Positions 1 to 64,000 of a stretch of 64,000 nt of DNA are shown here, piece after piece (positions within the stretch are counted from its first letter, which is position 1; each line of letters opens with the position of its first letter). The notes beneath the pieces are model-generated. The model was given only the letters and a program-made list of their open reading frames with translations. It was not told the origin of the DNA and ran no database searches. Source of the DNA: an uncultured Candidatus Saccharibacteria bacterium (lineage in GTDB: Bacteria; Patescibacteriota; Saccharimonadia; Saccharimonadales; HK-STAS-PATE-42); assembly GCA_964461505.1 (NCBI GenBank), contig CAYWUW010000003.1, positions 37,680-101,679 of the forward strand. Direction: 5' to 3'. The translations under genes were made by a program, and so were the position numbers.

Positions 1-48
1 AGCCCAGCAGAGACACTGCAAAAATTAATAATAGTTTAAGTTTTTTCA
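1..48 (-). CDS. 5' end of an unidentified gene running off the left edge (N-terminus MKKLKLLLIFAVSLLG, signal-peptide-like)
   Basis: Minus-strand ATG at 48-46 with GGAGGGGG about 10 nt upstream. Hydrophobic N-terminus. Only 16 codons are visible. Confidence 0.25.
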
Positions 49-60
49 TTGGTGGGATTG

Positions 61-96
61 CCCCCTCCGCCCTGCGGGCACCTCCCCAAGGGGAGG
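61..96. repeat. C/G-rich hairpin repeat (CCCTC...GAGGG type)
   Basis: ccccctccgccctgcgggcacctccccaaggggagg. Related copies at 3661-3720, 13591-13623 and 35889-35926. Confidence 0.5.
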
Positions 97-108
97 ATTA
101 AGTGGTGT

Positions 109-723
109 TTAGAAGTTTACGGTTGGAACGCTTTGGGCTCCTTCAGAAGCCTCGAAGTATGGTTTGGAATCGTAATTGAACAACTTGGCTAAAACTAGAG
201 TTGGGAAGCGCTTAACTTTTGTGTTGTATTCGCGAAGAACTGTGTTGTAATCTGCGCGAGAAACTTGAATGCGGTTTTCGGTTCCTTCTAGTTGAACTTG
301 CAGATCTTTAAAGTTTTGGGTAGCGGTAAGTTGTGGGTAGCTTTCGGCTACGGCAAGCAAGCGGCCTAGAGCTTGGCTAAGTTCGCCTTGGGCATTTTGG
401 TAATCTTGCAGTTGCTGCGGCGTGGCTTTTGAAGGATCGATTGTAATTTGTGTGGCTTTGGCACGAGCTTCAACAACTTGATTTAGGGTTTCTTGTTCAA
501 AATCTGCGGCTCCTTTAACTGTGTTGACTAAATTTGGAATTAGATCTGCCCGGCGCTGATATTGAGTTTGAACATTGGCGAATGAGCTATCCACCTTTTG
601 GTTGAGACCAACTAGGTTGTTGTAGCCGGCCACAAGCCAGATAATTAAAATTAGAACTATTCCGGCCAGAACTGCCCTGGTAGTTTGTTTTTTGCTGTAT
701 TCTTTGCCTTTAACTTTGACCAT
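109..723 (-). CDS. lemA: LemA family membrane protein
   Basis: N-terminal TM followed by the typical LemA block YNNLV..QKVDSSFANVQTQYQRRADLIPNLV. 204 aa. Confidence 0.85.
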   Translation of the reverse strand: MVKVKGKEYSKKQTTRAVLAGIVLILIIWLVAGYNNLVGLNQKVDSSFANVQTQYQRRADLIPNLVNTVKGAADFEQETLNQVVEARAKATQITIDPSKATPQQLQDYQNAQGELSQALGRLLAVAESYPQLTATQNFKDLQVQLEGTENRIQVSRADYNTVLREYNTKVKRFPTLVLAKLFNYDSKPYFEASEGAQSVPTVNF

Positions 724-805
724 TTTAAACTCCTTTTTTCATACAAGAACAGTTGCTTAAGCTTAAGTATAACAAAAGTTAATTTGAGAGGAGTTTTTAG
801 AATGA

Positions 806-841
806 GATCCTCGATAAATTCTTGCGTAATTTTCAAGGATC
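806..841. repeat. Hairpin repeat, GATCCTCGATAAATTC...AATTTTCAAGGATC family
   Basis: Near-identical copy at 15290-15326. Ends GATCC/GGATC can pair. Confidence 0.6.
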
Positions 842-1000
842 GGCAGCAGATGATCCTTTCTGATTTTTTCTTCTCCCTCTTTTTGAATAAATAGAGGATA
901 GGATTCCTGCGCCAGGTGATCCCCCGAGTGGTTCGGCGCAGCTAAGCGGGATCGAGGATCTTTTTAGAACTTATTATAAGATTAAGATTTGGTATTAAGT

Positions 1001-2428
1001 TTAGATTTGGGATTCGACTTTTTCGGCCCATTCTTGCAGAGATTCAATCAGCTTTTGTTGCTTTGGTTTAAGGCTCGGCAGAAGTTGGGCGAGTTCTTGT
1101 TGGTAGGTTGCAAGAGGTGGAATATCGCCAGAACCATCTTTAAGCTTAAGCTGAAGATATTCTACCCAATCTAATTTTTCGGGCTGAGAGAGAGCTTTTG
1201 GGTAATTTCTGGCTTTATAGAGCGTTAGGAGTTTGGGTAAACGCGAATCTTCAAATTCAAATTTATTAAGCTTAAGATCTTTTAAAGAGGCTACGCGAAC
1301 AGCGGCCGAGGCGTTGCGGTCGGCATCGTTTAAGAATCCATCATAAAGTTGCAAATCAGGATCTGTTTTAGCTGGCCACTTTTTATCATCTGGCTTGTAG
1401 GCCTCGTAAACTTTTTGCGAAAACGAGGTTAGGTTGGCCTTAAGTTTAGCAAGATTTTGTTGGATTTGTTTTAGATCTAAATTGATGTTTTTAGCGGTTT
1501 GCGGTGTGATTACCTCTAACGGAGCAAGAGATGGGGCTTTATTGAATTGAACCATTTTAACTGGCAGGCGCTTTTCTTGGTATTCTCCTAAATGATTTTT
1601 GTTGGTGTAGGTAAGGCGCTTAAGTTGTGCGGGGCTAAGCTTAAAGAATTCAGTTGGATCGTAGCGGAGATCGTAAACAAGAATTCCGCCTGCACGCCCT
1701 GGAGTTGGGCAAAGTGGAAAAACGATGCTTGTGTGTAAATCACCACTTGGGAATCGTGGAGTTATATGCACGACTGGTTTGGGGGATTCGAGATCTAAAT
1801 AACTTGCGGCCATGTTTTTATCTTTAAGCTTAAGGTGAAAATCAAAGAGCTTGGGCTGCTTGAGTTTGATGAGGCGGGCGATATCTAGCGTAACTTCAAC
1901 ATCGCTTAGCGCATCGTGAGCGCTGGTGTGTTCTAGCTTGTTGGCTTTGGCAAGTTCTTCGAGCGTGTTGGTTGGAGTTCCGTCGGGCTTGAATGGCCAG
2001 TTGATGCCTTCTGGCCGCAAGGCTCTGGTGGTGCGCACTAAGCTTAAGATATCCCAGCGTGATCTGCCATCCTTCCACTGCCATTCGTAAGCATCATAAA
2101 AGTTTCGCCAGAGTGTGAAGCGCATAAACTCATCGTCAAAATCTATTGTGTTGAATCCTGTGATAATTGTGTTTGGAAGAAGGAGTTCTTGATGTAATTT
2201 TTTGAGGAATTCGGGTTCGCTGATGCCTTTTTGGGTGCTTTGTGGAGTTATTGCGGTGGTTAAAATTGCCCAGGGATTTGGCAAAACCTCTGGGTTAAGT
2301 TTAATTAGCCAATTGACGCGTTTGAGTTCTTGAAGATTTTCATCTGTTAGAATGGCGGCGAATTGCATTATGCGGTGGAGGCTGGGTTTGAGGCCGGTGG
2401 TTTCGAGATCGTAAAACAGAAAGTTCAT
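1001..2428 (-). CDS. sbcB: Exodeoxyribonuclease I
   Basis: MNFLFYDLETTG (DEDD exonuclease motif I), H-x4-D near ..TSAHDALSDV.., length about 475 aa. The ORF-track start at 2491 reads through a hairpin repeat, so the start was moved to the ATG at 2428. Confidence 0.8.
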   Translation of the reverse strand: MNFLFYDLETTGLKPSLHRIMQFAAILTDENLQELKRVNWLIKLNPEVLPNPWAILTTAITPQSTQKGISEPEFLKKLHQELLLPNTIITGFNTIDFDDEFMRFTLWRNFYDAYEWQWKDGRSRWDILSLVRTTRALRPEGINWPFKPDGTPTNTLEELAKANKLEHTSAHDALSDVEVTLDIARLIKLKQPKLFDFHLKLKDKNMAASYLDLESPKPVVHITPRFPSGDLHTSIVFPLCPTPGRAGGILVYDLRYDPTEFFKLSPAQLKRLTYTNKNHLGEYQEKRLPVKMVQFNKAPSLAPLEVITPQTAKNINLDLKQIQQNLAKLKANLTSFSQKVYEAYKPDDKKWPAKTDPDLQLYDGFLNDADRNASAAVRVASLKDLKLNKFEFEDSRLPKLLTLYKARNYPKALSQPEKLDWVEYLQLKLKDGSGDIPPLATYQQELAQLLPSLKPKQQKLIESLQEWAEKVESQI

Positions 2429-2454
2429 CTTAAGTTTAGTATAGCACTCGCCTT

Positions 2455-2489
2455 CTCTGTCGTCCTGAGCAAAGTCGAAGGCTTTCTGC
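2455..2489. repeat. Hairpin repeat, GTC(A/G)TCCTGAGC...GAAGG family
   Basis: ctctgtcgtcctgagcaaagtcgaaggctttctgc. Relatives at 11639-11685, 12786-12823 and 36425-36452. Confidence 0.6.
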
Positions 2490-2499
2490 ACAATTAAGC

Positions 2500-3408
2500 T
2501 TAGGCTAAAGCTTTGCCTTCGGAGCCGAAAGCGCGGATTTTTTCTTCGATAACCTCTTGAGTTGCGTCGTTGACTTGTTCCATTAATTTCATTACAGAAA
2601 ATTCGGCCGGATTATCTGCGAGGGCTTTTTCTAAGGCTTGACGGTGCGCAATGCGCACATCGGTATTAATATTGATTTTGGAAACTCCGATTTTGGCGGC
2701 TTCTTCAAAATAGAAGAGTGGCGTTCCGGAACCTCCGTGCAGGCTAACGGAACATGGCAAAGCGTTGCAAACTTCTTGCAGTAAACTTAAGTTTAGTTGT
2801 TTTGGGGCTGGATATGAGCCGTGAAGGTTTCCAACAGAGGCGGCAAAGATGTCGATATCGGTGTCATGAACGAATTCTAGAGCCGTTTTGGGGTCTGAAA
2901 AGTTCTTTTTAACTTCTTCGTAATCAATTTGTTCATCGTGGAGGTTAGAGCTTCCGGCAAAATAATGCATCTCGCTTTCTACTATAGCGCCGGTAAACCG
3001 GGCGTATTCGGTAACTTGTTTGGTTTTTTGAATGATTTCTTCTAGCGGAGCGGAATGATCTTTTTGAGAAATATCAATATGAACAAACTCAAAGCCGATA
3101 TCGATAGCCTCTTTGGCAAGCTTGACAGAAGGGCCGTGATCTAAATTGAGATAAACTTCGACGCCATATTCATCTTTATAATTATCAACAAGATCGCGGG
3201 CGTTTTCTAGGCCAATGGAATCTGCCTCTGATTCGCTAAGATTAATTATAACTGGAGCCTTAAGCTTAGCGGCGGCTTTGATAATAGAAATGAGGATGTC
3301 TTGGGAATCGATGTTAAACGCCCCCACGGCAAATTTTTGTTGATGAGCGCGCAGCATTAGCTGTCTAGCTTTAGAGGTTGAAGCGCGAATTTGTTTTAGA
3401 CTAGCCAT
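2500..3408 (-). CDS. fba: Class II fructose-1,6-bisphosphate aldolase
   Basis: FAVGAFNI.., LNLDHG, SLHGGSG blocks typical of class II (FbaA/KbaY) aldolases. 302 aa. Confidence 0.85.
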   Translation of the reverse strand: MASLKQIRASTSKARQLMLRAHQQKFAVGAFNIDSQDILISIIKAAAKLKAPVIINLSESEADSIGLENARDLVDNYKDEYGVEVYLNLDHGPSVKLAKEAIDIGFEFVHIDISQKDHSAPLEEIIQKTKQVTEYARFTGAIVESEMHYFAGSSNLHDEQIDYEEVKKNFSDPKTALEFVHDTDIDIFAASVGNLHGSYPAPKQLNLSLLQEVCNALPCSVSLHGGSGTPLFYFEEAAKIGVSKININTDVRIAHRQALEKALADNPAEFSVMKLMEQVNDATQEVIEEKIRAFGSEGKALA

Positions 3409-3520
3409 TCTTTTTTGTGTAAAGCTTTGCCCGCCGATGTAGCTTTAAACTTTTATTAAGCTTAAGTTTAGCATATTCTTGCCTAGGCATTGAAGCTTAA
3501 TTTTTTGCTTCTGTTTTTTT

Positions 3521-3720
3521 TGCGTAGCATGGATTCTGCTCTGCAGCGGGATGACGGAGGCGGGAACTTAAATCCAATCTAAGATTTGTCATCTCGAGCC
3601 TGCCGAGAGATCTCTTGGATACAGTTAAATCTTAGAATTCATCTTAAGTCTTCTTATTCCTCCCCCAGGGGAGAGCCTGCCCCGCATTCATCGCGGGGTG
3701 GCCTGAAAGGCCTGAGGGGG
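3521..3720. repeat. Cluster of three different intergenic hairpin repeats
   Basis: Three elements: 3521-3560 tgcgtagcatggattc..gggatgacggagg (inverted homolog at 7998-8037); 3587-3619 gtcatctcgagcctgccgagagatctc; 3661-3720 C/G-rich CCCC..GGGG hairpins. Confidence 0.6.
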
Positions 3721-3840
3721 CTTTTTAGAGTTTGTTAAGTTTAGCTTTTTAAAACTCTTAAGCTTGCATAGTTATAATTTTTAGAGTTAAAATGTTTGTT
3801 AAGTTTAGTGAAAAAGTAAGATTTTAGAGGATTATCATCA

Positions 3841-4752
3841 ATGCAGTTAGAAGAACTCCAAGCAGCTAGAAGTGCGGTTACAGAAATATCTGCAACAGAA
3901 TTTGCAGAGGAATTTAGTGGTGGTAAAAATCAAGCAGAAAGGCTAAGCCAATCTTGGCGAGTTCGTGGCGAAGGAGCCGGCCAGCAGGCTGTAAACTTAT
4001 ATGCTCTAGATCCGAAAGATGTGGTTATTGGGGGTGGTAGATGTAAAGGCTGGTGCCGGGTCTGTGCCATGCAATTAGTAGGAATGAGAAACGCAGCCAA
4101 CACAGAACTAAGAAGGGATGTTACTTTGAGTGATGAACCTCAGCCTGTTGCCAAGTGGGTAACGGAATTTGTAATCGGGATTAATGACAGCATGGGTGTA
4201 GGTAAGACGGCAGATGAAAGGCGTAAAGAACTCTTCTTACCGTTTGTAGATAGCCTGACCGTAGCTAGCAACAAATCGATGAAGGTGGCCAAAAAAGGAG
4301 CTCACCAAATAGCAGATTGGGTAGTGCGAGGTTTATTGCCAGAAGTTTTTGACGATGATAAGTTCAAGCAAGTTCCTGAAATGGCCGAACAAGCTGCTGC
4401 CTTGAGAGCCTTGGGTGAGATAACGAGCGAAAGCAAAGCTAGGCGTGCTAAGTATGCGGCTAGGCATGCTGAGTATGCGGCTGGGTATACTGGGTGTGCT
4501 GGGCATGTGGCTGGGTGTGCTGGGTATGCGGCTAGGTATGCTAGGCATGCTGGGTATGCGGCTAGGTATGCTGGGTATGCGGCTAGGTATAGCACCTTAG
4601 TGCTTGGCTGGGAGAAAGTTGGGGAATTGTTAGTGCCGGCTCTGGCTAAACTAATAGCAAGTTCAGTGCCGAAAGAACAAGCTCACTTGGCTGTGGCCAG
4701 AAGTAACGCTGATGTTGCTAGAGCTTTAGAAGAAATGGGAAAAGCGGCTTAG
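3841..4752 (+). CDS. Hypothetical protein with an internal A-(R/G)-(Y/H/C) tandem repeat
   Basis: 303-aa ORF with AGAGGA about 10 nt upstream of the ATG. No family recognised. No TAAGCTTA copies inside. Confidence 0.55.
   Translation: MQLEELQAARSAVTEISATEFAEEFSGGKNQAERLSQSWRVRGEGAGQQAVNLYALDPKDVVIGGGRCKGWCRVCAMQLVGMRNAANTELRRDVTLSDEPQPVAKWVTEFVIGINDSMGVGKTADERRKELFLPFVDSLTVASNKSMKVAKKGAHQIADWVVRGLLPEVFDDDKFKQVPEMAEQAAALRALGEITSESKARRAKYAARHAEYAAGYTGCAGHVAGCAGYAARYARHAGYAARYAGYAARYSTLVLGWEKVGELLVPALAKLIASSVPKEQAHLAVARSNADVARALEEMGKAA
4438..4590 (+). repeat. Imperfect 9/12-nt tandem repeat GCT-RGG-YAT(-GCG) inside the CDS
   Basis: Read directly: gctaggtatgctgggtatgcggctaggtat.... It encodes YAARHAEYAAGYTGCAGHVAGCAGYAARYARHAGYAARYAGYAARY. 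All frames are open on both strands here. Confidence 0.85.
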
Positions 4753-4780
4753 CAAAAAAACGCTCAAAAAGAAGTTAAGC

Positions 4781-6475
4781 TTAAGAAACAATGATTACCG
4801 GCGTGCCGATATCAACAAAGTTATAAACCCACTGCGCATCGTTGTTGCTCATTCCCATGCAGCCGTGCGAGGTGTTTTCAACGCCGAATTTGTTATGCCA
4901 GTAAACTCCGTGCATGGCGTAACCTCCGGCTTTAAAGTAGGCCACCCATTCAATGTTCGGAACCGAGTAATAATCTGCCGTTCCTGGCCGGCCACCGGTC
5001 ATGGTTTTAACTCTTACTTTGCGTAAAACAGAATAATTGCCAGTTGGCGTTGGTGTAGAGCTTTTGCCAGAAGACATTGGGAATGAGTTTACCAAATTGG
5101 CTCCTTCGTAGGCGTAAACTCTAAATTTAGAAATATCGGCAAAAATCCAGCGTCCGCCACTGGCGGCAATGTTTTCGGTTGGGGCGGCTTGCTCGCTAAA
5201 TTCAAGGTTGATGGTTCCAGATTTGGCACTTAGCAACAAGCTATAAAGTTGAGATTTGGCAGAACTTAAATTGCTGACCTGTTGGCCAGAAATTCCTTCT
5301 TGCAGCAAGATTTCGCCTCCCTCAATATTGGCAACCAGGCGCTTTTCCATCTTACGATTTAGTTTTTTTGCTAGATTATCTAAATAGGCATCGCTTTTGG
5401 CTTGGCTAAACTTAACTTGATAGCTAGAATTGGCAGGTTCTGGAGTTAGAACAATCCAATCTTTAAGTTCGCTAGAACTTGGCGAATAGCTTTTTTGTGG
5501 AGTTTGAAAACTGATTTTGTTTTGCAAATAAGAATTGGCTAAACTTAGCGGCTGAGTTAAATTATCAGCCAAGATATCTGGATTGACGTTGCTAATTGTT
5601 AAGTTTAGCTGCGAGGAATCTAGCTTGCTAAGCTTAAGTTGGAGCTCAGAAGCAAGTTTTTTGGAATCGATTCCAAGCCCTGATACTTCTGGAACAACTA
5701 TAAACTTATTTTGATCTGTATTAAATTCAACTTTAGCGTCTTCTGGCAAACGCCCATCAGAATAATTGATTTTGAGAAATTCCTTAAGCTTAGGTTCGCT
5801 GTAAGAGAACTTGGCTTCGATATTGCGAGATTTAAATAGTTCAAACGGCTTTTGCCAGAATCTGTAAGAATTAAGCTTAGCGCTTAGAGCTTGCTGACTT
5901 TGTTCAATTTGGGGGCTGAAGCCGAGTTCTTGCGGGGTAAAACTCTTGCTTTGATTTTGGTAACTTAAGTTTAGTTTATAGCCATCAAGTTGGTTATTGA
6001 TTTGCTGGAAGGCCTCTTGTTTGTTGCTACTTAAAGCTTGGCCAGCAAAAGTGGTTTTAGGCAAAATCTTATTTTTAAAGATTAAATTTGGTAGCAGGAA
6101 AAAGAGAAGTAGAAGGGTGGCTGGAATTAATCCAAAAAGAATTTTTTTAGATTTAAACTTAGTAAACTGAGTGAATTTAGATAATTTAGATTTCGCAACC
6201 GGAGCTAGAATTGAATTCGGAATTGGAGTTGGGATTTGGGCTTCGGGCTTTTTTGGTGATTTTTTAGAGTTGGACTTAAGTTTAGCAGAAGCTTTAGATT
6301 TGGTCTTTTTTTTAGAGTTAGCTTGCAGAGTTGGTTTGGAGCTGGTTTTTTTGCCAGGGTTTGGATTTTGAGTAGAACTCAAATTTTGAGCCGAGCTGCT
6401 TGTTGAGCTATCTGCCCCGCTACTTTCGGCTAAGCTTAACTTACCGAGAGATTCTGAAATATGGATATGTCTCAC
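4781..6475 (-). CDS. L,D-transpeptidase (YkuD domain) with K/S-rich N-terminus and one TM
   Basis: C-terminal YAMHGVYWHNKFG..TSHGCMGM (His..Cys YkuD catalytic motif). 564 aa. Confidence 0.8.
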   Translation of the reverse strand: MRHIHISESLGKLSLAESSGADSSTSSSAQNLSSTQNPNPGKKTSSKPTLQANSKKKTKSKASAKLKSNSKKSPKKPEAQIPTPIPNSILAPVAKSKLSKFTQFTKFKSKKILFGLIPATLLLLFFLLPNLIFKNKILPKTTFAGQALSSNKQEAFQQINNQLDGYKLNLSYQNQSKSFTPQELGFSPQIEQSQQALSAKLNSYRFWQKPFELFKSRNIEAKFSYSEPKLKEFLKINYSDGRLPEDAKVEFNTDQNKFIVVPEVSGLGIDSKKLASELQLKLSKLDSSQLNLTISNVNPDILADNLTQPLSLANSYLQNKISFQTPQKSYSPSSSELKDWIVLTPEPANSSYQVKFSQAKSDAYLDNLAKKLNRKMEKRLVANIEGGEILLQEGISGQQVSNLSSAKSQLYSLLLSAKSGTINLEFSEQAAPTENIAASGGRWIFADISKFRVYAYEGANLVNSFPMSSGKSSTPTPTGNYSVLRKVRVKTMTGGRPGTADYYSVPNIEWVAYFKAGGYAMHGVYWHNKFGVENTSHGCMGMSNNDAQWVYNFVDIGTPVIIVS

Positions 6476-6533
6476 CCTGACAAAACTTAATTTTGTTTTC
6501 TATCCTAATTATACAACAAAAATTCAGAAAATT

Positions 6534-7544
6534 CTACTTCTTTTTTGATGACTTCTTAGCTTTAGATTTTACACTAGTCTTCTTTTTAACAGAAGCTTTT
6601 TTGGAATTGTTTTTTTTAGAATTAGTTTTAGGTTTGCTTTTAGCGCTTGCGGTTGGAGTGGATTTTTTGGAATTAGTGGTGGCTTGTGCTGCTTTTGGAG
6701 TTGGTTTTGAATTTTGCTTGGCCTCTTTGCCGGTTAGAACTTTAACTGTTGGCTTGGATTGTTCTTCAGTAACTTCGGCATGTTTTTCTTGTTGCAGAAT
6801 AAAATATTGTTGGAAGATGGCTACAAGAGCTCCGGCTGCAAGATAAAAGCTGATTGCACCTTCTACGCTTAATGAAATCCAGCCGAAAAGCAGAACCATG
6901 ATGTAGGGCATTGAGTTTTGCAACTTTTCGTTTGGATCGTCGGTTTGGGCTTTTTTTGGAGGTAGAGTTTGGCGAACTTGCAAAAATTGAATTAAGATTG
7001 AGGCAATTGCAACAACTAGAACTGGGATGTAGACTTCGTTATTGGCAAATGGACGCCGGGCGAGATCTGCCCAATCGGCAAAAGTTGTAATTTGATGACC
7101 TCCGCTAGAAAGTACATCTTTAACGTAACTTAAATCTTTAACAGGGCCATAAAGTAGATTAGCGAGGTTTTGGGTTCCGTTGAAGGCTGTTCTAACTGCT
7201 GAGTAAATGGCGATAAAAAGTGGGAGCTGCACAATAAGAGTTCCGATAGAAGAAAATGGGCTAATGCCATATTTTTTGTAAACTGCCACCGTTTCGCGAT
7301 TGACTTTTTCGAGTATGGCGCGATCTTTTGAGCCTTTAGATTGAGCGCGAATCTTTTTTACCTCTGGGGCAACTTTTTGCATAACACGAGTTTGGTGAAT
7401 CTGCTTTTTGATGAGCGGCCACATTAATAAGCGAACGATAATTGTGAAAACTAGAATGGCGAGGCCAAGATCTTGCCCTGGAATAAAGTTTTGAATTGTA
7501 ATAAGAAGGTTAAGAACTGGTTTTACAAAAATTGTTTGCCACAT
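6534..7544 (-). CDS. yidC: Membrane protein insertase YidC with a lysine-rich C-terminal tail
   Basis: GLAILVFTIIVRLLMWPL..K, multi-TM 60-kDa inner membrane insertase core, then an approximately 90-aa K/S/T-rich tail. Confidence 0.85.
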   Translation of the reverse strand: MWQTIFVKPVLNLLITIQNFIPGQDLGLAILVFTIIVRLLMWPLIKKQIHQTRVMQKVAPEVKKIRAQSKGSKDRAILEKVNRETVAVYKKYGISPFSSIGTLIVQLPLFIAIYSAVRTAFNGTQNLANLLYGPVKDLSYVKDVLSSGGHQITTFADWADLARRPFANNEVYIPVLVVAIASILIQFLQVRQTLPPKKAQTDDPNEKLQNSMPYIMVLLFGWISLSVEGAISFYLAAGALVAIFQQYFILQQEKHAEVTEEQSKPTVKVLTGKEAKQNSKPTPKAAQATTNSKKSTPTASAKSKPKTNSKKNNSKKASVKKKTSVKSKAKKSSKKK

Positions 7545-7769
7545 AAAATTTAGAAAAAGGTTTTTTAGATTTGGTTGTTTGTTGTTTAAAGAAGATTATA
7601 GCTTAAAACTATTCTTTGAGAAAAGTGATTAAGCTTAATTCCTTTTTTTATATCCCCAGTCAAAAGAAAGACATCAATAAGAGTAGAGCTTATTCCAGCT
7701 TGTCTGGAATATCCCTTACTTTTTATAGAAGATAGCCCGAATAAATCGAACTAAGCTTAACTCCCGCCG

Positions 7770-8037
7770 CTGTCATCCCCAGCCTGACTGGGGATCCAAT
7801 CAAAAAAGAATCCTTTATTTAATTAGATCCTGAAACAAGCACGTCATGGCGACATGCCATGGTTCGGGATGACAGAGTTGGTGGTTCGGGATGACAAAGA
7901 AAGATACGCTTACTGAAACCCAAGAGATCTCTCGTCAGGCTCGAGATGACAACTCTTAGGCTAGACTTAAGCTCCACTACTGTCATCCCCACTCCTTCCT
8001 CCGTCATCCCGGCGCAGGCCGGGATCCATGCTACGCA
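7770..8037. repeat. Cluster of GTCATCCC...GGGATCC hairpin repeats
   Basis: Four elements: 7770-7797 ctgtcatccccagcctgactggggatcc; 7861-7899 tandem ggttcgggatgaca x2; 7921-7953 gagatctctcgtcaggctcgagatgac; 7998-8037 ccgtcatcccggcgcaggccgggatccatgctacgca. Confidence 0.7.
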
Positions 8038-8084
8038 GGAATAAGAAGGCTAAGCTTAATCAAAAATGCTAGAGTAAAGAATGT

Positions 8085-8567
8085 ATGCGAATTTTAGGAA
8101 TTGACCCAGGAACGGGAATCGTTGGTTTTGGTGTAATTGATGTTCTCAATGGAAATAGTTACAAGCTGGTAGATGCGGGGGTGATTAGAACTCCGGTAAA
8201 TCAGGAACTCAGCGAAAGGTTAGAAACAATTTTTGCGGAAATTTCTGAGGTTATTAAGCAGAACAAGCCAGATTGGGTAAGTATCGAAAAGTTATTTTTT
8301 GCGCAAAATGTAACTACGGCAATTAGTGTGAGTCATGCTAGAGGAGTTTTGATGCTGGCGGCAAAGCTGGCTAGGCTTAAGGTGGCAGAATATACGCCTC
8401 TGCAAATTAAGCAGGCTCTAACTGGTTACGGCAGAGCTGATAAAAAGCAAGTTCAGGCTATGGTGCAGGTTATTTTGGAACTTGATGAGCCAATTAAGCA
8501 AGATGATTGTGCAGATGCGGTGGCAGCGGCAATTTGCCACGCGATGAGTTCTGGCTTTGAGGCTTAA
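8085..8567 (+). CDS. ruvC: Crossover junction endodeoxyribonuclease RuvC
   Basis: MRILGIDPGTGIVGFGVI.. with the acidic catalytic residue pattern. 160 aa. Confidence 0.9.
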   Translation: MRILGIDPGTGIVGFGVIDVLNGNSYKLVDAGVIRTPVNQELSERLETIFAEISEVIKQNKPDWVSIEKLFFAQNVTTAISVSHARGVLMLAAKLARLKVAEYTPLQIKQALTGYGRADKKQVQAMVQVILELDEPIKQDDCADAVAAAICHAMSSGFEA

Positions 8568-8569
8568 GT

Positions 8570-9310
8570 TTAAGCGACTTTTTTGAATATTCCTGCCTGA
8601 TATGAGAAGCTGCTACCTTGATGCTCAACATGACAATACCGTGTTTCTGCAAGGTTTAAACCTGCCTCTTCAAACGTTGATACAACTAGTTTTTCTATCG
8701 TAGACGAGCCTAGCTGAGGATTTATTTCTGTAGATAAATGAGAATCGTAAACTATTGGTATACCTAGAGGTGAGAGCCAGGCTTCACCGCCAGGAACCAA
8801 CACTCGAGAAACCTCTGATGCAGCCTGCTGGAGATCTTTTAGAATTAAGTTATCCGGAAGTGGTTTGCCTTTTACAACATGTTGCCCATGAAGAGCCTCC
8901 ACCCAAAGAAGGGGGAGACTCCAAGTTGAGATTACGGTATGGAAAGCTTCTTTTGTGAAGGGCAGTTTTTGCGCAATGCCTTTAACTTGAGCCCCATATC
9001 TTCCAAACGAAGTAGTGGGATCTAAGCTTACATAGTGGGCATCTGGAGCCAGAGCGCGGAGGTTCTGCTCGACATAACCGTTATGAGCACTACCTAAGTT
9101 GAGTATCCTTCCGCCAGATAATCTATTTCTGTACTCATCTATATCATGAACATTCCATATAAACCTACCGAAATCGGTAAAAAGAGACGCCCCTTTCGCT
9201 ACTCCCGCGCCAGTATTCTGAAAAACCAAATTCCTGCCATCCCCATATTGAGATACTGGTCTTACATTATTCATCTTGTTTATTATAGCATAAGATAGAT
9301 TGTTTTTCAA
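8570..9310 (-). CDS. Probable class I SAM-dependent methyltransferase
   Basis: GGRILNLGSA (motif I-like), LPFTKEAFHTVIS, LVPGGEA. Weak by-eye assignment. The start could be the ATG at 9274. Confidence 0.45.
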   Translation of the reverse strand: MKNNLSYAIINKMNNVRPVSQYGDGRNLVFQNTGAGVAKGASLFTDFGRFIWNVHDIDEYRNRLSGGRILNLGSAHNGYVEQNLRALAPDAHYVSLDPTTSFGRYGAQVKGIAQKLPFTKEAFHTVISTWSLPLLWVEALHGQHVVKGKPLPDNLILKDLQQAASEVSRVLVPGGEAWLSPLGIPIVYDSHLSTEINPQLGSSTIEKLVVSTFEEAGLNLAETRYCHVEHQGSSFSYQAGIFKKVA

Positions 9311-9357
9311 TGGTTGAGGGCATGCCTCAACATAGATTTGCTAAACTTAAGGTTAGT

Positions 9358-9873
9358 ATGCAGGCAAATGGACAATCTGGGCAGAAAAAGAAGGCGGCGC
9401 AAGTTGCGGCGCAGAGAAAAACTCCAACAAAAGCTGAGCACCAAGTTTTAAGCTTTATTGCAGAATTTATTAACCAGCATGGTTATGGCCCCAGTTATCG
9501 AGAGATTATGCGTGGCTGTGGCTATTCTACTTTAAGCGCAGTGAGTTTGCACGTTGATGCTTTGGTTCATTTAGGATATTTAGAAAAGAAGGAGCGCGGC
9601 GCTAGAAGCCTAAGCTTAACGGTAAAGGCGAAAGTTCCAAAAGCAAATATAGAGGTTGAAAAGCAGAAGGCGGCCAGCCCGAAAACTTATGAAAAGTGGT
9701 TGGTTGAAAAAGTGGGAAATAAGTTTAAAGAGGTTGAATTAAACTTAGATGCGGTGGCAATGGATAATTTGTATGTTCTAACTGGGGCGTTGAAGATTCT
9801 GGGTTATGATGCGGCGGCTTTGGTTTTTAAGGCAAGGCTAACAGAGCTAACCGAGAAGTTTAAGAAGCTTTAA
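9358..9873 (+). CDS. LexA-type winged-helix DNA-binding domain protein lacking the S24 peptidase domain
   Basis: QVLSFIAEFINQHGYGPSYREIMRGCGYSTLSAVSLHVDALVHLGYLEKK matches the LexA N-terminal domain. No Ser/Lys peptidase motifs. The ORF-track start at 9310 is possible, but 9358 has AAGG upstream. Confidence 0.6.
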   Translation: MQANGQSGQKKKAAQVAAQRKTPTKAEHQVLSFIAEFINQHGYGPSYREIMRGCGYSTLSAVSLHVDALVHLGYLEKKERGARSLSLTVKAKVPKANIEVEKQKAASPKTYEKWLVEKVGNKFKEVELNLDAVAMDNLYVLTGALKILGYDAAALVFKARLTELTEKFKKL

Positions 9874-9944
9874 ATCTTGCAAGTAAGATCTTGGTTTTGA
9901 CAGTTCTGTGGGTGTGTTGCTCATAGCTAATCATTCTACTCTCT

Positions 9945-10366
9945 GTCATTCCCGCGAAGGCGGGAATCTTAGATTATATTCAACCTTAGTTTCTGCCACT
10001 GCTAATCGACTAGAGTTGGGTACAAATCTATCCATTTGGGGTTATCCTTGACGATAAGATTAATCTTCCATTGGCGATTCCATTTTTTGAGTCTCTTTTC
10101 TCGGAGTATTGCAGACTCTATGTCTGGATGCTCCTCAAAATAGACCAGCCTTTTTATGTGATAGAGTCTAGTGTGGCTTTTTATATTTTCGTGTTTATGT
10201 TGCCAAGTGCGCTTTATCAAATCTGAAGTGACACCGATATATATGGCGCCGTCAGTTTTTGTGGCAAAAATGTAGATATATGCGGCCATAACGGGTATTC
10301 TGGATTAGACTTAAATTATATTTTAACAGAACCCAAATCTAAGATTCCCGCCTTCGCGGGAATGAC
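9945..10366. mobile_element. GIY-YIG gene bracketed by perfect 31-bp inverted repeats (candidate miniature mobile unit)
   Basis: 9945-9975 gtcattcccgcgaaggcgggaatcttagatt is the exact reverse complement of 10336-10366. Confidence 0.45.
10002..10289 (-). CDS. GIY-YIG nuclease family protein (small URI-domain type)
   Basis: YIYIFATKTDGAIYIGVTSDLIKRTWQHK...REKRLKKWNRQWK. 95 aa. Confidence 0.85.
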   Translation of the reverse strand: MAAYIYIFATKTDGAIYIGVTSDLIKRTWQHKHENIKSHTRLYHIKRLVYFEEHPDIESAILREKRLKKWNRQWKINLIVKDNPKWIDLYPTLVD

Positions 10367-10481
10367 GGAACTAAAGTTAAACTTAACATCCGCCAAACAG
10401 AGCCACACTTGGCGACGAGTCGCTATACCCCCCAAAAAAATGGAGAGGCGGCGGAGACCCTTATGGATTTAAAAAAGAGCT

Positions 10482-11474
10482 TTAGTTTTTTTCGAGCTTG
10501 ATTCCTGGGCCCATGGTTGGGGCAAGAGTTAAGCTTAAGATGTATTCGCCTTTGATGCTAGCCGGCTTGGCCTCGCGAACGGCTTTAAGAACTGTTTCGA
10601 TATTTTCAAGCAGTTCAGTAGGCTTAAAATCTAATTTACCGACTCCAAGGTGGATGATGCCTTGCTTATCTACACGATATTCAACTTTTCCGGATTTGGC
10701 TTCGGAAACTGCTTTGGCAATATCGGCAGAAACGGTTCCAACTTTAGGGTTTGGCATTAAGCCTTTTGGGCCAAGCAAGCGGGCATATTTGCTAAGCTTA
10801 ACCATGTTTTGTGGAGTTGAGATGAGAACGTCAAAATCTATAACCTCTTTTTCAAGTTGTTCTAAGAATGTTTCATCGCCGAAGATGTCGGCTCCGGCTT
10901 TTTTGGCAACTTCGTGTTGATCTGCTGGAGCAAAAACTGCTACTACCAATGTTTTGCCAGTTCCATACGGTAAAGAAACGGTTCCACGAAGGTTTTGATC
11001 GGCATGTTTTGGGTCTACTCCAAGCTTAATATGGAGTTCGGCACTCCCGGTAAACTTGGCGGTATTAAGCTTAGGCAAAAGTTCTACGGCTTCTTGCAAA
11101 GTGTAGAGTTTATCTTTTTGAATAAGTTCGTTGGCTTTTTTATAAGATTTTGAACGGCGCTCTAGTTTGGATCTAGTAATTGGTTTGGGGCCTTTTTTGA
11201 TAACTTCTTCAACCTCGCCAGAAGCAATTTTTTCTTTGCGTTCTTCTTTTGCGGCTTTGTCATCGGCTTCTTTTAGAGCTTTTGCAGATCTTTTGCCTGC
11301 TTTGGCGAGAGGTTTTTCTTCCCTAATTTCATCCTGATAATCCTCATCGGCAGCCTCGGAAGCTGTTTTTTGAGCATCTTCGATTGCATCTTCAAGTTCT
11401 GCAATTGTGTTTGCTTCGGTTAATGCAAGGCCGAGCTGAACGGCCTGTTCTAATAATTCGGCTTTTTTTGCCAT
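10482..11474 (-). CDS. rplA: 50S ribosomal protein L1 with an approximately 100-aa acidic/basic N-terminal extension
   Basis: The C-terminal approximately 230 aa is canonical L1 (FTGSAELHIKLGVDPK..DQNLRG..LPYGTGK). The N-terminal 100 aa is extra. Confidence 0.9.
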   Translation of the reverse strand: MAKKAELLEQAVQLGLALTEANTIAELEDAIEDAQKTASEAADEDYQDEIREEKPLAKAGKRSAKALKEADDKAAKEERKEKIASGEVEEVIKKGPKPITRSKLERRSKSYKKANELIQKDKLYTLQEAVELLPKLNTAKFTGSAELHIKLGVDPKHADQNLRGTVSLPYGTGKTLVVAVFAPADQHEVAKKAGADIFGDETFLEQLEKEVIDFDVLISTPQNMVKLSKYARLLGPKGLMPNPKVGTVSADIAKAVSEAKSGKVEYRVDKQGIIHLGVGKLDFKPTELLENIETVLKAVREAKPASIKGEYILSLTLAPTMGPGIKLEKN

Positions 11475-11638
11475 AAAGATTTTTGATCCTTTCAGTGGTG
11501 CAAACGATTAAGTTTAGTGTTTAAGATCTGGATTAGATCTTAAACTTAATCTCCCACATATTTAAGTTTAGTAGTGTTTGATATTATAACAGATTAAGAT
11601 CTAAAGAAACAGACCAGAGTTGGCAACTAAAGCTCCGG

Positions 11639-11685
11639 GCTCTGTCATCCTGAGGAACGAGCGTAGCGAGTGACGTGAGGATCTA
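11639..11685. repeat. Hairpin repeat, GTCATCCTGAG...GAGGATC family
   Basis: ctctgtcatcctgaggaacgagcgtagcgagtgacgtgaggatct. Confidence 0.6.
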
Positions 11686-11857
11686 GTAATAAGGAATTCT
11701 TTTTTTTGATTGGATCCCCGCAACAAGTGTGGGACAGGCCTTCACATACGTTCAGAATGACAGTGTCGTGAACTTAAGCTTAGTCCAAAAATCGCGGGTT
11801 CCCTGAAATATTCGATTAGAATATTATCAGGGATCTACATCTTTATTAAATTTAAGC

Positions 11858-12049
11858 TTAGGTTTTCTTTTTGCTTTTAGCTTTTTTATTGCGAGTGTAG
11901 GCGATGGCGCCGGCTCCTGCGGCTGCGCCGATAACTGCAAGTGGAGGCAGAGTTGTGGCAACAGCCAGAGCAAATGCGGCGGCACCAAGTTTTTCGGGCG
12001 TGGTTTTTAAGAATTTATTTTTTGCTGGAGGTTGATTCTTGTTGGCCAT
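11858..12049 (-). CDS. Small Ala/Gly-rich membrane protein (hypothetical)
   Basis: 63-aa ORF with one hydrophobic segment and a K-rich tail. Lies between rplK and rplA. Confidence 0.3.
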   Translation of the reverse strand: MANKNQPPAKNKFLKTTPEKLGAAAFALAVATTLPPLAVIGAAAGAGAIAYTRNKKAKSKKKT

Positions 12050-12073
12050 AAGATTTAATCTTAAGCTTTAAGC

Positions 12074-12313
12074 TTAATCTGAGTTACGGTGTTTATAAAG
12101 CCTATAGGCACATCCACCTAGGGCTGGTAGAGCTGAAACTGCTGTTACCCATCCGGTTGTTGATTCAAAAACCAAAGAGCCCAAACAAATTACTGTTATT
12201 ACTGGCGTGGCAACTCTTTCTAGCGTTGCTGCAGCCTGCTTCAAACTATCTAGATTATCTGCCATGTGATCTCTTAAGCTTAGCCTAGGAGAATCTTTGA
12301 ATGGCACTGTCAT
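12074..12313 (-). CDS. Small hypothetical membrane protein
   Basis: 79-aa ORF with two hydrophobic segments. Its start is 8 nt downstream of the rplK stop. Confidence 0.35.
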   Translation of the reverse strand: MTVPFKDSPRLSLRDHMADNLDSLKQAAATLERVATPVITVICLGSLVFESTTGWVTAVSALPALGGCAYRLYKHRNSD

Positions 12314-12321
12314 GTTCTTTT

Positions 12322-12753
12322 TTATGCTTCTACTTCGACGCCCATGCTGCGGGCAGTTCCGGCAACTTGTTTTTTGGCGGCTTCGATGTCGTTTCCGTTT
12401 GTAAACTTAAGCTTGGCTTCGGCAATTTCTGTTAGTTGTTTTTGGGTTAGTTTACCGACTTTTTCCATGTGTGGTTTGCCAGATCCTTTTTTGATTCCAA
12501 GAGCTTTGAGAATTAGATCATCAGTTGGAATTCCTGAAACGCGGAACTCGAAAGTTCTATCATCGTAAACTTTAAGCTTAACAATTACATCGGATCCGCG
12601 AAGATCTGATGTTTCTGCGTTAAATGCGTTGACAAAATCCATTGAATTAAGGCCATATTGGCCCATTACTGCTCCAACTGGAGGCCCTGCGGTTGCTCCA
12701 CCTGCGGGAACTCTCATTTTTAGATTTGCGACGATCTTTTTTTCTGCTGCCAT
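12322..12753 (-). CDS. rplK: 50S ribosomal protein L11
   Basis: KMRVPAGGATAGPPVGAVMGQYGLN..FVNAFN. 143 aa. Confidence 0.95.
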   Translation of the reverse strand: MAAEKKIVANLKMRVPAGGATAGPPVGAVMGQYGLNSMDFVNAFNAETSDLRGSDVIVKLKVYDDRTFEFRVSGIPTDDLILKALGIKKGSGKPHMEKVGKLTQKQLTEIAEAKLKFTNGNDIEAAKKQVAGTARSMGVEVEA

Positions 12754-12785
12754 AAAATTTCCTTTTTCTTAAGCTTAATTCCTTT

Positions 12786-12823
12786 CGTTATCCTGAGCGT
12801 AGTGCAGCGGAGTTGAAGGATCT
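12786..12823. repeat. Hairpin repeat, (G)TTATCCTGAGC...GAAGGATC family
   Basis: cgttatcctgagcgtagtgcagcggagttgaaggatct. Confidence 0.6.
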
Positions 12824-12899
12824 ATTTGTTATTTTTGAAGCTTTATCTTCTTAAGTTTAAGAAGATTTGTAACAAAAGATATTATAGCACAAGGAGGAA

Positions 12900-13106
12900 C
12901 TAACCCTCGAGAGTATAGTGCAATAAAGCCGCTGCACCGCTTAGGGCTAAGGCCGTTACGAAACCGGTAGCGGTTGTTGTGGTAAGATCTGTTTCGTAAA
13001 CAACTCTAGCTGCGGTAGCGCCAAGAGCTCCAGCTCCAGCACCCAGACCTAACAATCCCCTTACAGCATCTGAATTGAATGTACTCCCTAATGATCTTCT
13101 GGACAT
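12900..13106 (-). CDS. Small Gly/Ala-rich hypothetical membrane protein
   Basis: 68-aa ORF, LGLGAGAGALGATAA... Resembles the 63-aa ORF at 11858-12049 in composition. Confidence 0.3.
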   Translation of the reverse strand: MSRRSLGSTFNSDAVRGLLGLGAGAGALGATAARVVYETDLTTTTATGFVTALALSGAAALLHYTLEG

Positions 13107-13158
13107 ATGGAGTATATTCTATCAGAAAAATTATTAAGAGTCAATATCTAGACAAAGT

Positions 13159-14595
13159 CTATATTAAGCTTAGTGCTAAGCTTAATCTTTTTTCTACTCT
13201 TTCGGAACCTAGAACATTGAGCATTTCGGCTAAGGGTGGCGTAACGCGAGATCCTGAAACGGCGTTTCTGATTAAGGCAAAGAGAATTGCCGGTTTGGTA
13301 TCTTCTTCTGTAAGGAGCTCGCCCAGCTTAGTTTGCAGATCTTCAACCGAGAAATCTGAGTTCTTAAGCTTAGCAAGAGTTGCTTCAAGCAGTTTTTTGG
13401 CGAGATCTGGCTCTAGATTTTTGACATCTAGAAGTTGGGTTTTGGAAAGGTTTGGTTCTTTAAAGAAGAAGTTGGTGAGTTCTGGAATTTCGGAAAGGAG
13501 TTTTAGCCTTTCTTGTATTAAACTTAGAACTTGTTTTTTGTATTCATCAGAAGCGGAACTGGCGGAATCTGGCCAGAAATTCTTAGAAAAACCCTCACCC
13601 TGCCCTCTCCCTCGGGAGAGGAGATATAGTTTATCTAAACTTAAGTTTCGGATGTGGTGACCGTTGATCCATTTGAGACGATCTTCGTCGTAGTTGGCGC
13701 CGGATTTGCCGATTCCTGCAATTGAGAAAGTTTTGATAAGTTCATCGAGCGTGAAGATTTCTTGATTATTGCCTTTGCCGGGGTTCCAACCTAAAAGTGC
13801 TAAAAAGTTTAAGAATGCTTCAACAAGAATTCCATCTTCGAGATATTCAAGCGCGTCTTTAGCTCCATCGCGTTTGCCCAGCTTCTTTTTACCTCCGGGA
13901 GCCATAATTGGGGCTAAGGTTACAAATTTGGGATGTTTAATTTCTAAAGCTTCGTAGATATTTAAGAATCTTGGTGTTGAGGCAATAAATTCATCAGATC
14001 TAAAAATATGAGTAATTTGCATATCGTGATCATCGACAATGTGAGCGAACGGATAAGTTGCGAATCCGTCGGCTTTGATTAAAACGAGATCGTCAATTGC
14101 TTCTGGCCCGGCAGAAAGATCTCCGCGAACTTCATCATGCCACTTATGAGCTTTGGGATTTGATTTAAGCCTAAGAGAGTTTTTGCCGTATTCCCACGGA
14201 ACGATGCGATCTTCGGTGATGTAATCTCTGTACAAAAATGGTTTCTTTTGGTTTTGGGCATCTTGACGCCAAGTTTCAACTTCTTCTGGAGTGACGTTAT
14301 CTGCGTAGGCTAAACCTTTTTCATAAAGTTTTTGAGCGTACTGGCGGTGGAGTTCTTTTCTTTCGGATTGAAGGGCATATTCATCCCAATTAAGCTTAAC
14401 TGCCTGGAGAGTACGCTTGATGATTTCTACTCCGTTTTCGACTTCTCGTTTTTTATCTGTATCCTCAACTCTAAGAATAAATAGACCATCGTTCTGTTTA
14501 GCAAGAAGCCAAGCATAGAGCGCTGTGCGAACAGTTCCGATATGGATGTAGCCTGTTGGGCTCGGAGCTATTCTAGTGATTACTTTTTGTGACAT
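13159..14595 (-). CDS. gltX: Glutamate--tRNA ligase
   Basis: RIAPSPTGYIHIGTVRTALYAWL (HIGH region), KLGKRDG (KMSKS-like). 478 aa. Confidence 0.9.
   Translation of the reverse strand: MSQKVITRIAPSPTGYIHIGTVRTALYAWLLAKQNDGLFILRVEDTDKKREVENGVEIIKRTLQAVKLNWDEYALQSERKELHRQYAQKLYEKGLAYADNVTPEEVETWRQDAQNQKKPFLYRDYITEDRIVPWEYGKNSLRLKSNPKAHKWHDEVRGDLSAGPEAIDDLVLIKADGFATYPFAHIVDDHDMQITHIFRSDEFIASTPRFLNIYEALEIKHPKFVTLAPIMAPGGKKKLGKRDGAKDALEYLEDGILVEAFLNFLALLGWNPGKGNNQEIFTLDELIKTFSIAGIGKSGANYDEDRLKWINGHHIRNLSLDKLYLLSRGRGQGEGFSKNFWPDSASSASDEYKKQVLSLIQERLKLLSEIPELTNFFFKEPNLSKTQLLDVKNLEPDLAKKLLEATLAKLKNSDFSVEDLQTKLGELLTEEDTKPAILFALIRNAVSGSRVTPPLAEMLNVLGSERVEKRLSLALSLI
13591..13623. repeat. C/G-rich repeat element embedded in-frame in gltX
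   Basis: accctcaccctgccctctccctcgggagaggag. Same family as the reverse complement of 35889-35926. Translated in GltX as SRGRGQGEGFS. Confidence 0.6.
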
Positions 14596-14647
14596 TAAGC
14601 TTAATTATACCAAACATATTAAGCTTAGTTGACTATAAAGATTCAAT

Positions 14648-15208
14648 GTGTTACAGTTAGTGAGGATGATTTTAAGTTTAGTAGAAAAAGCCAATCTGAT
14701 TCTGCCAGAAGGCTACAATGAGGACTTTAGCAATCCTTTCATATCGATTAACATCGGAGAGGGTAATTGCATTGCTGCATCTTTGATACTCTACACACTA
14801 AGAGAAGGCCCTATGGATATAATTCGGTACACTACTGCGCTTGACGGTGAAGTTTCCTTCAACCATTTTCTGTGCACAGACACTCAACTTCCGATGGGTA
14901 GTATAGCGCACATGGTCTCTTGGGTGTACGCAAACCCTATGGAGGAGTACCTCCGGCACTATTGTTTCAGCGAAAATACAGCAAGAGCGGTATTAGCTGC
15001 TTGCGGGGTAAGTTTTCCGTATCTAGGACGCAATAACACTGTTACCGAAGTTGGTCAGCAAGAGGGTGGCTATACGGTTACCGAAAGGTTTGCGTGGATT
15101 GATCCTGAGGCCCTATTAGATCACGTTGCTCCAGGCCAAACTATGGATGCCTTGGCAAAAGCGGCAAATGCTGCGCTTGCGGATAAGCTTAGCGCAGCTG
15201 TGGTATAA
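14648..15208 (+). CDS. Hypothetical protein (orphan)
   Basis: 186-aa ORF followed by a clean intrinsic terminator. No family recognised. Confidence 0.5.
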   Translation: MLQLVRMILSLVEKANLILPEGYNEDFSNPFISINIGEGNCIAASLILYTLREGPMDIIRYTTALDGEVSFNHFLCTDTQLPMGSIAHMVSWVYANPMEEYLRHYCFSENTARAVLAACGVSFPYLGRNNTVTEVGQQEGGYTVTERFAWIDPEALLDHVAPGQTMDALAKAANAALADKLSAAVV

Positions 15209-15221
15209 TTAAGTTTAATTC

Positions 15222-15253
15222 GCCAGTGGTGATTTTTGCCCGCTGGCTTTTTT
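15222..15253 (+). terminator. Rho-independent terminator
   Basis: gccagtgg-(9 nt loop)-ccgctggc, an 8-bp stem with one G.U, followed by TTTTTT. Confidence 0.6.
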
Positions 15254-15289
15254 AAACCACAGAAATAATTAATTGGAGCTTGCGGATAA

Positions 15290-15326
15290 GATCCTCGATA
15301 AATTCCTTTGGAATTTTCAAGGATCC
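15290..15326. repeat. Hairpin repeat (second copy of the 806-841 element), immediately upstream of typA
   Basis: gatcctcgataaattcctttggaattttcaaggatcc. Confidence 0.6.
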
Positions 15327-15338
15327 AAAAGTTAATGT

Positions 15339-17150
15339 ATGCAAACGGAAAAAATTAGGAATCTAGCAATTATTGCGCACGTTGACCACGGTAAAACAAC
15401 TTTGGTAGACGGACTTTTGAAGCAATCTAATACATTTAGAGATAATCAGGCCGAGATGGATCAAAGCTTAATTATGGATAAGCTGGCTCAAGAACGTGAA
15501 CGCGGCATTACTATCACTGCTAAAATCACGGCTGTTAGGCATAATGATTTTAAGTTTAATATTATTGATACTCCGGGCCACGCAGATTTTGGCGGTGAAG
15601 TTGAAAGAACTTTGGGCATGGCCGATGGTTGCTTGCTAGTGGTTGATGCGCAGGAAGGCCCGATGCCGCAGACTAAGTTTGTGTTAGGAAAAGCTCTTGA
15701 TTTGGGGCTTAAGCCAATTGTGGTGATTAATAAAATTGATAAAGATAGGGCAAGAATTTCGGAGGTAGAAGATGAGTTGGCAGATTTGTTCTTAGAGCTT
15801 GCAACGGAAGAAGATCAGCTCCACTACCCTGTTTATTATGCTATTGGAAGAGATGCCAAAGCCTGGGAAGCGGTTCCAGAGAATCCTGACGCTGCGGGAG
15901 ATCTTGCTTGCATTTTTAAAGCGATTGGAGAAAAGATTCCGGCTCCAAAGGTGGAAGATGGCAAAACTCAACTCTTAATTACCAGTTTGGAATGGGATAG
16001 TTTTAAGGGTAAATCTGCGATTGGCAAAATTAATCGTGGTGGGATGAAAAAAGGCCAGAATCTAATCTTAATTAAAAAAGATGGAACGGAAGTTAAGCTT
16101 AAGGTTGGTGAGTTATTTGAATTTAAAGGGCTTGGTAAAGAGGAGGTGGCGGAAGCTCCGGCGGGCGACATTGTGGCTTTAACTGGGGCGGAAAAAGCGG
16201 AAATTGGCGAGACTCTGTGCGATGAAGATCAGATCGAAGCATTGCCAGTTTTGGAGGTTGAAGCTCCGACTTTAAAAATGTATTTGGGGCCGAACACTTC
16301 TCCGTTTAAAGGGACAGAAGGCGAATTTACGACTTCTAGGCAAATTGGAGATAGGTTGAAAAGAGAGTTAGAAACGAACGTAAGCTTAAGGTTAGAAGAA
16401 AGTGGAATTGGTTTTATTGTTTCGGGCCGCGGTGAGCTACATCTTTCTGTTTTGATAGAAGATTTAAGGCGCGAAGGTTTTGAATTGGAGGTTGGCCGAC
16501 CGCAAGTTGTTACAAAAGAGCAAGATGGTAAGGTTGTTGAACCTGTGGAAGAGCTGACAATTGAGGTTCCGCAAGAATTTGTTGGTGCTGTGCAAACGGA
16601 ACTTGGCGCTAGGCGGGCTCAGTTGCAATCTCAAGATGTAAACTTAAGGGGCGTAAGGTTGATTTATCGAATTCCGACCAGAGCTTTAATTGGGCTTAGG
16701 GGTTTGATGATGACGGCCACAAAAGGCACGGCGATTATGAGCAGCTTAACGGTTGGATACGAACCTTTAAGTGCGGCAATTCCGCAAACTCGAAACGGAG
16801 CTTTAATCAGCTTTGAAACCGGCACGGCAACTCCGTATTCTTTAGAAAATGCTCAAGATAGAGGAACAGTTTTTATACCTGCTGGCGAAAAAGTTTATGC
16901 CGGCCAAGTGATTGGCTTAAACTTAAGAAGAGAAGATTTAGAAGTTAATATTTGTAAAGAAAAGCACTTGACGAATACTCGGGCTTCGGGTTCTGATGGA
17001 GCTATTCAGTTGACTCCGCCAACTATACTAAGCTTAGAAGAAAGTTTAGATTTTTTAGAAGATGATGAGCTGCTAGAAGTTACCCCCAAGAGTTTGCGCC
17101 TCCGAAAAAGATTTTTGAGTGCGAACGAAAGAAAAAAGAATAAGAAGTAG
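15339..17150 (+). CDS. typA: Translational GTPase TypA/BipA
   Basis: [38 protein letters not shown]. 603 aa. Confidence 0.95.
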
Positions 17151-17154
17151 AATC

Positions 17155-17724
17155 TTAAGCAGCTAAACTTAAGCTGGCCTGCTCTTCAAGGGGCTTGACA
17201 AGGGGCTTGATTCCGGCAAGTTGGCCTAGCCTAGTTGAGGCGAGATGAGTTCTAATTGCAACTTGAGTTTCTGGGTTCATGCTTGCGATGGGGTTGCCTC
17301 CTGGTGTTGCAGCACGGCTTAGGGCCTGATTCATCGCCTGTAGAACTGGTGTCGTATACACTTCCCTCGCCCCCTGTATGCCTGGCCTAGCTCTCTCTGT
17401 GTCCCCGGCTAAAACTTCAGTTATATCCGTACGTGTTTTTTCAAGATCATTAACATCAGCATAGCTAAATGCACATTTTCCGACACAATACATCACACAA
17501 AAACTACTCCATTTAGCGGATGTTCCTTGGCACTCTTCAACTTGCCGAGTTAAGCTTGATTTACTAACCATACCGAGAGGTTCCCGGCCAAGAGTTAGAT
17601 CACGAGCAATAGCATCCGAAATTTCCCACCAACCAGTTTGACAGAGGCGAACTGCCATTAGACCCTCATGCTCATCCGGCTCTTTTGGAGCAATAAAAGG
17701 TTCTACGTCGAATAAAGTTTCCAC
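17155..17724 (-). CDS. Hypothetical protein (orphan, Cys-containing)
   Basis: 189-aa ORF. No family recognised. Confidence 0.45.
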   Translation of the reverse strand: METLFDVEPFIAPKEPDEHEGLMAVRLCQTGWWEISDAIARDLTLGREPLGMVSKSSLTRQVEECQGTSAKWSSFCVMYCVGKCAFSYADVNDLEKTRTDITEVLAGDTERARPGIQGAREVYTTPVLQAMNQALSRAATPGGNPIASMNPETQVAIRTHLASTRLGQLAGIKPLVKPLEEQASLSLAA

Positions 17725-17826
17725 TAAGCTTAACCCTCTTTTTTTAGTTTGTTAGAACTTTTCTACGCTTAACTATAGCACTAGATGTGGCGTGGCATGA
17801 AGACTGTTGGGCTCTCGTTGTGGAAC

Positions 17827-18477
17827 TTAAACTGCGGAATCTGCTTTTTGTTGGAGTTCGCCCAGCTTTTGGGCAGGATCTGGGCTTTTGTGAATTTCGC
17901 CCCCAACGTAGAAGATATCGACATTGGCTAAGCTTAAGTTGGAGATGTTTTTAGAGTTGATGCCACCATCCCAGGCGATTTCTAATTCTGGTTTAATTTC
18001 TTTAAGAATCTTTATTTTGGAGATTAAACTTAAGTCGGCAGAACCTCCGTGCTGGCCTAAGTTCCCAGAAAAAATTAGAACTTGATCTGCCAATTTGATA
18101 AGTTCGGAATAATCGTTTGGGGTGGAATCTTGCAGAAGAGAGATTCCAAGCAGAATGTTGGCATCTTTAATAAGCTTAATAGATTCGAGAAGGTTGTGGG
18201 AATCTGATTCGGCCTGCAGAATAATAAGTTTGGGCCGATTATTTTGAGCAAGAATAAAGTTGAGAGCTTGCAGAGGCTGGGCAAACATCAGATGCGCGCT
18301 GTAAGTTAGAACTGGATCAAAATAAATGTTGTGGTAATCGAGAGATGGCGTGGCTCCGAAGAAATCTGATGAAGAAAGATCGAGGTGGGCGAATTCAGAA
18401 ATGCTAGCAACGAGTTCGGTTTGTTGGCGGAGCTGATGCGCATCTGTAGCAGTAATTGTAGGAACAACCAGTTTCAT
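17827..18477 (-). CDS. Divergent ribulose-phosphate 3-epimerase-like TIM-barrel protein
   Basis: By-eye co-linearity with Rpe: VPTITATD, HLDLSS, SAHLMF, IILQAESD, IFSGNLGQHGG, IAWDGGI, FYVGGEI. Confidence 0.55.
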   Translation of the reverse strand: MKLVVPTITATDAHQLRQQTELVASISEFAHLDLSSSDFFGATPSLDYHNIYFDPVLTYSAHLMFAQPLQALNFILAQNNRPKLIILQAESDSHNLLESIKLIKDANILLGISLLQDSTPNDYSELIKLADQVLIFSGNLGQHGGSADLSLISKIKILKEIKPELEIAWDGGINSKNISNLSLANVDIFYVGGEIHKSPDPAQKLGELQQKADSAV

Positions 18478-18500
18478 AAACTTAAGTTTAGCAGAACGCT

Positions 18501-18533
18501 CTAGAGATCTCTCAACAGGCTCGAGGTGACAAG
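18501..18533. repeat. Hairpin repeat, GAGATCTCTC...CTCGAG(A/G)TGAC family
   Basis: ctagagatctctcaacaggctcgaggtgacaag. Relatives at 3587-3619, 7921-7953 and 36487-36519. Confidence 0.6.
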
Positions 18534-18556
18534 ATGGAAGTTTAGTTTTGTTTAGT

Positions 18557-19585
18557 TTAGTTTTGTAAGGTGCCGACTTGTTCTAGCTCTGATAAAACGG
18601 ACTTGCCGTGTGGAGATTCTTTGATGACTTCGGTAAGATCTTGCCCGCATTTGGCCTGACCGCGCGAAGGAGTGTGATAGCCGTTCTTCCATTCTGAATT
18701 ATGCGTGGCATCATAAACTGTTCCATCTACAGCAACCCAGCAATCTTGACCGTTTAAACCGTTGGCTGCGGCAAGTTCTGCCTTAGTGATAGTGCGGGAA
18801 CTTTGAGCGCTTGGAGGATTAACAGAATTATTTGAACTTGAATTTAGTGAGTTGTAATTTTTAGTAATTCCTAAGCTTAAGAAGATGAGCATCCAAACAA
18901 CTAGACCGATGATAAAAAGTTCGACGTATTTTTTAACAAGACCTTTTTTGACATATTTATCATAGTAAAAATAGAGTAAGCTTAAGCCGTAAGATAGCCA
19001 GAGGTAGCGGAACACGGTGCTGCCTCTTGTAACAAAGCCCAGCTTAAAGCCGTGAGTGATGATGAACAGCATTGCGAGATCGTTTAGACCGAGTACGGTT
19101 GACCAAATTTTGGGCCGAGATTTAAGTTCTTTTTTAAATTCAAAGGCTAGAAAAGCTAACAGAGAAAGTGTGCCGAGAGAAATAAAGAAGACGGCGCTGG
19201 TTCCAAAAAAAGTTTTAAAGCTTGCTGGAGGCCACCCGAATCCATTGTTGTTTAAGTTGAGAATAATAAAGAGCGGGTGGGCTAAAATGGCGAGCAGAAC
19301 AAAAATTTGGCTAAGCTTAAAGCTAGTTTTAAGTTGCAGCTCGGGTTCGTAATTGCTTTTAAGGAATGCTGCAAAATAGTGCACCCACATGTATCCAAAG
19401 GCTAGAACTGCAAGAAGGCTTGGAATTGAAAAGCCGCCTAAATTTCCTGCAAAAAAGTGATTCCAAGAAAAAAAGCTTAGCGAAGTTACGGCAAAGTAGG
19501 CAGCATAAACAAGATTTTTAGATTGATTAAATTCTACTTTTTTGGCGGAGTTTTTTTTGCGCACAGTTAATTTTGGAGTGGCCAT
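18557..19585 (-). CDS. Polytopic membrane protein with a C-terminal cytochrome b5-like heme/steroid-binding domain
   Basis: C-terminus TKAELAAANGLNGQDCWVAVDGTVYDAT...HGKSVL. About 6 hydrophobic segments before it. Confidence 0.6.
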   Translation of the reverse strand: MATPKLTVRKKNSAKKVEFNQSKNLVYAAYFAVTSLSFFSWNHFFAGNLGGFSIPSLLAVLAFGYMWVHYFAAFLKSNYEPELQLKTSFKLSQIFVLLAILAHPLFIILNLNNNGFGWPPASFKTFFGTSAVFFISLGTLSLLAFLAFEFKKELKSRPKIWSTVLGLNDLAMLFIITHGFKLGFVTRGSTVFRYLWLSYGLSLLYFYYDKYVKKGLVKKYVELFIIGLVVWMLIFLSLGITKNYNSLNSSSNNSVNPPSAQSSRTITKAELAAANGLNGQDCWVAVDGTVYDATHNSEWKNGYHTPSRGQAKCGQDLTEVIKESPHGKSVLSELEQVGTLQN

Positions 19586-19589
19586 AGTT

Positions 19590-21224
19590 TTATTCTAATT
19601 TAAAATTAAGTTTAGTTAAGTTTTGAGTTTTGGAACCATCATTTGAATCGCTAATAATGATACTATAATTTTTAGAATTTACAAAAGCGCTTAAGCCGAG
19701 GCTTGCTCCGCTTGAGATTAAGTTTAAGTAGTTGCCATCGTAATCTAAATAATAGATGGCGCCAGTTTTATCTTGAACTTGTAGACGGTGATGATCGAGC
19801 CAGGCAAAATCTGTAATATCAAGCTGCTCTGTAGGGTTTTGGTTGGTAATTTGCTGTGATTTGGAGGTAGTTTTTAGATTGTAAGATGTAGCCTCTTCAC
19901 TATCAAAATCATAAATAAAGAAACTACTGCCCGAGGTTTGCAGAGCTAGATAACGGCCGGGTTGAGAGGTTCCGGCTGGGCTAATTTTAAACTGAGCAGA
20001 TTTAAGTTGGTTGAAGGTTTCTAGATAGAAGGCAGATTTGGCAACAAGCTGGCCTGACTCGGTTTTATAATTTTGGAGCGGATTCTTGAAAATCTGAATT
20101 TCTTTGTTAATGCCATTAGAAATTGCCAAGTAGCCGCTGCGGCGATTGATGGTGTAGGAATAATCGAGTTGGGTTAAATCTTGAGTGTTAAGCTTAGTGA
20201 TTAAAATTGGAGTTGCGTTGTTTTGCTGCAGATAAAGTTCGGAAGATTCTGGTGAGCTGGGCGAGGTTTTAGTGTAAAGATAGGTTTGTTCTTCGAAGCT
20301 AGAAAAACTGGTGAGGTTGCTGGCAATGGTTTGTTCTAGTGCAAGATTGGTTGGGTTGTATTGGCGAAGCTCGCCTTGAATAAGTAGATTAAGCTTAGAG
20401 GCGGGGTTAAAATGGGCCTCGCTAATTGGGGCAGCAAGAGCTTTGGTGAGATTGCTAGATTGTTCGGGGTTGTTAATGCGCAAGTTGATGAGTTCTGAGG
20501 TTTGATCAAATTGATGTTCTATCAACAACGAATCTGCATCGGGGCTCCATTCTATAAACTTGAACTGGCCGTAAGTTCCAGAAGAATTCTTGCTGAATAA
20601 ATCGGCTGGAATGGAAATGGCGGCAAGGGCTTGTTCTGGATCGGAACTTAAGTTTAAGCATTCTAGAATGATTCCGCTTGCAAGAGGTTGAATGGCGATA
20701 AGTTGGTTTTTAGAGGCCGCTTTTGGCGAGTAGATTTTGGCTGGTTGAGCCGAAAGAAAAGGTTCTTGCGGAATTTGTTCTGGAATTAAATAAGGGTAAT
20801 GATACCACTTGACTGTTTCGGCGCGCATATTAAAGGCATGTTGCCAAGTTCTGTAGCCACTGGCCTGCAAACTGATTTTATGATCGCCTTCTTTAGCCTC
20901 TATTTTGGTTTCGGTTTGTTCGATTTTTTTATCATCAAAAAAAACTGTGGAATTAACTGGCGAAGAATCTATCAGAATGATTCCTCTGTGTTCGACCTCG
21001 CCGCTGGTGTTAAAGGTGTAGCCTTTTGTTCTGAAGTAAACTAAGAAGGTTAAGCTTAGGGTAAGTATTCCAAAAAGAGCGTAGAAGGCGGTTCTTTTTA
21101 AGAACTTGCCCTGCAGTTCGCTAGAGATATTAACTTTGGGTGGCTTTTTAGATTTGGCCTTTTTTTGAGCTTTTTTAGAGCTAATTGCTGTTTTGAGTGT
21201 TTTTTTTACTACGCGCTTTGCCAT
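19590..21224 (-). CDS. Membrane-anchored protein with a PEGA-like domain
   Basis: K-rich N-terminus, one TM, then IILIDSSPVNSTVFFDDKKI..EGDHKISLQASGYRTW (PEGA pattern). Confidence 0.5.
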   Translation of the reverse strand: MAKRVVKKTLKTAISSKKAQKKAKSKKPPKVNISSELQGKFLKRTAFYALFGILTLSLTFLVYFRTKGYTFNTSGEVEHRGIILIDSSPVNSTVFFDDKKIEQTETKIEAKEGDHKISLQASGYRTWQHAFNMRAETVKWYHYPYLIPEQIPQEPFLSAQPAKIYSPKAASKNQLIAIQPLASGIILECLNLSSDPEQALAAISIPADLFSKNSSGTYGQFKFIEWSPDADSLLIEHQFDQTSELINLRINNPEQSSNLTKALAAPISEAHFNPASKLNLLIQGELRQYNPTNLALEQTIASNLTSFSSFEEQTYLYTKTSPSSPESSELYLQQNNATPILITKLNTQDLTQLDYSYTINRRSGYLAISNGINKEIQIFKNPLQNYKTESGQLVAKSAFYLETFNQLKSAQFKISPAGTSQPGRYLALQTSGSSFFIYDFDSEEATSYNLKTTSKSQQITNQNPTEQLDITDFAWLDHHRLQVQDKTGAIYYLDYDGNYLNLISSGASLGLSAFVNSKNYSIIISDSNDGSKTQNLTKLNFKLE

Positions 21225-21351
21225 CTTTTAAACTTATCTTAACAAAAGTTGGCAGAAAATGATTCAACTAGCTTTAGTGTTTATGCTAAACTTAATTTTA
21301 GATAGCGCTTTAGCTTTTTTAGATTAAGCTTAACTTTAGAGTAGATTTAGA

Positions 21352-22833
21352 ATGAAACCAGTTGTTTTAACAGATGAGCGTAAAAGAAGAAGAGCAAAAA
21401 ACAACTTAGATAATTTTGATGCGGAGTTAATTCGGGCGGAACTTTCGGCTCTGGAAGGCGGAGTTCAGAAAGTAGATAGAGTTCAGAAAGTAGAGAAAAA
21501 AGAAGGTTTAGATGAAGGTTTAGATGGGGGCGGCGAGGAGCATGAAGTTTTGGATTCTGCTGAGCAGAGTTCTAATGGTGCCGCTCAAAGGGAATCTCGG
21601 GCGCAAATTAACACTATAGATTTTAATTTGGGTAATTCTAAGCTTTTGCATAAGGCGGTGAGAATGGTTGCTCAAAATCCTAAGCTTAAGGTTGAAGATA
21701 AGCCACGCTACAAGAGTGCGCCAGAAGTTAATTTAGGGGCTAATAAACTTAATAGACTTAATCCAGATGCTAAAAACAATGCTGGAATTAAGCTTAGTGC
21801 TAAAAAATATGGTGATAGGTATGGTGATCGGCAGGATGATGCTCGGAATGAGGGATCTAATCTTAAAAGTGGGAATGGGCCAAGAGGGGCGAGTTCTGGT
21901 TTAAAGAGCCCGCTAGAAAAGAAGGCTGTAAAACAGGTTTTAGCGCAGAATGATGGCTCTGGAGTTAGTTTGGGAGCTGTGGAGTCGCAAGCTAAGCTTA
22001 ATGCCGCTGGGGCCCGATCTTTTAGCGCCCAAGCTATACGACCCAGGAGTATGGATGCTTTTGCCAGAACTAGCCAGGTTAAGCCAGAGCTGGCAAGAGA
22101 GGAAGTTCGGCCAGAGCGAAGTTCTGTAGAGCTAGCCACAAGCGGGATGTATCGGGCGAATCAGTTTAATGAATTTTTGCAAAATACGCAGCGTACAAAC
22201 TTGCAAAATCAGATTGAAAAACAGCAGTTGTTTCCTAGTGAAATTAAGCCTGGAAGTGTGGTTTATGATCATGGGGTTAAATCTAGCGCGCTTAACAGGT
22301 ATAATCCTATAAAGAATAGTCATAAAATGTTAGGCGGAGTAGATCAGCACAATTTGGGTTCTGGAACTGTACGCAGGTTCTTTAGTATGCGTTCGGTTAA
22401 GTTTTTGATGCCAGTTGCGGTGGTGATGATTGCAGGAGCGTACATTTTTTATCTAAATATGCCTAAATTAAGCTTAAAGTTGGCAGAAGGTAAATCTGGA
22501 ATTTCGATTAGCGCGCCAAGTTATGTTCCGGATCATTTTAGTTTGAATAATAAGGTAGAGACCGAAACTGGAAGAGTGACGATGAACTTTGTGAACGGTG
22601 ATGATAGTTATTCTGTTAGCCAGAGTGTGAGTGATTGGGATTCGGCGGCTCTTTTGGAAGATAAGGTTTTGAAAGAAACTAAGGAATACAGCGCTTACAC
22701 CGATAGAGGTTTGACTATTTATGTTTATGGCAATAAGGCCGTTTGGATGAACCAAGGCAAGGTTAACGAGATTAGTTTGAATGGAACTAGCTTGGATGTT
22801 GAAGAGATGATCCGTATTGCGGGAAGTATGTAA
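21352..22833 (+). CDS. Membrane-anchored protein, disordered N-terminal half, DUF4367-like C-terminal domain
   Basis: TM near aa 350. C-terminus PSYVPDHF...VSQS...KAVWMNQGKVNEISLNG..SLDVEEMIRIAGSM resembles DUF4367. Confidence 0.5.
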   Translation: MKPVVLTDERKRRRAKNNLDNFDAELIRAELSALEGGVQKVDRVQKVEKKEGLDEGLDGGGEEHEVLDSAEQSSNGAAQRESRAQINTIDFNLGNSKLLHKAVRMVAQNPKLKVEDKPRYKSAPEVNLGANKLNRLNPDAKNNAGIKLSAKKYGDRYGDRQDDARNEGSNLKSGNGPRGASSGLKSPLEKKAVKQVLAQNDGSGVSLGAVESQAKLNAAGARSFSAQAIRPRSMDAFARTSQVKPELAREEVRPERSSVELATSGMYRANQFNEFLQNTQRTNLQNQIEKQQLFPSEIKPGSVVYDHGVKSSALNRYNPIKNSHKMLGGVDQHNLGSGTVRRFFSMRSVKFLMPVAVVMIAGAYIFYLNMPKLSLKLAEGKSGISISAPSYVPDHFSLNNKVETETGRVTMNFVNGDDSYSVSQSVSDWDSAALLEDKVLKETKEYSAYTDRGLTIYVYGNKAVWMNQGKVNEISLNGTSLDVEEMIRIAGSM

Positions 22834-23088
22834 GCTTAAGCTTAGTAAGGTAGATCTTGGGATTCTAGAGGCAGAGAGTTTGAGAGTTTGGTTCTAGCCC
22901 TAGATTTTATTCTTTTTTTTGAGGAGTTTGAGCTTTTTTTTGAGGGCTCTTTTTCTGGCGGCGCCATGCCATCTTTTATGTTTTGCCATAAGCTTAGTGT
23001 ATTTTTGTTTAAACTTAACTTTTTACTAGATTTTAATTATAGCATCTTTTTTGCTGGAGGTGAAGCTTGGTGGGTGTTTTTGTGGTTT

Positions 23089-23787
23089 TTAGATGGCCTT
23101 AAAACTTTGAATGACATCTTTAGTTTGATCGATTAAATCTTGCCCATAACAACTTAGATTTGGTTTTCTTACGCCAGTATCAGGATTTGCAGGTTCTGCG
23201 CATTCTTCGCTAACATCTTGCCATACGAATTCTACATAATTAGCATTAAGCTTAGCTAAGCTGATTTTTTTTGCTCCTTTTAAGTAGACTGTGCCGCTGA
23301 GTCCGCTGTAGCCCATCCTTAAGTATGCGTTATTTAAGCTTAGTAGATCTAATTCTGTTGTATTATCGAGCGGCTGGTTAAAGACTTCATCTGTAACTGG
23401 TAAATCGAATTCGCCCTCGCCGCTGTTGAAGCTCCAGTTGATTGGTGAAATCTTTATTAGGAACTTTTCGTTTTGGCTAAAGCTTATAAATGTTGTTTGT
23501 AGCGGCTCGGATTTATCTAGGTTTCTTTCGTGCTTTGCTACGCTAACACTTCCCCATTCTTGTGGGTAATCAAACGAGTAGCCAGAGTTAGTGTTTCTAT
23601 AACGAGAGAAGCCTGCTTTTGGGGAATCTTCTTGCATTTGAGCAGAGTTTTGATCTACGTTTGTTTTTGATGGCGTTGATTGGCTGTTGCTATCTTTAAG
23701 TAATATGACGACGGTTATAGAAAGGGCTATAATCAGCAAGCTAGCTAATCCGGCTAGAATTTTGAGTAGTAAGGGTTTTTTGAACAT
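23089..23787 (-). CDS. Hypothetical secreted or membrane-anchored protein
   Basis: 232-aa ORF with an N-terminal hydrophobic anchor. Confidence 0.5.
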   Translation of the reverse strand: MFKKPLLLKILAGLASLLIIALSITVVILLKDSNSQSTPSKTNVDQNSAQMQEDSPKAGFSRYRNTNSGYSFDYPQEWGSVSVAKHERNLDKSEPLQTTFISFSQNEKFLIKISPINWSFNSGEGEFDLPVTDEVFNQPLDNTTELDLLSLNNAYLRMGYSGLSGTVYLKGAKKISLAKLNANYVEFVWQDVSEECAEPANPDTGVRKPNLSCYGQDLIDQTKDVIQSFKAI

Positions 23788-24053
23788 GCGTTTTAATAGT
23801 TATTACTTTTAAGCTTAGTTTAGCATAAGCCTTGTGCAATTAGGAGTGGCAGCTGACTATAAGAATAAGATCTAGAGGATGGTAGATTAACTAAGTTGAA
23901 TATCCTTGTACAGGACGAAACCGATTCTGGTAGCTGAGGTGGCGTCGAGATGAAGCTTGTTAAGGCTGAACTGATTGGGATGGCTGGGATAGTTGCTGAG
24001 GTGAGGGTTAAGTTGCCTGTTGGTACTTAAGTTATGGGGATTGAACCATTAGG

Positions 24054-24473
24054 TTAGCCCAGTGTGTTTAAGGAGCTACTGTCACCTTCTTCCTGTGTAG
24101 GTTTTAGAGACACAGCGTTTCCGTTACCTACTGTGCCAGGTTCATCTTCTAGCGCCGCCGGATGGTCTATTGATCGATTGTCTAAATGTAGCCAGTTAGT
24201 ATAAGCTTCCTCAAATCTCTTACCATGCTCCAAGCGATTATCTAAGAACTGTACAATTCGTACTCTATTATACCTCTGAACTACCATGGCTCCCAAGTTC
24301 ACTGCGAACCACACCTTTGTAAGAGTCGGATTATCAAAGCTACCCGCTTGAACCTCAGAGGCTAGCTTGGGAAGCTCTGCCGCTACACCTATAGCATGTA
24401 ACCCCTCGTTGAATACGCTCTGTTTGGTTGCGTACTCCGCCGCTCGCTCCATACGCCCTTTGCGAGCATCCAT
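24054..24473 (-). CDS. Hypothetical protein
   Basis: 139-aa ORF in a stretch lacking TAAGCTTA. Confidence 0.4.
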   Translation of the reverse strand: MDARKGRMERAAEYATKQSVFNEGLHAIGVAAELPKLASEVQAGSFDNPTLTKVWFAVNLGAMVVQRYNRVRIVQFLDNRLEHGKRFEEAYTNWLHLDNRSIDHPAALEDEPGTVGNGNAVSLKPTQEEGDSSSLNTLG

Positions 24474-24484
24474 CTTATAATTGT

Positions 24485-24715
24485 TTAGCCCATAAAACGG
24501 TTTTTTGTTGATGGACCACCAGTGAATAGGCGGCCAATAGTACCCATTATTGCTCTACGCACTATGGGGGTACCTAACCGTCTGTGCCTACGTTCGCTCC
24601 TTGCTGGATTACTAGGGAAGAGATACATCCCCATAGCCTTCTTAGCTAAGTTTACATCGGAGTTGGCTAGAATCGCATGAGTACTTACCTCTGGTGAACT
24701 AGTTCTGTCCTTCAT
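24485..24715 (-). CDS. Hypothetical protein
   Basis: 76-aa ORF directly upstream of 24054-24473 on the same strand. Confidence 0.3.
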   Translation of the reverse strand: MKDRTSSPEVSTHAILANSDVNLAKKAMGMYLFPSNPARSERRHRRLGTPIVRRAIMGTIGRLFTGGPSTKNRFMG

Positions 24716-24879
24716 ATTAAGTATATATTATACACATATCGATATTTGATTGTCAATACATAGTAGCACTAAATATGTCACACAATGAAGATTGTACGTC
24801 CTACTCTACCCCTTTTAGGGTGGTTCTTGAGAGTGAATAGAATTGTCAAGGGCAAACTGCTACCACTGAAGAAAAGATA

Positions 24880-25332
24880 TTATGTCACCTTTTTGGCAGA
24901 CTTCTTTCTTGGCTTCTTTGCAGGCTCGACAATGCTAGGTAAAACCTCTATCGAGCTTACTCTAGGCATTAGTTGATAACGGCCATTTCTACCAATTGGC
25001 CATTCCGCGTGTGGATCCAAAATCATTGCATAGCCGCCTAGTGACATACCGCCATGGAAGATAGACATAGCGGTGGCTTGTTTCTGAACAGGATTTTGCT
25101 CTCTAGTAGTCCAATTACCGGTTCCCTCAAGGATAACGTCAGCAACTGGGGAGAGCTCTCCGTCTGGTGCTGTCTGCATAAAAAGGCACTTAGGCTTCTC
25201 TCCCGGTTCGCATACTAAGAAATCATATCTGTAAGTGTCTGAAGGGTCTGTACCAGCTAAAACTACGACTCTACTTCCTACTTGAAGCTCTTTTAAGTCC
25301 AGTGATTCTCCTCTTTCTAGTAAACCTTCCAT
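24880..25332 (-). CDS. Hypothetical protein
   Basis: 150-aa ORF. No family recognised. Confidence 0.4.
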   Translation of the reverse strand: MEGLLERGESLDLKELQVGSRVVVLAGTDPSDTYRYDFLVCEPGEKPKCLFMQTAPDGELSPVADVILEGTGNWTTREQNPVQKQATAMSIFHGGMSLGGYAMILDPHAEWPIGRNGRYQLMPRVSSIEVLPSIVEPAKKPRKKSAKKVT

Positions 25333-25550
25333 ATACGGACATTATATCAGCTTTGTACCCAAGCGCCCCTTAGAAGGGCTATAAAATAGCCTTAAAAGTG
25401 TATCTAAGTTGTGATCACGCTTCCTATAAGGAGTACTGGTTGCCCATAGAGCTAATGTGAGCTTAACAGGCTCCGCACCACAAGTAGAGTGGGCTTAGAC
25501 CCCCTACCCACCCAAATTTATGCAGGCTAGTCACGAATATTCTATTCGAA

Positions 25551-25835
25551 TTAGGTAGGGCGTATATCTAGAATATAAAAATTAAAAATCGTGATATTTT
25601 TTAAGAAATAACCTTTTGCCAAACCTTGAATCATCCACACAACTGGGTAATATATTAAGAGCGAAATAAAGCCATAGGATACGACTAGAAGGATAGCCCC
25701 TATGAAGCACAAGATGGTCCCAAAAATTTTAGGCTGCTCCTTCTTAGAGCCGTTGCCACCAGTTCCTAGGCCATACAATATAGAGCCAAGTAGTCCAAGC
25801 AAAATAACCAGTGCCCACATAAGATCAACTTTCAT
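25551..25835 (-). CDS. Small membrane protein (hypothetical)
   Basis: MKVDLMWALVILLGLLGS... with three hydrophobic segments. The ORF-track start at 25940 looks over-extended. Confidence 0.35.
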   Translation of the reverse strand: MKVDLMWALVILLGLLGSILYGLGTGGNGSKKEQPKIFGTILCFIGAILLVVSYGFISLLIYYPVVWMIQGLAKGYFLKNITIFNFYILDIRPT

Positions 25836-26102
25836 AAATATTTGAATATGGTGGTAGACACGTAAAAAGCTCGCCACAAGCTGAGATCGAAACCTCCCAT
25901 TTAGAGAGGCCGAGGTGCTTAAATACTTGGTAGCTGTCATCGGTAAAAGTTGGAACTTACTTAGAGATGAACTGATAGCTATATCTAATATAGTTACATG
26001 GGCTAGGGTAGCTAACAGTATTAATTATTAAGCGGGTGGGATTGAGCCCGTACAATTAATCTACTATATAAGATTTTTCTCAAAATTTTACAAACATATA
26101 TA

Positions 26103-26131
26103 TTGACTATAAAGTACTAAAATGCTATAGT
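26103..26131 (+). promoter_or_regulatory. Sigma-70-like promoter TTGACT-17-TATAGT
   Basis: Read directly; 20 nt upstream of the 26152 ATG. Confidence 0.5.
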
Positions 26132-26151
26132 TTATGGAAAGACATTAATTT

Positions 26152-26520
26152 ATGCCTAGAAGATCATTATTTGAGGACAGAATGCTCGTCAGTACCCTCC
26201 ATCTACATACTAATCTTGGAGTATGGGGGTTTGGTGACTTAGTTGAGACTTCTCAAGCTATTAGAGATGATGCCGAAGAATTGCCAGGACACGTAGCAAG
26301 CAGAGCATTAAGAAAGTTTAAAAAAGAAAATTGGATTGAAGCAAAGGCTGATCCCGATGCAAGTATGGGGCCACGAATGCTTTACACTCTTACAGAAGAA
26401 GAAGGTATTAGTGCGACACTGAGAGCGGCAGGTAGAGAACTGGCATTAGGAGAACGCTATCCAATTCCTATAATTGCTGAGTATTTTGGATCTTTAGCTA
26501 ATCAAGATAGAAGAGACTAA
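26152..26520 (+). CDS. Hypothetical protein (possibly winged-helix)
   Basis: 122-aa ORF behind a consensus-like promoter. Confidence 0.45.
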   Translation: MPRRSLFEDRMLVSTLHLHTNLGVWGFGDLVETSQAIRDDAEELPGHVASRALRKFKKENWIEAKADPDASMGPRMLYTLTEEEGISATLRAAGRELALGERYPIPIIAEYFGSLANQDRRD

Positions 26521-26531
26521 GCCTTCTAGAT

Positions 26532-26888
26532 TTAAGAGATTAAGTCTTCTATTTCAACTGATTCAATAGTTTTCCAGCCTAAAAACTTTGGGATTCTTTG
26601 CTTCTGAACTAAAACGCGCCTACCTTTGATAACACTGGCGAATTGACTTAACGGGTAATTGCGCCTCATTTGCTCATCAGGACTCTCTGTACCTGGTAAT
26701 ACTTGCCTATATCCTACTTCAGGTAATCCTGCGATATCTGTAGCGATATTTCCTAAAACTCCCTGTCCAGGTCTTTGATCACCAACCCAATGAACAGTTG
26801 TTTCTTTCTTACCGAAGTCGGCTGCAGGGCCGCCATCATTTAGGTATGTAGTATCTTGCGTTATAGCTCTAAAATTTGTCATACCCAC
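26532..26888 (-). CDS. Hypothetical protein
   Basis: 118-aa ORF. Confidence 0.4.
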   Translation of the reverse strand: MGMTNFRAITQDTTYLNDGGPAADFGKKETTVHWVGDQRPGQGVLGNIATDIAGLPEVGYRQVLPGTESPDEQMRRNYPLSQFASVIKGRRVLVQKQRIPKFLGWKTIESVEIEDLIS

Positions 26889-26968
26889 ATCTTATCAGAT
26901 TATTACCGTAATGTCAATATCGTTTGATCCAATACTCAATACTAGATATATTCCAAAATGCTTATGCT

Positions 26969-27045
26969 TGGTAGCGGTGACTGGAATTGAACCAGTGACC
27001 TCAGGCTTATGAGTCCTGCGCTCTAACCAACTGAGCTACACCGCC
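26969..27045 (-). tRNA. tRNA-Met (anticodon CAT; Ile2/lysidine type not excluded), CCA encoded
   Basis: The reverse complement ggcggtgtagctcagttggttagagcgcaggactcataagcctgaggtcactggttcaattccagtcaccgctacca folds as a cloverleaf by hand. Confidence 0.85.
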
Positions 27046-27137
27046 AAAAAGTAAGAATCTATCTTTAAGATGATTCAGAACTTTGAATGTTCCTTTAGAA
27101 AAAAGAGGATTCTTGTTTAATTATAACAGAGCTAAAC

Positions 27138-28352
27138 TTAAAACTTAAGCAGCCAATCTAGAATTTGGTAGATAATTGCAGCGAGACAAAGCATCGAGCC
27201 CAAAATCGGAACCAGCAGCGGAACGGTAATATATCCATCATGCTTTTTATGGCTCTTTTTTATAAAAATTAGAGAAATGTTGACAGCGCTAAAAATTGTT
27301 AAAACTAACAAGCTGGTAATTTGTGCAAGAGAAACTATAGGCAAAATTATAGTAAAAAATATCATTAAGCTTAAGATTAACAATGTGGATTTGGTTGGAG
27401 TTTGGCGCTTGGCGTGAAGTTCTGAAAGTTTTGCGGATATCCAACCTTGCTTAGAAAGGCCGTAAAGAATTCTTGAACCCATAATAATTTGGACGATGAC
27501 TCCGTTAATTGCCGCAACCAGCCCGATTAAGCTTAGTATTTGTTGGCTGCTTACTCCAGATTTGGAAAAAACTAGAGTTAATGGCGCGGAGCTTTGGGCG
27601 AGTTCTGCTGGTGCGACTATTGTTGTAGAAACTATAACAACCAGCACATAGAGCAAAGTTGAAATAATTAAAGAAAAAAGGATAGCAAGGGGCATAGATT
27701 TTTTTGGATTTTTAGCCTCTTCGGCAACGTTGACCATATCTTCAAAACCAATAAAGGCATAAAAGGCTAGAAAAGCTCCGGCTAAGAGCCCGCTGATGCC
27801 AACAGTGGAATCAATATTTACTAAGCTTAAGGGTTGAACTTGTGCAAAGGCGCTGCGTCCGAACCAAACAACCAGCACCAGCCCTAGAATTTCTACAAAA
27901 GTGAAGGCGGCGGCAGTTTTGGCGGATTCATTGATTCCCTTTAGTGCTATGAGCCCTAAGCTTAATAAAAGCAAGATGCTGGCGAGGAGTTCTGGAAAAT
28001 TAAAGAAGGTATTGAGGTATCCGGCAAAGCCGTGAGCAAGTGCGGCGGCAGAGGTGATTCCTCCAGCGACCATAGCTAAACCGATTGCCACGGAGAGGTT
28101 CTTGTTGCCAAATGCTTTATGCAAATAGACTGAAACTGATGCGCTAACTGGGTAGCGGCCGGCAAGTTCCATGTAAGAAAAAGCGGTGAGGGCGGCAATA
28201 ATCATTGCTAGTATGAAGGCCAGAGTTGTGCTTTGGCCTGCGAATCCGGCGACTTTTCCGATTAGCACGTAGATTCCGGCTCCTAAAATGTTGCCTAGCC
28301 CATAAAGTGTTAGAACTGGGAGATTGAGTGAGCGCTTAAGATGAGTGGCCAT
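27138..28352 (-). CDS. APC-family amino acid permease
   Basis: LTLYGLGNILGAGIYVLIGKVAG with about 12 TM segments. The start was moved to MATHLKR. Confidence 0.75.
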   Translation of the reverse strand: MATHLKRSLNLPVLTLYGLGNILGAGIYVLIGKVAGFAGQSTTLAFILAMIIAALTAFSYMELAGRYPVSASVSVYLHKAFGNKNLSVAIGLAMVAGGITSAAALAHGFAGYLNTFFNFPELLASILLLLSLGLIALKGINESAKTAAAFTFVEILGLVLVVWFGRSAFAQVQPLSLVNIDSTVGISGLLAGAFLAFYAFIGFEDMVNVAEEAKNPKKSMPLAILFSLIISTLLYVLVVIVSTTIVAPAELAQSSAPLTLVFSKSGVSSQQILSLIGLVAAINGVIVQIIMGSRILYGLSKQGWISAKLSELHAKRQTPTKSTLLILSLMIFFTIILPIVSLAQITSLLVLTIFSAVNISLIFIKKSHKKHDGYITVPLLVPILGSMLCLAAIIYQILDWLLKF

Positions 28353-28465
28353 AGAGTTTATATTTAAGCTTAGCAAAAAAAGCTCTTGCACAAAAATAAC
28401 TTAGAGCTTATGTTTAGCGGCTAAAAGGGTTATACTTTTAAGTTAAAGAGGTTTTTAGCTTTGTT

Positions 28466-30733
28466 ATGAAAAAGAGGTTTCCGGGTTCCAGATTTATTCC
28501 GTTTATTTCAGCTATTTTTTTTATTGCTCTTGCTGTAGGCACTGTGACGAGTTCTGTTATTGATTTAGATTTTAAGTTTAGACCTCTTGTGCTGATTCCT
28601 ATATTTTCTATGGCGACCAACTTATTCTTGCTTTGGACGATTGCCAGGCACAGAAGGCATATTAAATCTATTTTGTGGTTTGGGATATTTGTTGTAACAA
28701 CAATTTTTTGGGGTTTTGCAGATCTTATAACCTTTTTGGCAGCGAACAGAGAAACGGGGATGTTTGCAAGATCTTTTGTGCTGATTCCAGCATTAGTTGG
28801 GGTGGCCTCGGTTATTATCTTTTTTAGCGATACGACCACAGATGCGGAAGAACCTCCGATTGCGCCTAGAGCGTTCATGCTGTTTAATGCTCTCTTTTAT
28901 TTAGTTATTGGGCTTGGCACAAACTTAATTTTTGAAAGAAGGCCAGAGGCAATGATTCAGCGTTCATGGGGCTGGGAAATGCAGCTTGGGCCATTTGGAA
29001 CTCTTTATTTAATTTGGACGCAAATTACTCTTTTATTTGCCTTATGGATAGTAGTGCGTTATTACCGAACCAGGACTAGAGTTGATCAGAAAAAACAGGC
29101 AAAGATATTTTTGATTAGCGTTTTGGTTCCGATTCTTGGTAGTACAACGGTCAACATTATTCCTGCAATTTTGGGTATACCGATAATTCCGCTAGATAGC
29201 CTTTTTACAACCGGAATGGCCGTGCTTATGACCTATGGAATTAATAAATACCAGCTTTTAACAATTAGCCCTGTTCGGATATCTAACAATATTTTGCAGG
29301 CAATGTCGGAATCGGTGGTGGTTACGGATGTAGATTTTGTTATTCAATATACTAATGGGAATGCGGTAAAGATATTGGGCGCGAATGAATCTCTTGATGC
29401 TTCGGAGCAGAATATTAAAGATTTTTTTGAAGAAGATGATTTTAAACGCATCAAAGCGGTGGTTAAAGAAGGCTTAAAAAAGAATAGAGAGCTTAGCGGA
29501 TTAGAGATTGTTGCTAAAGATTCCGAAAAAGTTACGCCAGTTGATATCTCGGTGAGTGAGGTTGCTTCAGATAATAGGAACTCGGCCCCAGCTGGATATA
29601 TTTTTGTTATTTCGGATGTTTCGGCTCTGCAGCAAGCTTATGCAAAATTAGCCGAACAAGAAAAAAAGGTGGAAAGTAAGGTTATTGAAAGAACAGAGCA
29701 ATTATATGCTGAGCATGCAAAGCTAGAGGCCTCGGTAGCAGGCTTGCCAATCGGTTTTGTTATGCTGGATGAAAACATGGCAATTATTGAAAGTAACAGC
29801 GTGGCAAAAGAGCTCTTTGCGGTTAGAGGTGAAAGCAGATGGTATGTTGAAGAAACTCTCAAAGAACTAAGCTTAAGTGATAAGTTTGCAGAAATGCTTA
29901 AAAACAAGCACACTGTTGATATTGATGAAGTTATGGTTGGAGGTAAAACACTACACTTAATTTTTTCTCCGATTATTACCTCTAAAGATGTGATGATTGG
30001 TAGTGTAATTATTATCGAAGATATTTCTAGCAGAAAAGCTGCGGAGGTTGAACGCAATGAATTTATTGTTACGGCATCGCACGAAATTAGAACTCCTTTA
30101 ACGGTGATTCAAGGGAACTTAGCGAATGTGATTGATGAAGAAAAGAAGATTGATAAAAAGTTGGTTCCGCTGGTTAAAAATGCCTACGGCGCATCTGGCC
30201 AGATTTCTAGCCTTTTTAATGATGTTTTAATTATTGCGGATATTGAAAGTGAGGCCAGGCCCAAAAAGCTTTATACAACACGTTTTGATGTGCAAGATCT
30301 TGCTTTTGAAGTTCTGGAAAAATACCGGCCTCGAGCCAACGAGAAGAAGATTAAGCTTAGTATAAAAGGTGCGGCTAAAAATCTTAAAATTAAGGCAGAT
30401 AGAGATGAGATTAAAGAATCTTTGAGTAAATTGGTGGATAATGGAATTAAGTTTACAGAAAAAGGTTTTGTAAAATTAAGCTTAGCTAAAAGTGGTAAAG
30501 ATGTGGTGATTAGAGTTGAAGATTCTGGCAGAGGAATTGCTAAAAAAGAGGTTGATAGATTATTTAAGAAGTTTGTGCGTTTGGATAATAGCTTAAAGCG
30601 AGATCTTGGCGGAACCGGCCTAGGGCTTTATATTGCTAGAGCTCTAGCCGAAAGGAATGGTGGAGATTTAAGCTTAGAAGAATCTAGCAAAACGGGAAGT
30701 ACATTTAAGCTTAAGCTGCCTTTATCAAATTAG
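28466..30733 (+). CDS. Sensor histidine kinase (multi-TM N-terminus, PAS-like region, HisKA, HATPase_c)
   Basis: H-box FIVTASHEIRTPLT; N/G boxes LVDNGIKFT, DSGRGI, GGTGLGLYIA. No response regulator nearby. Confidence 0.85.
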   Translation: MKKRFPGSRFIPFISAIFFIALAVGTVTSSVIDLDFKFRPLVLIPIFSMATNLFLLWTIARHRRHIKSILWFGIFVVTTIFWGFADLITFLAANRETGMFARSFVLIPALVGVASVIIFFSDTTTDAEEPPIAPRAFMLFNALFYLVIGLGTNLIFERRPEAMIQRSWGWEMQLGPFGTLYLIWTQITLLFALWIVVRYYRTRTRVDQKKQAKIFLISVLVPILGSTTVNIIPAILGIPIIPLDSLFTTGMAVLMTYGINKYQLLTISPVRISNNILQAMSESVVVTDVDFVIQYTNGNAVKILGANESLDASEQNIKDFFEEDDFKRIKAVVKEGLKKNRELSGLEIVAKDSEKVTPVDISVSEVASDNRNSAPAGYIFVISDVSALQQAYAKLAEQEKKVESKVIERTEQLYAEHAKLEASVAGLPIGFVMLDENMAIIESNSVAKELFAVRGESRWYVEETLKELSLSDKFAEMLKNKHTVDIDEVMVGGKTLHLIFSPIITSKDVMIGSVIIIEDISSRKAAEVERNEFIVTASHEIRTPLTVIQGNLANVIDEEKKIDKKLVPLVKNAYGASGQISSLFNDVLIIADIESEARPKKLYTTRFDVQDLAFEVLEKYRPRANEKKIKLSIKGAAKNLKIKADRDEIKESLSKLVDNGIKFTEKGFVKLSLAKSGKDVVIRVEDSGRGIAKKEVDRLFKKFVRLDNSLKRDLGGTGLGLYIARALAERNGGDLSLEESSKTGSTFKLKLPLSN

Positions 30734-30941
30734 GTAGGTTTGAAAAGAAAGTAAGTTAAGCGGAACCGGCTCGCTGGAGGGACTGTTTAATTCTGCTTTA
30801 AAAAACTTGAAGATACTAGTTTGGTGGCTGAGCGTCGCGGTCTGGAACCTGTGGGCTGGCCTTTAAGAATGAACTATAGCAAAACAAGACGAATGAGACA
30901 GTGTCTGGTTGATTGTTGAGTTGTGTGGCGAATGATAAGTT

Positions 30942-31490
30942 CTAGCTAGCCCTTATTCTATCAATCATGTATTTCATGTACGGAATGTCTTTAGCTCCTT
31001 CACCCCAATAGTTATCTATTTCTTTGAAAGGTACAAATCTTATTTCGGAGACTTCACGATTTTCGGTAAAATTATCCGCTCCGTTTATGTCTGCTACTCC
31101 AGTGAGGTGAGCTACGTGACTTTTGTCTGGATATCTGGAGTTATGGTCGCAGTGACAAAGTTTTTCCATAACCATGGCACCTTGAAGCTTAACATTATCG
31201 ATGACGATACCACTTTCTTCTAGAGTTTCCCTTGCCGCACACTCTTCGGGGGTTTCGCCTTCATCTTTGTGTCCTCCTGGAAGCTCCCAATTTCTTCCTT
31301 TGCCATTTTGCTTGATTAGAAGGAGTTCGGTTTTAGTCTGATCTGTTACAAATACTTCGCAGCCGGTCATCTCATCTTCGTTGAATATAGGCTGTTCGCT
31401 TATAGTTACGAACGTACCTTTTGAACATCCGGGATTGCCATTTGAGCAGCTTTTATACCAGTATTTTGGTTTGAAGTTGTAGTTTGTCAT
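30942..31490 (-). CDS. NUDIX hydrolase
   Basis: Nudix box GGHKDEGETPEECAARETLEESGI. Confidence 0.8.
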   Translation of the reverse strand: MTNYNFKPKYWYKSCSNGNPGCSKGTFVTISEQPIFNEDEMTGCEVFVTDQTKTELLLIKQNGKGRNWELPGGHKDEGETPEECAARETLEESGIVIDNVKLQGAMVMEKLCHCDHNSRYPDKSHVAHLTGVADINGADNFTENREVSEIRFVPFKEIDNYWGEGAKDIPYMKYMIDRIRAS

Positions 31491-31819
31491 AGTTTAAGTA
31501 CTAAATCTTAATAAAAAGTCACCCTCAAGAAAAAAATCGCAGAGGCAAGGATTTGAATTTGTATTGTAGCATAGATGATCGGCATCGTACTTCTCGATAT
31601 CGTAAACTTACAGGATTAGCTTAATTGACATACAGTACTGATCATACTATAATCTACTCGATATTACATATTGAGATTAGACTAATAAGAAAGATTATCG
31701 CAATAGGAGGAGGAGAAATAGGTAGGACCAAGAAAGGCATATCTAAGCTTCATCTGGAATAGAGACAGTATTAATGCGTCCAAACATAAAGATAATTGAT
31801 GGAATGAAAAGTTTATTTA

Positions 31820-32491
31820 CTAATCTAAAACTACTTCTGCAAGGTCATCGACTATGAATAAGTCTCTATTTTTATCCTCCTGTAAGTGAGGTATACTCTT
31901 GTTTCTTTTTACTAGCAGGGCTTTTGCTCCTACGTTTTTGGCCAACTGAGCGTCAACAAATTGATCACCAACAACTAAAAGATTATCGGGCTTAATATCG
32001 TTCCGCTTCATCCATTCTGTAAGTGAGCGACCATCTGGTTTTCTAAATTCTGATTCATCGCCACATATAATATCATCCAGATAATCTTTCAGCACACTTG
32101 CTGAGACAATTGCTCTGGGACTCGCAGATCCTCTACCTTTATGGTCTCTATTAGTAATAAGAAGCTGGATAATACCTTTATTGTGAGCTTGCCTACATAG
32201 CATTAGGGCGTCTTTGTAAAGGTGTCCCTCAATATCAACTTTATATAACTCGTCTTGTTTCTTTAGGAAGCTATCAAGAATCGGTATAAGTTCCTTTTCA
32301 TCTAATCTTAGAGTGTTTTTTAGGGTGTCCTGTAATGAACCATGGTAGTGCCTTAAGCGTGTTTCTAGGCTTGGCATTTCCCGTCCAGTTTCATCAGTGA
32401 TCTCTTCCATAATCTTTTCACTAATATGGAAGCTATCTAGCAGAGTACCGTCAAGATCCCAGACTATTGCCTTTACGTTTTTTATATTCAT
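31820..32491 (-). CDS. HAD-superfamily hydrolase
   Basis: AIVWDLDGTLLDS (motif I), ..ITNR.., VVGDQFVDAQ (motif IV). Confidence 0.75.
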   Translation of the reverse strand: MNIKNVKAIVWDLDGTLLDSFHISEKIMEEITDETGREMPSLETRLRHYHGSLQDTLKNTLRLDEKELIPILDSFLKKQDELYKVDIEGHLYKDALMLCRQAHNKGIIQLLITNRDHKGRGSASPRAIVSASVLKDYLDDIICGDESEFRKPDGRSLTEWMKRNDIKPDNLLVVGDQFVDAQLAKNVGAKALLVKRNKSIPHLQEDKNRDLFIVDDLAEVVLD

Positions 32492-32578
32492 ATATTAATC
32501 ATAACAAAGGCACCCGTATAAGGTGCCAGGTGGAAAATATTACTTTAATGGTTTTACGGTCACCTTTGGTGTACAACT

Positions 32579-32653
32579 TGGCTGGGGCGGTAGGATTCGA
32601 ACCTACGATCTGCGGCACCAAAAACCGTTGCCCTACCACTAGGCCACGCCCCA
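32579..32653 (-). tRNA. tRNA-Gln (anticodon TTG), CCA encoded
   Basis: The reverse complement tggggcgtggcctagtggtagggcaacggtttttggtgccgcagatcgtaggttcgaatcctaccgccccagcca has a U1-A72 pair and the T-loop ttcgaat. Confidence 0.85.
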
Positions 32654-32746
32654 ATAAAACTACACCTTAAGTTTAGCAAAAATAGAGCTCTTATTCAATT
32701 TAACATCAGCTATTTTAGGGCCGCTAAGCTTAAAATAAGATAAAGT

Positions 32747-33853
32747 ATGGATAAAAGCGGCTCAAAAAGAATTGTTTCACTTGATTTAATTCGTGGTTAT
32801 TTTTTGTTTGTGATTTTGATAGATCATTTGGGTAGGTTCTTTGGTTTTTGGGAGCTTTTTACAGGGAGAGGTGCACAATGGGTTTCAGCGGCGGAAGGGT
32901 TCTTTTTTGTTTCTGGAATCATGATTGGCCTGGTGCGCGGCAGAAAGATGGAAGGCAGGCCGATGAGCGAGGTTTTAGAAAAGTGCTGGTCGCGAGCTCT
33001 GGTTTTGTATTTTTGGGCACTTGGGCTTTCTCTATTCTTTAGTTTTATTGCTATTAATTTTTCGGGGCTAGCTGGGTTGAAGGCTGGTATTTATTCTGAT
33101 GGTTCAAACTGGAATTTGGTCAGAGATACTTTCAGTTTGTATTTTAGTTATGGCTGGGCAGATTTTTTAAGATACTACGCAGTTTATTTATTTTTTGCTC
33201 CTTTGGCAATTTGGTTATTTAGAATTCGTGCTTGGTGGGTGGTTTTGCTGCTAAGCTTAAGCGTTTGGCTGGGGACTGAATCTATGATGAATTCCTGGCA
33301 GATTCTATTTTTTAGTGGAGCTCTTGTTGGTTATTATCATCAAGAAATTTGGGCTAAGTTTTCTAATTTAAAGATGAAGTGGCAGCGGCTAATTAGAAGA
33401 TCTATTTTTGCGGTATCTTTAATAACCTTAAGCTTAAGTATTTGGTTTACAACCATTGTAGAGGAATACGGCAAGAATGTGGGGAGCAGTTTTTTAGGTT
33501 TGGATTTAGGCGGCGCGCGGAATTATTCTATTGAAACATTGAGAGTTGTTTTTGATAAAACTTCTCTTGCTCCTGCCAGATTGGCTCTGTTTTATTTGTG
33601 GTTTATGGCGCTATATTTGTTGGTTCGTAAATATGAGAATTTTTTAGAAGAGAAGCTTGGTTGGCTGCTGATTACTTTGGGGCAAAATTCTTTGTACGTT
33701 TATATTATGCACGCCATCATTCTGTTCTGCTTAAACTTAATTGTTCCGGAAGGTTTAGCTTGGCCGCTTAATGTTTTAATTGCAACTAGTTTTGTGGGTG
33801 GAATTTGGTGGTTAACAAAAAAGAGATTTCTTTTTAGAATTGTTCCGAGGTAA
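32747..33853 (+). CDS. OpgC/acyltransferase-3-like polytopic membrane protein
   Basis: RIVSLDLIRGYFLFVILIDHL at the N-terminus and about 10 TM segments. Confidence 0.5.
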   Translation: MDKSGSKRIVSLDLIRGYFLFVILIDHLGRFFGFWELFTGRGAQWVSAAEGFFFVSGIMIGLVRGRKMEGRPMSEVLEKCWSRALVLYFWALGLSLFFSFIAINFSGLAGLKAGIYSDGSNWNLVRDTFSLYFSYGWADFLRYYAVYLFFAPLAIWLFRIRAWWVVLLLSLSVWLGTESMMNSWQILFFSGALVGYYHQEIWAKFSNLKMKWQRLIRRSIFAVSLITLSLSIWFTTIVEEYGKNVGSSFLGLDLGGARNYSIETLRVVFDKTSLAPARLALFYLWFMALYLLVRKYENFLEEKLGWLLITLGQNSLYVYIMHAIILFCLNLIVPEGLAWPLNVLIATSFVGGIWWLTKKRFLFRIVPR

Positions 33854-33869
33854 ACTTTTTAACTTAAGC

Positions 33870-34418
33870 TTAAGAGCTTATCCCAACAAGTTCTATTTCA
33901 AAAACTAGATCGGCATTTGGCGGAATATCAGAACCTGCACCTTCGGCTCCGTAGCCTTTTTCGGATGGAATGATAAGTTTACGTTTTCCGCCAACCTTCA
34001 TGCCTGGAACTCCTTCTATCCAGCCAGAAATTAGACCTCCTTCTGTTAGCGGGAATTCAACGCCTTGATCATTGCTGTCAAAAACGGCTCCGGTGGAAGC
34101 CAATGCTCCTTTATATTTAACTTTGACCTTATCGCCAAGTTTGGCCTCTTGGCCGGTTCCGGTGGTTATATCGATAATTTGCAAGTTGGTCACATCGCCA
34201 TCTACTTTTAGATTTGAGTCGATTTCGGCAGCAGGCTGATCTGCAGAATCTTGCTGCTTTTGGAGTTCTTCGAGCTGTTTAGCAATGTCATCTTGCTGGC
34301 TCTGAGTTTGATCCTTCTTCATAAACGGAACTATAAAACTTGCCGCAAGCGATCCAACAAAAATTATTAAAATAGCAATTGAAAGAATTTGTGTGCTGTT
34401 CATCTTTTTTTTAGCCAA
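33870..34418 (-). CDS. FKBP-type peptidyl-prolyl cis-trans isomerase, membrane-anchored
   Basis: FDSN..FPL..GGLISGWIEGVPGMKVGGKRKLIIPSEKGYG...DLVFEIELV. Confidence 0.85.
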   Translation of the reverse strand: MAKKKMNSTQILSIAILIIFVGSLAASFIVPFMKKDQTQSQQDDIAKQLEELQKQQDSADQPAAEIDSNLKVDGDVTNLQIIDITTGTGQEAKLGDKVKVKYKGALASTGAVFDSNDQGVEFPLTEGGLISGWIEGVPGMKVGGKRKLIIPSEKGYGAEGAGSDIPPNADLVFEIELVGISS

Positions 34419-34500
34419 AGCGTTTTACCCTCTTTTTAAATCTTGAAATTACAGAGCTTAATTATAGCAGAAAGATAAAGAAGATTAAGCTTAGCAAAAT

Positions 34501-34509
34501 TGGTATAAT
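34501..34509 (+). promoter_or_regulatory. Extended -10 element TGgTATAAT upstream of obg
   Basis: Read directly; about 60 nt upstream of the obg ATG. Confidence 0.35.
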
Positions 34510-34559
34510 TAGAATTGTCTAAAAGAATAAGGTGGATGCTGAATTCGGTGTGAGATTGA

Positions 34560-35879
<1,320 letters not shown>

Positions 35880-35888
35880 AACCGATTG

Positions 35889-35926
35889 CTCCCTCGCCCT
35901 TGCAGGGAGAGGGCTGGGGTGAGGGT
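35889..35926. repeat. C/G-rich repeat (same family as 13591-13623, opposite orientation)
   Basis: ctccctcgcccttgcagggagagggctggggtgagggt. Confidence 0.6.
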
Positions 35927-35948
35927 GATTAGTGTTAAGCTTAAGATT

Positions 35949-36389
35949 ATGCTAGATAAAATTTTGAATCACTTTGAGGATTTTGAACCGAAATGGAGGT
36001 TTAAGCTTAATGTTGTTGGCTTGGTGTTCTGCTTTGTGGTGTTCTGGCTAATTCATCAGGCTAAGCTTAAAATAGATATGAAGTTGCCAGAGTTTATTAA
36101 CCTGCCAAACTTTATTGGTAATGTAGATTCGGTGATTTTGGCTCTGGCTGGCGGATTTTTGGTTGGTTGGATTCTGGCTCGATTTACTAAGCTTAATGGT
36201 TCTAGAATTTTTAGAATTGGAGTTTTTGCCGGAACCTTAATTGGCCTGATGCAAAATGTTCTAATTGAAACTAGCTTTGGCATGAAGCTTTTGAATCAAC
36301 CAAATGTTTCGGATCCGCTGGATGTTTTTTGGGGAACGGTTTTTTGCCTTATTGCCTGTTTTGTAAGCTTTAAAACTGAGCAGATTTAA
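35949..36389 (+). CDS. Hypothetical membrane protein
   Basis: MLDKILNHFE... with four hydrophobic segments. The ORF-track N-terminus (35886) is translated repeat sequence. Confidence 0.45.
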   Translation: MLDKILNHFEDFEPKWRFKLNVVGLVFCFVVFWLIHQAKLKIDMKLPEFINLPNFIGNVDSVILALAGGFLVGWILARFTKLNGSRIFRIGVFAGTLIGLMQNVLIETSFGMKLLNQPNVSDPLDVFWGTVFCLIACFVSFKTEQI

Positions 36390-36424
36390 GCTTAATCTAA
36401 ATTAATTGAACTGAAACAAGATTA

Positions 36425-36519
36425 TGTCATCCTGAGCGAAGCTGAAGGATCTTGATCTTCTGTTCAGACTAGACCTGTACTAAAATGGAGATCTCTCGAC
36501 ATAAGCTCGAGATGACAAA
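36425..36519. repeat. Two adjacent hairpin repeats downstream of trpS
   Basis: 36425-36452 tgtcatcctgagcgaagctgaaggatct; 36487-36519 ggagatctctcgacataagctcgagatgacaaa. Confidence 0.65.
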
Positions 36520-36522
36520 TTA

Positions 36523-37548
36523 TTAGTCTCTTAGCCCAACGGCTTTTTGAACTTTTTGTAGTGTTTGATCTGCAACTTCTCGCATTTTTTGTTCGGAAGA
36601 TTTAAGCTTAGCTTCCAGAACATTCTGATCTACCTTTTGAAAATTATCTTGGAGTTCTGTAAGAGTTTTTTCTACGGCAGCAGCAACTCTTTTTTTAAGT
36701 TCGCCATACTGAGTTTGGCCGACGAATTCTTGATTAACTTGAGCTTGAGTTTTTTGTTCGAGAAGAGCTAAGAGCACGAGCAGATTGGTGATTCCGGGTT
36801 GGTTAAGCTTATCAAAATTGATTTTGCCAACACTGTCGGTTGTGGCGGAGATGACTTTTTTGGCAGCGAGTTTTGGATCGTCAAATAAAAGAATGGTTCC
36901 GTTTGGATCTTTTACGGATTTGCTCATCTTTTTTTGAGGATTGGTTAAGCTCATGATTCTAATTGAATCTTGCTGCCCGGCGAATTCAACTTGTTCTTTA
37001 ATTTCTGCCGGAGCTTGAAAGACATCTCCGAATTTATTGTTAAACCTTTCGGCAAGATCTCGTGTGAATTCTAGATGTTGGCGCTGATCTTCGCCCACGG
37101 GAACGTATTTTGCGCCGTAAAGCAGCATATCTGCCGCCATTAAAACTGGGTAATCAAAGAGCCCGGCTGAGACGAACTCTACGTCTTTTCGCTCGGCTTT
37201 ATCTTTAAATTCAGTCATTCTAGAAAGAACTCCAAAACTGGCAAAGTTATTTAAGATTATGGCCAGCTCGGAATGTGTGGAGATTCTGCTTTGGCGGTAA
37301 AGTTCAACGTTTTTTAAATCAATTGGTAATCCGGCCGCCACAAAAAGCCGCAGATTCTTGATGCTGTTTGCGTAAAGATTGTTGTGATCAACGGGAGTTG
37401 TGAATGAATGGAGATCGGGCACAAAAAGTGCGACCTGGTAATCTTTTGATTTTTGATGAGCCATCTTAATTAGAGGTTGAATCGCGCCAAGGTAATTTCC
37501 GAGAGTTAGCTCATCATTACAGCGGATTCCAGTTAAAATAGTTTGCAT
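36523..37548 (-). CDS. trpS: Tryptophan--tRNA ligase (core copy)
   Basis: MQTILTGIR..LTLGNYLG (HIGH-like), KMSKS present. An alternative start at 37575 would add 9 aa. Confidence 0.9.
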   Translation of the reverse strand: MQTILTGIRCNDELTLGNYLGAIQPLIKMAHQKSKDYQVALFVPDLHSFTTPVDHNNLYANSIKNLRLFVAAGLPIDLKNVELYRQSRISTHSELAIILNNFASFGVLSRMTEFKDKAERKDVEFVSAGLFDYPVLMAADMLLYGAKYVPVGEDQRQHLEFTRDLAERFNNKFGDVFQAPAEIKEQVEFAGQQDSIRIMSLTNPQKKMSKSVKDPNGTILLFDDPKLAAKKVISATTDSVGKINFDKLNQPGITNLLVLLALLEQKTQAQVNQEFVGQTQYGELKKRVAAAVEKTLTELQDNFQKVDQNVLEAKLKSSEQKMREVADQTLQKVQKAVGLRD

Positions 37549-37622
37549 AGTATTTTTTCTTTCTAATCCATCCATGGCCCTGGCAAAGATGGATCTTAAT
37601 TATTTAAGTTTGATTATAGACT

Positions 37623-37650
37623 AAAAAACCTCCGTGGTAAGTAGCGGAGG
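37623..37650 (-). terminator. Intrinsic terminator within the trpS leader (attenuator)
   Basis: Minus strand CCUCCG-CUACUUACCA-CGGAGG followed by UUUUUU, about 50-75 nt upstream of trpS. Confidence 0.65.
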
Positions 37651-37680
37651 TTAAAATTAAGATTTTATTTAATACAAAAA

Positions 37681-37743
37681 CTAAGAGCTACTTACCAAAA
37701 GCCAAGTAGTGTTCCAGTATAGAGCTGTATTAAAAATTAACAT
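37681..37743 (-). CDS. Candidate 20-aa leader peptide MLIFNTALYWNTTWLLVSSS (two Trp codons)
   Basis: ATG 7 nt downstream of a TATACT -10 box. TGG codons at 37716-37714 and 37704-37702. The ORF covers the antiterminator arm. Confidence 0.55.
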   Translation of the reverse strand: MLIFNTALYWNTTWLLVSSS

Positions 37744-37750
37744 GATTTAA

Positions 37751-37779
37751 AGTATATCAGCTTATTAAGCTTAAGTCAA
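37751..37779 (-). promoter_or_regulatory. Sigma-70-like promoter TTGACT-17-TATACT for the trpS leader
   Basis: Read directly on the minus strand. The -35 overlaps the tyrA stop codon. Confidence 0.6.
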
Positions 37780-38496
37780 ACCATCTAGTTTATCTCGGAG
37801 TTTATCTACGTGGTTGGCGAATTCATCACGAACTTTTTGGGCGTATGGGTTATCTTTATGAACAGAATCTATGAGTTCCCTGCTTTCGATTTCGGCAACC
37901 TTGCTTAAGCTTAGTAATTTTGTAAAAGATGGAGTCGTAATGCCATGTTCTTCGAGTTTAAACGGAGCGAGAGTTTCGGAAACAAAGAAGGTTAGAGCAT
38001 GCGTGTAGGCCATAGCTTGATCATGCTCTGCGGCCGTCATCTGAATGATGTTCAACTTAAGTTTAGCGCCACAGTATTCAAGAAGACTTTCGGCGAGAGC
38101 TCCATTGAATTCGCAAACGATTAATTTAAGATTTTTTGTGGATTTTTTGGCGGATTGTGGGCCAAATAGCGGATGCGTAATAAGCAAGTTATGGTGAGCC
38201 GGAAGTGCATTTTTGATGAGTTCTAGCGGTTTAAGCTTAATAGAACAAACATCTACCAAAAGAGATTCTTTTTTAAGATATGGTTTAAGTTCTTTAAGAA
38301 CTTTTGGGTAAGCATTAAAAGTGACGGAAAGAATTACAATATCTGATTTAAAAACTTTAAGACGCTCTTCTTCGCTAGAATCTCGCCCAATCATCTTAAT
38401 TTCAGAAGCGTAACTTTTAAAAAGCTTTGCTAAGAGCTTGGCAAAGCTCCCTCTTACGATTATTCCAATGGTTGGTTTTTTATCTTTTTTTAACAC
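37771..38496 (-). CDS. tyrA: Prephenate/arogenate dehydrogenase family protein
   Basis: N-terminal Rossmann-like IGIIVRGSFAKLL, LITHPLFGPQS (THPMFGP motif). GTG start. Confidence 0.7.
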   Translation of the reverse strand: MLKKDKKPTIGIIVRGSFAKLLAKLFKSYASEIKMIGRDSSEEERLKVFKSDIVILSVTFNAYPKVLKELKPYLKKESLLVDVCSIKLKPLELIKNALPAHHNLLITHPLFGPQSAKKSTKNLKLIVCEFNGALAESLLEYCGAKLKLNIIQMTAAEHDQAMAYTHALTFFVSETLAPFKLEEHGITTPSFTKLLSLSKVAEIESRELIDSVHKDNPYAQKVRDEFANHVDKLRDKLDGLT

Positions 38497-38660
38497 TTTT
38501 GATTATTATTTATTGCTTATTGTTGATTTTTGCTTGTCTTGCTTGATTGGTGTAAGGTCTAACTCGTTCTGAATCTTTTCTAATATTATATAAGAAAGGC
38601 CCGGAGATTGCGCGCCTCTTGCTTAAGCTTAGAGGATGAGCGTAAAGAAGTTTGTTAAGC

Positions 38661-39242
38661 TTAAGTTAAACTTGGGGCGAGACTTGGGGCAAGTTCTTCT
38701 GCGCCGACAATTCTACATGTTACTGGGCCGAGCAGCACTGCCGGGGCTTGGCTAGGATTAACATTAGGTAGAGTCGTGCCTGAGAATTTAAGGAACGGTG
38801 CCTCTTCAGCGGGTACGAAAGAGCAGCCTAGAGGATCAGCTTCTCTTCTAGTTAAGCCCAGACCATTAAGCTGCCCAGAATCTTGTCTCCCGAGTACTAA
38901 TGTACCAAAGCCACGGCTTAGCTTAAGTTTAGTTGCCGGAAATAGAACTTCGCCACGAGCACGAACAAGTTCGAAAGCAGATACGATGGCTCCTAACATG
39001 TCTTCTAGGTCGACATGGGCACCACGAGATGACATTATCTTCAAAAAGCGTTCGCGATCTTGCTCTCCTCTAACCACTCCCATTAGAAACTCAACGGGAG
39101 GTTTTTTGAAAACCTGACCTAGAGATCTTGCGCGTCCTTTTTGACCATGCGGATATTGATAGTGTTCTGGTAACTCTAGAACTGGCCTAGAAATTACTAG
39201 ATCTTTTGGTTCGAGTGTTTTTGGTGCTGAGTTTCTTGCCAT
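38661..39242 (-). CDS. Hypothetical protein (orphan inside a direct-repeat-flanked insertion)
   Basis: 193-aa ORF. No family recognised. A 113-aa antisense ORF also exists. Confidence 0.4.
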   Translation of the reverse strand: MARNSAPKTLEPKDLVISRPVLELPEHYQYPHGQKGRARSLGQVFKKPPVEFLMGVVRGEQDRERFLKIMSSRGAHVDLEDMLGAIVSAFELVRARGEVLFPATKLKLSRGFGTLVLGRQDSGQLNGLGLTRREADPLGCSFVPAEEAPFLKFSGTTLPNVNPSQAPAVLLGPVTCRIVGAEELAPSLAPSLT

Positions 39243-39298
39243 AAAGATATAATTATAGCAGATATATACTCTCTAGTCTAGCTTAAGCTTAGGTGATG

Positions 39299-40555
39299 CT
39301 AGAGGATGAGCGTGGCGAGACCGAGGAATGCCATAAAGCCTAGAACGTCGGTTCCAGTTGTAATAAAGATTGTGGCGGAGCTGGCCGGATCTTTGCCGAG
39401 GCGCTTCATAACAAGCGGAACGATTGTTCCGAACAAGGCGGCAACAATTAAGTTTATGACCATAGCCAGAGCCAAAACGATGGCTAATCTAACATCGTGA
39501 TCTTTAGCCAAGACGATAGCGGCGACCAAAAAGCCGTTGATAAAACCGTTGATTAAGCTGGCTCCAACCTCATTTTTGAGGGTTTTGAAAAATGATTTTA
39601 AGCTAACTTGGCCAAGAGCGATTCCACGAACCATAACAGCCATAGTTTGAGTGGCGGCGTTTCCACCCATTCCGGCAACTATTGGCATGTAGACTGCGAG
39701 CAAAACAAATTTAGAGATTGTTCCTTCAAAAAGCCCGACTGTGAAGGCTGCTAAAAATGCTGTTGCAAGATTAATAATTAACCATTTGTAACGGAACGAA
39801 ACTTTGGCTTTGATAGGATCTTTAACGCCTTCTTCTTGGCGAACTCCGGCAAAATCGTAAAGGGAGGCGGATTCACTTTTTTCCATAGCTTGCAGAACAT
39901 CATCAGAATAGATTATTCCCGCAACTCCATTATCATCCATCACAACAACTTTGTTATGCGGGTGAGTTTGAAAAAGTTCTTCAACCTCTTTTTGGGTTGC
40001 TGTTTTATGGATGGTGGCGATTTTTTTAACAAGCTTGCCAACTTTTTCGGATGATCGATTTAAGCCTAGTGCAGCGCCAGGAAGGTGCCCAACAAGTTGG
40101 CCTTCTTTTAGAACTAGCGTTACAGGAATTTTTCCGGTTCGCCTTTCGTGAAGCTTAATTTTTTTAGCGGTATGTTCGATGTTGTCGCCATCATCAACCT
40201 GAACATAGTTCACACTCATCAAAGCAGCGGCAGAATCTGATTCTAAGTAAAGCAGATCTTTAACTGCGTTTTGTAAATCTTTACTAAGTTTTTTGATGAT
40301 TGTTTTGCGGCGGCGCGGGCCAAAAAGATGGAGGATGTCGGTGGCATCATCAGGATCTAGCTTTTCGAGAATAGCCATCAAAGAATCTTCTGAAAGATTG
40401 GTAACGATATCTTTTTTTGTGGGCTTAGTTTGGCTGGCTAGAATTGCAATCTGCGTTTCAAGATCTTGTTCTTTAAAAATTTTGAGGCGATGTTTGGAAT
40501 TTATTGCAACCTCTTTACTAATTGCAAAAAGCTCGGCCGATTCTTTAAAGTTCAT
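39299..40555 (-). CDS. mgtE: Magnesium transporter MgtE
   Basis: MgtE N-domain, CBS pair, C-terminal TM domain ...MGGNAATQT..., TDVLGFMAFLGLA. Confidence 0.9.
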   Translation of the reverse strand: MNFKESAELFAISKEVAINSKHRLKIFKEQDLETQIAILASQTKPTKKDIVTNLSEDSLMAILEKLDPDDATDILHLFGPRRRKTIIKKLSKDLQNAVKDLLYLESDSAAALMSVNYVQVDDGDNIEHTAKKIKLHERRTGKIPVTLVLKEGQLVGHLPGAALGLNRSSEKVGKLVKKIATIHKTATQKEVEELFQTHPHNKVVVMDDNGVAGIIYSDDVLQAMEKSESASLYDFAGVRQEEGVKDPIKAKVSFRYKWLIINLATAFLAAFTVGLFEGTISKFVLLAVYMPIVAGMGGNAATQTMAVMVRGIALGQVSLKSFFKTLKNEVGASLINGFINGFLVAAIVLAKDHDVRLAIVLALAMVINLIVAALFGTIVPLVMKRLGKDPASSATIFITTGTDVLGFMAFLGLATLIL

Positions 40556-40609
40556 GTTTGTTTTTTAGATTAAACTTAAGTTCTTTAAGCTTAATAATAG
40601 CATATATGC

Positions 40610-40798
40610 TTACACGGTGCCTTGTTCTTCGATTACTATTCTGACAGTCAGACCTAATTGCTCTGCAACCATTATAGTCCATGAAAGATCTGGGAGTTTG
40701 TTTGCGCGATAGGCAGCAGGTAGGGGGATATTTGGAGATGCTTCTGTAGCACTGACCAAAGCAGCTTTAGCCTGTTCTTTAATTTGATCGATTGGCAT
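40610..40798 (-). CDS. Small hypothetical protein
   Basis: 62-aa ORF next to tRNA-Gln. Confidence 0.3.
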   Translation of the reverse strand: MPIDQIKEQAKAALVSATEASPNIPLPAAYRANKLPDLSWTIMVAEQLGLTVRIVIEEQGTV

Positions 40799-40871
40799 AG
40801 CTTGATGAAGTATAACTTTATGACGTATATCCTGAATGATTAGGTCTAAGAGGTGGATCTCGTAAGTTGAA

Positions 40872-40946
40872 TGGCTGGGGCGGTAGGGGTCGAACCTACG
40901 ATCTTCGGTACCAGAAACCGCTGCCGTACCACTTGGCCACGCCCCA
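40872..40946 (-). tRNA. tRNA-Gln (anticodon CTG), CCA encoded
   Basis: Reverse complement tggggcgtggccaagtggtacggcagcggtttctggtaccgaagatcgtaggttcgacccctaccgccccagcca. Confidence 0.85.
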
Positions 40947-40968
40947 TTTCCTGCTATAATTTTAACAT

Positions 40969-41739
40969 ATGAAGATAAGAAAAATCTTGCGGATAGTTGC
41001 TTTAAGTTTAATAGTTCTGCTGGCTGCGGTTTTGGTTGGCGGAATTAGTGTTTTTAGAGCTAATGAGGTGCAGGCTCCAAAAGTTAGGGATGAAGCAGCG
41101 CATAAAGAATCTGGTGAAAAAGAGACGGAAGCGACTAAGCTTAATATTACAGATCCGCAAAGTGTGTATGTTTTAGTTAATAAGAACAATCCTTTGAATC
41201 CTTTAGAATATCGGCCGGCAGATTTGGTGGCAGATGTTGTGCCAACCACGGCGAGTGATTCTAAAGATGAAAGATCGGTGCGCGAACTAGTGAAGGCAGA
41301 TTTGGTGCAAATGTTTGCGGATGCTAAAAGTTCTAAGCTTAATTTGGTTATGAACAGCGGATTCCGTTCTAGCACCGAGCAGGCTTTTTATTACAATAAT
41401 TATGTTCGGCAAAGTGGTGAGCTGGCGGCAAATAAGTTTTCTGCTAGGCCAGGTTATAGTGAACATCAAACTGGGTTAAGCTTAGATATTAGCTACGCCG
41501 ATCGAAGTTGTTATCTAGAAGAATGCTTTGGCGAAACGGAAGCTGGCAAATGGTTGGCAGCAAATGCTCATAAATATGGCTTTATTTTGCGTTATCCAAA
41601 AGAAAAGGAAGACATTACTGGCTATCAATATGAGCCTTGGCACTTTAGGTATGTTGGCAAAGATGTTGCTAGTAAGATTTTTGGGCAGAATCTAACTTAT
41701 GAAGAATATTTGGCTAAGCTTAATTTAATCAAGATATAA
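40969..41739 (+). CDS. D-alanyl-D-alanine carboxypeptidase (VanY/M15 family)
   Basis: SGFRS..EQ, SEHQTGLSLDI, EPWHFRYVG. Confidence 0.85.
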   Translation: MKIRKILRIVALSLIVLLAAVLVGGISVFRANEVQAPKVRDEAAHKESGEKETEATKLNITDPQSVYVLVNKNNPLNPLEYRPADLVADVVPTTASDSKDERSVRELVKADLVQMFADAKSSKLNLVMNSGFRSSTEQAFYYNNYVRQSGELAANKFSARPGYSEHQTGLSLDISYADRSCYLEECFGETEAGKWLAANAHKYGFILRYPKEKEDITGYQYEPWHFRYVGKDVASKIFGQNLTYEEYLAKLNLIKI

Positions 41740-41850
41740 AAGAGCTGGAATTGAATTCCACAAAGCGGGAAGAAAAAGGCTATTGACTGAGCTTAAGCTT
41801 AAGCGTAATATCTTAAGGTAAAGTACTAAGTTTTTAAGAAGGAGAGAAAT

Positions 41851-42180
41851 ATGGTACCAAGCTTAAGAAAATACATTAAACAACAAGAGATTCTAGTTAT
41901 TGCGATTGGAATTGTTCTGGGTTTTGCGCTAAAAGATTTTGTGGAAAGCTTTATTAGATCTTTTATAACTCCACTTTTAGATAAGCTTTATGGCGGAGCT
42001 GGAAGTTTAACTGCCAAAACAGTTGATGTTGGTGGAGTAAGGTTTAAACCAGGCGATTTTGCAGATGCAACAATAACTTTTGCGGCAATTATTTTGGTAG
42101 CCTATGTTGCTGTTTACACTTATAACACCGCAACTCATCAACTTCGCCCTAAAGAAGAAAAATCTAAAACTAAAAAATAG
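41851..42180 (+). CDS. mscL: Large-conductance mechanosensitive channel
   Basis: FIKQQEILVIAIGIVLGFALKDFVESFIRSFITPLL. 109 aa with two TMs. Confidence 0.75.
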   Translation: MVPSLRKYIKQQEILVIAIGIVLGFALKDFVESFIRSFITPLLDKLYGGAGSLTAKTVDVGGVRFKPGDFADATITFAAIILVAYVAVYTYNTATHQLRPKEEKSKTKK

Positions 42181-42200
42181 ATTTAAGCTTAGTTTTTTAT

Positions 42201-42238
42201 AATCTCTCTTAAATTATTCAATTTTGGAGAGATTTTTT
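42201..42238. terminator. Bidirectional hairpin terminator between mscL and the M50 protease gene
   Basis: aatctctc-(loop)-gagagatt followed by TTTT. Confidence 0.5.
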
Positions 42239-42851
42239 AGAATAGATTTAAAATGTATTGATTGATGCTCTTTAAGATTTGATTGATATTCGGGTAAATT
42301 ATTACCATAAAAAAGATGATCGAGGCAAAACCAAAAGATTCAATTTTATCCATAATGCTGCGTAAAGAATCTGGCGCAATTGCGTATAGAACACGAGAAC
42401 CATCAAGAGGTGGAAATGGGATTAAGTTAAAAACAGCTAGGCCGACATTAACACTGGTAAGGTAGGCTAAGAAAATAGAGAGGTAACCTGCTTGATAACC
42501 GACTACCGAAAGTATTAGGCCGGCTAAAATTGCAAGAAGCAAATTAGAAAGTGGGCCTACAACAGCAACTAGAGCCATGCCGTATTCTTGCCCTTTTAGA
42601 GCCCATGGCGTAACTTGAACTGGCTTGGCGGCTCCAAAAGGCTGAGCTCCAACGAGATTTAAGATTAGCGCTAAGGCAATGGTTGTGAGTGGATCTATAT
42701 GGTGCAAAGGATTTAAGCTTACGCGTCTGTTGACTCTTGAGCTGCCATCTCCTAAAAAGTAGGCCACTAGACTGTGCATGCTTTCGTGCACACTAATTGA
42801 AAGTGCTAGAGCGGTTATGACGATTGCGATTTCGGCTAGATCTAAATTCAT
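42237..42851 (-). CDS. Site-2 protease family (M50) zinc metalloprotease
   Basis: HESMHSLVA (HExxH) within a polytopic membrane protein. Confidence 0.7.
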   Translation of the reverse strand: MNLDLAEIAIVITALALSISVHESMHSLVAYFLGDGSSRVNRRVSLNPLHHIDPLTTIALALILNLVGAQPFGAAKPVQVTPWALKGQEYGMALVAVVGPLSNLLLAILAGLILSVVGYQAGYLSIFLAYLTSVNVGLAVFNLIPFPPLDGSRVLYAIAPDSLRSIMDKIESFGFASIIFFMVIIYPNINQILKSINQYILNLF

Positions 42852-43026
42852 GCTTTTGGGTTTAATTTTAGCAGATAAGTTTAATGCTGATCTAGCTATT
42901 AAGCTTAAGATTTTTGGGTTGGGATTTTAAGCTTAAGATTATTGTACTTAAGCTTAGCGTGGTTTTTGTGGGAAGCTTTATCTGAAGTTATCCAGAGATT
43001 GGCTGGGTAAGAACTGCACTAGGTTT

Positions 43027-43491
43027 TTATTTATAATCCGCAATGATTATCTTTTTTTGATTCATCATTATTTTGTAGGCATCTGGCTTATTCATTAGTT
43101 CGTTCATGTTTTTGGGAACAATTTGCCAGCTTAGATCAAACTTATCTTTACACCAACCACACTGTTCGGATTCTTTTACGCTTGAGAGCTTCTTCCAGAA
43201 ATAGTCGATCTCTGCTTGATCTGCACAGCTAACGGCAAAAGAGATTGCTTCGCTAAACTTAAATTCTGGCCCTGCGTTAATTGCTGTAAAGTGGGTGCCT
43301 TCAAGTTCAAACTCTACTACCAAGGGTTTGCCCGCTAAGCTTAATTGAAAATCTGCCAAGCCCTCTTCTACGCTGTTGGGGTAGTATTGAATGGAGAGTA
43401 TCTTGCTGTTTGTAAAAACTGATGTATAGAACTCGGCTGCCTCTAGAGCATTGCCATCAAACCATAAGTTTGGGACTATTTTTTGTAACAT
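43027..43491 (-). CDS. VOC/PhnB-like (3-demethylubiquinone-9 3-methyltransferase domain) protein
   Basis: MLQKIVPNLWFDGNALEAAEFYTSVF... typical N-terminus of this family. Confidence 0.6.
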   Translation of the reverse strand: MLQKIVPNLWFDGNALEAAEFYTSVFTNSKILSIQYYPNSVEEGLADFQLSLAGKPLVVEFELEGTHFTAINAGPEFKFSEAISFAVSCADQAEIDYFWKKLSSVKESEQCGWCKDKFDLSWQIVPKNMNELMNKPDAYKIMMNQKKIIIADYK

Positions 43492-43532
43492 ATGAACTCC
43501 TCTTATCTTTTAGGTAACTATCTTTAATATTA

Positions 43533-44399
43533 CTACAAAAAAAGAGTTGTTGAATTATTATTTTTTAGCGCATTCTGCGCACAAGGTTTGAGCCGAATGC
43601 CGCTATAATTAAAGCGGTTGCTAAAGATGCTCGGATTGAACCGCTTATATGGGCTACGACCAACATAGAACTTAAAACAGCTAGACAGCCGACTTGCCAG
43701 GTTAATTCTGCGGAAAATAAGTAGGATAATCTTTTTTCTTCGTTGGCATTTTTGTAAAAAGCGGTTGTGTAAGCAGTACCGCTTAGAGAGTTCACTGCTC
43801 CAGCGAGCTTGGTATAACTTCCAAACGGTCTGAAATGCAATTGTGGTCTTTCCGGTTCCTGTGGCTAGAGTCAGTAGAACTCTTTGCTCACCAGCAGAGA
43901 TAGCCTCAACAGCATGGTTAACTGCGTTTTCTTGGTAGTAGCGAGGACTATACTTACTTCTTTGAAAAGGCTCGGTTAGAACTTCTTTTTGAATATCGGT
44001 TCGATCACCAAGTGTCATAGAGAATAACTCTTCGGGCGTATGGTAGCTGGAGACCTCTTCACCTCTTCCGTTCTTCATATCGAAGAAGTAAATGCCGTGC
44101 CCGTTAGTGCTATACACAAAACGAATATTCAAAGTTTCGGCATATGCCTTTACTTGCTCAAGTCCATCGGTGATTTCTTTATCTTCTGACTTTGCTTCTA
44201 CTATAGCTAGCTTCTGGTTTTGGTATGCTAAGACATAATCTGCTTTTTTCTTCTTTCCTCTTTGGCCAGCACCGATTAGACGACCGTCCGTGAATGCGTA
44301 CTCAGCTATAACTTGAGAACCTAGAGTTTCGTTAATGCCCCACTTTGCAGACTGTATCTGAGGATCTATTAGTTCAAGGCGCGTGGTAGCTTCGTTCAT
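43533..44399 (-). pseudogene. hsdR: Truncated type I restriction endonuclease subunit R (N-terminal about 200 aa only)
   Basis: HsdR N-terminal domain plus helicase motif I (LLTLATGTGKT). Similarity then stops near 43810 and the frame continues as junk. Confidence 0.7.
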
Positions 44400-44411
44400 A
44401 TGTCTATTATT

Positions 44412-45611
44412 CTACATCACTTCCATGAATGCCTGGTGAAGCATGGATTGCTTAAGTTCGCCTATCTTCAGAAGTTTACGTTCCATAAATTCTAGAATAG
44501 CGGCTTCTTTACCCTTAAGTGAATTTACTTTTTCAACAACGGCCTCCTGGATTGTTAGCGGAGGGAGTGAAATAGGTAATCCTTTCAGAACCTTGACCGA
44601 CGCGACATTCTGAATTGCAGCACCACCAGTGTTTACAGCAAGCATTTCTTGGAAAACACTGCTCTCGATCCAGTGCTTCAAGTATAGGCCGTTCAACTTA
44701 TGCCCTATGGGAGAAAACTTCAGAAGAGCTTGATTAATAATTCCATCTTTAACGCCAGGTGGAATGACAGCAATTCTCCCGATCGTTCCTGAGCAGCTCA
44801 TTATTAGATCGAAGGGCCGAACCTGAAATCTCTGCATTTCATCAAACTTTTCTTTATCTACAAAATATCTGATGTTTGTAAAGTCACCATAAATCGCATG
44901 TCTTTGTTCATAAACTGCGTATCCACTTTTTTTGAAGGTATCCTTCTTAAGACTCCCCCCAAAAGGACCCCTAACAAAGTCGCATACGCTACCCAGCGGA
45001 AGGGCAGCGTAATTCTGACTACTGATGATCTGCTCGTTAGTGACTTTCTTGAACATATTGCGGAAGTTACTGTATTCCATTTGAGTGAGATCAGTTATTC
45101 GGTCGATTTGCTTAAAAGCAGCATCTAGTTTTGCCACAACTCTTCGTTGCTCACTAATTGAAGGTGGGGTTGGCAGGTCTATATTTCGAATGATAATCAT
45201 ATTTAACCCTCGTCGGTCATTCCCCGAGTCACCGGTTATCTTGCGGAGCTCATGGTATCTTCCTTTTAGGTTCCAATAAATCCATTCGGGCAGAACTTTC
45301 GATTGGTCTTTGGGGATTATACTTACCAAGGATTGATTGCAAGTGGCTTCGGTACGTAAGATTGCAACCGTTGCTCGTGTCTTACCCTGACCATTTAATG
45401 CAATCATGACTGAGTTGACGGGAAGAATTCGTGCGTTCGAGTTTTTGAGAGCTTCTTCTGTTATCCTGCCATCACAATCGTGTATCTCGCCTTTGTGTAT
45501 ATCTCCAGAAACAAGCCATTTAATGTTACCCCCTTGGAAATATTCCTTATGTGACCGACTCGGTGTACCCCCTGTCATCAGATTACATATGTCACCAAGT
45601 TTGACTGCCAT
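44412..45611 (-). CDS. hsdS: Type I R-M specificity subunit
   Basis: Two target-recognition-domain halves with conserved central and C-terminal helices. Adjacent to hsdM. Confidence 0.85.
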   Translation of the reverse strand: MAVKLGDICNLMTGGTPSRSHKEYFQGGNIKWLVSGDIHKGEIHDCDGRITEEALKNSNARILPVNSVMIALNGQGKTRATVAILRTEATCNQSLVSIIPKDQSKVLPEWIYWNLKGRYHELRKITGDSGNDRRGLNMIIIRNIDLPTPPSISEQRRVVAKLDAAFKQIDRITDLTQMEYSNFRNMFKKVTNEQIISSQNYAALPLGSVCDFVRGPFGGSLKKDTFKKSGYAVYEQRHAIYGDFTNIRYFVDKEKFDEMQRFQVRPFDLIMSCSGTIGRIAVIPPGVKDGIINQALLKFSPIGHKLNGLYLKHWIESSVFQEMLAVNTGGAAIQNVASVKVLKGLPISLPPLTIQEAVVEKVNSLKGKEAAILEFMERKLLKIGELKQSMLHQAFMEVM

Positions 45612-45613
45612 AC

Positions 45614-47074
45614 CTATAACTCAATCTCGTCTAGTAATTTTGATATTTCTAAATCAATTTCCTTGATGTCTTGCAAAATTTCTTTCGGTGACTTCAGCTG
45701 TTCAACTTCAGGTTCATTGGGATTCTTGACGCCTAGCTCAAATGTTGTTTTATCAATATCATCAATCTGTACAGTCCAGCTATTTTGACTATTCTCCCGG
45801 CTGCGTAACTTCTTTAGGAAATCAGCCATGTCACTAATGTTGAGAGGTGTGGTTTTACCTAAGTTACGCCCCACATCTAGCTGATAATAAAATATCTCTT
45901 TTGTAGGCTCTCCCTTCCTAAAGAAAAGTACGACCGTTTTTACCCCTGTTGAACCAGTCGCGCTAAAGATTCCCCCATGTAGATCAAGGATAGTGTGGAG
46001 ATTGAAGTTTTCCAGCAACTGTTTGCGGATTGCACCAGTAGCACCATTTGGTTCGTTTGTTAAGAATGTATTCTTGATTACAATTGCTGCTTCCCCGCCA
46101 ACACGAAGCTTCTTCATAAAGTGTTGAAGGAATAAGTTAGCAGTCTCACGGGTTTTAACATCAAAGTTGCGTTGAATCTCAGAATGCTCGCTTCCTCCAA
46201 AGGGTGGATTAGCAAGGATGTAATCATACCTGTCCTTTTCCTGGATATCATGAGTGTCTTCAGCTAGAGTATTCGTGTGAATCATGTTTGGAGATTCAAT
46301 TCCGTGAAGAATCATGTTCATCGTGCCTAGTAAATACGGCTCCGGTTTCTTATTCTTTCCAAAGAAAGTACTTTCTTTTAAGAACTTAAGTTCAGACGGT
46401 GTTTTGGTTTTCTCTCTGAGGTAGGAGTAGGCTTCTGTTAAGAATCCTGCAGAACCAGCAGCTCCGTCATAGATAGTTTTACCAAGCTCAGGATCAACAG
46501 CTTGTACTATGGCCTGGATCAAAGGACGAGGGGTATAGTATTCACCGCTTCTACCTGCACCACCCATGAGCTTTAATCTATCTTCGTAAAGTGCAGAAAG
46601 GTCGTCGAGTTCATCCTGAGTCTTAAACTCAAGCTTATCAATGATGTCTATTACCTCTCGCAGATTACGTCCACTCTGAATTTTATTTGTGACTTCACCG
46701 AATATCTCTCCTATCTTATAGAGAAGAGATTTTGGATCTACAGTTATATTCTTAAACTCTTTTAGGTAGGGAAAAAGTTTATTATTAACGAACTCAATTA
46801 GATCATCGCCTACTAGCTGTGCTGATATGTCGGCAGAGCCATCTGCTTTTTTAGGCGCTGCCCAATTGTCCCACTGGAACTCCTCTTTAAATAATGGCTC
46901 ATATGGCTTATCTGTGAATACCGCCTCTTGCTTACGAATATCTTCTAGGTCGTCAAGATACTTAAGAAAGAGGATCCAGGACATTTGCGCCATGTAGTCG
47001 TTGGCACCATTGGTACCAGCATCCTCGTGGAGGATATTATCGATCTTTTTAAACTCTGTTTGTATGTTTGTCAT
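45614..47074 (-). CDS. hsdM: Type I R-M N6-adenine DNA methyltransferase subunit
   Basis: HsdM N-terminal domain, ..DGAAGSAGFL.., ILANPPFGG. Confidence 0.9.
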   Translation of the reverse strand: MTNIQTEFKKIDNILHEDAGTNGANDYMAQMSWILFLKYLDDLEDIRKQEAVFTDKPYEPLFKEEFQWDNWAAPKKADGSADISAQLVGDDLIEFVNNKLFPYLKEFKNITVDPKSLLYKIGEIFGEVTNKIQSGRNLREVIDIIDKLEFKTQDELDDLSALYEDRLKLMGGAGRSGEYYTPRPLIQAIVQAVDPELGKTIYDGAAGSAGFLTEAYSYLREKTKTPSELKFLKESTFFGKNKKPEPYLLGTMNMILHGIESPNMIHTNTLAEDTHDIQEKDRYDYILANPPFGGSEHSEIQRNFDVKTRETANLFLQHFMKKLRVGGEAAIVIKNTFLTNEPNGATGAIRKQLLENFNLHTILDLHGGIFSATGSTGVKTVVLFFRKGEPTKEIFYYQLDVGRNLGKTTPLNISDMADFLKKLRSRENSQNSWTVQIDDIDKTTFELGVKNPNEPEVEQLKSPKEILQDIKEIDLEISKLLDEIEL

Positions 47075-47351
47075 TACTAGATATTAGTATGCCTTACAAA
47101 ATACTATTCAAAATAGCTGACACTGTGTTATCCTTATGTTTATATACAGATTAATTATATCTGCTGAACATGCCAGCTGTTAGGCAGTAACAGAAAATAC
47201 AATGAAATTATAGAGTGCGACGGCACAAGCAGATAAATACGTCCAAATACAAAAACAATACAAATTAATTACTTATAAACCTGGATACCCTAAATAGGTA
47301 TTTCTTAGGTGTTTTAGATGCGACCAAAATCGTATTGTTTTAACGTTCTTA

Positions 47352-48719
47352 ATGAAAGGAACAAGTATGGACGAGAAAATAAAGGTGGAGCACGTCGCTA
47401 TAGACGTGCTAAAACCAGCAACATATAACCCACGCAAGTGGAGTGAAGAAAAGATTCAGCAACTGAGTGAAAGTATTAGTAGCTTTGGCTTGGTGGATCC
47501 AATTTTGGTGAATGGAGCTGAGACAAGAAAGAATATAGTTATTGGAGGTCATTTTAGGCTGAAAGTAGCTAAAGACTTGGGATATGAAAAGGTTCCAGTC
47601 GTCTACATCAATATAGATGATGAAGCTAAAGAGAAGGAGCTAAACTTAAGACTTAATAAGAACTTAGGTGATTGGGACTTTGAACTTCTTAAAGACTTCG
47701 ACCAAGAGCTACTTCTAGATATTGGTTTTGATAGTGTAGAGCTTGATGAGATCTATACAGAGGATCTTTTGAGAGAAGATACTTTTGATCTAGCTAAAGA
47801 GCTAGAGAAATTGGATATTAAGAAGATCACCGTGAAGAAGGGAGATGTGTACGCACTTGGTGACTCAAGACTAATGTGCGGAGACTCAACTGTTGAGCAA
47901 GACTTCTCTACTCTAATGGGAGAGGATAAAGCGGATATGTGTATGACCGATCCTCCGTATATTCTTGATTATCTAAATGCTAAGCGGCATGGAAAGCCGA
48001 CGGAAGGATTTGGGAATAAGAGGAATAGAAAGTACTTAGAAACAGATGAGATCCCAGAAGACTTCACTGAACTATGGATGGCAAATGTTGCTAAGGCTGC
48101 AAAGCCAGACTTTTCAATTATCTGCTATGAGAATTGGAAGAATGTTCGAACCATCTGGAATGAGATGGAGAAGTATTGGAAAGTTAAGAATATGATTGTT
48201 TGGCACCTGGCGAATCGTCACCAGAACTTTGCTGCAAAGTATAAGTTCTTTTCGAAGCATGATATTGCTATGGTAGGTGGAAGTGGGACTGTGGAGTACA
48301 ACCACGAAGAAGAACCAGATGGCTTGCAGGAGGAATTTGAAACAGCACTTTATGCAATCTCTGGAAGACCTCAGTGGGAAGGTTATGCTAAAGGAAAAGA
48401 TAAGATGTTCCAGCCCACAGACTTTATTGATTTCAATGCAGATGATGAGAAGCACTCAGGGCAAGGAATTATCTTTGGGACTAAACCGCTGCAGATATTA
48501 ATACCTTATATAAAGGTATTAACTAAACGAGGAGATTTAGTGGTGGAGCCGTTTTGTGGATCTGGCTCTACTTTGATTGCCTCAACAAAATTGAAGCGGA
48601 GATGCTTCATTATGGAAAAGTCGCCTGTTTATGCAGAAGTGGCACTTAGACGCTGGGAAAAGGAAACTGGACTGAAGCGTAGATTAATATCAAGGTTAAG
48701 TGAAAATGAGGAGAACTAA
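47352..48719 (+). CDS. ParB-like nuclease domain fused to a DNA methyltransferase
   Basis: N-terminus YNPRKW..FGLVDPILVNG..GGHFRL (ParB/Srx fold), then CMTDPPY and FCGSGSTLIAS. The start may be the ATG at 47367. Confidence 0.85.
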   Translation: MKGTSMDEKIKVEHVAIDVLKPATYNPRKWSEEKIQQLSESISSFGLVDPILVNGAETRKNIVIGGHFRLKVAKDLGYEKVPVVYINIDDEAKEKELNLRLNKNLGDWDFELLKDFDQELLLDIGFDSVELDEIYTEDLLREDTFDLAKELEKLDIKKITVKKGDVYALGDSRLMCGDSTVEQDFSTLMGEDKADMCMTDPPYILDYLNAKRHGKPTEGFGNKRNRKYLETDEIPEDFTELWMANVAKAAKPDFSIICYENWKNVRTIWNEMEKYWKVKNMIVWHLANRHQNFAAKYKFFSKHDIAMVGGSGTVEYNHEEEPDGLQEEFETALYAISGRPQWEGYAKGKDKMFQPTDFIDFNADDEKHSGQGIIFGTKPLQILIPYIKVLTKRGDLVVEPFCGSGSTLIASTKLKRRCFIMEKSPVYAEVALRRWEKETGLKRRLISRLSENEEN

Positions 48720-49242
48720 AAAGTTAGAAAAAGGGCTAATAGAAGAACTGGAAAAGACTGGCAATGTATTTATAGCTTGCAATAAGGTTGCACTATCGCG
48801 CGCCACATACTATAGATGGAAAAATGATGACTTAGACTTCCGAAATAGAACTGACGAGGCCATAGAGATTGGTCGTGCGAATATGGCAGAGTTTGGAGAA
48901 TCTAAGCTTCTTAGAAACGTTGAGAATGGAGACCAGAGGGCAATTGAATTTCTGTTAAGGCATAATGATCCCCGCTATCGAAATATGAATGGCCGTGAAC
49001 TTCAGGAGCAAATAGATATAATTGAAGATAAGTATAGAAAAGATTTTGGCTTCTTATCTCAAATAACTACTGCTATATTTGATGCACTACCGGAAGAACT
49101 AATAGTTAAGATATTTAAGCTTGGTGATGGTATGAAAACACTCGATGAAGGACTGAGCGCTGCTGAACAGAAAAAAGTCAATGAAGTTTTGGCAAGCGCG
49201 TACCTATCTTCGGTTCTTAAAAGCCATAAAAAGAAGGACTAG
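48700..49242 (+). CDS. HTH protein resembling phage terminase small subunit / homeodomain-like regulators
   Basis: ACNKVALSRATYYRWKNDDLDFRNR... Confidence 0.5.
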   Translation: MKMRRTKKLEKGLIEELEKTGNVFIACNKVALSRATYYRWKNDDLDFRNRTDEAIEIGRANMAEFGESKLLRNVENGDQRAIEFLLRHNDPRYRNMNGRELQEQIDIIEDKYRKDFGFLSQITTAIFDALPEELIVKIFKLGDGMKTLDEGLSAAEQKKVNEVLASAYLSSVLKSHKKKD

Positions 49243-49297
49243 TGTTGTAACCTTTGATATTGAAACCTCAAGCTTATGGATGTTATTAATTATAGTA

Positions 49298-49867
49298 ATG
49301 AGCGTCTCTAGTTATAGACGTAATGTCGCCAATGGACACACTGGGCCAACAACCTCGACTTGCTTTCCTGCGGCACTTGAACAGCTCTCACCAAGACATG
49401 CATTTAGTGGAGACGTGTATCAAAGATACAGGGAGACTGTAGATGTAGTCTGCTCTCTTGAAGGTCAAGGACTTAGAAGAGTTAACCCCTTGTTGAAAGA
49501 TTTGTATGGGTATTTAGCTACAGAACTAGGATATTCATATGGTGACATATCTTTTGAGAGGCTTAGATCAATTGAAGAGTTTAGGGATAGAGTATGTGAT
49601 TTGCTCGCATCTTCTAGCAGGGTGGTAGTAGACATAATGACAGAGGGGTGCCATGGAGGTGCTCAAGGATATGTCCATTCGGTAGGTATATCTGCAGTAG
49701 GTGGCCTGTGCAATCAGATGGTTAGGCTCAGGAGCACATGGCTACCATCTGAGCTTACTGGTGTAATACCACTTGATTCAGTATTCCCCCACCTCGCTCA
49801 GCTCAAAGATCCGCCAAGGCAAAGATATGAATTTAATGATGCTAACTTAGCCGCCCTACCATCTTAG
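49298..49867 (+). CDS. Hypothetical protein
   Basis: ORF-track 49181-49867. The first part overlaps the previous gene, so an internal ATG was chosen. Confidence 0.35.
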   Translation: MSVSSYRRNVANGHTGPTTSTCFPAALEQLSPRHAFSGDVYQRYRETVDVVCSLEGQGLRRVNPLLKDLYGYLATELGYSYGDISFERLRSIEEFRDRVCDLLASSSRVVVDIMTEGCHGGAQGYVHSVGISAVGGLCNQMVRLRSTWLPSELTGVIPLDSVFPHLAQLKDPPRQRYEFNDANLAALPS

Positions 49868-49920
49868 GTTTTGCTTCTAGCGCTAGCTTAGCTCAAAACC
49901 TTTGCGGTATACTCTAAAAT

Positions 49921-50054
49921 GTCTAGGACATCCAAACAAACAGAGTGACTCGATCATTTATGTAGTTGTGCCATTAAAAGGGCAGCTACGTAAAAAAGAA
50001 TAGGCATAACTGCTTGTTTGGGTCCTAGACAGTCCAGCGTGGCTGTCCTTTTTT
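49921..50054 (+). ncRNA. Candidate structured small RNA or leader (about 134 nt)
   Basis: TATACT at 49908-49913. A 20-bp closing helix pairs 49921-49943 with 50010-30, with inner hairpins. Terminator hairpin at 50028-50047 followed by CTTTTTT. Confidence 0.35.
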
Positions 50055-50122
50055 ATATATAGAAAATAGATATAGCCTCCTGGAAGTTAATTAATAAAAG
50101 TTAATAACCAAAGGGAGGTTAT

Positions 50123-50419
50123 ATGGATCAAAGGTTAGCATCAGAGAAGGTGGTTGTTGCAGCACCAATGTCACTGGCTGGTTCTGCTGCTAGAATATGG
50201 AAGATTACAGACTTAGTGCCAAATGTATTTGTTAAATGGATGCTTTTAGTACCTATTGCACTCATGCTGATTATGATGGCATGGATGGTAGTGGCAGTGT
50301 GGTACATAATATTTGGCATACTATTAGTACCTTACAGACTTATTAGGAGGTCCGGGAGAAAGGGCAAAAGACAGGCTTTGCAGCACAGGGAGCTTTTAGA
50401 AAAGATAGGGGCAAAATAA
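50123..50419 (+). CDS. Small two-TM membrane protein
   Basis: 98-aa ORF with AAGGGAGG upstream. Confidence 0.5.
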   Translation: MDQRLASEKVVVAAPMSLAGSAARIWKITDLVPNVFVKWMLLVPIALMLIMMAWMVVAVWYIIFGILLVPYRLIRRSGRKGKRQALQHRELLEKIGAK

Positions 50420-50473
50420 TAGAAAGTGGTTATGTTTGGAGTAGCTGCTTCCAGCAGCTAGAATACTCTAATA

Positions 50474-51892
50474 ATGAGTGATACGTTCAGAAGCCCACTT
50501 TCTAGATACCCTAACATAGACGAGAGTAATTCCTTGCGAGTTAACGTAGCCGGCTTCTCTAAGCTAGACACGTCTAACGAACAGCTACAACAAGCCATCA
50601 GAGAACTTGTTGAGTTACGACAAGTTCTTTTAGTGGCCGAATCTACAGACCTAATCAACAGCTTCATTGAAGTAAGGAGGCTATACACTGAAGCCATTAG
50701 GTGGCTAGGTCTTGACCACCAAATCAATGACCTTGTAGTTGTACCCCCATCAACTGACTACCAGTCGATTGATCCAAACTCCGTTTCTTTATTTCAACAG
50801 TTTGTTAACTCAATTAAGTCTACCTATTTAAACACTCCCCAGTACTACGCCATACAGGCACAAATTGGGTTAGAAAAGAGTAGCAGGATACTACAGCTAG
50901 ACCTTGAGGCAGACAAACTATCGGACGAATTTAAGACTTCTTTACGAGAAGCCCAGAAGAGGTTGGCAGAGTCTACTGATAGCGATAAGAACGAGTTGCT
51001 TAGACAGCTGAACGATCTTGTCTCTACACAGAAGGCCTCTACCCAAGAGGCCACCACGGAAGCACTTAACTCCATCAAGCAAGCAAAGGCTCTAGAGATA
51101 TGGCATGAAGAGTACAAAAAGAATATAGAGCTTTACGAGTTGAAGCTAGACGGTCCACGGTGGAAGGCTCTTTCATTACGTGCTCGGCTGACTAACCTTA
51201 GGATAAGAACACAGGAACTAAAGTATGAACTAATTAAATTTAAGGAATCTGAACTTAGCCCCATAGATAACAAGTCTAGTAGGCCTGGCTTGAGGCAGGT
51301 TATGAAGCTACTGATAATCAATATAAAGTACCTTTGCTACCTAGGCTTTGTATCTATTAGATTTGCCATTCTAGCGGTTGTGGGGTCTGTCTCCTATCTA
51401 TACGGCAAGACCATTAGATCTGCAAGGGGCCAAAGGATAGTCTGGTTTGTTATATTGGGTTCTGTTCTTATAGGTCAGTCCTTGATATTTACCAGTGTGT
51501 TGCTGAACGGCAAGCTACATGATTTCCCCATACAGGACTTCATAAGAAGCCATAACCTGAACCTTCTTGTGAGCAATGAGTATGTATTGGCAAAGATAAG
51601 TATCTTCCTGGGCTTTATCCTAGTTCCCTCTCTTGGTTACACTTTTTCTAATAGAAACTTTAGGATTTACTCAAACTTGCTGGAACAATACAGACATAGA
51701 TACACGGTAGCCACCACCCTGCAGGGAGTACTCAGTAATATTACAGAGTCTGAAGACAATAAAGATGTAAGGACTCAGTTAGCCGGAGTAGCTGCCTTGG
51801 CAATGTTTGAAATGAAAAATGTAGGCCACCTATCCAAGAAGGATGGTGACTCTGTGCCACTTATGGGCGCCATACAGGGTATTTTCAAATAG
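50474..51892 (+). CDS. Hypothetical protein: N-terminal coiled-coil half, C-terminal multi-TM half
   Basis: 472-aa ORF. No family recognised. Confidence 0.5.
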   Translation: MSDTFRSPLSRYPNIDESNSLRVNVAGFSKLDTSNEQLQQAIRELVELRQVLLVAESTDLINSFIEVRRLYTEAIRWLGLDHQINDLVVVPPSTDYQSIDPNSVSLFQQFVNSIKSTYLNTPQYYAIQAQIGLEKSSRILQLDLEADKLSDEFKTSLREAQKRLAESTDSDKNELLRQLNDLVSTQKASTQEATTEALNSIKQAKALEIWHEEYKKNIELYELKLDGPRWKALSLRARLTNLRIRTQELKYELIKFKESELSPIDNKSSRPGLRQVMKLLIINIKYLCYLGFVSIRFAILAVVGSVSYLYGKTIRSARGQRIVWFVILGSVLIGQSLIFTSVLLNGKLHDFPIQDFIRSHNLNLLVSNEYVLAKISIFLGFILVPSLGYTFSNRNFRIYSNLLEQYRHRYTVATTLQGVLSNITESEDNKDVRTQLAGVAALAMFEMKNVGHLSKKDGDSVPLMGAIQGIFK

Positions 51893-51936
51893 CTAGCTTT
51901 CCTAAAACCTTCGCGGTATGATTGTTCGTTGCAGCC

Positions 51937-53238
51937 ATGCTGGACAATAATACTCAACAATTAAAATATTGCCTGTACGCAAGAAAATCATCTGAATCGG
52001 ATGAACGTCAGGCAATGAGTATTGATTCACAACTTGCCGAGATGAGATCTATGGCTGAGAGTGAAGGACTTAGCGTTGTATCAGAGCTGCAAGAAAGTCA
52101 TTCTGCTAAAGATTCTGGCCAAAGACCGTTATATAACAAGCTACTACAGGGCTTGAGAGACGATGAGTACAACGCAATCTTAACTTGGGCACCAGATAGA
52201 CTCTCAAGAAACGCAGGGGATCTAGGGGCAGTTGTAGACCTAATGGATCAAGGTAAACTTCTGCATATCAGAACCTACTCCCAGACATTCACTAACAACC
52301 CGAACGAAAAATTCCTCCTGATGATTCTCTGCTCTCAGGCCAAGCTAGAGAACGATAATAAAAGTGTAAATGTTAAGAGAGGAATTAGATCTAAATGCGA
52401 GATGGGCTGGCGACCAGGAGTTGCGCCTCTTGGGTATATTAATAGAGCCTTTGGAGGAGTTAAAGATATTATTCCAGACCCAGAGCGTGCAGAGATTATA
52501 ACCGAGATGTTTAGGAGGGCTGGGCAAGAGAATTGGAGTAGCAGGAGATTGAAAGTCTGGATGGATGAACAGAATCTTACGAGCAGAGCAGGTAAAACAG
52601 TTGCCGTAAGCCAAATCCTTAAGATGTTAAAGAACCCATTTTACTACGGTGAGTTTCAATACCCAGAAGAACCTGATGGTAAATGGTATAAGGGTGCGCA
52701 CGAACCTCTCATATCTAAGGAGTTATTCGACCTAGTACAAGAGACAAGAGGATTAGTTAAAGGCAAGTGGGGGCTAAAACAGTTTGCATTCCGAGGACTA
52801 CTTGAATGTGGAACTTGTGGGGCTGGAGTAACGGGAGAGGATAAATACAAGAAAATTAAAAGTGATGGATCTATCCGAAGGTATGTCTACTACAGGTGCA
52901 CTAAGAAGAAGGATGCCAAGTGTCCAGAAAAGTACATTGGAGAACCCGAATTAACTAGAGCGATCCTAGAACACATTGAAACTTCCGGTAAGGATATTAA
53001 AATATCCAGCGCATTAAGAGCTTCTTCAGAACGCTACACTGCGATGATGAAGACTATGTATGAATACCACAAAGTCAAGACAGAATTTGATGCCCCACTT
53101 ATCGAGTATGCTCGCTATGTTCTAGGAAAGGGTACCGAAGATGAGAAGAGAGCCCTGGCCAAAGGAATTGTGAGCAAGCTTGTTTTTAAGAATGGAAGAG
53201 TTAATAAGGTTCGGGAACCACTCGAAGACTTAATCTAA
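51937..53238 (+). CDS. Large serine recombinase
   Basis: YCLYARKSSESDERQAMSIDSQ (catalytic Ser region), resolvase, recombinase and zinc-ribbon (CGTCG...CTKKKDAKC) architecture. Confidence 0.9.
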   Translation: MLDNNTQQLKYCLYARKSSESDERQAMSIDSQLAEMRSMAESEGLSVVSELQESHSAKDSGQRPLYNKLLQGLRDDEYNAILTWAPDRLSRNAGDLGAVVDLMDQGKLLHIRTYSQTFTNNPNEKFLLMILCSQAKLENDNKSVNVKRGIRSKCEMGWRPGVAPLGYINRAFGGVKDIIPDPERAEIITEMFRRAGQENWSSRRLKVWMDEQNLTSRAGKTVAVSQILKMLKNPFYYGEFQYPEEPDGKWYKGAHEPLISKELFDLVQETRGLVKGKWGLKQFAFRGLLECGTCGAGVTGEDKYKKIKSDGSIRRYVYYRCTKKKDAKCPEKYIGEPELTRAILEHIETSGKDIKISSALRASSERYTAMMKTMYEYHKVKTEFDAPLIEYARYVLGKGTEDEKRALAKGIVSKLVFKNGRVNKVREPLEDLI

Positions 53239-53853
53239 ATAATTAGTATATTCTTTTATCAGAGCTGTTTCGTTAAGCCTCTTTTCCGATACGACTCTAT
53301 CGTATTTATGCCAGCCATTAAGGTCTTTAAGCTTAAACCTTACAGCACCTTCAGATAAATATTTGATAGCCCCGTCTCGAAGACGACCACTCATTTCTAT
53401 AAAATCAGGTCGGACCGATACGCTGAGTTCCTCGACTTTATTCTCGTCTAATTTTGACATTATTATACTCAAATTAACTGTATAGTCCTGGATGAAGTTG
53501 AGCTCCTTGAGACATTTCGTTGATAGCCAAACATGCTTTTTATAACAACTATGGAAAGTTTCGCCCCACCATTTTTCAAAGATGATTTTATTATTTACTA
53601 CGGCTACACCCCTAACCGGTCTTTCCACCTTGCTTGAATAGTGTTCTGTATTTTCAGGCATTACTACCGTCATCATAGTATCAGCAAGGTCTAGAGCACT
53701 CTCATGAGCATCTATTCGCCTATCAATAATCTTTGCCTTCTGCTGCTTCTTGAAACCGAGATTCTGCCGGAAAATCTCAAGGATTTGAGAAACTACTACC
53801 CCGAACAGAGTGCCTACCGCGGCAATGATACCAATATTATATTCACTACTCAT
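53230..53853 (-). CDS. Hypothetical protein with an N-terminal TM
   Basis: 207-aa ORF, convergent with the recombinase and overlapping it by 9 nt. Confidence 0.45.
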   Translation of the reverse strand: MSSEYNIGIIAAVGTLFGVVVSQILEIFRQNLGFKKQQKAKIIDRRIDAHESALDLADTMMTVVMPENTEHYSSKVERPVRGVAVVNNKIIFEKWWGETFHSCYKKHVWLSTKCLKELNFIQDYTVNLSIIMSKLDENKVEELSVSVRPDFIEMSGRLRDGAIKYLSEGAVRFKLKDLNGWHKYDRVVSEKRLNETALIKEYTNYLD

Positions 53854-54077
53854 GTAAGAATATTGTAACTCAACAATGCACTGCTAGAAACAGGTCTAGG
53901 AACTCGGTCAGCTTAGCTCCTACTTGATTGCGGTATGGCTTGTGTAAACTTCTGGGACTAAACAACAGGGATGTTCTAGATATTACTATACTTTTGTTGG
54001 TTCGAGTGTAATTTGAAGCCTTGTCGCAATAGAGGGATAGGTCACGAACTTTTATAACAGTGTTCGGGGTGATCTAG

Positions 54078-54108
54078 GGAAAAAGAAAAACCGATCATAG
54101 GGATCGGT
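54078..54108 (-). terminator. Rho-independent terminator downstream of trpS2
   Basis: Minus strand ACCGAUC-CCUAU-GAUCGGU followed by UUUUUCUUUUUCCC. Confidence 0.6.
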
Positions 54109-54225
54109 CTGTATCTGTTAGCTGCTGTGTTTGGCTCCGCATACGGGTCACGAACCATTTAACTGATAAAAACGAGACAAATGAGACACATTGAAGCAAT
54201 ATTTGATTTTAATTTTGTTTGTAGT

Positions 54226-55227
54226 TTACGAACCGTATAACCGCATTGCTTTTCTTACTTCTGCCATAGTTTCATTGACTACTTGTCTTGCCTTAGTGGT
54301 TCCGTCTTCTAGAATATTTTTTACTAGATCTGGCTGTAGCTCATATTCTTCTCGCCTTACACGGATTGGTTCTAAAAACGTATTAAGTACGTCCACCAGG
54401 TACTGTTTGACCTCAATGTCACCAACTTGACCATTGCGATAACGTTGCTTAAGAGCCTCGGTGGTTTTTTTATCAGTACCAAAAGCGTCGAGATATATAA
54501 ATACTGGGTTACCTTCTACCTTACCAGGATCAGTTGTGCGTTGACGTGTTGGATCGGTATACATTTTCATGACCTTTGTCTCAACTTCATCATGACTATC
54601 TGATAAGTAGATAACGTTGCCTAGACTTTTACTCATTTTTGCACTACCATCTGTACCCACCAACCGTGCAATACGTCCAGTCAGGATTTCTGGCATATTG
54701 AAAGTATGGCCATATATTGTATTAAACCTATTAACGACTTCACGAGTTAATTCAACCATTGGCGCCTGGTCATCACCAGCCGGAACTAAGTCAGCGTTAA
54801 AGCCTAATATGTCTGCTGCTTCAGATAATGGGTAATTTACAAAGCCTACGGGAACATTTGCACCAAATCCCTTTTGCTTCATCTCCGATTTAACAGTAGG
54901 ATTACGTTGCAAACGCGCAAGACTGACTAAATTCATAAAATATACAGTAAGCTCAGCGAGCTCTGGAATTTGTGATTGCACAAATAGAACTGCTTTACTT
55001 GGATCTAATCCAACCGCTAGGTTGTCCAGGGCAACTTGATAGACACTTTCACGAACTTTATCAGGATTGTCAAAATTGTCCGTAAGGGCTTGAACATCAG
55101 CCTGCATGATAAATGTTTCGTATTCATCTTGTAGCTTCACTCGGTTCTCCAGCGTCCCTATATAGTGGCCGAGGTGCAATTTACCCGATGGTCGGTCACC
55201 AGTTAAAATTCTCTTTCTCGTATTCAT
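54226..55227 (-). CDS. trpS: Tryptophan--tRNA ligase, second (auxiliary) copy
   Basis: ILTGDRPSGKLHLGHYIG (HIGH), KMSKS. 333 aa with AGGAG SD. Confidence 0.9.
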   Translation of the reverse strand: MNTRKRILTGDRPSGKLHLGHYIGTLENRVKLQDEYETFIMQADVQALTDNFDNPDKVRESVYQVALDNLAVGLDPSKAVLFVQSQIPELAELTVYFMNLVSLARLQRNPTVKSEMKQKGFGANVPVGFVNYPLSEAADILGFNADLVPAGDDQAPMVELTREVVNRFNTIYGHTFNMPEILTGRIARLVGTDGSAKMSKSLGNVIYLSDSHDEVETKVMKMYTDPTRQRTTDPGKVEGNPVFIYLDAFGTDKKTTEALKQRYRNGQVGDIEVKQYLVDVLNTFLEPIRVRREEYELQPDLVKNILEDGTTKARQVVNETMAEVRKAMRLYGS

Positions 55228-55826
55228 TTCTTTTCTCCTAATTTAGTTTGTAATTGCGTAATTGTTTGTAAAAGTAGTTCTTTACTTTTAATGCTAGTTA
55301 TTTGAGAGCATCCAAAACTTAGGACAGCCACTTCCTGTGAATCCGGTTTCAACTTACCTAAATAAGAACTTCTGATTCCCAGAATACCTAATATGCCCTT
55401 CTCGGTCACAGCAATAATTGAATGTGGCTTTATTGGCGTAGAGCCATTTTTAGTTTTCAGGTATTCGCCTTTGACTGAAAAACGAATTTCAACTGAATTA
55501 AACTCATCAACCGAGAATACAGTGATTGGTATATCTGTATAGTAACTTGCTTTAATTATGAGACCAGTCAGCGGATCAGGGACAGGTAAATCTTTGATTG
55601 TAGGGTAGCTTTTGAGTCTTTCGACTGCAAGCAAGCTGCTCTCTGCAAACTTCTCTCGAAATTTGCTATATGAAGCTTTTTCTTGCCTACTCAACCTTAA
55701 GCCGTCTAAGGCTTTAAGGTTTAAAGAACCTATGTCGTCTGAAATCTCACGAACTTGAATCACTTTATAAAAAACTTCAAGCTCAGGAATCACTTTACGG
55801 ACGGAAGCGTCAAGCACTACTTTCAT
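55224..55826 (-). CDS. Hypothetical protein, possibly B3/4 (PheRS-beta editing-domain-like) fold
   Basis: By-eye resemblance to stand-alone B3/4 proteins (MKVVLDASV..IPELEV...; ..VTEKGILGILGIRSS..). ATGA overlaps with both neighbours. Confidence 0.35.
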   Translation of the reverse strand: MKVVLDASVRKVIPELEVFYKVIQVREISDDIGSLNLKALDGLRLSRQEKASYSKFREKFAESSLLAVERLKSYPTIKDLPVPDPLTGLIIKASYYTDIPITVFSVDEFNSVEIRFSVKGEYLKTKNGSTPIKPHSIIAVTEKGILGILGIRSSYLGKLKPDSQEVAVLSFGCSQITSIKSKELLLQTITQLQTKLGEKK

Positions 55827-57406
55827 GGTTCACTCCTAACATACATTGGTCGAAATGCTGCAAGACGTTTGCCCTTGTCATCTCCAAATACAGCTGCGTC
55901 CCTATTAAAAGGCACTGCTCGTAAGTATATGCTCGACACATCTATTCCAGCTTTTCGGCTCCTTTCCACAGCATTTGATAACTGGGCAAAGCTGTGTAGT
56001 GAATAGCGAAAAAGTGGCACTGGTGTTTTTTGGCCAGGTACAAATGCATACAAAATATCGGTATCCGACGGAACCTTGCCTAGTTCCAACATCCTGAACA
56101 ATTCTTCGTGAATCCTTGGTGCATTATCTTTATCGATTTTCTTAGGACGAATCAAGTTCAGTAATTTATCCAAATGTCGCCCTGCTACTTGGAACGTTGG
56201 AAGTGTTGTTGCCTCGTGTTCAAATACTTTTAACAGCGGGTCTGGGAATGTGGAAATATCGGCTCTCACTACTTTTTCTGTAAACGCAGCATACCCTCCT
56301 GATTCAATGTCAGGGTTTAGTACGATTACACTTGTATCGTCTGTAATTGCATCGTATTGAGAAATACCAAGAACAGTAACTTTGAAGCCAATTTTTTCTA
56401 ACATTGAGGTTAGTGATTTTGTCTCATTTACCTCAAGCATATCGGTAGAACTTTCCAGTGACTCGTCTTTAACAATAATGGTTATATGGTCTGTTGCTAT
56501 ATGCTTTTCGATGGCTACCCCCACCTGTGCCTTTAGCTTTTCTACTATCTGAGCAACTTGTTCAAGTGGCCGATTTTTAGCTCTCTCTATCTCAGTCAAA
56601 AAGAATCCAACATCAGGCATGTTTATCCTTTCGATAGCAACATTTTCGTCAGTATCAACGAAGCAGTCTGGCTGAAAATATAGTAAATCATCAGCTATGC
56701 CTTGAGGGGACTGAGGGTCTCGAGCAGCAAGAGCAATAGCCTGCCGAAATGGTACTCCTGCTTTGATATGCTGGCGTGCCACAAAAGCATAGGATCTCAC
56801 ACGCATCAAAGCCTCTTGCACGGCTGGTTGAGTATCGGCAGAAAGCACTGCTCCAGTTTCAACTGGATTAATCAGGAAAAAACCACTTCTGCTACCAACA
56901 GCTGTATCCGGTAGTTTGACACCTTTTTCTTCAGCTTGTTCCACAAACTCATTCATAAGGCCAAATGTTTTTCCTAAATTATTTTCTGCATAAGCTGCTG
57001 TTACAGACATTGCTAACACACCAAGTTCTGGGTGTTCAGCTATACCCTCTTTGACGCTCTCTTCTAACAAAGCATGTGGAACTGGCGCTGATACCTCAAA
57101 CGAGCCTTGTTGAGCAACAGATCTATCAACAGTAAAAGCTGTAAAATTACCACCAGGACCTTGGTCCATTCTCAGGAACCGATATAATCCTGCGCCTCGT
57201 AACCTTTGCTTAAGTTCAGGTCCAACGCTCGGAAAGAATGCTGCCCTTAGCTCAGCAGGTGAGTTTTCACGAAGTGACATAAAATTTTCGTATGCCTTAA
57301 ATTCATCATTACCATTTATCATCGGATCTGCCGCTTCATAATATGTATCCATACTGCCTGCAGCCATTTTTACTCTTCCACCTTCTGCTATTTCAAATTC
57401 ACTCAT
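55823..57406 (-). CDS. Hypothetical 527-aa protein, no recognisable family
   Basis: Long ORF with GGAG SD; first gene after the attenuator. Confidence 0.6.
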   Translation of the reverse strand: MSEFEIAEGGRVKMAAGSMDTYYEAADPMINGNDEFKAYENFMSLRENSPAELRAAFFPSVGPELKQRLRGAGLYRFLRMDQGPGGNFTAFTVDRSVAQQGSFEVSAPVPHALLEESVKEGIAEHPELGVLAMSVTAAYAENNLGKTFGLMNEFVEQAEEKGVKLPDTAVGSRSGFFLINPVETGAVLSADTQPAVQEALMRVRSYAFVARQHIKAGVPFRQAIALAARDPQSPQGIADDLLYFQPDCFVDTDENVAIERINMPDVGFFLTEIERAKNRPLEQVAQIVEKLKAQVGVAIEKHIATDHITIIVKDESLESSTDMLEVNETKSLTSMLEKIGFKVTVLGISQYDAITDDTSVIVLNPDIESGGYAAFTEKVVRADISTFPDPLLKVFEHEATTLPTFQVAGRHLDKLLNLIRPKKIDKDNAPRIHEELFRMLELGKVPSDTDILYAFVPGQKTPVPLFRYSLHSFAQLSNAVERSRKAGIDVSSIYLRAVPFNRDAAVFGDDKGKRLAAFRPMYVRSEP

Positions 57407-57420
57407 AATATTTCTCCTTT

Positions 57421-57451
57421 AAAAATTAAAAGACTCCCTTCCCGGGAGCCC
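57421..57451 (-). terminator. Intrinsic terminator in the operon leader (attenuator)
   Basis: Minus strand GGCUCCC-GGGAA-GGGAGUC followed by UUUUAAUUUUU, immediately before the AAAGGAG SD of the 527-aa gene. Confidence 0.65.
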
Positions 57452-57480
57452 TAAGTTACATTTATTCAAAATTTTACAAC

Positions 57481-57561
57481 CTAAATAGACTCCCGTGTGT
57501 AATGAGAGCTACGCCAAGCACCTAGTTCACCACAACTAACTAATAATTCAATATGACTCAT
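57481..57561 (-). CDS. Candidate 26-aa leader peptide MSHIELLVSCGELGAWRSSHYTRESI (one Trp codon)
   Basis: The ATG overlaps the trpR-like stop (ATGA) with GAGGA 7 nt upstream. TGG at 57516-57514. The last codons cover the antiterminator arm CGGGAGUC. Confidence 0.5.
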   Translation of the reverse strand: MSHIELLVSCGELGAWRSSHYTRESI

Positions 57562-57815
57562 AATTGCTTCCTCAAAACTTTGAAACGATCCTGACTTAGT
57601 TCTTTCGAGCCACGGGTAACCGTAGCAACTCCTACCCCAAGATCACTAGCAATTCTAGCCTGTGGTTCACCGGCAATTAATCGCTTGATAATCTCTACTC
57701 GTTGAGCTATTTCAGCACGTTCTTTATCGGTTGTCACACCAATTAGAAAGTCCTCAAGCAGCGCTCTATCTCGAGTAGCGTATATAATATTGATTACGTC
57801 ACCAAAATTTGACAT
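57558..57815 (-). CDS. Trp repressor family protein (TrpR / YerC-YecD type)
   Basis: ..TTDKERAEIAQRVEIIKRLIAGEPQARIASDLGVGVATVTRGSKEL aligns with the E. coli TrpR helix-turn-helix (..GIATITRGSNSL). Confidence 0.8.
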   Translation of the reverse strand: MSNFGDVINIIYATRDRALLEDFLIGVTTDKERAEIAQRVEIIKRLIAGEPQARIASDLGVGVATVTRGSKELSQDRFKVLRKQL

Positions 57816-57821
57816 AGCTAT

Positions 57822-57850
57822 ATACTAGCATACTAGTACGTTAGTGTCAA
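57822..57850 (-). promoter_or_regulatory. Promoter TTGACA-17-TAGTAT overlapped by a TrpR-operator-like palindrome
   Basis: Minus strand GTACTAGTATGCTAGTAT matches the E. coli trp operator GTACTAGTTAACTAGTAC at 14/18 positions with the same CTAG-N4-CTAG spacing. The ATG is 6 nt after the -10. Confidence 0.55.
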
Positions 57851-57893
57851 TACATTTCTAGATTTTTGTGATTATTTATTTGCTGTTCTTGAG

Positions 57894-59342
57894 TCAGATA
57901 CGTCGTATCTCGCGACCTTGACTATCTTTTTGGACTTTTGGAACTTTATTTTTGTCTCCAAATTTAAAGTCAAAATCTCTGATGAACTTTGGAACCGAAG
58001 TATCGCCTTCACGCATTGGTACGAATACCCGAAGCAGTGGATTCATTTCCCCGCTTAGTACCGGTATGCTAGTTTTCTTAACTTTGCCACTCTTAAGTGT
58101 TACTTCTGCTGGCACACTGCCGAGCATGAGCTTATCGAAGTAGACCTGTACAGATTCACGCATGTTACGGGCATTCTGCTGAGTACTTGGCTTTTCGGTT
58201 TGCTGGGTGGGTTCTTTAGGCTCTACTTTTGGAACATAGCCTTTTTTTATACGCTGTTCAACTAATTTCTTTAGGTCTTCTTCACTTTCGTAAGCCCTGA
58301 GGCTGCCTGACAGAAATCCGAGCCGGTAGCTCACGCCTGCACTCATGACTCGCCAGTTAGTGTCTTCGAGTACTTTTTCAATTGCCTTATGTAAAGTTTT
58401 CTTGCTTTGATATTCCTCGCGATCATCTTTGGTATCCAGACAGTTGAAGCTCAGTGTGACCTCACGGCCAAGCTGTGGGTCACCGAGCTTAAAGTCACTG
58501 TAACCGTTTTTGGTAAAGACTGGTTCAAGTAATTCTTTGAGCTGAGCAATTTTGAGTTTCTTAACTTGCTTAATGCCGTCATAGACATCGGCATGTTGAA
58601 CCTTATCTTCAACTGATGCATTGAGGTTAGCCAGACGTTCGAAGTGTTTGAGCTTCTGGTCATATCTAAACATCATGTCGCTTCCGAATATGAAGCGTTT
58701 GCGATCTAACTCTAAGTACGGGTCAACTGGTTCAGGTTCACTTTCAGTGTCGCTTAAATCTAGGGTTTCGGTTTTAATGTGCCCGCATTTCTCGCAGGTT
58801 TCAGTCCAGGTGATGATGTCCTGCTTTTTGGTGTGTTTTGAAATAGTTTTGCTACCACACTTTTCACACTCGCGTTTGGCGCCCTCCCATTCAGTGTCAT
58901 CTTCCCAAAGCGCCCTGCGTTTATTACAAGCTTCGCATTCGAACATTATGAGAATGTTATCTTCTTTATGATTATCACGGTGCAGGTAGTCTTTACTCAC
59001 CACTTTCATATCTTTACCGCAGGCTCGGCAGAATGTTCCACCTGCGATATGAGCTGAAGCAAGACGTTCATCTTTTTTCTGGTCTTCTGCCATCCACTTG
59101 GCAATAGTAGCTCCCCGATTTGCGGCTCGTTCGGCAGCGGCAGACTCAACAAACAAGAAGTAGTACTGGCTGTAGTGCAGATACCAACCTGTTAGCCTAT
59201 CTGTTAACTCCTTCTTGCCGAGCTTCTTCTCCATTGTAGTGAAAGTTTCGTTGACGAGGCTTTCACCTGATCGGCACTTGGAAACAGTGGCATCGTCATA
59301 ACGTTCTTCGTAATATTCACGACTTTTGAGATACGTGTACAT
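57894..59342 (-). CDS. Hypothetical protein with two CxxC...CxxC zinc-ribbon pairs
   Basis: FCRACG...CEACN...CEKCG...CEKCG. 482 aa. Confidence 0.55.
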   Translation of the reverse strand: MYTYLKSREYYEERYDDATVSKCRSGESLVNETFTTMEKKLGKKELTDRLTGWYLHYSQYYFLFVESAAAERAANRGATIAKWMAEDQKKDERLASAHIAGGTFCRACGKDMKVVSKDYLHRDNHKEDNILIMFECEACNKRRALWEDDTEWEGAKRECEKCGSKTISKHTKKQDIITWTETCEKCGHIKTETLDLSDTESEPEPVDPYLELDRKRFIFGSDMMFRYDQKLKHFERLANLNASVEDKVQHADVYDGIKQVKKLKIAQLKELLEPVFTKNGYSDFKLGDPQLGREVTLSFNCLDTKDDREEYQSKKTLHKAIEKVLEDTNWRVMSAGVSYRLGFLSGSLRAYESEEDLKKLVEQRIKKGYVPKVEPKEPTQQTEKPSTQQNARNMRESVQVYFDKLMLGSVPAEVTLKSGKVKKTSIPVLSGEMNPLLRVFVPMREGDTSVPKFIRDFDFKFGDKNKVPKVQKDSQGREIRRI

Positions 59343-59384
59343 ACATTAATGATAAGCCTGTTCACTATTTTTCAACACCATGTA

Positions 59385-59407
59385 CTAAAAAGGCCCTCCG
59401 TAGAGAG
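59385..59407 (-). terminator. Rho-independent terminator after the DUF2188-like gene
   Basis: Minus strand GGCUCUC-UACG-GAGGGCC followed by UUUUU. Confidence 0.5.
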
Positions 59408-59431
59408 CCCTTCTAACGCTACTGTTTGCGA

Positions 59432-59692
59432 TTACCCACGCGGTGGGAACGGATCATTACCGTAAGTTTCGCGTTCAGCAATAGTGCCGTCAGCGTTGTG
59501 AATTATTAGTTCACTCGGCTGGTTTGCCTGTGCTATGCGTCGTCCTTCTGCAATAGCGGTGGCCTTGAGGCTATAATTACCAAGAATTCTACCCTCAAAC
59601 TTTAGCTGCCAGTTAGTACCGATCGGGACTACATGAAACATTTTACGTGCCATATCTGTTTTAACAGTTCCTTTCCGCGGCGGAATTACCAC
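59432..59692 (-). CDS. DUF2188-like small protein
   Basis: FHVVP..WQLK.EG....Y..K..AI..GR.IA. pattern. The real start is probably an internal ATG (59653 or 59641). Confidence 0.6.
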   Translation of the reverse strand: MVIPPRKGTVKTDMARKMFHVVPIGTNWQLKFEGRILGNYSLKATAIAEGRRIAQANQPSELIIHNADGTIAERETYGNDPFPPRG

Positions 59693-59898
59693 TCAATGAT
59701 ATTGTGGTATCATAGGAACTATACAATTCGTTCAGGAACTTTTTGTATAAGGAAGCGCTGTACAGGCGCTTTTCCTATTTCTACCCTCAGGGTTCCTGCC
59801 CCGATTACCTCTAGAATACACCCATTTGTTGGTAATTGCAACATTGTACTGTGTCCCAGATTATTGTTTTTGCGTCCCAGCTATGTTACTATAGAACC

Positions 59899-60942
59899 AT
59901 GAAGGAACAAATGCGCAAAAAAAACATACTCAACCTCATTAAGTACTACGCCGAACACAATGACGCGGGCTTTCGTGATGAAGCGTATAATATTGCTCGC
60001 CTATTTGACCAGAGCGGAGATCCGCAATTGGCCGAATACATCATGGCCCTGCTCTCAGGCGCTAATACGTTCGTACCGCAAAACCATGAATATGAATCTC
60101 CCTATTTTCATAAGGTAAACCTGGCTGGTGATTCACTACCACTCCCCACCTCCATAAAGAACGACGTGTTCGGTGCGATCAGTGCGGTTAACCATCATGC
60201 TGGAATAAATAAATTTCTATTTGAAGGTGATCCCGGGACCGGAAAGACTGAAACCGCAAAGCAAATGGCACGCATATTAGAGCGTGACTTGTATTTGGTA
60301 GATTTTGATAGCGTTATTGATAGCAAGCTTGGCCAGACCTCCAAGAATATAGCATCAGTATTTCAAGAGATACGTGCTCTGCCTAATCCAGATAAGGCGA
60401 TAATTCTGTTTGACGAGATTGATGCTATCGCCCTAGACAGAGTTAACTCAAACGATCTGCGAGAAATGGGTCGCGTTACTTCTTCGGTTCTTAAAGGGCT
60501 CGATGGGCTAGGAGATACTGTCGTATTTATAGCAACTACCAACCTATTCGGTCAATTTGATAAGGCCTTGACGAGAAGATTTGATTCAATTATTAACTTT
60601 AACCGATATAGCAAAGATGAATTAATTGATGTAGCCGAAATAATCTTGAATGAGCTTCTGGGTAGGTTTAAGTTTGCCGGAAGGAGTATGCGCCTCTTTA
60701 GAAAAATCGTAGCAACTATGAAGCACATTCCCTACCCTGGTGAGATGAAGAACATAATCAAGACAGCTATTGCTTTTAGTGACCCCTCAAACGAGTATGA
60801 CTACCTTAAAAAGCTCTATGAAACCGTTCACGGTGGTGTCAGTGACCTGAAACAACTACAAGAAGAAGGCTTCACCATTCGGGAGATCGAAATTCTTACG
60901 GGAGTATCAAAGAGTAGAGTTGCCAGGGAGCTGCAGGAATAG
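59899..60942 (+). CDS. AAA+ ATPase (IetA-like)
   Basis: Walker A GDPGTGKTE, Walker B ILFDEIDAI. Directly followed by an S8 protease gene. Confidence 0.75.
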   Translation: MKEQMRKKNILNLIKYYAEHNDAGFRDEAYNIARLFDQSGDPQLAEYIMALLSGANTFVPQNHEYESPYFHKVNLAGDSLPLPTSIKNDVFGAISAVNHHAGINKFLFEGDPGTGKTETAKQMARILERDLYLVDFDSVIDSKLGQTSKNIASVFQEIRALPNPDKAIILFDEIDAIALDRVNSNDLREMGRVTSSVLKGLDGLGDTVVFIATTNLFGQFDKALTRRFDSIINFNRYSKDELIDVAEIILNELLGRFKFAGRSMRLFRKIVATMKHIPYPGEMKNIIKTAIAFSDPSNEYDYLKKLYETVHGGVSDLKQLQEEGFTIREIEILTGVSKSRVARELQE

Positions 60943-60945
60943 ATA

Positions 60946-63234
60946 ATGAACAATATACTGCAGCTTAAAGGCAACCTTAATAAGCGAAAAAGTGGTGGTA
61001 GACCTGGACCGCCAAACATGCCCAAAAGTAAAAGTGCGTCTGTCGATGCTAAGCACTTGGATAAACTTATTTCTGAGTTGAATACCTTGGGCGAATTCTG
61101 GCGAAAAGAGACTGTGATTGGTGGTGCGCTGGTGGACGTGCACTATATTACGGTCGTTGCGAAAAGCAATAGAATTAGCAGGATTTTTTATAATGGCGAG
61201 AATCAAAAATCTAATGACTCAATTGTGGGGGCTCATTTTGTTGATGCTGACACGTCAAAACCAAAACACGTGATTACTCACTATGTTACTGAGGCTATCA
61301 TTCAAGATTCTGTTGATAAGTTAGCCATTAGTAAGAAAGTTCTTAATGATGAGTTCGGCGGTACTATCAACCATGATGATATAAGCAAAATCAAAGATAA
61401 AAATATAAACTTCAAAAAGTATGGCATTAGCGAAAATGTCTTTTTGAATATAGTTGTTGATTCCCATTATGTCAGTAGTTTTGATATTCCTAGAAACAGC
61501 GCCAACGCCACAGGAGAGCAGTTAGTTACCATATATCGAACCGACGAGGACGCATCTGATATTCTCAGTAAGATCGGCATTGATACTCTGGGCAAGAACT
61601 TAAACAAAACTACTCTACTCTTGTATCCAGATGATGTAAAAACTTTGCAAGAAAAGGCCCCCTACTTGATAGCGATGGCGGTAGAAAATATCTCAGAGCT
61701 AGATCTAGAAGATATTGTTGGTAGCAGTAATAAAAGTCGGGAAACTCCATACATACCCACGCCGCAAAATGAACCAACAATTGGGGTTATTGATACATTG
61801 TTTGACGACAATGTGTACTTCTCTGAATGGGTTGAATATGTACCTATGGTAAGTTCTGAAATTATTGACCCGAAAGATCATAAAGATCCGGCAGATTACA
61901 GCCACGGAACTGCCGTAACTTCAATTATTGTTGATGGTCATAACATAAACCCAGATCTAAATGACGGCTGTGGCAGGTTCAAGGTCAAACATTTTGGCGT
62001 AGTTGGTAGTAAGCCTTTCAGTTCGTTCACCGTCATCAAGGACATACAGGAGATAGTGAAAAAGAACCCTAACATCAAAGTGTGGAACCTATCACTGGGA
62101 TCAACAAAGGAAGTTCATGGAAACTTTATCTCTCCTGAAGCGGCAGCATTAGATCAAATACAATGTGACAGCAATGTTATTTTTGTAGTTGCGGGCACCA
62201 ACAAGCCTGATGACCGCAAGGAGCCAATGCGTATAGGTGCACCAGCAGATTCAATAAACTCAATTGTAGTAAACTCTGTGAACAAATCTCGCGATCAAGC
62301 TTCCTATTCTAGAACAGGAAGAGTTCTTTCCTTTTTTAACAAACCAGACGTCAGCGCAATAGGTGGTGATGTCGGTGGTAACGACGAAAAGATACGCGTT
62401 TGTGAGCCAAATGGAGAGGCTTTCGTTTCAGGAACATCATTTGCAGCTCCATGGATAGCAAGAAAACTGGCCTATTTGATTGAAGTTTTGGGCCTGAGTC
62501 GCGAAGTCGCAAAAGCCTTAATTGTTGATGCTGCAGCAGACTGGGATGATACCGTAAACAATCAAGCTCTTGCTCCCTTAATTGGCCATGGTGTTGTACC
62601 AATAAAAATTGATGATATCGTGAAATCAAAAAACGACGAGATTAAGTTTATCATGAGCGGTACTTCAGAGTTGTACGATACCTACGCATATAACTTACCA
62701 GTACCCATAAACAAAGGTATGCACCCCTTCGTAGCAAAAGCTACTCTATGCTACATCCCCGAATGTTCTGCCAATCAAGGCGTTGACTACACAGACACAG
62801 AGCTAGATGTTTCTATAGGTAGAATCGCGAAGCTTAGAACTAAAGATGGTGTGCCACAATACGGCATAAATACTATTAATAAAAATGTGCAGACCGTAAG
62901 TGGCTCTTGGACCTTAGAAGGAGATGCCAGAAAGCTCTTCCGTAAATGGGATAACACGAAGCACATCCGTGAAAAGTTTGGAGATGACCTAAGACCCAGA
63001 AAGTCGTATGAAAGTGGAATGTGGGGAGTAAGCGTTAAGCGGAAAGAGCGTCTGGAGAAGAAAAAGCCTGTAAGATTTGGGCTAGTTGTTACTCTGAAAG
63101 AGGTAAATGGCGTTAATAGGATCAACGATTTTATACAGAAAGCCCGTCTAGCCAACTGGGTTGTTAGTGAAGTAAACGTAGACGCTCAAGTTGACATATA
63201 CCAGAAGCTCCAAGAAGAAGTTAAGTTCGAGTAA
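60946..63234 (+). CDS. Subtilisin-like S8 serine peptidase (IetS-like)
   Basis: Catalytic triad motifs IGVIDT (Asp), HGTAVTSII (His), GTSFAAPWIA (Ser). 762 aa. Confidence 0.8.
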   Translation: MNNILQLKGNLNKRKSGGRPGPPNMPKSKSASVDAKHLDKLISELNTLGEFWRKETVIGGALVDVHYITVVAKSNRISRIFYNGENQKSNDSIVGAHFVDADTSKPKHVITHYVTEAIIQDSVDKLAISKKVLNDEFGGTINHDDISKIKDKNINFKKYGISENVFLNIVVDSHYVSSFDIPRNSANATGEQLVTIYRTDEDASDILSKIGIDTLGKNLNKTTLLLYPDDVKTLQEKAPYLIAMAVENISELDLEDIVGSSNKSRETPYIPTPQNEPTIGVIDTLFDDNVYFSEWVEYVPMVSSEIIDPKDHKDPADYSHGTAVTSIIVDGHNINPDLNDGCGRFKVKHFGVVGSKPFSSFTVIKDIQEIVKKNPNIKVWNLSLGSTKEVHGNFISPEAAALDQIQCDSNVIFVVAGTNKPDDRKEPMRIGAPADSINSIVVNSVNKSRDQASYSRTGRVLSFFNKPDVSAIGGDVGGNDEKIRVCEPNGEAFVSGTSFAAPWIARKLAYLIEVLGLSREVAKALIVDAAADWDDTVNNQALAPLIGHGVVPIKIDDIVKSKNDEIKFIMSGTSELYDTYAYNLPVPINKGMHPFVAKATLCYIPECSANQGVDYTDTELDVSIGRIAKLRTKDGVPQYGINTINKNVQTVSGSWTLEGDARKLFRKWDNTKHIREKFGDDLRPRKSYESGMWGVSVKRKERLEKKKPVRFGLVVTLKEVNGVNRINDFIQKARLANWVVSEVNVDAQVDIYQKLQEEVKFE

Positions 63235-63241
63235 CGAGGTT

Positions 63242-63778
63242 ATGCCGACGCCAAAAGTTCAGAAAATATTAAAAAGACTCTTGCTTGACCCTGAGTTTCA
63301 AAAGCTGTGTGCCGAAGCACAGGCAGATCAGAAAAACCTGAAATTGTATGTTGCCCAGGCTCGTAAACAGTTTAATCTTTCACTGTACTGGGAGATTTTA
63401 CTGCAGCATATCCTAATGCTTGGAAAGTTTGACGAGAAAGTCCTGCATAGCGGACTTACAATTGACATCGAGCAAGACCCAGTTACTAAGCAGAATTATT
63501 ATAAGATTGCCGTCTATCCTGAGACTACTCAACGAGAGGTGATCGAAACATATGGCAGAATTACTAGATTCTATAAGCAGGCAGATCAAACAAGGAATGT
63601 CCGATCTGCGAAACGTGATGAGATTGATTACAGAGCTTTCAGCCTTCACCAAAATGGCAAGAGCTATAAAGAGATCGCCGATATTCTATCTAGCGAATCT
63701 GGAGAGAACGGTGATGTCTTCGAAGCCAGCGAAATACCAAATTTAATCAAAAGAGCGAAACAAAAGTCACTGCGTTAA
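63242..63778 (+). CDS. Hypothetical protein with a C-terminal HTH-like segment
   Basis: MPTPKVQ... start with GAGG upstream. ..GKSYKEIADILS.. resembles a sigma-70 region 4 / LuxR-type HTH. Confidence 0.45.
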   Translation: MPTPKVQKILKRLLLDPEFQKLCAEAQADQKNLKLYVAQARKQFNLSLYWEILLQHILMLGKFDEKVLHSGLTIDIEQDPVTKQNYYKIAVYPETTQREVIETYGRITRFYKQADQTRNVRSAKRDEIDYRAFSLHQNGKSYKEIADILSSESGENGDVFEASEIPNLIKRAKQKSLR

Positions 63779-63851
63779 GCGATATCAGTTAGCGCAGTGT
63801 AAGCTACTACGCTTTTTGTCACAATCCTTCTTATTAAACAAGGAGGATGGT

Positions 63852-64000
63852 ATGACGGAGATGGATATTAAACAAGTTAGTGTGGGCTCACTTAAGGCCA
63901 GCACCTATAACCCGAGAAAATGGGATCAATCGGCAACTGAGGGTTTGACCGAGAGTATCAAACGCTTCGGCTTAGTCGATCCCCTACTAGTCAACGGCTC
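63852..64000 (+). CDS. Second ParB-like nuclease domain protein (5' part only; runs off the right edge)
   Basis: AAGGAGG SD. MTEMDIKQVSVGSLKASTYNPRKWDQSATEGLTESIKRFGLVDPLLVNG parallels the N-terminus of the 47352 gene. Confidence 0.7.
   Translation, partial: MTEMDIKQVSVGSLKASTYNPRKWDQSATEGLTESIKRFGLVDPLLVNG

Follow-up and report, generated by a model that had tools for sequence, protein, structure and literature searches.

Why should a Saccharibacterium that already has a housekeeping gene for tryptophanyl-tRNA synthetase (TrpRS), namely trpS at 36523..37575 on the minus strand, keep another at the end of an operon fronted by two apparent sensors of tryptophan? The operon spans 54088-57850 on the minus strand of the window, the whole 64-kb stretch of DNA analysed here, and reads in order as promoter with operator, trpR, leader ORF with attenuator, three overlapping genes and a terminator. 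The three genes, all on the minus strand, encode a 527-aa protein whose family is rare and uncatalogued (55823..57406, preceded by the strong Shine-Dalgarno sequence AAAGGAG), a 200-aa B3/4-like protein (55224..55826) and a 333-aa TrpRS (54226..55227). By their ORF coordinates each junction is an overlap of 4 nt, the 200-aa gene overlapping both of its neighbours by ATGA. An intrinsic terminator, a 9-bp stem followed by TTCTTTTT (54088..54110, minus strand), closes the operon. All seven elements listed in the initial annotation lie on the minus strand at the coordinates it gave, and since a TrpR-leader-527-B3/4 cassette recurs in at least seven Saccharibacterial lineages, with differing genomic neighbourhoods, the anatomy is, on sequence grounds, far beyond chance. 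The answer to which we would give about an even chance is that this is a tryptophan-shortage operon with a PEARL/LanB-like ligase, a B3/4-like deacylase and a TrpRS II-type enzyme.

Genomic setting

The operon is flanked by a serine recombinase gene (51922-53238) and by IetA and IetS (59836-63234), and type I R-M genes are in the same window (43533-47074); these neighbours had been named earlier, and coordinates together with domain and defence profile matches agree. Is the operon then cargo of a mobile element, as had also been suggested? That is plausible given the defence-island setting, the changing neighbours and an IS1595 nearby elsewhere, but the ends of an integrative element were not located, a search for att-like direct repeats having found none.

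Promoter, operator and repressor

The promoter is of the sigma-70 type (57822..57850, minus strand), with TTGACA, a spacer of 17 nt and TAGTAT carrying a TG extension; it is the sole match to 10 of 12 consensus positions in the region, and the best there, and it is preserved across 7 lineages. The trpR ATG is 6 nt past the -10 hexamer, so the operon mRNA probably has little or no untranslated 5′ leader. Set between the -35 and -10 hexamers, and reaching over them, are the three CTAG/CTAA repeats of a TrpR-type operator, with 8-bp spacing (57824..57845, minus strand, CTAACGTACTAGTATGCTAGT): ACTAGTATGCTAGT occupies 57824-57837 and the third repeat, CTAA, comes 8 bp further on. There is a single exact match to ACTAGTNNGCTAGT within the 64-kb window, ACTAGT..GCTAGT is kept in 6 further lineages, and the operator resembles the core of the E. 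coli trp operator, ACTAGTTAACTAGT. The repressor itself, of 85 aa (57558..57815, minus strand), matches Pfam Trp_repressor (PF01371) with E = 2e-13 and 50.6 bits against a cut-off of 27, and aligns with E. coli TrpR structures (E = 2e-6). It keeps the Arg of ‘RV’ and that of ‘TRGS’, aligned to Arg54 and Arg84 of E. coli TrpR. With the operator conserved and these residues retained, the earlier proposal of a TrpR-type operator with its repressor stands.

Leader peptide and attenuator

The leader ORF (57481..57561, minus strand; 26 codons, MSHIELLVSCGELGAWRSSHYTRESI) starts with an ATG that overlaps the trpR stop as ATGA, with GAGGA as Shine-Dalgarno sequence upstream, and holds one Trp codon, at 57514-57516. 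A homologue of 25-27 codons is present in all seven Saccharibacterial lineages, and in every one the distance from the Trp codon is 19 nt to GGGAG and 33 nt to the stop codon. The attenuator RNA (57430..57509, minus strand) comprises four segments on that strand: GCTCTC (57504-57509), directly after the Trp codon; GGGAGTC (57488-57494), at the end of the ORF; the 5′ arm of the first terminator, AGGGCTCCC (57444-57452); and its 3′ arm, GGGAGTCTT (57430-57438), the hairpin (57452..57430) being followed by a T-run. Folded without masking, the window RNA gives a 1:2 hairpin and the 3:4 terminator. If the stretch that a ribosome halted at the Trp codon would cover is masked, the fold changes to a 2:3 antiterminator of -21.1 kcal/mol, which 0 of 300 shuffles reach, and masking up to the leader stop codon brings the terminator back. 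The 2:3 duplex beats shuffled controls in five of the seven lineages (fraction reaching <=0.02). In equilibrium folds with the ribosome at the Trp codon, the antiterminator wins in just two of the seven, so on this analysis the switch must be kinetic. The E. coli trp attenuator works kinetically. The two layers of Trp sensing that had been claimed are backed by the conserved operator and by a four-segment attenuator whose Trp codon is in fixed register in all seven lineages, and regulation by tryptophan shortage is well supported by sequence and comparison.

Is such control confined to these lineages? Tandem UGG-UGG leader ORFs lie upstream of the 527-aa gene's relatives in 18 of the 19 non-Saccharibacterial loci examined, trpR genes occur at homologue loci L004, L008, L024 and P0018, and sub-threshold T-box matches, in which the specifier is UGGA and the acceptor-pairing motif UGGC, appear to be divergent Trp T-boxes. 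Homologues sit behind Trp sensors at nearly every locus whose upstream DNA was examined, which points to a hitherto undescribed response to Trp shortage.

Composition bears on the same matter. The four operon proteins, TrpR, the 527-aa and 200-aa proteins and TrpRS, have not one Trp in 1145 residues, to be set against 1.07% in 52 other ORFs of the window (P about 4e-6), and across the 527-aa family there are 42 Trp in 51,428 residues (0.08%), with 77 of 99 members having none. Being Trp-free, the four proteins can be made during Trp shortage.

The synthetase and the B3/4-like protein

The operon TrpRS scores 288 bits with TIGR00233 (cut-off 177), has HLGH and KMSKS intact, and matches Deinococcus radiodurans TrpRS II (PDB 1yi8, 2a4m) with 430 bits and 59% ungapped identity over 330 residues; it is of the Deinococcus TrpRS II type, a closer parallel than had been stated. 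The trpS outside the operon, with TxGN and KMSKS, has ordinary bacterial TrpRS as its best PDB matches and about 30% identity to the operon enzyme, which is therefore a second copy, as the initial annotation had it.

For the 200-aa protein a B3/4-like fold had been put forward as possible. Pfam B3_4 matches with E = 9e-4, under the curated cut-off, and is sub-threshold in 3 of 9 family members (best E = 7e-6); with a poor model (pLDDT 49.5) the top Foldseek matches are CtdA, a canavanyl-tRNA deacylase, at full length, and the B3/4 domain of PheRS-beta. It is probably a free-standing B3/4 aminoacyl-tRNA deacylase-like protein, as CtdA is. Its family numbers 18 proteins, all retrieved with the Saccharibacterial query set, and the loci read all have it in this cassette.

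Could the operon be a defence against a Trp antimetabolite or TrpRS inhibitor (indolmycin, chuangxinmycin, tryptamine or a Trp analogue) that lowers the level of charged tRNA-Trp? The induced set would be a TrpRS II-type enzyme insensitive to the compound, a deacylase that clears analogue-charged tRNA-Trp by editing in trans, and a ligase that conjugates and so inactivates the compound. In L024, L031 and L038 the cassette TrpRS carries a fused editing domain, although a TrpRS is not known to require editing against any of the 20 standard amino acids. Amino-acid GNAT genes recur near homologues (L004, L027, L031), and the region around the window cassette is rich in defence genes. One resistant auxiliary TrpRS is reportedly controlled by leader-peptide attenuation. 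There is precedent too: auxiliary TrpRS genes confer resistance to indolmycin, TrpRS II is able to handle analogues of Trp (PMC9437257), and CtdA, which the fold matches bring up, is a B3/4 deacylase that works as a separate protein and guards against an amino-acid analogue (PMC10018355, PMC12449066). We nevertheless consider defence unlikely: TrpR senses free Trp and not charging, so that an inhibitor alone would leave repression in place; the extreme Trp depletion, and a true TrpB in the L024 cassette, better fit real Trp shortage; and most homologues have neither TrpRS nor editing domain.

The 527-aa protein

What might the largest of the products do? It has no Pfam, NCBIfam or PADLOC match and no sequence-level match to solved structures, and its family is rare, with 93 cluster representatives among 1.84 billion proteins. 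Its AlphaFold2 model (pLDDT 91.8, pTM 0.91) finds, with Foldseek, LanB enzymes that depend on tRNA, NisB (E = 3e-6, TMq 0.45) and MadB (TMq 0.51), as well as 3k1t and GSS22, its matches including glutathione-synthetase-like and GshA-like ATP-grasp enzymes (TMq 0.28-0.30), and a viral structure library gives a weak D-Ala-D-Ala ligase match. Structural alignment with LanB has a TM-score of 0.45-0.51, its rmsd being 13-14 A when the entire alignment is counted. A PEARL is longer, the protein having about 60% of its length, and the likeness to LanB is one of fold alone. The modelled fold resembles both LanB/PEARL and glutathione-synthetase-like ATP-grasp, and PEARLs and LanBs are themselves derived from ATP-grasp enzymes (PMC11117183, PMC11962472). 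The chemistry is probably that of an ATP-dependent ligase acting on Trp-tRNA(Trp).

The LanB fold matches raise the issue of a pearlin/RiPP cluster, in which the short upstream ORF would encode a scaffold peptide whose C-terminus would receive Trp, taken from Trp-tRNA by the 527-aa enzyme, and TrpRS would be a dedicated supplier or serve self-resistance. Trp-adding PEARLs exist, AmmB2 and those of BhaB type (PMC11117183, PMC11962472), and the conserved short ORF is directly upstream and ends in a conserved (R/W)E(S/P)x. That this is such a cluster is nonetheless highly improbable, as the conservation is explained by RNA: the hairpin register is fixed, and the need to keep GGGAG leaves an NGG codon that varies between R and W. 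The cassette is without tailoring enzymes, transporter or protease, the WW leader peptides of other phyla are typical of attenuators and not of scaffolds, and it would make poor sense to switch on a Trp-consuming product when Trp runs short.

Proposed course of events

On the shortage reading, when Trp is plentiful TrpR would occupy the CTAG operator over the promoter, and for transcripts that escape the leader would be fully translated, segment 2 being covered or paired with segment 1, so that the 3:4 terminator would halt RNA polymerase ahead of the 527-aa gene. At low levels of Trp-tRNA(Trp), a ribosome would stall at the lone conserved UGG and mask segment 1, and the freed GGGAGUC would pair with the 5′ arm of the terminator, giving read-through. 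The TrpRS II-type enzyme would then charge tRNA-Trp, and the ATP-grasp-derived ligase would use ATP to activate a carboxylate and join it to an amine, most likely the alpha-amino group of Trp-tRNA(Trp), with free Trp or a Trp analogue as other possibilities. The B3/4-like protein may hydrolyse an ester on tRNA-Trp, either as an editing step on mischarged tRNA or so as to set the product of the ligase free. Spending Trp-tRNA on an enzymatic reaction while Trp is short would seem wasteful, which counts against this reading.

Companions in other lineages

How closely is TrpRS tied to the 527-aa protein? It is downstream of the homologue in the window, L001/L006, L034, L023, L024, L031, L036 and L038, in at least three different architectures. 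With 5-8 kb of flank read where the contig allowed, it is absent from four of the seven Saccharibacterial lineages and from most alphaproteobacterial loci, and because of these absences the gene neighbourhoods do not require tRNA dependence. The operon had been seen as centred on an auxiliary TrpRS; its genes and Trp control are as described, but the conserved core is the 527-aa protein with a small partner under Trp control, TrpRS, whether or not it bears editing or tRNA-binding domains, being a frequent add-on.

The absence of TrpRS from most loci would suit a tRNA-independent ATP-grasp amidoligase that joins free Trp, a precursor or a derivative to a carboxylate or small partner protein, as an N-protection, carrier or salvage step akin to RimK or LysX, with TrpRS a fellow member of the Trp regulon that sometimes shares the operon. 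To the glutathione-synthetase-like, GshA-like and D-Ala-D-Ala ligase matches can be added D247 and N262, which are invariant, and the nearly invariant E259, on a beta-hairpin of the model, as a candidate Mg/ATP triad. AstE/aspartoacylase-type N-acyl-amino-acid hydrolases (in L022, and fused to the partner in L031) and the amino-acid GNATs are typical amidoligase companions, and in L027 and L028 the homologue has an overlapping NRPS gene of C-A-T-TE type. We still hold a tRNA-independent enzyme to be decidedly unlikely. The tRNA-dependent LanB matches beat the ATP-grasp ones (TMq 0.45-0.51 vs 0.28-0.30), and the partner in Saccharibacteria resembles a tRNA deacylase. Repeated adjacency to TrpRS of differing types, some fused to tRNA-binding domains, together with a free tRNA-binding protein, the editing domains and a tRNA-Trp gene inside the L038 cassette, goes beyond the usual shared regulation. 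The hedged idea of the initial annotation, protection of tRNA-Trp charging or a Trp-tRNA-dependent pathway, is favoured by the LanB/PEARL/ATP-grasp-like fold, the CtdA-like partner and the neighbours in unrelated lineages, namely TrpRS, one tRNA-Trp gene and domains for tRNA editing or binding.

Layout and regulation of the operon

The unit that runs from 57850 to 54088 on the minus strand holds all the elements that the initial annotation had read in it. It begins with the promoter TTGACA-17-TAGTAT, the sole 10-of-12 promoter match in the region, and continues on the same strand with trpR (85 aa, 57558-57815), a leader ORF of 26 codons (57481-57561) whose ATG overlaps the trpR stop codon, a first terminator consisting of a G+C-rich hairpin and a T-run (57452-57430), the three structural genes for proteins of 527, 200 and 333 aa with 4-nt mutual overlaps, and a final terminator (54110-54088) that closes the operon. 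The 333-aa product is a tryptophanyl-tRNA synthetase (TrpRS) and, as had been proposed, a second copy, the housekeeping trpS being encoded separately at 36523-37575.

The operon TrpRS scores 288 bits with TIGR00233 (cut-off 177) and has both the HLGH and the KMSKS motifs. It aligns with D. radiodurans TrpRS II (1yi8, 2a4m) without gaps over 330 residues at 59% identity and 430 bits, versus 292 bits for the next-best solved TrpRS, and on this similarity can be added to the TrpRS II group. The known auxiliary TrpRSs are TrpRS II and the indolmycin-resistant enzymes of Streptomyces (PMC9437257), and, in common with these (PMC9437257), the operon copy would be a second, stress-induced TrpRS beside a housekeeping copy of ~30% identity. 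However, the cassette is without the NOS partner of the D. radiodurans enzyme, no NOS gene having been noticed in it or in the annotated parts of the window, and, unlike the auxiliary enzymes of D. radiodurans and Streptomyces, the operon copy is co-transcribed with ligase-like and deacylase-like proteins.

TrpR scores 50.6 bits with Pfam PF01371 (Trp_repressor; cut-off 27, E = 2e-13), and its score with the equivalog model TIGR01321 is below the cut-off (46.5 vs 67.25), so that it is to be regarded as a member of the family but not necessarily an orthologue. Alignment to E. coli TrpR shows the R of 'tRV' and that of 'TRGS' to be kept, and these correspond to the corepressor-contacting Arg residues and the reading-head motif of the E. 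coli protein. Between -35 and -10 sits the operator-like ACTAGTATGCTAGT, its sole exact match in the 64-kb window, with a third repeat, CTAA, 8 bp beyond it; the operator is made up of CTAG repeats at 8-bp spacing and overlaps the promoter. Promoter and operator, the latter as ACTAGT..GCTAGT, are kept in 7/7 Saccharibacterial lineages, and Trp-dependent repression by TrpR at this site is a well-supported prediction.

The leader was compared between the window and six further Saccharibacterial lineages (L006, L007, L026, L032, L033 and L034; handles of this kind denote loci carrying homologues of the 527-aa gene in other genomes or metagenomes). A leader ORF of 25-27 codons is present in all seven, and in six its start lies on the trpR stop codon. 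That of the window has a Shine-Dalgarno sequence, and its Trp codon, invariant across the seven lineages, is upstream of a GGGAG motif by exactly 19 nt and upstream of the stop codon by 33 nt. A second leader position varies between Arg and Trp (CGG, AGG or UGG), which is expected if it is the GGGAG nucleotides, and not the amino acid, that are under selection. The terminal GGGAG(U/C)C of the ORF is a copy of the terminator's 3′ arm and has two possible partners, GCUCUC just past the Trp codon (1:2 pairing) and the 5′ arm of the terminator (2:3 pairing). As free RNA the window transcript folds into 1:2 plus terminator; when the nucleotides that a ribosome stalled at UGG would cover are masked, the 2:3 antiterminator forms and the terminator is absent, and when the mask is extended to the stop codon the terminator returns. 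The 2:3 duplex beats shuffled controls in five of the seven lineages (fraction reaching it 0.02 or less). In equilibrium folds with the ribosome at the Trp codon the antiterminator prevails in 2/7 lineages only and the terminator in the other five, and so the switch would have to be kinetic, as the E. coli trp attenuator is. The element works like a trp leader yet is outside the Rfam family of that name: at the gathering threshold there is no match to Trp_leader (RF00513) in the window. A T-box reading of the window leader was also considered and is ruled out, there being no Rfam T-box match at the gathering threshold.

Could the leader ORF instead encode the scaffold of a pearlin-type pathway? 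This is unlikely because RNA-level constraints account for its conservation. The two layers of tryptophan sensing recognised in the initial annotation are both well supported, by the TrpR alignment with its retained Arg residues, by the conserved operator, and by the conserved register of the leader together with its folds; the case for the regulation is nearly as strong as sequence analysis could make it.

In the Chlamydia trpRBA operon the order is trpR, leader peptide, attenuator and structural genes, and in C. trachomatis trpR-trpL-trpBA, as in E. coli, a CTAG-repeat operator is combined with expression at low Trp and low Trp-tRNA. The window operon is like the chlamydial one in having trpR first and under its own CTAG-repeat operator, and like trpL of both Chlamydia and E. 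coli in having, ahead of the structural genes, a short leader ORF with Trp and hairpins that are alternatives to each other. It is unlike them in that the genes regulated are not those of Trp biosynthesis, in that the leader has one functional Trp codon, not tandem codons, and in the overlap of the leader ATG with the trpR stop codon. The regulatory devices are of known kinds. What these features demonstrate is an operon that would be on only when both free Trp (sensed by TrpR) and charged tRNA-Trp (sensed by the attenuator) are low.

Relatives of the cassette and their tryptophan sensors

Scans of genomes and metagenomes, with look-ups of the encoding contigs, gave ~30 distinct lineages with relatives of the 527-aa protein. 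Word-indexed search finds 48 proteins, and among 1.84 billion proteins the family has 93 representatives of 50%-identity clusters; its complete members are all of ~470-580 aa. The MAGs that hold cassettes 79% and 61% identical to that of the window carry the labels Ca. Saccharibacteria and Ca. Saccharimonadales, and the organism of the window probably belongs to Ca. Saccharibacteria too. The conserved core is a 527-aa-type gene followed by a gene for a small partner, usually with overlapping stop and start codons. In Saccharibacteria the partner is the B3/4-like 200-aa protein, and in other phyla it is a ~130-aa protein with no family match, whose profile also finds nothing among PDB sequences. 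Homology between the two was ruled out (hhalign probability 0.1%), and so the partner slot is filled by a non-homologous protein.

The association with trpS, suggested initially by the window alone, recurs. A TrpRS gene is just downstream of the homologue in eight lineages (the window, L001/L006, L034, L023, L024, L031, L036 and L038), and the enzymes are of differing types, with identity to the window copy of 54% in L023 and ~33% in L024 and L031, from which it follows that the link arose more than once. In L024 and L031 the TrpRS is fused to a YbaK-type editing domain, in L036 it is followed by a free Trbp111-like tRNA-binding protein, and L038 has a 652-aa fusion of editing domain, TrpRS and tRNA-binding domain. 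We know of no other bacterial TrpRS with an editing domain. The fused genes are at 5011-6477 (L024), 8528-10027 (L031) and 8006-9964 (L038) of their contigs, and the editing domain is N-terminal and of YbaK/ProX type, the tRNA-binding domain that L038 adds being C-terminal and Trbp111-like. L038 has in addition a tRNA-Trp(CCA) gene directly upstream, and the L024 cassette includes a true trpB (TIGR00263, 578 bits). There is no tRNA-Trp gene in the window cassette, the three tRNAs of the window being Met, Gln and Gln.

Tryptophan sensors accompany these relatives also. In L004, L008 and the non-Saccharibacterial locus P0018 the pair has trpR beside it, in L024 two copies of trpR, and in 18 of the 19 non-Saccharibacterial loci examined a short leader ORF with tandem UGG-UGG lies at most 300 nt upstream. 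The leader ORFs end FFWWH(C/S)-stop or LWWQLS/FWWQIS and are 98-126 nt upstream in L009-L021, L029 and L030, at -78 in L004 and at -102 in L008. In gut alphaproteobacterial MAGs the common end is ...FFWWH(C/S)-stop, and the tandem Trp codons themselves provide the 5′ arm of a hairpin, UGGCAC-UGCUA-GUGCCA, that is followed by a U-run; this attenuator design differs from that of the window.

A further set of loci has divergent T-box-like leaders (L036 3850-4059; L035 206-513; L038 ~5525-5880; L031 ~4700-4850). Two of them give T-box matches that are below the Rfam gathering score of 93 (L036, 40 bits; L035, 28 bits), and all four have in common the T-box motif AAGGUGGCACC, the UGGC of which would pair with the GCCA end of tRNA-Trp. 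Stem I is very short in L036 and L038, with a loop containing UGGA. The order in L038 is T-box-like leader, tRNA-Trp gene, operon.

A candidate for programmed +1 frameshifting at a Trp codon is present in one clade (L023 ~5892-6010, L031 ~4892-5010 and L036 ~4106-4230). The product of a short ORF there, one that has a strong Shine-Dalgarno sequence, ends in ...G(E/D)(R/Q)GLVW, and the conserved N-terminus of the homologue, ..ERYxIxPxGGRIK.., resumes in the +1 frame right after GUU-UGG-(C/U). The +1 frame is closed by a UAG just upstream, L023 and L031 are without a start codon before the conserved N-terminal segment, and the GTG chosen by the gene caller in L036, next to GGR, would omit that segment. 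The candidate sequence is CGGGGUUUAGUUUGGC, and its context, CGGGGUUUA-GUU-UGG-C, resembles that of prfB, which is AGGGGGUAU-CUU-UGA-C. With such a shift, synthesis of the enzyme would hinge on slow decoding of UGG, and the family may include a natural amino-acid-sensing frameshift. In a single MAG (L005 ~8010-8047, on a contig shared with L018) the reading frame of the homologue breaks, by what looks like a +1 shift, exactly at CCC-UGG-C, and in the shifted reading gap-free alignment with the family is regained; either a second frameshift at a hungry UGG or a homopolymer error in the assembly could account for this.

Proteins that are needed when an amino acid runs out are typically poor in that amino acid. 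The four proteins of the window operon have 0 Trp in 1145 residues, versus 1.07% in 52 other window ORFs (P ~4e-6). Among 99 members of the 527-aa family there are 42 Trp in 51,428 residues (0.08%), with none in 77 of the 99, and the B3/4-like family has 1 in 3556. The operon products could, by this composition, clearly be made without Trp. Depletion of Trp and the sensors for it together make 'needed under Trp shortage' the firmest functional statement available, and Trp-shortage control would seem to hold across most of the 527-aa family. TrpR operators, Trp leader peptides and Trp T-boxes usually precede genes for Trp biosynthesis, genes for transporters or trpS. To these a new Trp-regulon member would be added, a rare and uncatalogued family behind Trp sensors in distant lineages, many of them uncultured and known from metagenome bins only.

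The 527-aa protein and its partner

No match to the 527-aa protein was found in Pfam, NCBIfam or PADLOC, the Lant_dehydr_N and ATP-grasp families included. A profile of 48 family members gave no LanB among PDB sequences, its matches there being spurious ones to RASSF5 only, and exhaustive HMMER search of 1.84 billion cluster representatives recovered no proteins from outside the family, and nothing that would link it to LanB or ATP-grasp families. AlphaFold2 with the family alignment gives a confident model (pLDDT 91.8, pTM 0.91), which was compared with known structures by Foldseek, as had been suggested. Eight PDB matches have E of 0.001 or less. Chains of NisB and MadB, which are tRNA-dependent lanthipeptide dehydratases, account for five of them (E = 3e-6 to 9e-5, probability 1.0, TMq 0.38-0.51), with an rmsd of 13-16 Å and about half of the target covered, and the other three are ATP-grasp proteins of glutathione-synthetase-like/GshA-like type (including 3k1t and GSS22) at TMq ~0.3 and probability 1.0. 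Among viral structures the sole match is a weak one to D-Ala-D-Ala ligase. The conserved D247, E259 and N262 sit on adjacent strands of the hairpin E243-250/E256-262 and may, in the model, be placed as the Mg/ATP ligands of ATP-grasp enzymes are.

PEARLs form an amide at the expense of ATP and an aminoacyl-tRNA, which may be Trp-tRNA, and their descent from ATP-grasp enzymes has been proposed (PMC11117183, PMC11962472); in that proposal they retain ATP-dependent carboxylate activation, with aminoacyl-tRNA as the nucleophile (PMC11117183 section 10; PMC11962472). The dual resemblance of the 527-aa protein, to LanB and to ATP-grasp, matches this proposal of descent. Its best structural matches connect it with PEARLs, such as BhaB and AmmB2 that add Trp, and with the LanB glutamylation domains of NisB, MadB and TbtB, and the family is genomically tied to TrpRS and tRNA-Trp. 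However, the resemblance is by fold, with no sequence similarity, and 527 aa contrasts with the ~950-1030 aa of the matched LanB chains. Also unlike the PEARLs, there is no scaffold-peptide or tailoring context around the gene, it is under Trp-shortage control, and its hosts are reduced-genome symbionts, not producers of natural products. The family is possibly an ATP-grasp-derived, tRNA-dependent type of ligase, though one that fails sequence-based tests for LanB/PEARL and for ATP-grasp alike. A compact, tractable relative would thereby be at hand for studying the origin of PEARL/LanB from ATP-grasp ligases.

Must the ligase be tRNA-dependent? A tRNA-independent amidoligase of Trp metabolism is a rival reading. 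L022 encodes a hydrolase of AstE/aspartoacylase type and L031 one that is fused to the partner, and GNATs are near the homologue in L004, L027 and L031. In two high-G+C metagenome contigs (L027 952-6557, L028 19-4697) an NRPS gene of C-A-T-TE organisation overlaps the start of the homologue; both are without the small partner, and in L027 a CG3035-type amino-acid N-acetyltransferase gene is next. These neighbours and the many TrpRS-less loci fit that rival. So does the likeness to RimK, LysX and the glutathione-synthetase-type amidoligases, which shows in the secondary fold matches (3k1t, GSS22) and the acidic/Asn triad on a beta-hairpin, and, with the AstE-like hydrolases and GNATs that recur near homologues, extends to those amidoligases that have AstE-like/M20 hydrolase partners. 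On the other side, there is no Pfam ATP-grasp match, the TM-scores are only ~0.3, and the Trp/tRNA-Trp context is without precedent among enzymes of this kind. We infer that tRNA-Trp or Trp-tRNA(Trp) would be a substrate, because coupling to TrpRS, tRNA-Trp, tRNA-binding and editing domains recurs.

For the 200-aa protein a B3/4-like fold had been surmised. Pfam B3_4 (PF03483) gives 19.3 bits, under the cut-off of 29.3, and is found at E of 0.1 or less in three of nine family members (best 7e-6). The structure prediction is poor (pLDDT 49.5), and with it the top Foldseek match is CtdA over the full length (E = 6e-3), followed by a series of B3/4 editing domains of PheRS-beta (probability 0.9-0.99). 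Family profiles found nothing among PDB sequences. The fold matches fit the surmise, and the sub-threshold domain score and poor model keep the status of B3/4-like deacylase at 'probable'. The family has 18 proteins, and every locus read lies in this cassette. CtdA is a free-standing B3/B4 deacylase of canavanyl-tRNA(Arg), and the 200-aa protein is similarly stand-alone, of comparable size (200 vs ~230 aa) and encoded beside genes concerned with one amino acid. It has no significant sequence similarity to CtdA, however, and, in contrast to both CtdA and PheRS-beta, the synthetase with which it is partnered is TrpRS. To our knowledge TrpRS has no editing factor and no candidates for editing of tRNA-Trp have been put forward earlier, so that the cassette proteins would be the first.

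What the system may do

The 527-aa protein would be an ATP-dependent carboxylate-amine ligase of the PEARL/ATP-grasp lineage, and an ester bond on tRNA-Trp would be cleaved by the B3/4-like protein here and by the YbaK-type domains in other loci, either in proofreading while Trp is scarce and near-cognate amino acids compete, or in releasing an N-acylated product. The enzymology is a well-motivated hypothesis. A cell short of Trp would not be expected to run a reaction that consumes it, and it is this that tells most against the tRNA-dependent reading.

Would the system instead defend against Trp antimetabolites or inhibitors of TrpRS? TrpRS II, the analogy to CtdA and the editing fusions fit such a defence, whereas TrpR control, TrpB and the Trp-free composition fit it less well. 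The most far-reaching reading, put forward tentatively and judged less likely than not, has the 527-aa family as the core of an unrecognised, phylogenetically scattered response to Trp starvation, in which a compact PEARL-like enzyme carries out new chemistry on tRNA-Trp or Trp-tRNA(Trp). This chemistry might be N-acylation, transfer or salvage that sustains UGG decoding, or a signal of Trp hunger; the partners of the enzyme would be dedicated TrpRS variants with editing or tRNA-binding domains, and the control would involve at least four kinds of Trp sensor: leader-peptide attenuators, T-boxes, TrpR and, in a single clade, +1 frameshifting of prfB type at a hungry UGG codon. There is a considerable likelihood that, taken as a whole, the system represents a starvation response of a new kind. 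In the literature searched no description was found of the 527-aa family or of a Trp-regulated ligase-partner-TrpRS module. A Trp-purged family with a fold like that of tRNA-dependent peptide ligases, and needed when tryptophan runs out, is of relevance since shortage of Trp matters in host-microbe conflict, IFN-gamma/IDO-driven Trp depletion being one example, and in episymbiosis.

Surroundings of the operon

On its two sides the operon has a serine recombinase gene and the gene pair IetA/IetS; genes of a type I R-M system are farther out. Of the proposal that it is cargo of an integrative element, the serine recombinase stands, but no att-like direct repeats were found in a search over 26-64 kb of the window, and the element is therefore plausible but unbounded. 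Comparison with the six further Saccharibacterial lineages shows the neighbours of the cassette to differ between genomes.

Several minor features deserve mention. Immediately flanking the operon are genes for a 482-aa protein with CxxC zinc-ribbon-like motifs (57894-59342) and a 207-aa protein (53230-53853), neither with a family match and both absent beside the cassette in the other genomes examined. The R subunit of a type I restriction system at 43533-44399 has 288 aa (HSDR_N and the start of ResIII) and looks truncated, the adjoining HsdS and HsdM being full length. The palindromic motif TTAAGCTTAAG has many intergenic sites between 27346 and 42951, in the core-genome part of the window, and none was seen around the operon; the motif may have a regulatory role or belong to promoters. 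L036 has a group I intron upstream of its cassette, on the minus strand at 2727-2928; with 68 bits it exceeds the Rfam gathering score, and it has an HTH gene on one side and a HEPN/MNT toxin-antitoxin pair on the other.

Follow-up and report, generated by a model that had tools for sequence, protein, structure and literature searches.

The stretch of DNA analyzed here (64 kb in length, hereafter the window) comes from a Saccharibacteria genome. On its minus strand, to which all coordinates below refer, it holds an operator and promoter followed by a trpR-like gene, a 26-codon open reading frame (ORF) with one UGG codon, four RNA segments, a U tract, a Shine–Dalgarno (SD) sequence and the gene of a 527 amino acid protein. 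The promoter (57822..57850) has the form TTGACA-17 nt-TAGTAT with an extended TG, and its -10 box is overlapped by GTACTAGTATGCTAGTAT (57839..57822), a TrpR-type operator-like sequence with a CTAG repeat of 8-bp period. Eleven related loci share the conserved sequence TTGACAC-N5-(Y)RTACTAGTRTGCTAGTAT at this promoter/operator. The trpR-like gene (57558..57815; 85 amino acids) is the first in the operon and its ATG stands 6 nt after the -10 box, a distance that is the same in nine of the 11 Saccharibacteria-type loci compared here and that implies a leaderless mRNA. Its product matches Pfam Trp_repressor (PF01371, E 2e-13); against the NCBIfam TrpR model TIGR01321 it reaches 46.5 bits, which is under the cut-off of 67, yet better than its score for YerC/YecD. 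The Trp_repressor domain and the CTAG-repeat operator at the gene's own promoter place it, at the sequence level, in the TrpR family, and we predict that the promoter is controlled through this TrpR-type operator and that the trpR-like gene is autoregulated. A megablast search of 53000..60000 against plasmid and phage records gave no match.

Three genes follow the RNA segments. The first (57406..55823), preceded by the SD sequence AGGAGA (57418..57413), encodes the 527 amino acid protein, which belongs to no Pfam or NCBIfam family and has a predicted fold that resembles NisB/LanB. The second gene (55224..55826) overlaps both of its neighbours and encodes a 200 amino acid protein that can be called B3/4-like only weakly: Pfam B3_4 matches it with E 9e-4 and matches six of 14 homologues, the best with E 7e-6, while its AF2 model, built on a 4-sequence alignment, is poor (pLDDT 49.5) and a profile search of PDB sequences gave no match. 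The last gene of the operon (54226..55227) encodes a tryptophanyl-tRNA synthetase (TrpRS) of 333 amino acids (Pfam tRNA-synt_1b, E 1.8e-59), which scores 288 bits against TIGR00233 where the cut-off is 176.75. Another trpS is found at 36523..37575; it is 26% identical to the operon copy and both copies pass TIGR00233, so that the operon copy can rightly be called a second, or auxiliary, TrpRS. The operon is closed by a terminator-like hairpin with a U tract (54088..54110). In a preliminary description of this DNA the unit was called the trpS2 operon; trpS is indeed its last gene in the window, but the conserved core consists of the genes for the 527 and 200 amino acid proteins, and trpS is present only in some loci. 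Because several relatives have no trpS, the unit is better named the trpR–leader–527-aa–200-aa(–trpS) operon.

The leader ORF (MSHIELLVSCGELGAWRSSHYTRESI; 26 codons and a stop, 57481..57561) starts with an ATG that overlaps the TGA stop of the trpR-like gene (ATGA), and its SD sequence GAGGA (57569..57573) lies within the 3' end of that gene, 7 nt upstream of the ATG. Its putative regulatory UGG is codon 16 (57514..57516) and stands 10 sense codons before the stop, the stop being the 11th codon on. All of this agrees with the preliminary description. To follow the leader beyond the window we compared it with 13 other distinct Saccharibacteria-type loci, in which the 527 amino acid protein is 59–86% identical. 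The leader ORF is 22–27 codons long among these 14 loci and its frame is open in all of them, whereas the other two frames contain 0–4 stops each; third-position changes are in excess in the ORF (446 versus 358 and 281 for the other positions, over the 14 loci). The leader start overlaps the upstream stop codon in 12 of the 14 loci, and an AGGA/GAGG motif is found 12–15 nt or less from the ATG in every one. The UGG at 10 sense codons before the stop is invariant (14/14). A tandem UGG-UGG is found only in the two close relatives L001 and L038, six leaders have a single Trp codon as in the window, and in another six the one additional Trp codon falls within segment 2 (see below), where stalling would favour termination. 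The caveat that the window leader has just one Trp codon therefore stands, and with one codon rather than a tandem a lower sensitivity is to be expected. Scans of three leader peptides against Pfam and NCBIfam gave no match. Translation of the leader ORF and stalling of the ribosome at its single UGG are both predicted from these features.

Four segments of the transcript can pair with each other in alternative ways. Segment 1, GCUCUC (57504..57509), begins 7 nt downstream of the first UGG base. Segment 2, CGGGAGUCU (57487..57495), covers leader codons 23–25 of 26 and is the 5' arm of an antiterminator, the 3' arm of which is segment 3, AGGGCUCCCG (57443..57452): here CGGGAGUC(U) (57495..57487) has its complement in (A)GGGCUCCCG (57452..57443). 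Segment 3 is at the same time the 5' arm of a terminator and pairs with segment 4, GGGAGUCUU (57430..57438). The terminator hairpin (57452..57430) has nine pairs and a 5-nt loop and is followed by the U tract UUUUAAUUUUU (57421..57431), the AGGAGA and the ATG of the 527-aa gene (57406); a run of 4–7 U comes after the hairpin in every locus. A terminator that shares an arm with the antiterminator and sits just ahead of the SD of the 527-aa gene had thus been recognized correctly, as had the complementary arms of the antiterminator, although the gap between these arms is 37 nt and not about 30. What had been missed is segment 1, the anti-antiterminator arm. As segment 1 pairs with segment 2 and would be covered by a ribosome stalled at the UGG, the element is a full four-segment attenuator in its layout. 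The motif GGGAGTC has only three occurrences in the 64-kb window when both strands are counted, and two of them are here, 56 nt apart on the same strand. A 93-nt stretch folds better than 200 of 200 shuffled sequences (z = -2.6). Searching 50000..64000 on both strands against Rfam with cmscan, with E values up to 1, gave only a chance match to the lncRNA family HOTAIR_2, and none to Trp_leader (RF00513) or the T-box (RF00230).

The 13 other loci keep the ORF, the UGG and the 1:2, 2:3 and 3:4 pairings, so both the small ORF and the alternative pairings are conserved. In MAFFT alignments of the whole leader region L034 is out of place and segment 4 is displaced wherever the loops are of unequal length, and for this reason the pairs were counted on a gapless alignment of the spliced segments. 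As that alignment was constructed in knowledge of the model, the counts that follow lean towards it. The terminator helix 3:4 is 90% paired, with nine cells changed on both sides, and its covariation score was reached by none of 500 shuffles, although L030 and L002 have a weak stem of 4 bp. In the 1:2 helix 82.7% of the cells are paired, compared with 58% or less in slid controls; its score was reached by 24 of 500 shuffles, and RNAalifold predicts this helix on its own. The 2:3 helix is 80% paired, compared with 56% or less when slid, and its covariation statistics are not significant. Covariation, which the preliminary description had proposed as a check, is thus strong for the terminator and falls short for the antiterminator. 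The core of segment 2, GGGAG, is invariant in 13 loci and is GGAAG in L034, where the partners carry matching changes; since the core does not otherwise vary, L034 is the only source of covariation in 2:3. In this locus all four segments are altered in concert (ACUUCU / GGAAGU / CUUCC / GGAAG), a change that speaks for more than the terminator, as the terminator alone would not demand it.

Folding of the RNA with and without a ribosome gives a picture in two parts. In the free RNA, 1:2 and 3:4 together appear in the minimum-energy fold of most loci. When a ribosome is placed at the stop codon as a constraint, the competing antiterminator is lost in all 14 loci; the terminator under this constraint was scored in 13, as the fold of L034 ended before its terminator. 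This part is as had been expected. With the ribosome at the UGG and the RNA at full length, on the other hand, 2:3 is the minimum-energy fold in only four of the 14 loci and the terminator is more stable in the other 10. As the terminator is favoured thermodynamically in these 10, the switch must be kinetic. This explanation is accepted because, when segment 1 is masked and segment 4 is not yet transcribed, 2:3 is the minimum-energy fold in 14 of 14 loci. For the window RNA, the 2:3 helix is the minimum-energy fold.

What lies between the trpR-like gene and the genes that follow is therefore an ORF with its start and SD, an intrinsic terminator, an antiterminator that shares an arm with it and whose other arm would be masked by a ribosome at the stop, and a 1:2 anti-antiterminator. 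The comparative evidence on the ORF, the UGG, the terminator, the antiterminator and the folds at each ribosome position supports the original reading of classical trp-type attenuation. We estimate a probability of roughly 0.8 that the element is a ribosome-mediated, leader-peptide transcription attenuator of this type, placed after a trpR-like gene that regulates itself and ahead of the genes under the control of the attenuator, and we infer that the regulating signal is charged tRNA-Trp. In such a mechanism, transcription would begin at the promoter controlled by the TrpR operator, and a ribosome that ends translation of the trpR-like gene, or one that loads at the GAGGA, would begin the overlapping 26-codon leader. 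When charged tRNA-Trp is plentiful the ribosome would pass UGG-16, reach the stop and cover segment 2; segments 3 and 4 would then pair and RNA polymerase would terminate at the U tract. When charged tRNA-Trp is scarce the ribosome would stall with the UGG in its A site and cover segment 1, only 7 nt downstream, whilst segment 2, which starts 21 nt downstream, would stay free to pair with segment 3 once that is made. With 2:3 paired no terminator could form and the downstream genes would be transcribed. If the leader is not translated at all, 1:2 and 3:4 would form and termination would be expected.

Similar leaders are found well beyond the loci that were aligned. Members of the family of the 527 amino acid protein stand behind Trp leaders not only in Saccharibacteria but also in gut Alphaproteobacteria and in other lineages. 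Distant homologues are preceded by unrelated WW leaders with terminators (L003, L018 and L019); in L019 the WW leader precedes trpB and not the 527-aa homologue, in the order trpR-like–leader–trpB. In about 15 MAG loci from Alphaproteobacteria a WW ORF is accompanied by a terminator-like hairpin that is weaker, and L027 has an F/Y/W-rich leader ahead of a DAHP synthase gene. In the window itself, the other trpS has its own apparent leader attenuator with two Trp codons and an 11-bp antiterminator.

Another question raised by these genes is whether the small ORF serves through its product. It could encode a precursor or scaffold peptide for the 527 amino acid enzyme, in the manner of LanA/LanB or the PEARLs, with the hairpin as a partial terminator that sets the ratio; such a role could coexist with attenuation, and we regard it as unlikely. 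The AF2 model of the 527 amino acid protein is confident (pLDDT 91.8), and its best PDB matches in Foldseek are the tRNA-dependent dehydratases NisB (6m7y_A, E 3e-6) and MadB (TMq 0.51), over a range of E 3e-6–9e-5 and TMq 0.44–0.51. Yet the match to NisB has a large rmsd (~13 angstroms) and covers only part of NisB, and the protein has no match to Lant_dehydr or any other Pfam family, even at E 10, and none in a profile search of PDB sequences. The same operon also holds genes for a TrpRS and for a B3/4-like protein, a domain of the editing type known from tRNA synthetases, and PEARLs are known to use Trp-tRNA as the source of a Trp that they add to a scaffold peptide (PMC11117183; PMC11962472). 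The excess of third-position changes would also suit a functional peptide, as would the conservation, with synonymous changes, of its N-terminal half (T-N-F-G-Q-Q-G-A-W), which is needless for a leader that purely counts codons. The C-terminal ends argue the other way. They read ...SIILEVYF in L034 and ...GRFIWRMPK in L027, compared with ...RESI or ...WESI elsewhere, and are thus unrelated in two loci that keep both the enzyme (59% and 71% identity, respectively) and the RNA segments. Because the L034 leader and the second L027 leader differ at the C-terminal but retain the succession of UGG, segment 1, segment 2 and segments 3/4, it is the RNA rather than the peptide that appears to be constrained, and segments 1 and 2 suffice to account for the conserved Ser and Glu codons. 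Moreover, an AstE/AspA-like gene separates the leader from the 527-aa gene in L034 and L027, the L019 leader precedes trpB, and the peptides of the distant homologues are non-homologous, with only WW in common.

The leader might also be an arrest peptide like TnaC, which would sense free tryptophan, or an inhibitor, and hold the ribosome at the stop so that segment 2 is masked and transcription terminates when Trp is abundant. The direction of regulation would be the same as in attenuation (off at high Trp), there is some amino acid conservation around the Trp, as G-(A/S/T)-W, and in 14 of 14 loci the W stands at a constant 10 residues from the stop. Segments 1 and 2 and the stop are fixed in place, however, and this fully explains the spacing; L027 keeps the UGG and the segments with its stop moved 7 codons further on. 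The hallmarks of TnaC are W-x3-D-x7-P and then the stop, with a Rho-dependent read-out; in the leaders here the fourth residue after the Trp is not Asp, a C-terminal Pro is absent, and the last residue is one of I, V, M, T, A and F. An intrinsic terminator takes the place of the Rho-dependent read-out, and the relatives with tandem WW, like the distant loci with WW near the stop, fit a sensing of codons. We therefore consider an arrest peptide very unlikely.

It is highly improbable, too, that there is no regulation at all, with the hairpin a leaky intrinsic terminator after the trpR-like gene and the small ORF and alternative pairing mere by-products. In a lone sequence, one Trp codon could well be chance, the whole 171-nt region has a folding z of only -1.17, and the 2:3 covariation is, as described, not significant. 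Chance does not readily give an ORF conserved over 14 loci with an invariant UGG at fixed spacing, along with segment 1 and the concerted change of all four segments in L034, nor the duplicated GGGAGTC that is so rare in the window, nor analogous WW leaders in unrelated sequence contexts. Direct sensing of tRNA-Trp or Trp by a T-box, a TRAP-type element or another known riboswitch can be regarded as largely refuted, for although TrpRS genes in Firmicutes are commonly regulated by T-boxes (PMC1262725) and those elements have a terminator/antiterminator pair as here, there is no Rfam match, the ~75 nt from the leader stop to the U tract are too short for a T-box, and the GAG/UAG triplets are too irregularly spaced for a TRAP site.

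The more interesting item is what the genes behind the element encode: a 527 amino acid protein with a NisB/LanB-like predicted fold, a B3/4-like protein and a second TrpRS. The Trp leader marks a widespread and uncharacterised protein family, that of the 527 amino acid protein, as related to tryptophan, and the NisB-like fold, in association with a TrpRS and an editing-type domain, is a lead to a possibly new tRNA-dependent activity. Tentatively, the attenuator may be the charged-tRNA-Trp sensor of an undescribed, tRNA-linked Trp module made of the 527 amino acid enzyme, an editing-domain-like partner and the second TrpRS. The editing-type partner is a free-standing B3/4-like protein in the window, and in L019 a YbaK-type domain is fused to TrpRS; the companions of the 527-aa family include, in some cases, trpB, DAHP synthase or an AstE/AspA-type deacylase. 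That this family stands behind Trp leaders of independent origin suggests a route, switched on by starvation, by which Trp-tRNA is made, salvaged or proofread. A further possibility within this reading is that the leader of 26 residues might also serve the enzyme as its substrate peptide.

The mechanism itself is textbook leader-peptide attenuation and holds no new principle; it is met here in a Saccharibacteria genome and ahead of an uncharacterised operon. In the literature that we searched, no attenuator was described in Saccharibacteria or the candidate phyla radiation. Here, in reduced epibionts that rely on their host for tryptophan, both TrpRS genes of one genome are apparently under Trp attenuators, which implies a tight coupling of transcription and translation, and a sensing of tRNA charging, in such reduced cells.

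Among the closest known systems is the E. coli trp leader, which likewise has a short ORF with Trp codons, the 1:2, 2:3 and 3:4 alternatives and an intrinsic terminator, and which has a second layer of control in a TrpR-type repressor at a CTAG-repeat operator that overlaps the -10 box. There is also a resemblance in the local peptide context, which is ...WWRTS in E. coli TrpL and W-R-S/T-S here. The differences are that the window leader has one Trp codon and not two, that its attenuator comes after the repressor gene, on the same transcript and with an ORF that overlaps the trpR-like stop, and that the regulated genes are not those of Trp biosynthesis; there is also no similarity to the E. 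coli leader in sequence or by covariance model (no Rfam match).

In Streptomyces, classical leader-peptide attenuators are described upstream of trpS2 / trpRS1 (Seliverstov et al., 2005, PMC1262725; Vecchione and Sello, 2010, J Bacteriol 192:3565, cited in PMC4787780). There too the attenuator stands ahead of an auxiliary TrpRS and the logic is to induce the extra enzyme when charging of tRNA-Trp falls. Streptomyces belongs to the Actinobacteria, whereas the window is from Saccharibacteria, with a trpR-like gene before the leader and with TrpRS as the last of three regulated genes and missing in several relatives. The LanB and PEARL systems (PMC11962472; PMC11117183) share with the window a NisB-like fold, here a predicted one, a small ORF upstream and tRNA-related genes downstream; however, the protein here, with 527 amino acids, is much shorter than their ~800–1000 and gave no sequence match that would place it in their families, and its small ORF behaves as an RNA-constrained leader and not as a conserved substrate peptide.

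The gene order resembles that of Chlamydia trachomatis, where trpR is followed by an intergenic region with a putative TrpL and then by trpBA, which are genes of Trp salvage, and where a leader peptide and alternative hairpins were predicted (PMC7755916). As in the window, the repressor gene comes first and a leader region follows, and in L019 the likeness extends to trpB. The chlamydial TrpL has 59 amino acids with non-consecutive Trp codons, is unvalidated and was judged a poor attenuator (PMC7755916), whereas the leaders described here have 22–27 codons, a clear terminator and conservation over many loci. The succession of repressor, coupled leader and cargo genes in the Saccharibacteria can thus be seen as a clean and conserved version of an arrangement that was only tentatively predicted for Chlamydia trpRBA.

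The attenuator lies within a single compact operon on the minus strand of the window. Transcription is predicted to start from a promoter, TTGACA-17-TAGTAT (57850..57822), whose -10 box is overlapped by an operator-like site, GTACTAGTATGCTAGTAT (57839..57822), in which CTAG recurs with an 8-bp period as in TrpR operators. This site is kept in 11 loci (the window, L001, L002, L028, L030, L032-L036 and L039; window region 57816..57850). The first gene encodes an 85-aa TrpR-like protein (57815..57558; Pfam Trp_repressor, E 2e-13). In nine of the 11 Saccharibacteria-type loci shown its ATG is found 6 nt past the -10 box and without an SD, which implies a leaderless and autoregulated mRNA. It is followed by the 26-codon leader ORF (57561..57481), whose ATG shares an ATGA with the trpR-like stop and has GAGGA 7 nt upstream, and by a terminator hairpin (57452..57430) continued by UUUUAAUUUUU. 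Then come the 527-aa gene (57406..55823), with AGGAGA in front, the 200-aa gene (55826..55224; weak B3_4), a TrpRS gene (55227..54226; TIGR00233, 288 bits) and the end terminator (54110..54088). Every element of the preliminary description, including the overlapping start, its GAGGA and a terminator just ahead of the SD of the 527-aa gene, is thus present; only one of its numbers needs changing, as the antiterminator arms are 37 nt apart and not about 30. Around the operon, window positions 44412..53238 and 59836..63234 are variable and island-like; type I R-M genes (HsdS, HsdM) and a ParB-methylase fusion are found nearby, a large serine recombinase (51922..53238) adjoins a 472-aa ORF without a Pfam match (50474..51892), and an AAA ATPase gene with a subtilase gene behind it is also close.

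A large protein collection contains 48 homologues of the 527-aa protein; among those with a name, Candidatus Saccharibacteria supplies the closest. By genome and metagenome scans and exact-protein look-ups we gathered 14 distinct Saccharibacteria-type loci, window included, with 59-86% identity in this protein. The trpR-like gene stands in front in 13 of them, and an unrelated 92-aa ORF takes its place in L040. The genes flanking the cassette are different in every related locus, so that the trpR - leader - 527 - 200 unit seems to move. The small ORF is conserved, as the attenuation reading needs: an ORF of 22-27 codons is found at the same place in all 14 loci, its frame free of stops in each while the other two frames hold 0-4 stops each, and an AGGA/GAGG motif precedes its ATG throughout. 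This ATG overlaps the upstream stop in 12 of the 14 (ATGA in eight, TAATG in two, an 8-nt overlap in two). Across the 12 codons preceding the Trp codon, differences are more frequent at the third position (446) than at the first (358) or second (281), and a T-N-F-G-Q-Q-G-A-W motif is kept via synonymous changes. Together, these features argue that the leader is translated and that its translation is coupled to that of the trpR-like gene.

The regulatory UGG, codon 16 of the leader, is exactly 10 sense codons ahead of the stop in 14/14 loci and is a tandem UGG-UGG in L001 and L038. The competition between antiterminator and terminator proposed earlier was recovered, but a further arm had been overlooked, hence a predicted attenuator of four segments: 1:2 is the anti-antiterminator, 2:3 the antiterminator and 3:4 the terminator. 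Segment 1 (GCUCUC) starts 7 nt past the first base of the UGG and pairs with segment 2 (GGGAGU), a helix that RNAalifold predicts exactly without any hint. The heptamer GGGAGTC, which serves as antiterminator 5' arm and terminator 3' arm, has three copies in the whole window, two of them 56 nt apart at the attenuator, and none of 200 shuffles folds as well as the 93-nt switch region. In A3, a gapless alignment of the four segments that was built with the model in mind and whose counts therefore lean toward it, helix 3:4 is paired in 90% of cells (best slid control 66%), a level of pairing and covariation reached by 0/500 shuffles, and helix 1:2 in 82.7% (best slid control 58%; 24/500 shuffles reach the observed pairing). 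The covariation check suggested in the preliminary description is thus favorable for 3:4 but not significant for 2:3, which has an invariant core (80% of A3 cells paired, slid control at most 56%; 329/500 shuffles for pairing and 163/500 for covariation). In helix 3:4 both sides are changed in nine cells, and the position just outside the GGGAG/CUCCC core reads A-U, G-C, C-G, G-U or U-A across loci. The RNAalifold result is independent of the A3 bias, as is L034, where the four segments are altered together (ACUUCU / GGAAGU / CUUCC / GGAAG); we regard this as the most telling single case, as the terminator alone needs only two of the four changes.

The L034 leader terminates in ...WRTSIILEVYF, and a variant leader in L027, MNNQITTQTWRTSYIIGRFIWRMPK, located between a DAHP synthase gene and an AstE/AspA-like gene, has its stop 7 codons further on. 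In both, segments 1, 2 and 3/4 still come after the UGG in that order while the C-terminal amino acids differ, and the Ser-Ser and (R/W)-E-S conserved elsewhere are just what segments 1 and 2 encode; the constraint thus appears to be on the RNA and not on the peptide. A RiPP/PEARL precursor peptide is for this reason very improbable. A TnaC-like arrest peptide, which faces the same altered C-termini and also the shifted L027 stop, is hardly credible.

Folding with and without the ribosome footprint, the other check suggested earlier, agrees with Trp attenuation. In ViennaRNA folds of the 14 loci, the free RNA forms 1:2 and 3:4 in most loci. With a ribosome holding the stop codon in its A site the antiterminator appears in 0/14 folds, while the terminator hairpin persists in all 13 loci scored for it (the L034 sequence is cut before its terminator). 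With a ribosome at the UGG and segment 4 not yet made, 2:3 is the minimum-energy fold in 14/14, against only 4/14 for full-length RNA, so that these folds call for a kinetic switch, as the classical scheme does. Counted from the first base of the UGG, segment 1 occupies +7 to +12 and would be covered by a ribosome stalled there, while segment 2 starts at +21 and would remain free, a geometry that fits the stalled-ribosome model. From conservation, pairing and folds in the 14 loci, we give ribosome-mediated Trp attenuation at 57561..57430 a probability of about 0.82; its main weak points are the single regulatory codon and the invariant 2:3 core. The trp-type reading of the preliminary description therefore stands, while its definition of the operon needs broadening.

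Further Trp leaders are found in the window and in homologous loci. The window's other trpS (36523..37575, minus strand; TIGR00233, 285 bits) has a predicted Trp attenuator (37743..37618, minus strand; z-score of the region -2.9) with a leader, MLIFNTALYWNTTWLLVSSS, that contains two UGG codons, the second inside a 1:2 hairpin. Its free RNA folds into 1:2 and the terminator; with a ribosome at the first UGG, an 11-bp antiterminator (UGGUAAGUAGC / GCUACUUACCA) invades the terminator CCUCCG...CGGAGG-U6. A promoter-like TTGACT-17-TATACT ends 7 nt ahead of the leader ATG, so that the transcript carrying this leader may itself be leaderless. Leaders of unrelated sequence, each with tandem Trp codons, stand directly upstream of distant 527-aa homologues (24-39% identity): MNTNNVSFWWQIS in L003, behind a trpR-like gene, MTRISKNIVWWNAD in L018, and MNKSNNNNWWDDLLW in L019, where a 10-bp antiterminator and a terminator follow and the gene order is trpR-like - leader - trpB - 527-aa homologue - ... 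- TrpRS. About 15 loci from gut alphaproteobacterial MAGs (L004-L016, L024, L025; element roughly 90-170 nt ahead of the gene for the 527-aa homologue) share a small ORF ending in ...F(F)WWH(C/S), 91-111 nt upstream of that gene. Its second Trp codon and its stop are overlapped by a hairpin, UGGCAC...GUGCCA, with U-rich sequence behind it, possibly a two-state attenuator of simpler design whose terminator would be blocked directly by the stalled ribosome. The Saccharibacteria-type contig L027 has two predicted attenuators in series in an aromatic-amino-acid operon, an F/Y/W-rich leader with terminator (MVKQAINQFYAFWFTPSLAWRFASIYQ; 1564..1700, plus strand) ahead of the DAHP synthase gene and a second Trp leader (3113..3258, plus strand) ahead of the AstE/AspA-like gene and a 527-aa homologue. 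These independent leaders indicate that Trp-codon attenuation has been used repeatedly in this organism and in the neighborhood of the 527-aa family.

The downstream cargo is the less ordinary part of the system. The 527-aa protein has no family at the sequence level (Pfam, NCBIfam, profile against PDB sequences). Among PDB structures, its confident AF2 model (pLDDT 91.8, pTM 0.91) comes closest to NisB and MadB, lanthipeptide dehydratases that depend on tRNA (E 3e-6 to 9e-5, TMq 0.44-0.51), with glutamate-cysteine-ligase-like and glutathione-synthetase-like proteins next. The family ranges over Saccharibacteria, gut Alphaproteobacteria MAGs and a few other lineages, and it is nearly always directly behind a Trp-codon leader ORF. 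In the window, the next protein (200 aa) is B3/4-like, a PheRS editing-type domain, with a Pfam B3_4 match in 6/14 homologues (best E 7e-6), and it is followed by the second TrpRS. TrpRS is not known to have an editing domain. In L019 (5011..6477, plus strand) the TrpRS begins with a fused tRNA_edit domain of the YbaK type (Pfam E 3.5e-15) at its N-terminus, and in the window and its relatives the B3/4-like protein is free-standing beside TrpRS, so TrpRS appears tied to editing-type domains of two different folds. Elsewhere the 527-aa family stands alongside trpB, DAHP synthase or an AstE/AspA-type deacylase. Its neighbors and fold suggest a starvation-induced function linked to tRNA-Trp. In the high-GC metagenome contigs L022 (952..4935, plus strand) and L023, where no trpR-like gene or Trp leader was found, a 46%-identical homologue comes directly after a 1327-aa ORF, possibly NRPS-like to judge only by a GDL/...GRxD-type motif in the L023 DNA.

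The element belongs to no Rfam family, and the literature searched contains no description of an attenuator from Saccharibacteria or from the candidate phyla radiation. The order trpR - IGR - trpBA of Chlamydia is comparable, with the repressor gene first and then a leader, and the putative TrpL there is long, atypical and unvalidated (PMC7755916). The proposed element would act as trpL attenuation and TrpR repression do together in E. coli, and it matches the predictions and experiments published on auxiliary TrpRS genes of Streptomyces (PMC1262725; Vecchione and Sello, 2010, as cited in PMC4787780). It would bring a textbook mechanism, in clean form, to a lineage where none was expected, and would usefully draw attention to an uncharacterised protein family.
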